Shown here: piece after piece, positions 1 to 32,000 of the stretch | Layout: the number at the start of each line of letters is the position of its first letter | Numbering within the stretch: the first letter of the stretch is position 1 | NCBI GenBank assembly: GCA_003599885.1 | Contig: QZKW01000053.1 | Location: 8,057-40,056, forward strand | Direction: 5' to 3' | DNA: 32,000 bases | Origin: Desulfobacteraceae bacterium | GTDB taxonomy: Bacteria; Desulfobacterota; Desulfobacteria; Desulfobacterales; Desulfosalsimonadaceae | Translations under genes and position numbers: made by a program | Notes under the pieces: model-generated | Seen by the model: only the letters and a program-made list of their open reading frames with translations | What the model was told of the DNA's origin: nothing | Databases searched by the model: none

Positions 1-9387: not shown

Positions 9388-10347
9388 TTATCCCTTGATC
9401 CGGTTAAACACCATGCTCCTGTCCGTCATGAGTTGCCGCCGTCCGTCAACCGCCCATAAAGAGACAGGCGGAACTGGTTCCGTTTCCGTCTTCATGTCCC
9501 GGGCAGAGGCTGCCATCTGACGCGGAGACAGGTGCATGGACAGGGCCATGCCGATGGCCGCCGCCATTTCAGGCGGTATTTCATCCGATGCGGGTGAAGC
9601 TGGCAAGGTGGGGGCCGCAGCCTGGGCAGGTGTATTCACAGGAGGAATGACAGGCTGGATTTCTTTAGGTTTTCGTTCTATCCTCTGGAATATCGCTCCG
9701 GAAAGCATCATGCCCGCCATCAGCACGGATAGAACAATAAAGACTCCGAAGAACCGGATAAACAGGGTGCCCAGCACATATCCCCAGAACGAGTCCATAG
9801 GACCGCCGATGAGCGTTATCCGGCCGTTTGCCGCCCCGTCCGAATCAAACTGCCCGCCGTCTTTTATCCGGACCACAAATTGCTGAACTTTATCTCCCAA
9901 AGGGATGTTTTCCGCCTGTGAATCCATCCAGGGTGTCGGCAGTTGTTCGTTGAAAATCCAGAAATAGGTGGAGGAAGTGAAAAACGCCGAGGTAATCGTC
10001 AGGGTCGCTTCCCCCCCTGGGGCCACTCCGCCGATTTCAAGGAGGAAGAGGTCGGAACGGAAATCCTTGTTGTTGATTTGGGGACTCATGGCCTTGTTGA
10101 TATCAAACGCATTCACTGCGGCCAGAGTGCCGCCGCCGGTCACTTCAAATGCGAGCGTGACGCTGGTGCTTTTGGCTCTGGGGATGAGTTTCGCGGTGGT
10201 GATTCCGTCTTCCACGGTAAATTCGGGCTTTGGTTTTTCAATATCTTCTTCCATATAGGCCATGGATACGGCCGGCGTCAGAAAAAGAAAGAGTAAGGCG
10301 ACGGTCAGGCATTTTTTGATAAAAAACAGTGATAATTTATTATTCAT
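9388..10347 (-). CDS. OadG-family (decarboxylase gamma/delta anchor) protein with a long N-terminal exported domain
   Basis: Residues ~185-225 (GYVLGTLFIRFFGVFIVLSVLMAGMMLSGAIFQRIE), a Pro/Ala linker and IPPEMAAAIGMALSMHL match the OadG/MmdD-type anchor. Residues 1-30 are a signal peptide. Residues 31-183 are an extra domain ending in IKDGGQFDSDGAANGRITLIGGP. Confidence 0.6.
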   Translation of the reverse strand: MNNKLSLFFIKKCLTVALLFLFLTPAVSMAYMEEDIEKPKPEFTVEDGITTAKLIPRAKSTSVTLAFEVTGGGTLAAVNAFDINKAMSPQINNKDFRSDLFLLEIGGVAPGGEATLTITSAFFTSSTYFWIFNEQLPTPWMDSQAENIPLGDKVQQFVVRIKDGGQFDSDGAANGRITLIGGPMDSFWGYVLGTLFIRFFGVFIVLSVLMAGMMLSGAIFQRIERKPKEIQPVIPPVNTPAQAAAPTLPASPASDEIPPEMAAAIGMALSMHLSPRQMAASARDMKTETEPVPPVSLWAVDGRRQLMTDRSMVFNRIKG

Positions 10348-10356
10348 TTCGCCCTC

Positions 10357-11505
10357 CTATTGAAACATGGCGATAAACATGCCGGCTGCGGCTGCGGAAC
10401 CGATTACGCCGGCCAGATTGGGCCCCATCGCATGCATGAGCAGCCAGTTGTCCGGATCAGCTTTAAGCCCTTCGGAATGGGAAACCCGTGCGCACATCGG
10501 CACCGCAGAAACCCCGGCTGATCCGATCAGCGGGTTCATCTTTTCTTTTAAAAACAAATTCATGATGTGAACCGTGAGGATCCCCCCGAATGTGCAGATA
10601 ACAAAATCCCCGAGTCCGAACGCGAAAATCAGCAGCGGCTTCCAGTGCAGGAAGGTTTCCGCCTGCATGGTCGCGCCCACGGATAGCCCCAGAAAGATGG
10701 TGACGATATTCATCAGCGCGTTTTGGGCCGTGTCCGTCAACCGTTTGACGACAAAGCTTTCCCGCATCAGGTTGCCGAACATGAACATGCCCATCAGCGG
10801 AGCCACCGCAGGGATCAGAAGGATAATGAGAAAACAGGCGACCAGCGGGAACAGCAGTTTCTCCCTGGCGGACACTTCCCGCAGCTGTCTCATACGGATG
10901 CGTCTTTGTTTATGTGTGGTCATCCACCGCATGATGGGGGGCTGAATCAGGGGCACCATGGCCATGTAGGAGTAGGCGGCCAGGGCGTTTGCTCCCAGCA
11001 GATGGGGGGCCAGCTTGGCGGTGAGGTAAATGGTGGTGGGGCCGTCCGCGCCGCCGATAATTCCCACGGATGCCGCTTCTTTTAAGGTGAACCCGAAGAA
11101 AAGGGTTCCAACATAGGTGATAAATACGCCCAGTTGGGCACCTGCCCCGATAATCAAAACTTTCGGGTTGGCGATGAGCGGTCCGAAATCCGTCATGGCC
11201 CCGAGCCCCAGAAAAATCACACAGGGGATGATTTCCCATTCAACGCCGTATTTGTAAAATGCCCGGATCAGTTCCGGGTTGCCATGCTCGGTATATCCCA
11301 TCAGCGGGGCCAGAGGGAAATTAACGATAAAAATCCCGAATCCGATGGGCAGCAGCAGGAGTGGCTCAAATTCTTTGGCAATGGCCAGATAAAGGAATAA
11401 CAGCCCGATGCACAGCATTAAGCCCTGGCCGCCGGTCAGGTTGGGAATCCCTGTCTGCGTAATCAGGATGTTTTTAATCAGTTCCAGTACATGTTCGAAA
11501 GACAT
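10357..11505 (-). CDS. sodium ion-translocating decarboxylase subunit beta (OadB/MmdB/GcdB family)
   Basis: 382-aa polytopic membrane protein with strong family resemblance throughout ([61 protein letters not shown]). It sits between the carboxyltransferase and anchor/biotin-carrier genes. Confidence 0.9.
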
Positions 11506-11523
11506 AAGCTAAAATCTCCTAAT

Positions 11524-13077
11524 TTAAAGCGGAATATTTCCGTGTTTTTTTGGCGGATTGGTATCCCGCTTGGTCTTGAGCATTTTTAAGGCCTGAATAA
11601 TCTGGGGCCGGGTGTCCGCCGGATCGATCACGTCGTCAATGTAGCCGAATTCCGCTGCTTTATAAGGATTGGCGAATTTGTCCCGGTAGTCATCCACCAG
11701 GCGCTGTTTTTCTGCTGCGGCGTCGGTTGCGGATTTGATTTCTTTGCGGAAAATGATATTGACGGCCCCGTCCGCGCCCATGACCGCGATTTCAGCCGTG
11801 GGGTAGGCGATGTTGATATCACCGCGAATGTGCTTGGAACTCATGACGCAGTAAGCGCCGCCGTAGGCTTTTCGGGTGATGAGGGTGAGGCGCGGCACTG
11901 TGGCCTCGCAGAATGCATAGATGAGTTTCGCGCCGTGCTTGATGATGCCGCCGTGCTCCTGATTGATGCCGGGCAGGAAGCCGGGAACATCTTCATAAAT
12001 GACGAGGGGGATGTTGAATGCGTCGCAGAACCGCACAAAGCGCGCGCCTTTCATGGAGGCATTGGCGTCCAGGCATCCGGCCATAACGCTTGGCTGGTTG
12101 GCGATAATGCCCACCGAAGCGCCGTCGAACCGGGCAAATCCCACGACAATATTTTTGGCGAAATGCTCATGGGCTTCAAAGAAATATCCGTCATCCACGT
12201 TGGAGCGGATGATGTCCCTTATATCATAGGGTTTGTTGGGATCTGCCGGAACCACGTCCCGGAGTTTCAGATCACGGCGGCCGGGATCATCGGTGCAGGG
12301 GGTTCGCGGCGCATCTTCCATGTTGTTTTGAGGAAGGAAACTCATCAGTTCGCGGATTTTTAAGATACAGGCCGCATCATCCGGAGAAGCGAAGTGGGCC
12401 ACGCCGCTGATTTCATTATGGGCCATGGCGCCGCCCAGGTCTTCCTTGGTCACCACTTCACGGGTCACTGCTTTAATGACCTCCGGGCCGGTGATGAACA
12501 TTGAGCTGGTTTGCTCCACCATGAAAATCCAGTCGGTCAATGCCGGGGAATACACGGATCCGCCCGCGCAGGGCCCCATAATGGCCGTAATCTGGGGAAT
12601 TACGCCGGATGCCATGACGTTTCTAAGAAAGATGTCTGCGTATCCGGCAAGACTCATGACCCCTTCCTGAATCCGGGCGCCGCCCGAATCGCACAGTCCC
12701 ACCAGAGGCGCGCCCATTCGCTGGGCCATTTCCATGACTTTGCAGATTTTTTCAGCATGGGCAAGCGATAGAGAGCCGCCAAAAACGGTGAAATCCTGAG
12801 AAAAAACAAAAGTCTGCCGTCCGTTCACCAGGCCGTATCCCGTCACCACACTGTCGCCGAGGATTTTCTGGTCCGCCATGCCGAAATCCGTGCATCGGTG
12901 GGCTTTAAAGCGGTCAAGTTCCACAAAGGTGCCCGGGTCCATCAGCTTGGCGATGCGTTCGCGGGCGCTTAACTTTCCGGATTCATGCTGTTTTTGAATC
13001 CGGTCCGCGCCGCCGCCCTGAAGCGCTTCCTGGCTTTTTTGTTCCAGTTTTTTCAATAAGTCCTGGGATGTCGTCAT
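11524..13077 (-). CDS. acyl-CoA carboxyltransferase, methylmalonyl-CoA decarboxylase alpha-subunit type (PccB/MmdA family)
   Basis: 517 aa with hallmark segments [60 protein letters not shown] and [21 protein letters not shown] upstream. Substrate assignment is an inference from size and motifs. Confidence 0.88.
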
Positions 13078-13111
13078 GTTTCTCTTTTCTCCTCTTCTTT
13101 TGGATTCTCAT

Positions 13112-13125
13112 CCGGCAATTGCCGG
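13112..13125. promoter_or_regulatory. perfect 14-bp palindrome CCGGCAATTGCCGG in the leader of the decarboxylase operon
   Basis: Read directly: self-complementary 14-mer lying 35-48 nt upstream of the carboxyltransferase ATG (13077). Function (protein site or 5'-UTR hairpin) is unknown. Confidence 0.25.
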
Positions 13126-13321
13126 TGGAAAAGGGGTTCCGGCGTCGGCTCCCGATTTTTTAATAGACGTATGTTTTGAATTGATTCAAAAAATATTAGA
13201 AATCGTTTTTTTACAGTTAAATTCGTGGAAAGTCAAAACAAAGAATGGGGAAAGCGGTTAAATTTTCAGGGAGTGTCGGGTAAAAAAGACTGTTTATGTG
13301 AGGCAATAGTTGCCATTGGGA

Positions 13322-14134
13322 TCAGGCAATTGTTGCGGAAAAGTCGTCAAGCAGGCGGCCGAGATATTCTTCTGCGGTCGCGAGATCGGCAGATGAATTA
13401 AACTGTGAATGGAGTTCGCGAAAAATGCTGTCGAACTTCGACACGGTCCCATCTGTTTTATCATAATTGACGGCAGGCTTTGGATAGAGCGGATCATTGA
13501 AAAAATAACCGGCCAAAGGCCTGCTTTCTGCCCGGAAGGGCCATTTGGTTTTCAGTGTGAACAGCTCAGCCCAGACAGAGCGGTTTCCAGGCATGCCGGC
13601 CCGTTCCGGGTTTATGTCTGTCACCGCAGCGCGTTTTATAATTTCTCCATAAATGGCTTTAAGCAGAATCGGTTCGGAAATCAGCAGGCCATATGCATAC
13701 CAGTCATCGGCCAGGTTGCGGATAATTTTTTTAAAATTCTCCGGCAGATTCCGATGGCTGGGGCAGAAATACATACCGCAGGTCATGGATCCATAATGGC
13801 TGAGACCCCGGTAGTCCACTCCTGCATTTTCCGGAGCCTGGGGGTGCAGCAGGCACCCGACACGTGTCAATCCCTCCCCGATAAGTCCGATATACGGGCA
13901 GTGATGAAATTCCGGCATGGGCGGTTCCCCAAGGTTTGCCGTTTCCTCCCGGCCGAAATCCAGAATGGCGTCCATGGTCCGGGGCAGGGTCGAAAACACC
14001 ATACTTCGACGCCGGAGCATCCGGAAAAGTCCCTCAAAAGAAGCATCCGGCACGTTATACAGCCCGCAGCAGGCCCCGCAGGAAACGGTTTCACTGACCT
14101 GGCAGAGATAGACGTCGTTTTTCTGGTGGTTCAC
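13322..14134 (-). CDS. cysteine-cluster protein (YkgJ/CxxCxxCC-like), function unknown
   Basis: 270-aa ORF. It has an N-terminal SCGACCGLYN motif and later HHCPYIG...GCLLHP and TCGMYFC, reminiscent of the putative Zn/Fe-chelating CxxCxxCC family. Its start is 6 nt after the stop of the upstream membrane-protein gene. Confidence 0.45.
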   Translation of the reverse strand: MNHQKNDVYLCQVSETVSCGACCGLYNVPDASFEGLFRMLRRRSMVFSTLPRTMDAILDFGREETANLGEPPMPEFHHCPYIGLIGEGLTRVGCLLHPQAPENAGVDYRGLSHYGSMTCGMYFCPSHRNLPENFKKIIRNLADDWYAYGLLISEPILLKAIYGEIIKRAAVTDINPERAGMPGNRSVWAELFTLKTKWPFRAESRPLAGYFFNDPLYPKPAVNYDKTDGTVSKFDSIFRELHSQFNSSADLATAEEYLGRLLDDFSATIA

Positions 14135-14140
14135 GGGTTG

Positions 14141-14770
14141 TCAGATCCAGCTTAAGGTTCCGGCGAAGACGATGAGCATGAAGGCGTTTATGGCAAACAG
14201 GCCGCCAATCCAGCGGATTTGGACCTTCGGCTGCCAGTCATAGGCAAAATTGGCGGCCAGAAAAAAAGGAATATAGACCGTGGCGAACACCGGAAAAGAA
14301 CCCCACCATGGGTACACCCAGTGAAATGCAGGCGTGGTGGCCAGAAAGATTTCAAAAACAGAGAAAAATGCCGCATTGCCCAAGGCGAACAGGATCCGGT
14401 TGTTGACGCCCATGATTTTAAGCTTCGGGTCTTCGGGCAGAATTTTACTGAAAATGAGACCTGCCACGGAAAACATCAGGGACAGTTCCGCGCCCACGCC
14501 GACCAGCAGCAGATAGCTTGTTCCTGAGGGTACGGTCCAGAGCGCGTGGCCGGAAAAATGCTGGATCAGGGCGTTCCCGATTTCATAAAGCCAGTGAACC
14601 ATATACAGGGACAAACCCGCAGCGATTCCCCGCCAGTTTTTTTTTGAAATCTCATTAAAATAGATGTAAACCACACAGGCCAGCAGCGGGATCAGGTGCC
14701 ACTCGAAGGTCGCTGGATTTCTCAGAATTTCAAGTGCTTTTTGTGTCAATTCCGGATGGTTCAGTGTCAT
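14141..14770 (-). CDS. polytopic membrane protein, unknown family
   Basis: 209 aa with about six hydrophobic helices, rich in Trp/Tyr/Phe. Same strand and operon spacing as the GT4 and cysteine-cluster genes. No family recognised. Confidence 0.6.
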   Translation of the reverse strand: MTLNHPELTQKALEILRNPATFEWHLIPLLACVVYIYFNEISKKNWRGIAAGLSLYMVHWLYEIGNALIQHFSGHALWTVPSGTSYLLLVGVGAELSLMFSVAGLIFSKILPEDPKLKIMGVNNRILFALGNAAFFSVFEIFLATTPAFHWVYPWWGSFPVFATVYIPFFLAANFAYDWQPKVQIRWIGGLFAINAFMLIVFAGTLSWI

Positions 14771-14829
14771 TTAAGGCCTCCTATAAAAGTTACAGAGTTG
14801 TTTTTCCGAACGTAACCAGCTGTAATCGT

Positions 14830-16182
14830 TTATCCATTAACGGTTTTTGAAAGTCCTGCCAGTTCAAGATACGCCGCCTGAATCCTTTCAAACACCCCTT
14901 CCCAGGAAAACCCCGCCACCCGGCAGGAGATCCCGGTCTCTCCCCGGCACGTCGCGGCGGCTTCGAGTTGCCGGGTGAGGGCATTTGCCAGATTATCCAC
15001 AAAACCGGGCAGGTCTTCAGGGACCGGTGTGTCAGGCCCCATAAGGCGGGGAAGCGGCACTTTTTCAACTAAACGTTCAGCACACAGGTCTTCTGGCATC
15101 CATGTGTCCAGCCCCGGCAGATCAGTGGTCACTACCCGGCATTCGCATGCCAGGGATTCCACCAGCACCAGGGGCAATCCTTCGAAAAACGAGGGCAGCA
15201 CGAAGACATCGGCCTCGCCCAGAATTTTGGATAATTCTTCCTGGCTCAGGGCGCCGAGAAACATCACATTTTCGAGATCCGCCGCCTGGCGTCCGATTTC
15301 TTCTCCGCTGCCCTCACCGGCAGCGCCGGCAAGCAGCAACCGGACGGTTTTCCCTTCAGGTGCCTGTATCCGCCGCATGGCCTCGATAAGCCATGGAACT
15401 CCTTTGGGTGCGGAAATTTTTCCTGCATAGACAATCGTCAGCGTGTCTTTTTCGGCGGCGGGAATGCAGGCGTCGGCAGGCCGGAACAGGTCGGAACGAA
15501 ACCCGGCCCCCGTTACTTGAATCCGGCTTTCCGGGATCCCATAGGCGGCCATTATCTGCTGTTTGTTCTCCTCGTGAAGGGCGAACACCCGGTCAACGGC
15601 CCGGCATCCCGGCAGCACAAACGGGGCAAGCTGCGGCGCGTTTTTCAGTTGCCGCAGCTCAGTGCCGTGGCTGGACACGCAGATAGGTGTGTCCGGAAAC
15701 CGGATTCTGGCAAGGGCCGTCAGCAGCCACAGGTGATGAGAGTGAATGATGTCCGGCTCAAAGCCATCCGCGGCAGCGTTCAGCGCCTCCCAAAACGCCT
15801 GAAAATAGCCTTCCCGCATGGTGTCCGTGAATGTGGAAAAACGGGTGGAGGGGTAGGGCATGATATCACTCATGCCGGGAATGCAAAAAGGAACCGGCGG
15901 TTGGTCGAAACGCACGGCAAACAGACTGTTTTTTTCAAGAGGCTGTACCTCCGGCAGAGGACTGTCGCCGGGAAGGCCGATCACGACCCGCTGCTGATAC
16001 CCTGCCTTGCCTGCCAGATTCGTCATGGCCAGAAGGTAGACCCCGCTGCCGGTTTTGGCAGGCTGCTGGGACAGCAGGTGCAGCACTTTCAGAGGCTGTT
16101 GCCGGTTTTTTTTTACGTGCCGGCCGTCATCAGTCTGAAAACCACTCAGCGCCTGTGATAAATTATGGATTTTATCATTCAT
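14830..16182 (-). CDS. glycosyltransferase family 4 (GT-B fold)
   Basis: 450 aa. N-terminal SQQPAKTGSGVYLLAM (GT4 N-domain glycine loop). C-terminal GT1-domain motifs VLPSFFEGLPLVLVESLACECRVVTTD. The start lies 7 nt downstream of the tetR stop. Confidence 0.8.
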   Translation of the reverse strand: MNDKIHNLSQALSGFQTDDGRHVKKNRQQPLKVLHLLSQQPAKTGSGVYLLAMTNLAGKAGYQQRVVIGLPGDSPLPEVQPLEKNSLFAVRFDQPPVPFCIPGMSDIMPYPSTRFSTFTDTMREGYFQAFWEALNAAADGFEPDIIHSHHLWLLTALARIRFPDTPICVSSHGTELRQLKNAPQLAPFVLPGCRAVDRVFALHEENKQQIMAAYGIPESRIQVTGAGFRSDLFRPADACIPAAEKDTLTIVYAGKISAPKGVPWLIEAMRRIQAPEGKTVRLLLAGAAGEGSGEEIGRQAADLENVMFLGALSQEELSKILGEADVFVLPSFFEGLPLVLVESLACECRVVTTDLPGLDTWMPEDLCAERLVEKVPLPRLMGPDTPVPEDLPGFVDNLANALTRQLEAAATCRGETGISCRVAGFSWEGVFERIQAAYLELAGLSKTVNG

Positions 16183-16189
16183 TTTAATA

Positions 16190-16885
16190 TTATGCCGGAG
16201 GTTGTGGGGCCATGGCCCTGCGGATAAACCGCATCATGCCCTGAATGATTTTATCATCATTGTCCAGGGCATCGTCTCCGGCAAAAATTTTCAGCCTCTC
16301 CTTATAATATTCCGATGTGGCGGAAAACTGAAGCATTACCAGCAGGTTGTCTAGGCAGAAGGAGGTGATTCGCTCATCCAGGTCCGGGGCCATAATCCCT
16401 GCTTGTTTGGCCTCAGCCATCATGGCCCGGTAGAAATCCGCAGTAATGCTTTCCATCTGCCGGGAGACGGTTTTCGACAAATGCGCCAGACCCCCGGAAG
16501 TCAGGTCCAGGTAAATCTGACTGAGTTCGGGAAACTGCCGGGAATAATCCTGGGCCAGATGCAGCATCATTTCCAGTTTATCAAAAATATCGCCTTTGGT
16601 GAGGTCTACGCTGGAGATCACTTTTTCAAGCACGGCGTAGCCATGATCCACAATGGTCAGAAACAGGCGCTCTTTGGATTCAAAATAATTATACATGGAT
16701 CCGATGCTGATGCCGGCATTTTTGGCGATGATGTTGATGTTGGCGGCGATGAAACCTTTGGTTGAGAATTCCGCAATCGCCGCGTCCAGGATGCGCTGCT
16801 GTTTGTCTTTACCAATGCGGTCAAACGCATCCTTGTAATGCTTTTCTATAAAATAGGTGGTGGGGTTTTCTTCAAAGCTCGTCAT
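16190..16885 (-). CDS. TetR/AcrR family transcriptional regulator
   Basis: N-terminal HTH ILDAAIAEFSTKGFIAANINIIAKNAGISIGSMYNYFESKERLF, followed by a helical ligand-binding domain. Confidence 0.9.
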   Translation of the reverse strand: MTSFEENPTTYFIEKHYKDAFDRIGKDKQQRILDAAIAEFSTKGFIAANINIIAKNAGISIGSMYNYFESKERLFLTIVDHGYAVLEKVISSVDLTKGDIFDKLEMMLHLAQDYSRQFPELSQIYLDLTSGGLAHLSKTVSRQMESITADFYRAMMAEAKQAGIMAPDLDERITSFCLDNLLVMLQFSATSEYYKERLKIFAGDDALDNDDKIIQGMMRFIRRAMAPQPPA

Positions 16886-16946
16886 TTACATTCAACTCAT
16901 CTGATTCATTCGTCAAAGGATTAAAAAAAAATTATTGTTTTCTATG

Positions 16947-16960
16947 TGAGTGATTACTCA
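16947..16960. promoter_or_regulatory. near-palindrome TGAGTGATTACTCA, candidate TetR operator in the tetR promoter region
   Basis: 6 of 7 base pairs are symmetric. It shares the TGAGTGA half-site with the 24-bp palindrome at 17063-17086. It lies 62-75 nt upstream of the tetR ATG, just downstream of a TTGACA on the tetR strand (complement of 16975-16980). Confidence 0.35.
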
Positions 16961-17062
16961 TTTAAGGCTGGTGCTGTCAATGAGATTTATGTATTTCTGA
17001 TGGTTTTGAATGAATGGCGTGAGTCGTATATTTTTCTTGACAGGGAAAATGGGCTGTGGCAG

Positions 17063-17086
17063 TTTTGAGTGAGCGCTCACTCAAAA
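17063..17086. promoter_or_regulatory. perfect 24-bp palindrome TTTTGAGTGAGCGCTCACTCAAAA, candidate TetR operator for the ceramidase operon
   Basis: Read directly; fully self-complementary. It is located in the divergent tetR/ceramidase intergenic region, 21 nt downstream of a plus-strand TTGACA (17037-17042) and 136 nt upstream of the ceramidase ATG. Confidence 0.5.
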
Positions 17087-17221
17087 TATGTAATCGGAAA
17101 ATCGCTAAACGAGTGCGATTTTTTTATCGCAACCGCATGAACAGGGTTCACTTGTGAAAACGCAATGTCAGGCATAAAGTTTTTGGTGACGGATTCAGAA
17201 CTTTGAAGGGGGAGGGGTACA

Positions 17222-19342
17222 ATGATGACGTCCGAAAAAAAGATGGGTTTAGGGCTTGCCAGGGGTTTCCAGATCGTTCTGGCGGTCGTTTTGGCCGGGG
17301 GCATTTTTTTCAGTAATCCCATGGAGGCTGAAGCGGCTGATTTTCTAATCGGCACCGGCATATATGACATCACCGGCCCTGCGGCGGAACTGGGCATGAT
17401 GGGTTATTCCATGCCTGACCAGAAAACCCGGGGCATCAGTATGCGGATTCGGGCGCGGGCTTTTGTGGTCGCGGACCCGGTAAGCAACCGGCGGGTAGCG
17501 CTGGTGATTGCAGACACCGGGATCATTCCTCAGGGGGTCAAGCAGCGGGTGACGGCACTCTTGGCCGCACGGTTCGGCAGTCTGTATACGGATAAAAATG
17601 TGCTGGTCAGCGCAAGCCACACGCACAGTGCGCCGGGCGCCTATTCCCATTACGCCATGTATGATCTGGCAATGCTGGGGTATGATAAAACCAATTTCAA
17701 CTGCGTGGCGGACGGCATTTTTCAATCCATTGTGCGGGCCCACGGGAACCTCACACCTGGAAATATTCTGATCAAGAGCGGCGAACTCAACAACTGCGGA
17801 TGGAACCGTTCTCCCATCGCCTATACCAATAACCCGGCCAGCGAAACCAGCCAATATACGTCCAATACCGACAAAACCATGACCCTGATGAAATTCGTGA
17901 CCGCAACCGGTCAGGAAATCGGGGCCTTCAACTGGTTTGCCGTTCATCCCACCAGCATGGGCAACACCAACAAGCTCATTACCGGGGACAATAAAGGGTA
18001 TGCCGCCTATCTGTTTGAAAAAACAATGGGAACGAATTATATGGCTGCCAATACTTTTGTGGCCGCCTTTGCCGAGAGCAATGCGGGGGATGTGTCGCCC
18101 AATATTTTCTGGGGATACCCCAATGGGGTGGATGACGCCGCTCATATGAAACTTCTGGGCGAGCGTCAGTATATGAAGGCAATGGAACTGTTCAACACCG
18201 CATCCGCGAGGTTGTCCGGCGGGGTGGATTTCCGTCATCAGTATGTGGATTTTTCAAATGAATCCATCGACAGCGCGTTTATGCCTCAGGGTGAAGGCAG
18301 CGGCCACACCTGTGGGGCAGGCATCGGCGTGTCTATGCTGGCGGGAAGCACCGAAGACGGCAAAGGCATTGATATCGGGGAAGGCATCACCTATCCCTAT
18401 GATATTTCCATCCTGGGAAGCGTGTTTCCCTGGGAATTTACTATCATGCCCGAAGAGCAGGCCTGCCACGGGGAAAAGCCCATTATCCTGCCCATGGGAA
18501 GCATCCGGCCCCAGGGTATTCCCCTGACTCCGGAAGTTCTGCCGGTTCAGATCCTCAAAATCGGCAATCTGGCCATCATCGGTCAGCCTACGGAAATAAC
18601 CACCATGGCCGGACGCAGGCTTCAGGAAACGGTATTGAACGCATTGGGAGGGGCAGTGGATTACGTGGTGATCGCGGGGCTTTCCAATGCCTATGCCGGA
18701 TATACAACGACCCGGGAAGAATACGCAATGCAGCATTATGAAGGCGCTTCCACCCATTTCGGGCCTTATTCCCTCAATGCCTATCAGCAGCGGTTTGCGG
18801 GCATTGCATCGGACATGGCTGCCGGCAGGGCATCGGCTGCCGGCCCCGTCCCCAGAGATATCAGCAATAATCAAATTCTGAATGTGCCCGGAGTGGTGTT
18901 TGACGACAAACCCCTGGGAACGGATTTCGGAAGCGTTGAGACAAACGCCAATGCTTCCTACAACCGGGGGGCGACGGTCCGCGTGGTATTCTGGGGCGCG
19001 CATCCCCGAAACAATCTGCGGATACAGGGCACGTTTTTAACCGTGGAAAAAGTCAATACGGTTGAAGTCTGCCGCAATGAGAAAGTCGGGTGCGACACTG
19101 TGACGGTTTGTGAAAACAGGGTCACCGGATATACCGCGGTGGCAAGGGACTGGGACCCTGAAACGGTTTATCAATGGGAACGAAGCGGCATCGCCAATTC
19201 CAAGGTCACAATTTCCTGGACCATTCCGGCAAACACCCCGCCCGGACAATACCGGATCCGGCATTTCGGCAACTGGAAGTCCGGATGGACCGGCGCCATT
19301 ACGGCGTATGAAGGCGTATCCAGAGTGTTTACTGTAAACTGA
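17222..19342 (+). CDS. neutral/alkaline non-lysosomal ceramidase family protein, secreted
   Basis: 706 aa. GGGGGAGGGG RBS and signal peptide (LAVVLAGGIFFSNPMEAEA). N-terminal family signature IGTGIYDITGPAAELGMMGY...RARAFVV, Zn-site-like SASHTHSAPG, and a C-terminal beta-domain (RIRHFGNWKSGW). Confidence 0.85.
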   Translation: MMTSEKKMGLGLARGFQIVLAVVLAGGIFFSNPMEAEAADFLIGTGIYDITGPAAELGMMGYSMPDQKTRGISMRIRARAFVVADPVSNRRVALVIADTGIIPQGVKQRVTALLAARFGSLYTDKNVLVSASHTHSAPGAYSHYAMYDLAMLGYDKTNFNCVADGIFQSIVRAHGNLTPGNILIKSGELNNCGWNRSPIAYTNNPASETSQYTSNTDKTMTLMKFVTATGQEIGAFNWFAVHPTSMGNTNKLITGDNKGYAAYLFEKTMGTNYMAANTFVAAFAESNAGDVSPNIFWGYPNGVDDAAHMKLLGERQYMKAMELFNTASARLSGGVDFRHQYVDFSNESIDSAFMPQGEGSGHTCGAGIGVSMLAGSTEDGKGIDIGEGITYPYDISILGSVFPWEFTIMPEEQACHGEKPIILPMGSIRPQGIPLTPEVLPVQILKIGNLAIIGQPTEITTMAGRRLQETVLNALGGAVDYVVIAGLSNAYAGYTTTREEYAMQHYEGASTHFGPYSLNAYQQRFAGIASDMAAGRASAAGPVPRDISNNQILNVPGVVFDDKPLGTDFGSVETNANASYNRGATVRVVFWGAHPRNNLRIQGTFLTVEKVNTVEVCRNEKVGCDTVTVCENRVTGYTAVARDWDPETVYQWERSGIANSKVTISWTIPANTPPGQYRIRHFGNWKSGWTGAITAYEGVSRVFTVN

Positions 19343-19349
19343 CGGATTC

Positions 19350-20807
19350 ATGCTGTATCCGCTGCTCTCGCCATGGATCAAATTCCCGGCGCTCGGAATC
19401 TTACTGAACGGGATTTATTTCGGGCTGATTCTGGCGGGAATGACGGTGGCAGCGGTTCTTTTTTACAAACAAATGGCCCGGACCGGGGTTGATCCAAACC
19501 GGCTCCGGGCCTTTGTTGTTCTGTCCGGCGTCATGGCGTTTCCCCTGGGCGTGATCGGTTCCCAGGCCGCCAACATGTTCTATTTCCCGCCGGAACAGTG
19601 GAGTTTCGTTTTTTTTTCAGAGCAATTCTTTTCCGGTCCCCACCAGACGTTTCATGCTTCCCTGATTCTGCCCCTTGCATTTCTTCTCGTCATGGCGGCG
19701 GTCTTCCGGCTGAACCTTTCGCATGTGGCGGATACGGTGTTTCTTTATCTTCCGCTGGGCCATGCCGTTGGCAGGACCGGGTGCTTTCTGGTGGGTTGCT
19801 GCTGGGGAAATTTTGTCACATTGACCTGCATTGGAAGGGAATTCTCATTCCATAATCCGGTTCCCCTGTATGAAGTGCTGCTGAATTTATTTTTGTTCTT
19901 TTTTTTACGATTCCATTACCGGCGAATCTACGTGACACGGCAATTGGAGGGGCAGGGCGGCAGGGTGACTGCCTTGTATTTGGTGGGGTACGGCGCTATC
20001 CGCATGCTGCTTGAAACCATCCGCCCGGAGCAGGTGGTGGGCTTTGGCATGACTCTGGCCCAGTGGGGTATGATGGTTTTTATGCTCACAGGACTGGTGA
20101 TGCAGGCCCTGATTTTCTGTCACCGGCATGCCCGAAAAACCGAATCAATGAATAGGTCTCTGCATCCGGCTGTTGTCCGGCTGGCGGGTTTTCTGCTGAG
20201 TCTGGTGCTGGTTGCCGGAGCCGCAGCCTTTCTGCTTAACAGGAAACTGATTCCCTGGCCGTTTCACGGTGCGGACACAGTTGCCGGAACCTGGGGGAGG
20301 ATTCCCGTTTACCTGCCGTTGACTGTTTTTTCGCTGGGCTCGATTTTCTGGATCAGCGACACGACCCGGCCGGTTTGGAATCACTTCCGGCGGGGCCGGT
20401 TTTCCCCATCCTTTCTGGCAGGGCTTGCTGTCAGTGCAGGGTATAGCCTCTATCTCTACCTGTCGTGCAGTTTCGCGTTAAAGGGGATGGGTTTTGTCTT
20501 TCCGGCCATGGCGCTTGGCCTGCTGAATGCCGTGACCGAAGAACTGCTCTTCCGGCTGGTTCTGTTTCAGCTCCTTTTTCGTCTGATCGGATCAATGAAA
20601 TGGTCCAACCTGGTTCAGGCAGTGATTTACGGCTTTCCCCACCTGTTTATCGGCGGGCCGGCATTTTTTGGGTATGCTGCTTTTTACGGTCTGGTTCTTG
20701 GATGGATCACCCGGACAAACAGGAGCATCCTGCCGGCCATAATCTGTCATTTTATTGCCGATATCGGCGCAGTGGGCCTTCCGCTGCTGGTCAATCCCTT
20801 ACGATAA
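19350..20807 (+). CDS. fusion protein: divergent Lgt-like (prolipoprotein diacylglyceryl transferase family) domain + CPBP/Abi intramembrane glutamic protease domain
   Basis: Residues ~1-258 carry Lgt-family blocks: FHAS, GRTGCFLVGCCWG (19770-19808), HNPVPLYEVLLN, LVGYGAIRMLLETIR. Residues ~355-485 carry the CPBP motifs TEELLFR (about 20535-20555), YGFPHLF and ICHFIADIG. The start is 8 nt after the ceramidase stop. Confidence 0.7.
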   Translation: MLYPLLSPWIKFPALGILLNGIYFGLILAGMTVAAVLFYKQMARTGVDPNRLRAFVVLSGVMAFPLGVIGSQAANMFYFPPEQWSFVFFSEQFFSGPHQTFHASLILPLAFLLVMAAVFRLNLSHVADTVFLYLPLGHAVGRTGCFLVGCCWGNFVTLTCIGREFSFHNPVPLYEVLLNLFLFFFLRFHYRRIYVTRQLEGQGGRVTALYLVGYGAIRMLLETIRPEQVVGFGMTLAQWGMMVFMLTGLVMQALIFCHRHARKTESMNRSLHPAVVRLAGFLLSLVLVAGAAAFLLNRKLIPWPFHGADTVAGTWGRIPVYLPLTVFSLGSIFWISDTTRPVWNHFRRGRFSPSFLAGLAVSAGYSLYLYLSCSFALKGMGFVFPAMALGLLNAVTEELLFRLVLFQLLFRLIGSMKWSNLVQAVIYGFPHLFIGGPAFFGYAAFYGLVLGWITRTNRSILPAIICHFIADIGAVGLPLLVNPLR

Positions 20808-21215
20808 ATATTTATTTTTAACCTGGTCGATTTCATTTTTCACGTTTGTAGCCAGTTTTTCGACCAGATTGATAGCGGCTTTGGCAACCGCCATGGCCTG
20901 GGCATCATGGAACTTTTGATAGAGGGATTCAATTTTCTGAATGGCTTCGGTGACCCGGCTCTCATCCAGCTCGGAAAAGTCAATAGGTCCGTTCTGCATG
21001 AAATCGGATGCGTCAAATTCATAAGGAATCCGTTCTGCGGCCTTATTTTTCATATCCACATGGGTGGGCATTTCGAATTCGCCGGAGATGATATTGTTAA
21101 ACCGCAGGTTGCAGATCTCCTTGGCGCAGTCTTTGGCGATGTTCCAGTATTTTTGAAGATTGGCATTTTCTGCAAAATAATTCATGACGCGCACTTCAAG
21201 ATCTTGATTCTTCAT
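20799..21215 (-). CDS. hypothetical protein (138 aa, soluble, helical C-terminus)
   Basis: ORF with an ATGA start/stop overlap to the upstream DUF1285-like gene (21212-21215). No family recognised. Its 3' end overlaps the convergent Lgt-CPBP gene by 9 nt. Confidence 0.5.
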   Translation of the reverse strand: MKNQDLEVRVMNYFAENANLQKYWNIAKDCAKEICNLRFNNIISGEFEMPTHVDMKNKAAERIPYEFDASDFMQNGPIDFSELDESRVTEAIQKIESLYQKFHDAQAMAVAKAAINLVEKLATNVKNEIDQVKNKYLS

Positions 21216-21745
21216 TTTGTCTCCCTTTTTTCTGGAATTGTGAACATTTTGTCGTTGTACTCAAGAAACAACAATCCATCCTTCTCTATAATAAAGGACG
21301 ACAGCTTTAGCATCGCCCGTTCGGAAAATTTAATGGGCTCATTATTTTCAAGGACATAGAGATTGTCCTCTTTGGTATAGAGGCTGTTTGGATCTAACGG
21401 AAACTGTTTTCCGGTGTTCAGGACCAGAGAAATGTTTTCATCCGGCAGAATATCAAAAACAAACAGCGCCGTGTCTTCATAGCAAAAATAGACCTTTTCC
21501 AGCAAGTCATCTCTGACCTGAGAGACAAAATATCCTTTGTCGTCTTTTGAGATGGCGGCGTGGAAATAATCGATGATTTTTTTGTTGCGGAATTTTCCGC
21601 CTTCATTGCACCAGAACCCGGCCTTGTCCAGCCAGAATACGGCTTCTTCTTTTGGAATGATAATTTCCCGGAGTTTATTTGTCATTATGGCAACTGGGTA
21701 AATCCACGTGGATGGCAGGTTGTTTTTTTTCTTGCAGTTTGTCAT
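21212..21745 (-). CDS. DUF1285-like protein
   Basis: The segment FWLDKAGFWCNEGGKFRNKKIIDYFHAAISKDDKGYFV...VYFCYEDTALFVFDI resembles the DUF1285 pattern (DG-W-hxG-pI...LF...L..d..G.Y.L...V.VeD.pf) from memory. An alternative start is Met21 (21685). Confidence 0.45.
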   Translation of the reverse strand: MTNCKKKNNLPSTWIYPVAIMTNKLREIIIPKEEAVFWLDKAGFWCNEGGKFRNKKIIDYFHAAISKDDKGYFVSQVRDDLLEKVYFCYEDTALFVFDILPDENISLVLNTGKQFPLDPNSLYTKEDNLYVLENNEPIKFSERAMLKLSSFIIEKDGLLFLEYNDKMFTIPEKRETK

Positions 21746-21823
21746 GAAATGGTGAGAGTTTCAAGGCATAATCCACTATCATTTGTTTGTCCCTGAAATC
21801 CTCCTTGAAAAGGAACAAAATTA

Positions 21824-22267
21824 ATGAAGACAATCGCTTATGGAACAGTTTTTTCTGTAATGGCCGGATTGCTGCTGCTCGTCAGCGCCTGCAGCAGTTC
21901 AAAAGTCGGGATGCAAAACAACCGCCTCCTGCCGTGCCCGGACTCGCCCAATTGTGTGTCATCATTTGAGACAGATTCCGCTCATTATGTTGAACCACTG
22001 CGTTATGAGGGCTCCAAAGCAGATGCGCGCCAAAAACTCCTGTCCATCCTGAATACAACAAAACGGGTAAAAGTGGTCACATCGGAAGAAACGTATATCC
22101 ATGCGGAATTCACTTCCCTGATCTTCCGGTTTGTGGATGATGTGGAATTTTATCTGGATGAAAAAGAACCGGTTATTCATGTCCGTTCTGCGTCACGGGT
22201 CGGGTATTCAGACCTGGGGGCCAACCGGAAGCGCGTGGAAGAAATCCGGCGGCAATTCATTCAATAA
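21824..22267 (+). CDS. DUF1499 domain lipoprotein
   Basis: Lipobox LLLLVSAC followed by the LLPCPDSPNCVSS motif characteristic of DUF1499. 147 aa. Confidence 0.8.
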   Translation: MKTIAYGTVFSVMAGLLLLVSACSSSKVGMQNNRLLPCPDSPNCVSSFETDSAHYVEPLRYEGSKADARQKLLSILNTTKRVKVVTSEETYIHAEFTSLIFRFVDDVEFYLDEKEPVIHVRSASRVGYSDLGANRKRVEEIRRQFIQ

Positions 22268-22281
22268 AAAAGCGAAAGCAG

Positions 22282-22620
22282 ATGCATACCAGTCTCCTGG
22301 AGTTTTCACATCCCCAACTAAACGAGCGGGTGACCGCCATCGGCGGCAGTTATGTTCTGCTCAAGGAAGTTTGCCTGCCGTTTGACGGTGAAACACTGTT
22401 GTATCTGATCGGCGCGGCCATATTCGACACCACCTGCTGCGGGACCGGCGGATGCGCCTATGCGCTTGTTCCGGGGTTTGTGCGGCATTGGAAATATGAG
22501 ACGGATGCAACCGGTCGGCCGGTGTCGCAAGTGTCGCCGGTGACCGGTGACCGTCTGCGGGAGAGGGTAAAAGCCGTTATTTTCAAAAAAGAGTCCGTTC
22601 ATCAGGTGGATTTTATGTAA
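22282..22620 (+). CDS. hypothetical small protein with CCGTGGC cysteine motif
   Basis: 112-aa ORF, same strand as the acylase gene and 45 nt upstream of it. No family recognised. Confidence 0.45.
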   Translation: MHTSLLEFSHPQLNERVTAIGGSYVLLKEVCLPFDGETLLYLIGAAIFDTTCCGTGGCAYALVPGFVRHWKYETDATGRPVSQVSPVTGDRLRERVKAVIFKKESVHQVDFM

Positions 22621-22665
22621 ATGATGAGACATTTCCCATACAACAAAATTTGCAGGAGTCCGGCC

Positions 22666-25221
22666 ATGAGTGCTTATCATCGGATGCGTTATCAGTGGAT
22701 GCTTCACCAGTGCTGCCTGATTTTTTTAAGTCTGATTCTTTCCGGATGCGGGAATCTTTTTGATCTGGCCTTACGAAAAACCGCTGATCCGGATGAGGGC
22801 TCGGTATCGCTTGCGGGAATCCATGACACGGTGACCATCCGCCGGGATGACCTGGGCATTCCGGTAATTGAGGCGAAGAATCTTCATGATCTGGTGTTTG
22901 CGGCCGGTTATGCCATGGCCTCCGACCGTCTGGCGCAAATGGTGACTTTTTCCCTGCTCGGGCAGGGCCGCTTGTCTGAAATGGCGGGGAAAGTCGCCCT
23001 GGATATGGACGTCTATGTCCGCACCATGGGGGTGGCCGAAGCTGCAAGGGCTGAATTCACCGGCATGAACCCGGAAATCAGGGATGCACTGAGCGCATTT
23101 TCCGATGGCATTAATGCCTACATCACCACCCACCGCGACCAACTGCCGCTGGATTTCAAAATTTCCGGATACACGCCGGAACCCTGGGAACCGGTTAATT
23201 CCATGTACATTGCCCATGTGTTTAACCTGGGGCTGTCTTTTAATCTTCATGAAGAGATCGCTTTTTTAAATATGGCGGGTGCTGTAGGAGCGTCCAAAGC
23301 CGCCTGGCTGATGCCGGTGTATCCGGATGAAACGCTGCCGTTTGAAAAAGCCGCAGCCCTTGAAGGAATTAATTTAAAGGGGATGATGCGGACGGCTGAA
23401 AATATCAGCCAGGTGCATCGGCAGCTCAAATACGTCATCGCGCCCCCGGGAACGGCCGCATCGAATAACTGGGGCATTGCTCCGCAAAATACCCTGAAAC
23501 AGGCGAGCATTATTGCCAATGATACGCATCTTCCGCTGGAGCAGCCATCCATGTGGATGCTGATGCACCTGAAGTGTCCGGATATGGATGCCGCGGGGGT
23601 TGCCATTGCCGGAGTTCCCGGCATTGTGGCGGGGTATAACGGGCATATCGCCTGGGGCGAAACCATGGTCATGGGAGACAATCAGGACGTATTTATCGAG
23701 CAGCTGAAAGAGATCAGCGGAAAGCCCCATTATTTCTATAAAGGGAAGTGGCTGCCGGTGGTTGAACGGCAGGAGACGTTTAAAATCAAAGGGAAGGGTG
23801 ATCTGATCCAGACCATTGATTCCACAAATCATGGACCGCTTCTGAATCCTGCCATTAAAAATTCGCCGAAAAACATTATGCAGCCGCCGGCCATTGAGGT
23901 GGAGTCCGTTTACGGTCTTGCGGTGCAGTCTGTGATTTCCCATCCCGGCCAGTCCTTTAATGGCGTGTATGAACTGATGCGGGCAACGGATATGGAAAGC
24001 GCACGGGATGCAATCCGCAAGGTTCGGTCCATGTCCTTGAATTTTATTTATGGAAACGCGGACCAGATCGCCTGGCAGGTCAGCGGAAGATATCCCGTCC
24101 GCCAGTCCGGAAGGGGCCATCTGCCGTCTCCCGGCTGGACTGGAGAATATGACTGGAAGGGGTATGCGGAAGTGGATGATCATCCGTATGTCAAGGACCC
24201 GCCGGATGGGTATCTGTATACGGCCAACAACCGGACCATCACGCCGGACCATGATCCGGTCCTTTCCTCTTCCTGGTGTACACCGGAAAGATCCGAACGC
24301 ATTGGGGAGATGCTGGAAAAAACCAATCGGCACACCTGGCAGGAATCCGTTGACATGCACCGGGACCGGACGGATTTGCTGGTGAAAAAATTTCAGTCTG
24401 TTTTGTTTGCCCCGGCATTTTCAGCCGATGTCCGGAAGCGGATCCAGTCATGGAAAGACGGGGAAAAAATTCAAAATGCCAATGAAGCCATGGAAATCCT
24501 GAAGTCCTTTGACGGCAATATGCTGCCGGAATCCAAAGGGGCGGCTGTGATGGGAATTTTTCAGCATGTGTTTATTCATCAGGTGTTTTCAGATGAATTG
24601 GGCCCTCCGGGCAGTCCGGCCTGGCAAAGCTTTATCATGGCGATTCAGGCGGTGTATTCCGCAGACCAGGACCATCTGCTCGGGCGTCTGGACAGTCCTT
24701 TCTGGGATAATATCAACACGCCGGAAAAAGAAACAAAGGCCGATATAATTGCGGAATCGCTGGCAGATGCCATTGCCTATGCTGAAGCGCATCTGGGGCG
24801 TGATCGTGAGCAGTGGCAGTGGGGACGGCTGTTGACGTATGAATGGCGAACCCAGACCACACAAATGAAGAATTTCCTGCCTGCCATGCAGCAATTCGGG
24901 GTAAGGGTGATGGGCAAATATACGGACCGGGGGCCCTATGCTGCCGGCGGCAGCTATAATACCTTAAATGTGGCCGGAAACCTCAAAGGCGAAAATTTCA
25001 ACGTATGGCTGGTGCCGGCCATGAGGATGATTGTGGATTTCGGCCTGGATGAACCCCTGTTCCTGACCAACAGCAGTGGTCAGTCCGGCAATCCGGTAAG
25101 CTCCCATTATGATGATGCCATTCCTGTGTGGTTAAAGGGCGACACCCGGTCTATGCCGTTTAAAGAGGGGAATATCAAAGCACAATATACCCATTCGTAT
25201 GTGTTGAAACCGAAATCGTGA
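22666..25221 (+). CDS. penicillin acylase family Ntn-hydrolase lipoprotein (possible acyl-homoserine-lactone / lipopeptide acylase)
   Basis: AGGAG (22654-22658) lies 7 nt before ATG 22666; the track ORF begins at 22621. Lipobox LILSGC has its Cys at 22747-22749. The alpha/beta autoprocessing junction GTAA|SNNWGIAP has the nucleophile Ser codon at 23461-23463. Length is about 850 aa. Confidence 0.85.
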   Translation: MSAYHRMRYQWMLHQCCLIFLSLILSGCGNLFDLALRKTADPDEGSVSLAGIHDTVTIRRDDLGIPVIEAKNLHDLVFAAGYAMASDRLAQMVTFSLLGQGRLSEMAGKVALDMDVYVRTMGVAEAARAEFTGMNPEIRDALSAFSDGINAYITTHRDQLPLDFKISGYTPEPWEPVNSMYIAHVFNLGLSFNLHEEIAFLNMAGAVGASKAAWLMPVYPDETLPFEKAAALEGINLKGMMRTAENISQVHRQLKYVIAPPGTAASNNWGIAPQNTLKQASIIANDTHLPLEQPSMWMLMHLKCPDMDAAGVAIAGVPGIVAGYNGHIAWGETMVMGDNQDVFIEQLKEISGKPHYFYKGKWLPVVERQETFKIKGKGDLIQTIDSTNHGPLLNPAIKNSPKNIMQPPAIEVESVYGLAVQSVISHPGQSFNGVYELMRATDMESARDAIRKVRSMSLNFIYGNADQIAWQVSGRYPVRQSGRGHLPSPGWTGEYDWKGYAEVDDHPYVKDPPDGYLYTANNRTITPDHDPVLSSSWCTPERSERIGEMLEKTNRHTWQESVDMHRDRTDLLVKKFQSVLFAPAFSADVRKRIQSWKDGEKIQNANEAMEILKSFDGNMLPESKGAAVMGIFQHVFIHQVFSDELGPPGSPAWQSFIMAIQAVYSADQDHLLGRLDSPFWDNINTPEKETKADIIAESLADAIAYAEAHLGRDREQWQWGRLLTYEWRTQTTQMKNFLPAMQQFGVRVMGKYTDRGPYAAGGSYNTLNVAGNLKGENFNVWLVPAMRMIVDFGLDEPLFLTNSSGQSGNPVSSHYDDAIPVWLKGDTRSMPFKEGNIKAQYTHSYVLKPKS

Positions 25222-25264
25222 TGTTTATGCAACTGTCAAATTTTAAACGCAATATGTGGGCCAT

Positions 25265-26080
25265 ATGAAAAAAAACGATGCGTTCGCCGATAAAAGCGGC
25301 ACACCACCCCTGGCCGCCGACCGGCTTGTTTCAATGGAAGGCGCGGTGAATTTTCGGGACATCGGCGGATACCACACAGCGGATGGCCGCCAGGTGAAGT
25401 GGGGCAGGGTGTTCCGGTCGGACGGCCTGGCCCGGCTGACGTTAAAGGACCATGAGACGCTGCGTCGCATTGGGCTTCGCCGGATTTTCGATTTTCGGAC
25501 CCCGGCTGAAGTCGGCGCATCCCCGGATTATTTGCCGGAAGGCGGCGCCATCGAATACGTCAACCTCCCGGTGAGGCACGGAGCCATTGATTTTACCGTC
25601 GCCATGAAGCGGTTGCAAAAAGGGGATGTCGCCTGGATGACCCCGCATTTTATGGAGAGCGGTTACATCCGGAATCTGGAAGAGTATGGGAACGTCTGGG
25701 GACAGGTGATCCGTTATCTCGCGGATGTTTCAGATGATCACGCGATACTCTTTCACTGCACGGGGGGGAAGGACAGGACCGGAACCTGCGCGGCCCTGAT
25801 TCTGCTCATGCTGGGAGTGGATGAAGAAACGGTGATATCCGATCATCAGTTGTCCAATGGGTATATTGCCCACATGCTGCCGGATATTTATCGGCTGATC
25901 GCCTCTTATGGCATTGATCCCGATCTCCTGGTCCCCTATTTTACGGCTCCCCGTGAAGGAATTGTGACCGTTTTAAGCCGTATCCGGGAAGTCTACGGGT
26001 CCGCCTCCGATTATCTTTCAAAAAAGGCGGGGGTAAAAAAAGAAACGCAGGAGCTTATCATAGAGAGGCTCCTGCGTTAA
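25265..26080 (+). CDS. tyrosine-protein phosphatase (CX5R, Y_phosphatase3-like)
   Basis: P-loop HCTGGKDRTG and the upstream NFRDIGG motif typical of this bacterial PTP-like family. ATG at 25265; the track ORF starts at GTG 25256. Confidence 0.8.
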   Translation: MKKNDAFADKSGTPPLAADRLVSMEGAVNFRDIGGYHTADGRQVKWGRVFRSDGLARLTLKDHETLRRIGLRRIFDFRTPAEVGASPDYLPEGGAIEYVNLPVRHGAIDFTVAMKRLQKGDVAWMTPHFMESGYIRNLEEYGNVWGQVIRYLADVSDDHAILFHCTGGKDRTGTCAALILLMLGVDEETVISDHQLSNGYIAHMLPDIYRLIASYGIDPDLLVPYFTAPREGIVTVLSRIREVYGSASDYLSKKAGVKKETQELIIERLLR

Positions 26081-26147
26081 GATATGAATTGTTGGCTGAA
26101 CTTCGGCAAAGGCCGCATACGGAGAATTGCCGGATGCCGGAGCGGAA

Positions 26148-26708
26148 TTAATTGATTTCTGTAATTTCTATGTCATCAATCCAGAAGTTCCCGTTGGTCA
26201 GCAGTAAATCCAGAGTAATTTCTTGTGCATCCGGCGGAGCAACCGTTGTCAGCTTCAGGTTTTTCCATCCGTCCTCGCCTTTCATTTCCAGCATCAGGTC
26301 GATGGTGGGCATCGGAGAAGTCCGGGAGGGCTTATAGTTGAGTCTGATGGCCGGGGCGATAAAATTGGGGCTGTATCCTATGGCTTTGGCTTTTACCCAA
26401 ACGCTCAACTGGTATTTTTTCCCCGGGGTGATATCGGTCATTTTTTTCTCCGGATAAAGCAATAAGCTGCCACCGGGAGGATTGATTTTGACCATATATG
26501 AATATTTGCCGCCGTGCTTTTCAACGTCATCAAAGGAAAATCCAGCGGAAGTGCCCCGGTATACTTTGGTCACCCATCCATCCGGAAGCGTGTCTGTTTT
26601 TTTCGTTTCAAATCCCCCGTTGTGTACGATATTCGCTGCACAGAATCCGGGTGAAGCCATCATCAAAAAAACCATTAGAAATGCAATGCCAGCGACAATT
26701 TTTCTCAT
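26148..26708 (-). CDS. secreted single-domain carbohydrate-binding-module-like (CBM4/9-type jelly-roll) protein
   Basis: Signal peptide (IAFLMVFLMMASPGFCAA) followed immediately by NIVHNGGFE...DGW, later KYQLSVWVKA and C-terminal NFWIDDIEI. This is the pattern of CBM_4_9-like domains. No catalytic domain is attached. Confidence 0.6.
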   Translation of the reverse strand: MRKIVAGIAFLMVFLMMASPGFCAANIVHNGGFETKKTDTLPDGWVTKVYRGTSAGFSFDDVEKHGGKYSYMVKINPPGGSLLLYPEKKMTDITPGKKYQLSVWVKAKAIGYSPNFIAPAIRLNYKPSRTSPMPTIDLMLEMKGEDGWKNLKLTTVAPPDAQEITLDLLLTNGNFWIDDIEITEIN

Positions 26709-27042
26709 TGTCCCCCCTTTCGAAATGCCTATGGAGCTGTCGAAGTTGTACTCAGGTTGTATGAATCGGCTATAATTTATACTATGAATAAACGTTTCGC
26801 AAGGGAAAAAAGGATTGATGTGACAGCATATACTGATTCAGAGCCCCTTGCCGACACCAGCGGGCGGAGTATCAATCTTTTTCAGTGCTTCAAAACGTGT
26901 TAATTCGCTGTAAACGTAAAATATTATTGACACCGGAAGCAATCCGGTATTTGATGATTTTATCATAATTATAATTGGTTGGGCATGAATCATCCCTCTG
27001 GCGGGTATTTTATTCATTTTTCGACAAATCAAGGAGATTCCT

Positions 27043-27489
27043 ATGAAGTGTAAGCGAACGCCTGTATTGATCATCCTGTGTCTGCTGTTTATGAGTCTGT
27101 TTTTGGTTGCCTGTGAAAAGGAAAAAAAACAGGGCAAGCTATCGATTGCAGAGCAGACGTTTCATATGAGGCAGGATACAGAAAACACGTTTACCATTGA
27201 CGCAAAGGGTAAAATCAGAAATATTGGTGATGTGGATGTCAAAAACGTAGTTGTCACCGGTTACTGCAGGTCCTGTCCCGGCCTTTGGGGTGTCGGTCAG
27301 TGGCAGACCTCTCCGGATCTCGAAAGAATGCCCCAGCAAAAAGACACCATCAATTATATTGCCGCCGGGGGTGAAGAATCATTCAGCTTCACGGAAGTCG
27401 CAGACTATTTATTGACAGCCGACCGGAAAACACCGGAATTGCCTGAGAAACTGGAAGCCGTCATTGAGTCTTTTGAAACCGTCGAATAA
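27043..27489 (+). CDS. CxxC lipoprotein, paralog 1 of 4 (unknown family)
   Basis: AAGGAG RBS, lipobox LFLVAC and tether EKEKKQGK. Core GKIRNIGDVDVKNVVVTGYCRSC, QQKDTINYIAAGGEESFSF, and C-terminal ESFETVE. Confidence 0.8.
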   Translation: MKCKRTPVLIILCLLFMSLFLVACEKEKKQGKLSIAEQTFHMRQDTENTFTIDAKGKIRNIGDVDVKNVVVTGYCRSCPGLWGVGQWQTSPDLERMPQQKDTINYIAAGGEESFSFTEVADYLLTADRKTPELPEKLEAVIESFETVE

Positions 27490-27615
27490 TAATGTGCTGA
27501 ATAGTTTTTAAATTTCTGATCATTGTGCCGAAACAAAAATCAGCGGAGGACGGATATTTGGATGAGAACAGAAGAATGAAACCGTTTCTTAATTGACAAG
27601 CATGAGAGGTGTGCC

Positions 27616-28062
27616 ATGAAATTTTATATCCGTCTGACTGCGATTATGTTGTCCTTATTGTTTGTTTGCCTGTGTCTGTTTGCCTGTGAAAAGGAAAAAA
27701 AGCAGGGCAAGGTGATTGTTACGGAAAAAGAATTTTGGTTAGATGAGTATGGAAAGGTTACATTGTCATTAAATGTCAAAGGAAAAATTAAAAATGCCGG
27801 CGATGTGGATGTGAAAAATATTGTCGTCACCGGGCAATGCAAAACCTGTGGTGAGGTGTTGATCAGCGGCAGGTGGTTTGTTTCTGATACGGAAAAGCTC
27901 CCTGAGCAAAAAGATATCATCAATTTTTTACCGGCAGGCGCTGAGGAGCAATTTCAGTTTAAAGGCATTGCATATTTTTTTACCAAAGCCGGAGAAACGC
28001 CGTCGGCAAATCCTGAAGGGCTTGAGGTCTTCATAGAGTCATTTGAAGTTGTTGAAAAATAA
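27616..28062 (+). CDS. CxxC lipoprotein, paralog 2 of 4 (unknown family)
   Basis: GAGAGG RBS, lipobox LCLFAC and tether EKEKKQGK. Core GKIKNAGDVDVKNIVVTGQCKTC, EQKDIINFLPAGAEEQFQF, and C-terminal ESFEVVEK. Confidence 0.8.
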   Translation: MKFYIRLTAIMLSLLFVCLCLFACEKEKKQGKVIVTEKEFWLDEYGKVTLSLNVKGKIKNAGDVDVKNIVVTGQCKTCGEVLISGRWFVSDTEKLPEQKDIINFLPAGAEEQFQFKGIAYFFTKAGETPSANPEGLEVFIESFEVVEK

Positions 28063-28084
28063 TGTAATAATAATGAGGTGTGCT

Positions 28085-28552
28085 ATGAAATCGTATATTC
28101 GCCTGACTTCTCCAGCGCTGATTTTATTATTTGTTTGTCTTGCCGTGGTTGCCTGCGAAAAAAAAAAGGAAGGCAAGGTGGAGGTTGTCGCTCAGGAATT
28201 TGTTTTAAGGGCGGATTCCGATCATTCATATGTCATTGACGCCAAAGGCAAAATAAAAAACACCGGCGAAGTGGATGTGAAAAATATTGTCGTGACGTCA
28301 GTCTGCAAGTCTTGCAGTGAAATATTTGCTGTCGGGATATGGTTCATCACAGGGAGTGAAGGGAGTGAAGGATCTCAAAAGAATCCGGAGCAAAAAGATA
28401 CGATCAATTATCTGCCCGCAGGCAAGGAAGCGGAATTCAATTTTCAGGAAGCGGCGTATATGATGGTTCTGCCAAAAGGCTCTCCTCCCACCAGCAACAA
28501 GCCGGATCAGATTGAAGTGGTGGTTGAATCATTTGAAACGGTTGACAAATAA
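28085..28552 (+). CDS. CxxC lipoprotein, paralog 3 of 4 (unknown family)
   Basis: I chose ATG 28085 (GAGG at 28075-28078); the track ORF start at 28043 would overlap paralog 2. Lipobox LAVVAC and tether EKKKEGK. Core GKIKNTGEVDVKNIVVTSVCKSC, EQKDTINYLPAGKEAEFNF, and C-terminal ESFETVDK. Confidence 0.8.
   Translation: MKSYIRLTSPALILLFVCLAVVACEKKKEGKVEVVAQEFVLRADSDHSYVIDAKGKIKNTGEVDVKNIVVTSVCKSCSEIFAVGIWFITGSEGSEGSQKNPEQKDTINYLPAGKEAEFNFQEAAYMMVLPKGSPPTSNKPDQIEVVVESFETVDK
28351..28372 (+). repeat. 9-bp tandem duplication (AGGGAGTGA x2 plus partial AGGA) inside paralog 3
   Basis: Read directly. It encodes GSEGSEGS, an insertion relative to the other three paralogs, in the variable loop after the CxxC motif. 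Confidence 0.7.
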
Positions 28553-28660
28553 GGCCTTTCACAGGCATATTGCAGATTCACGTCAAACACTTTATACTTG
28601 ATCGTATTACGCTTAAATCTTTTCTCAAATGATTTTTTGGATCGAAAGAGGAGTTAGGCT

Positions 28661-29107
28661 ATGGTGAGATATCGTCGGCGATTTACTTTATTTTGTGTGT
28701 TGATGTGTCTGAGTGTTTGTCTTGTCTCCTGCGAAAAGAAAAAGACTGAGGGTAAAGTGGAGGTTTCTGCGCAGGAATTTGTTTTACGGCAGGATAAAGA
28801 AAATTCATATATTATTGACGCAAAAGGCAAAATTAAAAATACCGGCACAGTGGATGTCAAAAATGTGGTTGTGACCGGACAATGCGGCTCTTGCAGTGAA
28901 ATATGGACTATCGGGATATGGACGATATCGGGAACTGAAAAATGGCCGTATCAGAAGGATACCATCAGTTATTTACCCGCAGGCAGTGAAGGGGAGTTTA
29001 GTTTTAAAAGTGTCGCGGATTTTGCAAGCCGTGCGGGTGACCCGGCCCCCAGCATGCCGGATAAGCTTGCAGTCATTATTGAATCGTTTGAGACAGTTGA
29101 AAAATAA
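28661..29107 (+). CDS. CxxC lipoprotein, paralog 4 of 4 (unknown family)
   Basis: AGAGGAG RBS, lipobox VCLVSC and tether EKKKTEGK. Core GKIKNTGTVDVKNVVVTGQCGSC, YQKDTISYLPAGSEGEFSF, and C-terminal ESFETVEK. Confidence 0.8.
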   Translation: MVRYRRRFTLFCVLMCLSVCLVSCEKKKTEGKVEVSAQEFVLRQDKENSYIIDAKGKIKNTGTVDVKNVVVTGQCGSCSEIWTIGIWTISGTEKWPYQKDTISYLPAGSEGEFSFKSVADFASRAGDPAPSMPDKLAVIIESFETVEK

Positions 29108-29117
29108 TCGGTTAAGC

Positions 29118-30368
29118 TCAATCCGTTCGGTTTTCCTTTAACCGGATGACCACCGGGATGCCGATATTTTCCAAGAGATTGGCTTCAGCGCGATGAATTA
29201 ACGCTTCCAGCTCCTTGACCTCATCGGAAAAAATGGCGTCATTGACCGGTATCCAGACTTCGATACATTTTCTGTCAATTTTCCGGACATGGAATGCGGG
29301 GGGGGCCGGGGGGAGCCCTAACAGAGACTGAATGGCTGTCTGCATTTGTTGTATCTGAATTTTTACCCCATCGATATTTAACAGTTCATCGGTGCGTTCT
29401 CCGGCCCATTCGATGCGCCGGAGTTGCCTCCCGCAGGAGCAGGCCGCCCGGATGATTCGCGCCCGGTCGCCGGTTTTAAACCGGATCAGCGGAAACGCCC
29501 GGGTCGTCAGCGTGGTCAGCACCAATTCCCCAAACCGGTCCTCAGCCAGCACATCACCCGAAACCGGGTCCACAATTTCCGGAAGAAAGTGATCCTCATT
29601 GACATGAAGGCCTTCGTGGGCCTCACACTCAAAGGCAATGGCAGGCCCCGGCACTTCACTAAGACCGTAATGGACCCAAACCTTAACGCCTAACCGGTCT
29701 TCCAGTTTCTTTCGCGTATCCGGATCAATGGCTTCCCCCACAAGAATCAAGGTCTTTAACCCCATGGCTGTGGTGTTGATTTCTTCTTTGAGAACGTAAT
29801 CCGCCAGTTGGAGGGCGGAAGCGGGGGTGGTGATGAGAACGGAGGACCGGTAATCCATCAGCACCATCACTTTTTTTTCTATAGACATGGGGGTGTGAGG
29901 AATGACGCTGGCCTCAATGGCCTCAGCGCCGGATTTATAATCCCGGCCCCAGTTGGCGAGTCCTGGGGGTAAGGTGATCTGGAGGATGTCATGGGGGGTT
30001 ATATCCGAAGCCAGCAGCGCCCGGGTCAAAATGTTTTGCCAGACTGACAGGTCCTGGGGCGTGTAGCCGCTGACCGTAGGTTTTTGGGTGGTTCCGGGCG
30101 CGGTATGAATTCTCACGATGTCCCGCAGGGGGACCGCAAACAGGTCGTAGGGATAATTGTCACTGATATGATGGCGTTCCATAAAAGGCAGGCGGGCCAG
30201 ATCGGATAACTGATTGATATCGGATATATCAATGCCCATGTCTTTAAACCGTTTTTTATGGAAAGGCACATTGCGGTATGCCCGGTTTAACGTGCTTTGG
30301 AGCCTTTCCAATTGGAGCTGAATTTTTTCTTCCCTGTTCATGGACAGAAATTCATCTTTAATCATCAT
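29118..30368 (-). CDS. phenylacetate-CoA ligase family (PaaK-like adenylate-forming) protein
   Basis: From ATGATG at 30368/30365: MMIKDEFLSMNREEKIQLQLERLQSTLNRAYRNVPFHKKRF..., then the P-loop-like HTAPGTTQKPTV and later YGLSEV. This is the typical PaaK / coenzyme F390 synthetase-like layout of ~416 aa. The longer track ORF (to 30521) overlaps livF and is rejected. Confidence 0.85.
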   Translation of the reverse strand: MMIKDEFLSMNREEKIQLQLERLQSTLNRAYRNVPFHKKRFKDMGIDISDINQLSDLARLPFMERHHISDNYPYDLFAVPLRDIVRIHTAPGTTQKPTVSGYTPQDLSVWQNILTRALLASDITPHDILQITLPPGLANWGRDYKSGAEAIEASVIPHTPMSIEKKVMVLMDYRSSVLITTPASALQLADYVLKEEINTTAMGLKTLILVGEAIDPDTRKKLEDRLGVKVWVHYGLSEVPGPAIAFECEAHEGLHVNEDHFLPEIVDPVSGDVLAEDRFGELVLTTLTTRAFPLIRFKTGDRARIIRAACSCGRQLRRIEWAGERTDELLNIDGVKIQIQQMQTAIQSLLGLPPAPPAFHVRKIDRKCIEVWIPVNDAIFSDEVKELEALIHRAEANLLENIGIPVVIRLKENRTD

Positions 30369-31095
30369 AAAATTCTCCGTAATCTTTGCCAAGATAAGCG
30401 CGTTTGACTTCCTGGTCTGCGAGAAGCTCTGAGGCCGGACCCTGCAGAACGACGCTGCCGGTTTCAAAAACATAGCCATGATCGGCGATCTGGAGCGCCG
30501 CCTGGGCGTTTTGCTCCACAAGGAGGATGGTGATGCCGTCCTTTCTTAAGGATTCAAGAATCTGGAAAATTTTTTCAACAATCATGGGTGCGAGTCCCAT
30601 GGAAGGTTCATCCAGAAGCAGGAGCCGGGGATGCGACATGAGCGCACGTCCGATGGCAAGCATCTGCTGTTCCCCGCCGGAAAGCGTGCCAGCCGGTTGT
30701 TTGGCTCTTTGCCTTAAAATCGGAAACAGTTCCAGAACTTTTTCCAGGGTCTGGCGCACCAGGGCATGTTCCCGTTTGCGGTACATGGTGTATGCCCCGA
30801 GCTTCAGATTGTCCAGAACGCTCAGGGGCGGGAAGATCAAGCGGCCTTCCGGCACCAGGCTGATGCCTTTTTTGACGACCGCCGTCGGATCGCACCCTTT
30901 TAATGAAGCGCCCTCAAAAGCGATGTCCCCCTCCCAGCCCGGCAACAGTCCGCAGACTGCCTCAAGAAGCGTGCTTTTGCCGGAGCCGTTGGCCCCGATC
31001 AGGGCGATGATCTGGCTTTTTTTAACCGACAGACTCACGCCTTTGACGGCCATGATCCGGCCATAATAGCATTTCAGGTTGGTAATACGCAGCAT
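30358..31095 (-). CDS. livF: branched-chain amino acid (HAAT family) ABC transporter ATP-binding protein, LivF type
   Basis: Walker A GANGSGKST, signature LSGGEQQMLAIGRAL, Walker B LLLLDEPS, and the LivF-typical end AYLG. Confidence 0.85.
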   Translation of the reverse strand: MLRITNLKCYYGRIMAVKGVSLSVKKSQIIALIGANGSGKSTLLEAVCGLLPGWEGDIAFEGASLKGCDPTAVVKKGISLVPEGRLIFPPLSVLDNLKLGAYTMYRKREHALVRQTLEKVLELFPILRQRAKQPAGTLSGGEQQMLAIGRALMSHPRLLLLDEPSMGLAPMIVEKIFQILESLRKDGITILLVEQNAQAALQIADHGYVFETGSVVLQGPASELLADQEVKRAYLGKDYGEFYDD

Positions 31096-31146
31096 AAAAC
31101 CAATTTACCTTTTATTTTCCAGCTTCCTCTTTCAACCCATCAAGCA

Positions 31147-31938
31147 TCAGCCATCGGCCTTATTCTTCGATGTCCCGAGATATGCCGCAATAACAGCTTC
31201 GTCCTCCTGAACGGCACGGGGCGTTCCTTCGGCAATCTTTTTCCCCTGGTCCAGAACCACAATCCGGTCTGAAATTTCCATGGTTAAACTCATGTCATGT
31301 TCCACCAGCAAGACGGTGACGCCTTGTCCGCGAAATTTTTTGATCAGATCGCCCAATCTCATGGTTTCCACAATGTTGAGCCCTGACGCCGGTTCGTCAA
31401 GGAGCATGAGTTGCGGCCGGGAGGCCATTGCCCTGGCCAGTTCCAGCAGGCGCTGCCAGCCAAAGGGAAGATCGCCGCTGGTGGTGTAGGCATGCTCCCG
31501 CAGCCCGATCAGATCGAGAAGCTCCATGGCGAAGTCACGGGCTTTTTTTTCTTCTTCAGCCACCCAGGGCAGTCGGACGATGCTGCCCAGCATGCCGCAC
31601 CGGGTCCGGGTATGCTGGCCCACCAGGATGTTCTCAAGCGCTGTCATGCTGTCGAATAATTCCACATTTTGAAAAGTTCTGGCAATGCCTAAGCTTACGA
31701 GCTGGTGGGATTTTTTGTTGCGAATGCCGGTTCCGTTGAAGATGATGGTTCCGGTATCCGGGGGAAACACGCCGGAGATCAGATTGAAGAGGGTGGTTTT
31801 CCCGGCCCCATTGGGCCCGATCAGTCCGGTAATGGTCCCTTGGGTCAGGGAAAACGAGACGTCAGTGAGTGCCTGGAGCCCGCCAAACGCCTTGGACACC
31901 GATTCAATCTGGAGCAGCGGATGGTTGTTATCGGTCAT
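31147..31938 (-). CDS. livG: branched-chain amino acid (HAAT family) ABC transporter ATP-binding protein, LivG type
   Basis: Walker A GPNGAGKTT, LivG-type insertion after the Q-loop, signature LPFGWQRLLELARA, Walker B LMLLDEPA, and C-terminal AYLG. Confidence 0.85.
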   Translation of the reverse strand: MTDNNHPLLQIESVSKAFGGLQALTDVSFSLTQGTITGLIGPNGAGKTTLFNLISGVFPPDTGTIIFNGTGIRNKKSHQLVSLGIARTFQNVELFDSMTALENILVGQHTRTRCGMLGSIVRLPWVAEEEKKARDFAMELLDLIGLREHAYTTSGDLPFGWQRLLELARAMASRPQLMLLDEPASGLNIVETMRLGDLIKKFRGQGVTVLLVEHDMSLTMEISDRIVVLDQGKKIAEGTPRAVQEDEAVIAAYLGTSKNKADG

Positions 31939-32000
31939 TTATTTTTCCTGGCCCGTTCAAACATGTCCAACAGTCCCCGGGTTAAGCCTTTGGGAAGAAA
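31935..32000 (-). CDS. C-terminal 21 codons of an upstream permease (LivM type), 5' part outside the window
   Basis: The open frame reads ...FLPKGLTRGLLDMFERARKNK*. Its TGA overlaps the livG ATG (ATGA at 31935-31938). The P-x-G-L motif near the end is typical of LivM C-termini. Identity is inferred mainly from operon position. Confidence 0.45.
   Translation of the reverse strand, partial: FLPKGLTRGLLDMFERARKNK

Follow-up and report, generated by a model that had tools for sequence, protein, structure and literature searches.

The window, by which we mean the whole 32,000-nucleotide stretch of Desulfobacteraceae DNA analysed here, encodes a polypeptide that joins a relative of the lipid transferase Lgt to a CAAX-protease-type (CPBP) domain. 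The pairing of these two proteins, fused or as adjacent genes, is near-obligate and strongly conserved across two clades, and we regard the pair as a good candidate for an undescribed "attach lipid, then trim" system serving secreted lipid-degrading enzymes. Bacterial protein lipidation is understood as an N-terminal pathway, in which Lgt and LspA are followed by Lnt or its analogues. For Cys-containing sorting signals at the C-terminus the protease is known (the CPBP-type myxosortase); however, we know of no enzyme identified to date that lipidates the Cys of such signals. An accessory Lgt paralogue consistently fused or adjacent to an intact CPBP provides a "Rosetta-stone" link between lipidation and cleavage.

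The gene and its parts are as follows.

19350..20807, plus strand: fused Lgt-like/CPBP open reading frame (ORF), 485 aa, with an ATG start and a stop at 20805-20807
19350..20147, plus strand: Lgt-like half, aa 1-266, with seven predicted TM helices and a Pfam LGT domain
19770..19808, plus strand: signature loop GRTGCFLVGCCWG, containing R142, C145, C150, C151 and G153, aligned to G142-G154 of E. coli Lgt
20148..20804, plus strand: CPBP half (Rce1-like glutamic intramembrane protease), aa 267-485, with a Pfam Rce1-like domain

Pfam searches placed LGT (PF01790) at aa 26-252 (E 6e-26; 91.7 bits, cut-off 24.9) and Rce1-like (PF02517) at aa 382-472 (E 9e-16; 58.3 bits, cut-off 22.4). The original prediction, that both domains occur in one polypeptide, was borne out, and every motif that it quoted was found. 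TFHAS (aa 100-104), GRTGCFLVGCCWG (aa 141-153) and GYGAIRMLLE (aa 213-222) lie in the first half, and EELLFR (aa 397-402), FPHLF (aa 429-433) and CHFIAD (aa 466-471, with HFIAD at 467-471) in the second. Both domains appear to be real, and their catalytic sets look intact. In an AF2 model of the fused ORF (pLDDT 90, pTM 0.71), a short β-hairpin occupies the place of the E. coli Lgt head domain, and three TM helices precede the EExxxR helix of the CPBP half. The top PDB match of this model by Foldseek was E. coli Lgt (5AZB; E 3e-6, target-normalised TM 0.57), and the whole model gave a weak structural match to MmRce1 (4CAD; E ~0.9). The ORF is 100% identical to one Desulfobacteraceae MAG protein, the name of which is purely domain-based. 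Standalone orthologs of the Lgt-like half have 262-280 aa, and the counterparts of the CPBP half in relatives are separate genes of 211-253 aa.

Alignment of the family profile with E. coli Lgt (PDB 5AZB) placed the family loop, GRvGCllvGCCwG, on GRLGNFINGELWG. R143 and G154 of the E. coli enzyme are retained as R142 and G153, while N146, E151 and L152 are replaced by C145, C150 and C151, confirming the earlier reading of the Asn-to-Cys and Glu-to-Cys changes. Likewise, Y26, H103, Y235, R239 and E243 of E. coli correspond to Y23, H102, Y214, R218 and E222. The last three, the block previously called conserved, are indeed kept: together with Y23, H102, R142 and G153 they are invariant in 40 family members, as are the loop residues C145, C150 and C151. 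On the CPBP side, E397, E398, R402, H431, H467 and D471 are at least 99% conserved across 67 family domains. The fused ORF fails to match the canonical Lgt signature, G-R-x-G-N-F-x-N-x-E-x-x-G, which includes N146 and E151, and this altered loop had been taken as a sign of a new lipid donor or acceptor. That suggestion was weakened, since the Cys-type loop also occurs in many standalone Lgt proteins of ~250 aa, several of which exceed the NCBI Lgt equivalog threshold (TIGR00544). The idea of a new donor or acceptor consequently gains little from the Cys loop, and the loop variant alone cannot exclude Lgt activity.

The Lgt-like half belongs to the Lgt family but most probably has an accessory rather than a housekeeping role. 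The fused ORF scored 43 bits against TIGR00544, the NCBIfam Lgt equivalog (cut-off 118.9), and fell far below cut-off in all remaining Lgt equivalog models, in agreement with the earlier view that it is distinct from canonical Lgt. In contrast to the universal, single-copy occurrence of a housekeeping Lgt, the family is rare (~47 clusters at E≤1e-30 among 1.84 billion representatives) and was present in ~42 of 185,579 species genomes, with a patchy distribution in the Desulfobacterales. Furthermore, the window encodes several classical lipobox proteins, suggesting that a normal Lgt is needed; a canonical lgt and lspA are presumed to lie elsewhere in the genome, and no canonical lgt adjoins the family genes in ~1 Mb of family loci. 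That the fused gene is the lineage's housekeeping Lgt with an appended domain is highly improbable. In its favour, the protein has a Pfam LGT domain and preserves the core catalytic residues, but the equivalog score, the rarity of the family and the predicted repressor control of the gene (TetR and operator, below) all speak against it, as do some family members (P0086-P0088) in which the CPBP half persists although R142 and the loop are gone.

The fused ORF lies in an operon whose regulatory and upstream features are the following.

16190..16885, minus strand: TetR-family regulator, divergent from the ceramidase operon (Pfam TetR_N, E 1e-12)
17063..17086, no strand: candidate TetR operator, a perfect 24-bp palindrome with the halves TTTTGAGTGAGC and GCTCACTCAAAA
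17222..19342, plus strand: secreted neutral/alkaline ceramidase, the operon's first gene (Pfam Ceramidase_alk, E 7e-163; C-terminal domain, E 1e-46)
19064..19114, plus strand: clade-specific insertion within the C-terminal domain of the ceramidase, bearing invariant C617, C624 (in an invariant G-C-D) and C630

A secreted ceramidase directly upstream had been predicted, and the gene found there encodes an enzyme closely homologous to neutral ceramidase 2ZWS of P. aeruginosa (E 8e-144 over aa 41-705), with an SPase-I-type signal peptide ending in AEA before ADF, and ends 7 nt before the fused ORF. The ceramidase immediately precedes the Lgt-like gene in 21 loci, and 10 more ceramidase-linked loci have a TetR ortholog at the equivalent place. 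The apparent TetR operator also stood up to comparison: at 16 further loci the core TGAGTGA-N4-TCACTCA again lies ahead of the ceramidase gene, and the shorter GAGTGA-N4-TCACTC has 18 matches in 1.03 Mb, of which 17 sit 100-250 nt upstream of a ceramidase gene. We infer that the TetR protein binds the palindrome at 17063-17086. In the window clade the cassette is fixed, comprising TetR, the conserved palindromic operator, the neutral ceramidase and the genes for the Lgt-like and CPBP proteins, with spacers of 7-30 nt from ceramidase to Lgt-like to CPBP. Three downstream ORFs (138 aa and 177 aa on the minus strand, and one of 112 aa) were rejected as parts of the system, as they matched no family and are common to the closest relatives only.

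The two halves were found together in 76 loci, fused in 51 and adjacent in 25, invariably in the order Lgt-like then CPBP. These loci include a sister clade, merely ~35-40% identical to the window clade, in which 49 of 58 genes are fused. The coupling is strongly conserved, in keeping with the original prediction, but the fusion is exceptional within the window's own clade, with separate adjacent genes in 16 of 18 ceramidase-linked loci, and it hinges on a single frame change.

20131..20159, plus strand: junction, with a net 1-nt frame change (CCCGAAAAACC) and then the former CPBP ATG at 20148 (M267)

DNA alignments with split relatives (L003, L004 and L012) located the net 1-nt change at ~20131-20139, next to an A5 run; the CPBP start codon, which is still present, follows 9-13 nt further on. 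It is because of this change, just upstream of the former start, that a single 485-aa polypeptide is read. The three closest ceramidase-linked relatives, at 82%, 79% and 75% identity, are all split. The position beside a homopolymer, the prevalence of split loci and the occurrence of the fused sequence in one assembly only would fit a MAG indel error or a very recent mutation, with the two proteins separate in the organism. We consider this unlikely, although it merits weight. Fusion is clearly tolerated, since another ceramidase-linked locus (L011, 58% identical) is independently fused and most sister-clade genes are fused; moreover, homopolymer length is not all that sets the junction apart from the relatives, which also show substitutions and a 3-nt indel there.

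Candidate substrates were found in the sister clade, where adjacent secreted lipases of at least four families end in a common tag: a low-complexity Gly/Ser/Asp-rich linker, Gly-Cys, one to three further residues and a true stop. The tag is present in 15 of 17 PETase-like neighbours, in 3 of 12 proteins from an unrelated family whose untagged orthologs end just ahead of the tag position, and on a GDSL-like lipase and one further protein; it is nearly absent from all other ORFs in ~1 Mb. Among PETase-like homologue clusters, 34 of 48 carry it, and every named cluster belongs to the Desulfobacterales. In one PETase-like homologue a T9SS C-terminal sorting domain replaces the tag at the same place, a swap that is "choice-of-anchor" behaviour. 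A reverse test, starting from a blind-chosen tagged PETase-like protein, led to a fused LGT+Rce1-like gene 2.3 kb away on three contigs. No NCBIfam or Pfam model covers the tag. Selenocysteine or read-through after the tag was considered and rejected, the stops being mostly TAA or TAG with no coding sequence beyond. At their N-termini the sister-clade hydrolases are lipoproteins, in which an acidic residue follows the lipobox Cys.

In the window and ~20 ceramidase-linked loci, no Gly-Cys-X tail was found, stop-free stretches of at least 30 aa included. Likewise, 21 ceramidase orthologs contain no lipobox, conserved N-terminal Cys or C-terminal tag, just the internal Cys-rich insertion, and the ceramidase was rejected as an obvious substrate on these grounds. 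The P. aeruginosa ceramidase lacks the insertion, which 20 ceramidases from Lgt-like-linked loci share without variation; with C192, C617, C624 and C630, the enzyme has four extra cysteines, which could simply make two disulfides. The proposal of a dedicated lipidate-and-cleave enzyme with a specific substrate has thus fared unevenly: the tagged sister-clade lipases and the T9SS replacement support "lipidate then cleave" in the family, but the window and the ceramidase-linked loci contribute no tagged protein.

We tentatively read the operon-borne accessory Lgt and its CPBP partner as a two-step maturation device for envelope proteins, a reading that is plausible but far from assured. In the Lgt-like half, the arginines that bind phosphate in Lgt are kept, as are its His and its Tyr/Glu network. 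Acting on the periplasmic side of the inner membrane, this half would first attach a lipid, by analogy diacylglyceryl from a phospholipid, to the thiol of a Cys in a dedicated exported protein. The CPBP half would then trim the peptide beside the lipidated Cys, as Rce1 does after prenylation and as is proposed for myxosortase. The most likely substrates in the sister clade would be the neighbouring Gly-Cys-tagged lipoprotein lipases/esterases; in the window clade, the co-transcribed ceramidase with its invariant G-C-D insertion may be the leading, yet weak, candidate. The outcome would be the tethering of interfacial lipid hydrolases to the membrane.

Several lines of evidence argue for two-step maturation, namely the conserved catalytic sets of both halves, their near-obligate pairing in a fixed order, the non-housekeeping status of the Lgt-like half (score, rarity, operator and lipobox proteins), and the modular sister-clade tag with its reverse test. 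Furthermore, among NCBIfam models the CPBP half came closest to MrtS (38.7 bits, cut-off 130) and MrtJ (27.5, cut-off 75), though below cut-off, as was Mrt_core (16.9, cut-off 100). MrtS and MrtJ are sorting proteases acting on Cys-bearing C-terminal signals, and for myxosortase an "Lgt-like" lipidation ahead of CPBP cleavage has been postulated. Against it stand the lack of a tagged protein at the window or the ~20 ceramidase-linked loci, the ordinary SPase-I signal of a ceramidase with neither lipobox nor tag, and the possible disulfide role of its extra cysteines. In addition, the tags have no TM helix after the Cys, unlike all described Cys-type sorting signals, and at three ceramidase-linked loci (L026, L042 and L070) the Lgt-like gene has no adjacent CPBP.

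Topology is a further concern. The cavity of Rce1 opens toward the cytoplasmic side. Lgt is N-out/C-in, its N-terminus forming part of the periplasmic head (PMC4728403), so that the CPBP half would start in the cytoplasm, as in Rce1; the Lgt site would face the periplasm while the CPBP cavity may be cytoplasmic, a mismatch that counts against two-step maturation. If the two-step reading is true, proteins would carry a previously undefined signal for lipid anchoring at the C-terminus, and the Lgt fold would have gained a new use; it would also suggest a way in which bacteria of anaerobic sediments keep ceramidases and lipases on their membranes. The tagged sister-clade neighbours make it directly testable. 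A more specific version, possible but rather doubtful, is that the pair is an extracytoplasmic, hitherto unrecognised bacterial counterpart of eukaryotic CAAX processing, in which the Lgt paralogue S-lipidates the tag Cys and the CPBP removes the trailing residues, leaving the lipolytic enzyme C-terminally lipid-anchored. In the window clade this machinery would have been recruited to the ceramidase operon with a different recognition site. Were it true, a gene would for the first time be assigned to the "Lgt-like" enzyme postulated to act before myxosortase and similar CPBP sorting proteases.

Judging by its neighbourhood, the pair could also have lipids, not proteins, as its substrates and supply the membrane component of a pathway, induced through TetR, for the utilisation or detoxification of ceramide or another acyl-lipid; it might, for example, conjugate or re-route membrane-active hydrolase products such as sphingoid base, fatty acid or lysolipid. 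The conserved, tightly spaced three-gene operon and its conserved operator fit this reading. So does the same operator sequence ahead of an SCP2-like and class-III aminotransferase operon at one locus (L007), class-III aminotransferases recurring in 6 loci of both clades. Other lipid/envelope enzymes recur nearby, including PETase-like and GDSL esterases, Acyl_transf_3 (15 loci) and fused MFS/spermidine synthase (24 loci). However, we know of no Lgt-family member that uses a non-protein acceptor, the CPBP half retains a complete protease motif set, and the modular Cys tag and its T9SS replacement would be left unexplained. The replacement of E151, which in E. coli Lgt hydrogen-bonds the PG head group (PMC4728403), and the reduced head domain would suit a lipid-directed enzyme, but the Cys-type loop is common to proteins that score as ordinary Lgt. 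Overall we judge a lipid-directed role to be on the unlikely side; if true, it would give the Lgt family its first enzyme whose acceptor is not a protein.

CPBP/Abi proteins also serve as bacteriocin immunity factors, and the pair consistently adjoins a secreted lipid hydrolase in both clades, with a TetR-type regulator in both. An immunity module of this type, guarding the producer's membrane from its own lipolytic enzyme or products, is nevertheless improbable. The acidic residue after the lipobox Cys implies that the sister-clade hydrolases are cell-bound lipoproteins, not released toxins, and self-protection would give no role to an Lgt-type transferase and leave the Cys tag unexplained.

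Compared with known systems, the Lgt-like half shares with E. coli Lgt (5AZB/5AZC) the fold, the seven TM helices and the equivalents of Y26, H103, R143, G154, Y235, R239 and E243. It differs in its ~23% identity, in the Cys residues at N146, E151 and L152, and in a hairpin of ~22 residues in place of a head of ~50 (E151-P197; PMC4728403); unlike the E. coli enzyme, it is below the NCBIfam cut-off, operon-embedded, regulated, rare and CPBP-partnered. In the representative search, standalone Cys-loop Lgts (for example P0094, P0101 and P0110; GR.GC...GCC.G) formed the nearest outgroup of the family, closer to the window protein than canonical Lgt and with the same loop. At ~250 aa these proteins pass TIGR00544 (124-178 bits), unlike the fused ORF, and the one context examined (L057) had no CPBP partner.

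The CPBP half resembles Rce1/CPBP proteases (MmRce1, 4CAD) in its above-cut-off Pfam Rce1-like domain, its intact EExxxR, FxxxH and HxxxN/D motifs and its proposed cleavage beside a lipidated Cys, but its partner is Lgt-type rather than a prenyl transferase, and its putative substrates are exported rather than cytosolic. In the myxosortase model, an unidentified "Lgt-like" enzyme lipidates the invariant Cys before CPBP cleavage (PMC11980579). Myxosortase-type signals are tripartite (Cys motif, TM helix and Arg-rich tail), whereas the candidate tags have neither helix nor Arg-rich tail, and we know of no description of an Mrt protease that is joined to an Lgt homologue or encoded beside one. 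Lgt goes unmentioned in the Haft myxosortase preprint, the DAG-RiPP paper employs the endogenous Lgt and no paralogue, and our literature search found no publication on a diacylglyceryl transferase fused to a CAAX protease. Finally, S. aureus LnsA/LnsB likewise ties a CPBP-fold membrane protein to lipoprotein lipid tailoring (PMC7387801); there, however, the LnsB motifs are degenerate and the partner is an NlpC/P60 enzyme, whereas here the protease motifs are intact and the partner is Lgt-like.

The fused gene lies in a unit that is conserved in clade A, the ceramidase-linked relatives of the window protein, and that consists of a TetR gene, an operator, a ceramidase gene, an Lgt-like gene and a CPBP gene. 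L-numbers below denote fetched loci and P-numbers database proteins.

Elements of the conserved unit in the window
16190-16885, minus strand: TetR gene, part of the conserved clade A unit
17063-17086: candidate operator, a perfect 24-bp palindrome
17222-19342, plus strand: ceramidase, closely homologous to the secreted enzyme of P. aeruginosa (E 8e-144)
19064-19114: Cys-bearing ceramidase insertion (aa 615-631)
19350-20807, plus strand: Lgt-like/CPBP ORF, ATG start, 485 aa

The ORF carries an LGT domain at residues 26-252 (91.7 bits; Pfam gathering score 24.9) and an Rce1-like/CPBP domain at residues 382-472 (58.3 bits; gathering score 22.4), in agreement with the original prediction, and the motifs quoted there are all found where it placed them. 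Its signature-loop alignment is also correct, because the family profile aligned to PDB 5AZB puts GRvGCllvGCCwG exactly on G142-RLGNFINGELW-G154 of E. coli Lgt, with R143 and G154 retained and N146, E151 and L152 replaced by Cys. Equivalents of E. coli Lgt Y26, H103, Y235, R239 and E243 are retained in the profile alignment, the Lgt core residues show no variation in 40 sequences, and E397, E398, R402, H431, H467 and D471 of the CPBP half are at least 99% conserved across 67 domains. The AlphaFold2 model, generated from 40 homologues, is confident (pLDDT 90, pTM 0.71) and has E. coli Lgt as its best PDB match (E 3e-6). The periplasmic head between TM4 and TM5, ∼50 residues in the E. coli enzyme, is much smaller in the Lgt-like family, at ∼22 residues. 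The window protein is 100% identical to one Desulfobacteraceae MAG protein, whose name is domain-based only.

Scored with the NCBIfam Lgt equivalog, the window protein reaches 43 bits, where the cut-off is 118.9. When 1.84 billion cluster representatives were searched in full with HMMER, only 47 reached E≤1e-30 before the score fell to a ∼100-bit continuum, and the family occurs in only ∼42 of 185,579 species genomes, namely Desulfobacterales (Desulfosalsimonadaceae, Desulfatitalea, Desulfosudis, Desulforapulum, Desulfatiferula) and a group of Leptospirales/Spirochaetota MAGs. A housekeeping Lgt role is less likely on these figures, and by score and distribution the window protein is an accessory one, not the housekeeping Lgt. 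Furthermore, its gene is located in a regulated operon, and the window codes for several ordinary lipobox proteins, such as DUF1499 (LLLVSAC), penicillin amidase (LILSGC) and four small paralogues. Taken with the low score and the rarity, this leads us to infer a canonical lgt elsewhere in the source genome.

The continuum consists of standalone Lgt-family proteins of ∼250 residues that also read GR.GC...GCC.G (e.g. GRWGCFFNGCCYG, GRIGCFLNGCCYG). Canonical Lgt is more distant from the window protein than they are, and in MAGs of Bacillota, Acidobacteriota and Saccharibacteria they bear the name Lgt. Eight standalone outgroup proteins were scanned, of which five exceed the TIGR00544 cut-off, with 124-178 bits. 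No CPBP was present in the one context examined (L057:6001-6819). The large standalone set, with the Cys-type loop in place of the textbook Asn/Glu, comprises P0092-P0120. The predicted Cys substitutions are real and may change donor recognition, since E151 of E. coli Lgt hydrogen-bonds the PG head group (PMC4728403), but the loop characterises a large Lgt subgroup and not the Lgt-CPBP fusion.

Several other window genes were noted. The four tandem paralogous small lipoproteins (27043-27489, 27616-28062, 28043-28552 and 28661-29107, plus strand; also in L004) lie in a low-GC stretch (0.42), each with a lipobox (L[VF]AC/VVAC/LVSC) and an internal CxxC, and have no Pfam match. The DUF1499 protein (21824-22267, plus strand) and the penicillin-amidase/acylase-family protein (22621-25221, plus strand) both have a classical lipobox; the latter and the ceramidase place two N-acyl-amide hydrolases inside 6 kb. 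Between them, a 112-aa ORF (22282-22620, plus strand) without family match has a CCGTGGC motif; it is conserved in L004 and L012 at 75-85% identity, with Ser in place of the last Cys in both. A haemolysin-III family protein (4836-5486, minus strand), of a superfamily related to alkaline ceramidases, and a Na+-translocating decarboxylase cluster (8859-13077, minus strand; carboxyltransferase, beta subunit, gamma-like subunit and biotin carrier) seem to have no relation to the Lgt-CPBP finding.

Homologues of the window protein sort into two groups, clade A (43-82% identity across the Lgt half) and its sister clade B (32-45% identity), in which 49 of 58 genes are fused. The single polypeptide predicted for the window is present there but is an exception in its own clade, as the two parts are separate genes, adjacent or overlapping, in 16 of 18 clade A loci; the three closest relatives (82%, 79% and 75% identity) are all split, and L011 is the one other fused gene. 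DNA alignment with the relatives revealed a 3-nt indel and the loss of one base at CCCGAAAAACC (20131-20141), immediately 5' of the CPBP start codon, which is retained (ATG 20148 = M267), so that the Lgt frame runs into the CPBP frame. The window fusion is possibly fortuitous and may have arisen by a genuine recent mutation or reflect an indel in the assembly; either way, fusion is tolerated, given L011 and the fused clade B genes. Across ∼90 loci fetched from genomes and metagenomes the pairing is obligate: the CPBP gene or domain comes after the Lgt-like one wherever the contig continues, with three exceptions (L026, L042, L070). With both catalytic sets conserved and the pairing constant, the halves have the look of functional enzymes that depend on one another. 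In three divergent members, P0086 (483 aa), P0087 (887 aa, with an additional N-terminal domain of ∼420 aa) and P0088 (469 aa), R142 and the Cys loop are lost but an intact-looking CPBP half is kept.

Clade B provides evidence on a possible client. The neighbours of the fused gene in Desulfatitalea-type loci are an Acyl_transf_3/HGSNAT membrane acyltransferase (15 loci), the fused MFS/spermidine-synthase/TPR protein described further on, a TetR-type regulator and up to three PETase-like alpha/beta hydrolases, at least one per locus. These hydrolases are lipoproteins (lipobox, then Glu or Asp). Of the 17 PETase-like neighbours, 15 terminate in a linker rich in Gly, Ser and Asp, then G-C-[N/D/E/Y], before a genuine stop codon (TAA, TAG or TGA); the two exceptions, in L046 and L065 at a distance of 2.9 kb, are copies of one gene. 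The tail is covered by no model in NCBIfam or Pfam. Tails of this kind are also appended to proteins unrelated to the hydrolases, among them a GDSL-like lipase and the L092 protein listed below. In spirochaete loci, three of the 12 members of a Pfam-less family terminate in ...GDDSGGDDSGGCGL or ...DDDDDDSGGCG, orthologs stopping at ...DGYYQ.

Proteins with the Cys tail, and PETase-like homologues with other endings
L019:884-5171, L021:4607-5434, L022:4831-5787, L028:307-1155, L031:4986-5810 and 8672-9505: tagged PETase-like lipoproteins adjoining fused Lgt-CPBP
L035, L051, L075, L078:163-1062, L095:8001-8819: further tagged PETase-like lipoproteins, likewise adjoining fused Lgt-CPBP
L010:9590-10597(-), L015:7590-8597(-), L080:3890-4936(-): tagged members of the Pfam-less family, tails ..GGCGL, ..SGGCG
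L059:13414-14223: GDSL-like lipase with tail ...DDDDSGCG
L092:8859-9755: protein ending ...GGGGGCRCG, 69 nt upstream of the Lgt-like gene
P0225, P0226, P0227, P0228: homologues with other endings (one T9SS, three Trp-rich)

Of 917 ORFs, almost none outside these tagged families had a comparable tail. With one PETase-like protein as query, the protein database yielded 48 clusters, of which 34 have the tail; all named clusters are from Desulfobacterales. In reverse, the tagged protein P0213 was picked blind to context, and three contigs place a fused LGT+Rce1-like gene 2.3 kb away from it. One homologue has a T9SS C-terminal sorting domain (PF18962) where the tail would be, and in three others short Trp-rich endings (..NWWW, ..GFGW, ..GGW) may be yet another signal. 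Alternative C-terminal modules on one catalytic domain typically mark a sorting or anchoring signal. The residue preceding the tail Cys is almost always Gly, which agrees with the preference for a small residue at lipobox position -1. The commonest neighbour of the pair, in 24 loci including one ceramidase-linked locus, is a fused MFS/spermidine-synthase/TPR protein of ∼1,050-1,170 aa (NF037959; L021:8679-12194(-), L052:2747-5896, L040:7701-11111, L095:8997-12317(-) and 20 others).

In clade A, no tagged neighbour was found in the loci examined. The Lgt-like gene there always has a neutral ceramidase gene 5' of it, usually with a divergent TetR gene, and the genes 3' of CPBP differ between loci. 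The predicted operator upstream of the ceramidase/Lgt-like operon is borne out as a candidate TetR site, a perfect palindrome whose core recurs in the clade: GAGTGA-N4-TCACTC occurs 18 times in the 1.03 Mb searched, 17 of them upstream of clade A ceramidase genes, and a palindrome with core TGAGTGA-N4-TCACTCA is conserved 5' of every ceramidase/Lgt-like operon, with sites in the window, L004-L006, L011, L012, L036-L043, L060, L064 and L070. In L007 (position 1897) the palindrome instead precedes an operon of SCP2-like and class-III aminotransferase genes, which hints at a wider regulon. That site, the tight operon with the ceramidase and the recurrence of lipid and envelope genes as neighbours speak for the main alternative, in which the pair acts on lipids in a TetR-induced pathway of ceramide/acyl-lipid utilisation or detoxification; such a role leaves the intact protease motifs and the modular Cys tag unexplained. 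An Abi-type immunity role is less likely. As for the ceramidase being the client, the window enzyme has an SPase-I-type signal peptide, and neither it nor the clade A ceramidases inspected have a lipobox or C-terminal extension. The insertion E-V-C-x6-G-C-D-x5-C is common to all 20 clade A ceramidases and absent from the Pseudomonas enzyme; with the invariant C192 it provides four extra cysteines, none of them in the P. aeruginosa protein. Its internal G-C-D is the sole feature on offer as a putative substrate site, and the four cysteines could form two disulfides.

A two-step maturation system is the best-supported reading for the family. The Lgt-like enzyme would lipidate a specific Cys of an exported client, presumably that of the tag in clade B, at the outer face of the inner membrane, and the CPBP protease would then trim beside the lipidated Cys. 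This lipidate-and-cleave scheme, as originally predicted, draws support from the architecture, both catalytic sets, the pairing and the co-localised clade B tag; for clade A the tagged neighbour is missing. The topology of the two active sites is a concern. [quoted passage not shown] The Rce1 cavity opens to the cytoplasmic side and the Lgt site faces the periplasm. The tags are without a TM helix.

The LGT + CPBP combination is already annotated automatically in databases, and our literature search found no publication on it. The CPBP half has MrtS and MrtJ as its best NCBIfam matches, but far below cut-off, which places it outside both families. The proposed order, Lgt-like then CPBP, parallels that of Rce1, which acts after prenylation, and the MYXO-CTERM model, in which the CPBP protease myxosortase cleaves after lipidation by an enzyme drawn as 'Lgt-like' (PMC11980579); myxosortase poses the same topological puzzle. 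A CPBP-fold protein with degenerate motifs, LnsB of S. aureus, also takes part in lipoprotein tailoring (PMC7387801). With the family-level pattern, the identity of the enzyme that lipidates the Cys before CPBP sorting proteases act becomes a testable question, and the Lgt-like/CPBP pair is best filed with the known lipoprotein and sorting machinery, as a variant of it.

Follow-up and report, generated by a model that had tools for sequence, protein, structure and literature searches.

The four tandem genes analysed here are ancient paralogues, to which we assign a probability of about 85% as members of a small, undescribed family of Sec-exported predicted lipoproteins, each carrying a six-strand Ig-like beta-sandwich on a tether of about eight residues, with a lipoprotein branch found in Desulfobacterales only. 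For their function we suggest, with low confidence, a thiol site at the membrane-distal tip, which may be redox-active or metal-bridging and whose partner specificity would be set by class-specific flanking loops. The genes lie in a window of 32,000 nucleotides, meaning the whole stretch of DNA that was analysed (contig QZKW01000053.1), and the features of the locus are as follows.

26148..26708, minus strand: CBM-like gene, divergent to the array, encoding a secreted, stand-alone, carbohydrate-binding-module-like protein of 186 aa with a jelly roll
26709..27042, no strand: divergent intergenic region of 334 bp, AT-rich, between the CBM-like gene and copy 1
27043..27489, plus strand: copy 1, 148 aa, paralogue class B, lipobox LVAC; lipid Cys24 codon at 27112-27114, CRSC at 27265-27276
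27616..28062, plus strand: copy 2, 148 aa, class F, lipobox LFAC, CKTC at 27838-27849
28085..28552, plus strand: copy 3, 155 aa, class G, lipobox VVAC, CKSC at 28304-28315
28661..29107, plus strand: copy 4, 148 aa, class G, lipobox LVSC, CGSC at 28883-28894

The array is organised as a preliminary description of this DNA had stated: four same-strand open reading frames encode paralogues of 148-155 aa, which can be aligned over their full length, with 45 columns invariant and copy 1 matched at 47-51% identity. Mature-domain identity among the four is 46-64%, the closest pair being copies 3 and 4 (64%). Every copy has its own ribosome-binding site of the type GGAG/GAGG (4/4), the Shine-Dalgarno sequence before copy 1 being AAGGAGA. 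Copy 3, which starts at an ATG within a longer TTG reading frame beginning at 28043 and bears a six-residue insertion (SEGSEG) in its loop A, is identical to the NCBI entry [quoted passage not shown] (P0030). Across family genes, dN/dS (omega) was 0.03-0.25 overall in 45 close pairs, and this purifying selection indicates that the four are real coding genes. The lipoboxes listed above were recognised by pattern, as the close (consensus [LVI][ASTVI][GAS]C) of a signal peptide whose n-region is positive and whose h-region is hydrophobic, and the CxxC cysteines are the sole ones past the lipid Cys in each copy, both as first described. A Lys/Glu tether is also present; it is only about eight residues long, so that the domain would be held near the membrane.

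The family is rare, with 85 representatives in 1.8 billion proteins, and its lipoprotein branch was seen solely in metagenome-assembled genomes of Desulfobacterales, where the genes occur as singletons and in arrays of two to six, with up to eight copies per genome. Among 90 family copies examined, a lipobox-like motif was detected by pattern in 83, and the signals have a median length of 23 residues. The signal peptides are Sec-type; a twin-Arg-like motif is found in just 2 of the 83, and a Tat-exported Fe-S or other cofactor was therefore rejected as a family property. Mature proteins have about 125 aa, are poor in His (0-1) and Met (0-2), and keep a constant spacing of 30-31 residues between the lipid Cys and the core motif. 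CxxC is present in all 90, with no further Cys in 71, and the two cysteines, together with a Trp nine residues on, are invariant even when distant multi-domain relatives are included. This conservation agrees with the central functional role that the motif had been given at the outset. The distant branch is homologous across the whole domain (hhalign 99.7%, 115 columns), and one of its members (P0120) has C-x-C. Strand 3 ends in the family signature, T-G-x-C-[RK]-S-C, and the invariant Trp comes after it; the diagnostic motifs are G.I.N.G..DVKN..VT..C..C, W, I.YL.AG.E.F.F and ESFE. Haem c attachment was rejected, since none of the CxxC motifs is followed by a His.

No significant match was obtained in Pfam, NCBIfam, PHROGs, PADLOC or a PDB sequence-profile search, and thus the family is as unnamed as first supposed; within these libraries, no characterised system built like this was found either. 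All 68 close homologues (68/68) are annotated "hypothetical", and a cluster look-up for distant relatives returned no informative names. A curated family assignment was therefore rejected; the lone PDB profile match, to bL36m with E 0.72, is a chance resemblance of the CxxC knuckle. The same applies to a phage or anti-phage defence protein: the best PHROGs match (E 0.019) is to a family annotated as function-unknown, and PADLOC reported nothing for the lipoproteins.

An AlphaFold2 model of copy 4 (pLDDT 90.5) is an all-beta, six-strand Ig-like sandwich with strands at residues 33-46, 49-60, 66-75, 99-105, 110-122 and 136-145. This supports the early impression of an Ig-like or CARDB-type fold, as does the family profile, which matches DUF7507/DUF11 repeats via the hairpin G.V.N.G..D..NV.VT. 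In the model, the CxxC sits at a strand end and then a turn, in a knuckle-like manner. With strand directions read from the topology alone, the Cys-Cys-Trp element and the class-specific loops at 79-97 and 123-135 would be placed at the membrane-distal tip, and the N.G..D turn and the C-terminal ESFE strand would adjoin the membrane. Thioredoxin-fold CxxC oxidoreductases (DsbA, TlpA, ResA, CcmG) were rejected, since the model is all-beta except for the signal helix and a three-residue turn and no Pfam match was obtained.

The all-beta Ig-like sandwich and the strand-turn-strand G.V.N.G..D..NV.VT are common to DUF2393 (PF09624), DUF11 (PF01345) and DUF7507 (PF24346), and DUF2393 proteins have a membrane anchor just ahead of the domain, as in the lipoprotein family. 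The likeness is, however, limited to the beta2-turn-beta3 hairpin: hhalign against DUF7507/DUF11 repeats gave 92% probability over just 29 columns, the family profile matches the DUF7507/DUF11 giants at profile positions of about 31-85 only, and Pfam DUF11 was found for two distant relatives with E 0.01-0.05, under the gathering cut-off. For DUF2393, sub-threshold Pfam scores were obtained for copy 2 and six distant relatives, and membership was rejected with a best score in the window of 11.9 bits (E 0.23) and with 18.7-19.7 bits (E about 1e-3) for the distant relatives, against a gathering threshold of 26 bits. None of the three families has the CxxC...W element, the I.YL.AG.E.F.F block or the ESFE C-terminus, and as these are themselves domains of unknown function (DUFs), membership there would explain nothing.

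The CBM-like gene is the sole neighbour consistently linked to the main locus of the family (21 loci) and is as narrowly distributed as the lipoproteins. For Pfam CBM_4_9 (PF02018, cut-off 25.9 bits), the window protein scored 23.7 and its L037 orthologue 26.9, and most of the 47 homologues have a precomputed PF02018 match. Since its AlphaFold2 model (pLDDT 89.6) matches CBM22, CBM16, CBM4 and CBM61 structures with E about 1e-7 and probability 1.0, a CBM4/9/16/22-type fold is predicted confidently for this 186-aa protein, with glycan binding as a putative activity. The region 26709..27042 is presumed to be the shared promoter region of this gene and copy 1; it gave no strong promoter or terminator calls, and an Rfam scan of the window found no riboswitch or other RNA element. 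Singleton family copies sit in unrelated contexts without the CBM-like gene, and no conserved partner was found in the contexts of the distant homologues. A PaaK-like ligase and a Liv-type ABC transporter co-occur with the family in about 24 loci, which is most simply conserved synteny; a functional link to them was rejected, because they are convergent on the opposite strand and absent at other family loci.

The AT-richness of the array, first noted by eye, was confirmed by 42% GC at 27-29 kb versus 53% in the flanks, and GC3 is 0.42-0.52 in the array genes versus 0.60-0.64 in neighbouring genes. Recent horizontal transfer was rejected as the cause, because family genes are below their own flanks in GC at 45 of 48 loci, which makes it a family-wide trait, and because the locus is syntenic across genomes.

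As a mechanism we tentatively favour, as a possibility only, a reactive Cys pair on an Ig-fold scaffold which exchanges with partners chosen by the class loops. The CxxC would be a reactive dithiol or disulfide site displayed on the scaffold; it would exchange with a partner via thiol-disulfide or sulfane-sulfur transfer, like the Ig-fold N-terminal domain of DsbD (nDsbD); and the flanking loops, class-divergent yet conserved within each class, would decide the partner of each class. Single CxxC motifs outside the cytoplasm are redox-active in most cases of known function, and the linked secreted CBM-like protein suggests the cell envelope or glycan layer as the site of action. Several considerations weigh against this proposal. 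A stable disulfide is doubtful in a sulfidogenic anaerobe, whose periplasm is reducing; no thiol-redox partner (DsbD/CcdA, a thioredoxin-fold protein or a cytochrome-maturation gene) was found nearby in the loci examined; and the precedents nDsbD, Cox11 and NlpE came up neither in the 50 best Foldseek matches nor in Pfam.

Known proteins with comparable sites resemble the family in part. nDsbD is an Ig-fold thiol oxidoreductase with Cys103/Cys109 at one end of the Ig-fold beneath a cap loop, and the likeness lies in the periplasmic Ig-like fold, the Cys pair, reactive in nDsbD, at the sandwich end, and loops that govern partner recognition in nDsbD (PMC7347389). It differs in its Cys spacing, Cx5C across a hairpin instead of CxxC, and in belonging to a large membrane protein, which supplies it with electrons, whereas the lipoprotein loci are without such a partner. 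Membership in the DsbD N-terminal domain family was rejected, since no DsbD/CcdA is nearby and since nDsbD, as well as Cox11 and NlpE, is absent from the best 50 Foldseek PDB matches and from the Pfam matches. NlpE, the Cpx-activating lipoprotein, is likewise small and has a conserved CXXC in its N-terminal beta domain; this CXXC was found oxidised, as a disulfide in the crystal, with metal binding proposed when reduced, and is dispensable for signalling (PMC6538781). Unlike the present family, NlpE is a two-domain, single-copy protein with a lipocalin-like barrel, and by Pfam the two share no sequence similarity.

That the CxxC is instead half of an intersubunit metal site, as the preliminary description also considered, seems to us somewhat unlikely. 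Two protomers of the same or different class would each give their CxxC to one thiophilic metal (Zn2+, Cu+, Cd/Hg), resulting in homo- or heterodimers at the membrane surface by the logic of Cox11 or the Rad50 zinc hook. Each mature protein has just two Cys and is nearly devoid of His and Met, so that a single subunit cannot supply a complete metal site, and this composition fits the half-site idea without proving it. The knuckle-like position of the CxxC, the co-encoding of several paralogue classes and the C-x-C of P0120, as in Cox11, point in the same direction, and Sec export means that any metal would be acquired in the periplasm. On the other hand, sulfidic habitats offer little free thiophilic metal, the contexts examined show no linked metal transporter, oxidase or metalloenzyme target, and heterodimers cannot be the core function because many genomes have one copy at the main locus. 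Cox11/CtaG is a precedent for such a site, being a membrane-anchored, periplasm-facing Ig-like beta domain with two close Cys per monomer, whose Cys-X-Cys pairs bridge the dimer by forming a metal-thiolate cluster (Cu2S4) across its interface (PMC6696091). It differs from the lipoproteins in the Cys-X-Cys motif, in the transmembrane-helix anchor in place of a lipid anchor, and in being single-copy and linked to haem-copper oxidase genes. Membership in Cox11/CtaG (PF04442) was rejected: Pfam gave no match even with E allowed up to 10, and the window and related loci are free of oxidase genes; this lack of similarity in Pfam and Foldseek also counts against the metal half-site.

A passive role in the envelope is unlikely in our estimation. 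Here the CxxC would be a structural staple packed by the invariant Trp, and the proteins would be Ig-domain lipoproteins, spacer- or adhesin-like, whose partner at a glycan or exopolymer layer would be the secreted CBM-like protein. The divergent CBM-like neighbour, with its retention in 21 loci and equally narrow distribution, is an argument for such a role, and envelope and lipid functions are well represented among the genes of the window (a GT4 glycosyltransferase, an Lgt-Rce1 fusion, a ceramidase and an amidase with a lipobox-like signal). The DUF11/DUF7507-like hairpin belongs to a fold class typical of surface repeat proteins, and the Cys-Cys-Trp trio is reminiscent of the Ig-domain core. 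However, a disulfide with i/i+3 spacing makes a poor staple, and one that a reducing, sulfidic periplasm would destabilise. Conservation is also stricter for the Cys pair than for any core residue and extends to very distant relatives without the CBM neighbour, and the singletons in unrelated contexts lack the CBM gene altogether.

Binding of lipids or other hydrophobic ligands, as proposed for LEA-2-type membrane-tethered beta-sandwiches, with the CxxC being incidental, is very unlikely. It draws on a weak Foldseek match to the luminal (LEA-2) domain of TMEM106B (8b7d, rank 41, E 0.054), on the short tether that keeps the domain at the membrane, and on lipid-amide hydrolases and acyl-CoA enzymes among the neighbours, but it leaves the invariant Cys pair without a role, a Pfam LEA_2 match is absent, and the LEA-2 paper used DUF2393 as a negative control excluded from the LEA-2 cluster. 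LEA-2/WHy membership itself was rejected, since LEA-2 domains have seven strands with one helix following the fifth, whereas the model is six-stranded and lacks that helix, and since there was no Pfam match.

The preliminary description read the array as a conserved scaffold presenting diversified loops, as in variable surface or receptor proteins under diversifying selection, and proposed dN/dS as a check. Variation does peak in the two segments that it named, with entropy of 2.13 (residues 79-97) and 2.31 (123-135) versus 0.6-1.6 in the strands and 1.48 over the whole alignment, and the genes occur in tandem and in several copies. In any beta-sandwich, variation is greatest in the loops. In the 45 close pairs, however, loop omega was 0.00-0.30 and never near 1, loop A holds the invariant G85 and W87 and the near-invariant K94, and the paralogue classes with their characteristic loops recur across genomes in the order C-F-A-B-E, the present array being B-F-G-G. 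A DNA-level repeat comparison of the array found no sign of recent gene conversion or cassette shuffling, the repeats being coding similarity that is only 61-77% identical. The loops are thus class-specific and constrained, not diversifying; cassette variation and diversifying selection are rejected on these grounds, the diversified-loop reading is largely refuted and has next to no probability left, and the array comprises a fixed complement of specialised paralogues instead of generating diversity.

At present, this is one among many uncharacterised, lineage-restricted lipoprotein families, and its practical value, the smaller one, is that of a clean, compact domain family with diagnostic motifs, suited to domain databases. 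A larger meaning would follow if the paralogue set represented a novel class of thiol modules built on the Ig fold in the anaerobic envelope, with the distal-tip CxxC-Trp serving as a redox or sulfane-sulfur relay or as a metal-thiolate zip, which we consider quite improbable. In the redox case, reducing equivalents or sulfane sulfur would be passed to class-specific periplasmic partners, and in the metal case, protomers would be joined, as in the zinc hook or Cox11, via metal-thiolate centres that they share. Either would equip the membrane surface of sulfate reducers with a partner-specific relay, redox or metal, or with a lattice, and would do so without the thioredoxin fold. If the tip works as a thiol site, it would be just the second kind of Ig-fold module for thiol exchange or metal bridging in the bacterial envelope, after nDsbD and Cox11, and the first to be reported from strictly anaerobic sulfidogens, in which the chemistry of periplasmic thiols and metals is poorly understood.

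The four plus-strand ORFs placed in the window by the preliminary description were all matched, coordinate for coordinate, in our ORF listing.

27043-27489, + strand: copy 1, lipobox LVAC, CxxC motif CRSC
27616-28062, + strand: copy 2, lipobox LFAC, CxxC motif CKTC
28085-28552, + strand: copy 3, lipobox VVAC, CxxC motif CKSC (ATG-initiated portion of a longer TTG ORF)
28661-29107, + strand: copy 4, lipobox LVSC, CxxC motif CGSC

The encoded lipoproteins can be aligned over their full length, 45 columns being invariant, and their mature domains are 46-64% identical, copies 3 and 4 being the closest pair. Each has a basic n-region and a hydrophobic core at the N-terminus, the pattern C-E-K-(E/K)-K-x-(Q/E)-G-K downstream of the lipobox and one GGAG/GAGG ribosome-binding site, and the CxxC pair supplies, as had been claimed, the only cysteines past the lipidated one. 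The AT-richness noted by eye was also found (42% GC vs 53% in the flanks), with GC3 of 0.42-0.52 in array genes vs 0.60-0.64 in neighbour genes. Since family genes are lower in GC than their flanks at 45 of 48 loci (mean 5.5 points), low GC is a family trait and gives no evidence of recent transfer, which was rejected as its explanation. Further low-GC patches of the window, at 7001-8000 (40.6%) and 21001-22000 (42.6%), hold a cytidylate-kinase-like gene and small ORFs without Pfam match beside a DUF1499 gene, so that the array is not the sole AT-rich island. Part of a 129.7-kb JGI metagenome contig (Ga0104756_1000049) is 100% identical to the window, and NCBI lists copy 3 among the proteins of a Desulfobacteraceae MAG, with the label hypothetical.

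No named family could be assigned. Searches of copies 1-4 in Pfam and NCBIfam gave noise only, chiefly signal-peptide matches; the one recurring faint Pfam match was to DUF2393 (E 0.23, copy 2), itself uncharacterised. PHROGs and PADLOC gave no significant match for the lipoproteins, and the sole match of the 66-member family profile among all PDB sequences, ribosomal protein bL36m (E 0.72), was rejected as a chance CxxC-knuckle likeness. A word-indexed search of 5.8 billion proteins found 68 relatives (39-98% identity, 113-172 aa); all those having a source name are labelled "hypothetical", and the named ones belong to Desulfobacteraceae or Desulfosalsimonadaceae MAGs. When 1.84 billion cluster representatives were searched exhaustively by HMM, no more than 85 proteins matched with E of 1e-3 or lower, so the family is rare. 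The GTDB species genomes, when scanned, yielded 51 loci, every one from a Desulfobacterales MAG (Desulfococcaceae, Desulfosalsimonadaceae, Desulfonema and Desulfococcus). The family HMM, run against the ORFs of all loci, detected singletons alongside tandem arrays of 2-6 copies on one strand, and a nearly complete MAG carries 8 copies or more, spread over 5 loci. Within a six-gene array (locus L005, 6168-6566), one copy is broken into a pair of short ORFs of 62 and 67 aa; it is probably a pseudogene, and arrays would thus also lose copies.

All of the 90 full-length copies have CxxC (CRSC in 57, CKSC in 13), 83 have a lipobox-like motif and 71 have no additional Cys; the lipid Cys lies 30-31 residues from the G.I.N.G motif in nearly all. 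Signal peptides are Sec-type, with a twin-Arg-like motif in 2 of 83. In a 66-sequence alignment, C24, G56, N60, D65, C78, W87, Q98, S142 and E144 are invariant and C75 nearly so. The weaker matches of the exhaustive search are proteins of 129-493 aa with the domain at the C-terminus, preceded by a signal peptide, lipobox, transmembrane segment, coiled coil or TPR repeats. These distant relatives are homologous across the whole domain (hhalign 99.7%, 115 columns) and keep G, N, C, C, W, I and F invariant, one having C-x-C in place of CxxC. Because the Cys pair and the Trp nine residues on are invariant there too, they form the deepest signature of the domain, and the early emphasis on CxxC was well placed. 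DUF2393 scores of the distant relatives are 18.7-19.7 bits vs a 26-bit cut-off; none of their source names is informative, and the genomic contexts of three had nothing in common. In some proteins (P0118, P0141, P0145) the domain, or CxxC-less DUF2393-like copies, is combined with TPR repeats, and P0141 and P0145 have several tandem domain copies without the Cys pair. Since some distant relatives carry such CxxC-less copies, gain or loss of CxxC inside the broader domain lineage is suggested.

A confident AlphaFold2 model from the 66-sequence alignment (mean pLDDT 90.5, pTM 0.74) comprises a signal helix plus six long strands (33-46, 49-60, 66-75, 99-105, 110-122 and 136-145). The family profile also matched giant repeat proteins, DUF7507/DUF11 by Pfam, in a region confined to the beta2-turn-beta3 hairpin (hhalign 92% probability, 29 columns). 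By this model and match, the early impression of a CARDB-type beta-sandwich was right for fold class and hairpin motif. The family has a new element, CxxC-Trp at the predicted tip, on a known fold class, the membrane-anchored Ig-like sandwich with a DUF11/DUF2393-type hairpin.

The arrangement of the main locus, described from 21-24 loci, is as follows.

Upstream of the array: penicillin-amidase family gene (7 loci)
Between this gene and the 186-aa gene: Y_phosphatase3 gene (19 loci)
Opposite strand, divergent from the array (window 26148..26708, - strand): gene for a 186-aa secreted protein
Array itself: 1-6 copies
Downstream, convergent: PaaK-like ligase and Liv-type ABC transporter genes

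Only the 186-aa protein is a plausible partner for the lipoproteins. With 47 homologues, its family is as small as theirs, and the few named members and the shared loci suggest a similarly restricted distribution; most homologues match CBM_4_9, and its AF2 model (pLDDT 89.6) matches CBM22, CBM16, CBM4 and CBM61 modules at E ~1e-7. The gene is absent from other family loci. The convergent genes are most simply read as conserved synteny. In the window, ~160 nt of the PaaK-like ORF as listed (29118-30521, - strand; 467 aa from TTG) also belong to the LivF-like ABC ATPase gene upstream of it, and gene callers used a 416-aa version on the identical contig; the stop of the ORF is only 10 nt from that of copy 4, too close for a terminator hairpin to fit between the two genes. 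Promoter and terminator scans were uninformative, and no Rfam elements were found in the window. The penicillin-amidase family (Ntn-hydrolase) protein at 22621-25221 (866 aa, lipobox-like signal LILSGC) could be an enzyme resembling acyl-amide or AHL acylases. Antisense ORFs of ~100 aa inside the array (27624-27923 and 26838-27137, - strand) have likenesses at 26 loci; this "conservation" reflects the conserved sense strand and was dismissed as an ORF-listing artefact.

Singletons of class D, the most divergent lipoprotein class (L041, L042, L049, L050, L052, L053), always have two neighbours: a gene for an AMP-binding, acyl-CoA ligase-like protein of ~590-673 aa (a 673-aa ligase among them) and one for a 226-326-aa protein without Pfam match. 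Further singletons have unrelated neighbourhoods. Loci L044 and L050 overlap on one contig of one MAG, their family copies ~16 kb apart. No Dsb/CcdA-type, thioredoxin-fold, cytochrome-maturation, metal-transport or oxidase genes were linked at the loci examined.

Elsewhere in the window, the stretch 17222-20807 holds a homologue of neutral/alkaline ceramidases (PF04734, E 7e-163, with the C-terminal domain also matched) and, directly after it, a 485-aa fusion of a prolipoprotein diacylglyceryl transferase (Lgt) domain and an Rce1-like CAAX protease domain. To our knowledge the pairing is unusual in a genome of the Desulfobacterales; it may point to remodelling of sphingolipids or lipoproteins. 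A Na+-translocating decarboxylase-type cluster at 8859-13077 encodes a carboxyltransferase, an OAD-beta subunit, a 319-aa protein with a gamma-chain-like segment and a biotin carrier.

Differences among the lipoproteins had been placed in two segments, correctly by column entropy, which peaks at 2.13 (residues 79-97) and 2.31 (residues 123-135) and is 0.57-1.61 in strands and CxxC. The tether is ~8 residues long. The strand directions, which alternate, would put the CxxC (end of strand 3) and the two variable loops at the membrane-distal tip, and the N.G..D turn and C-terminus beside the membrane. Specificity loops on either side of an invariant reactive pair are what a docking or active site looks like. 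Most single CxxC motifs with a known function outside the cytoplasm are redox-active, and we tentatively favour a dithiol/disulfide (or sulfane-sulfur) exchange site, with a probability of about 0.3. The nDsbD domain is a precedent for an Ig-fold thiol oxidoreductase (PMC7347389). Nearly as likely is half of an intersubunit metal site, as first suggested: mature proteins have only 0-1 His and 0-2 Met, and Cox11, also a membrane-tethered Ig-like domain with two Cys per monomer, forms a Cu2S4 cluster across its dimer (PMC6696091). Somewhat less probable than the metal half-site is a structural staple in a passive envelope protein working with the CBM partner, for which the lipoprotein NlpE gives a caution, its conserved CXXC being dispensable for signalling (PMC6538781). 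Lipid binding in the LEA-2 manner is unlikely.

Least probable of all is a diversifying display, although diversified loops had been proposed. Loops are the most variable part of any beta-sandwich by default, and the question "are loops DIVERSIFYING?" was answered against that proposal: the 45 closest pairs (78-96% identity), analysed for dN/dS by the Nei-Gojobori method, gave omega of 0.03-0.25 overall and 0.00-0.30 for loops alone. Paralogue classes resolved by average-linkage clustering recur in conserved order in different genomes (CABE, CFABE, CFAB, JABE, DABE, CAB), with a single class-A copy at the same locus in many; the window array is B-F-G-G, its G duplication being lineage-specific. 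DNA repeats within the array are only 61-77% identical, which is coding similarity only, and show no sign of recent conversion. A diversity-generating display system was rejected on these grounds. Low omega, recurring class order and lack of recent conversion thus argue for an old set of specialised paralogues, with loops that are particular to each class and under constraint, within a lipoprotein family that is real, constrained, rare, lineage-restricted and undescribed.
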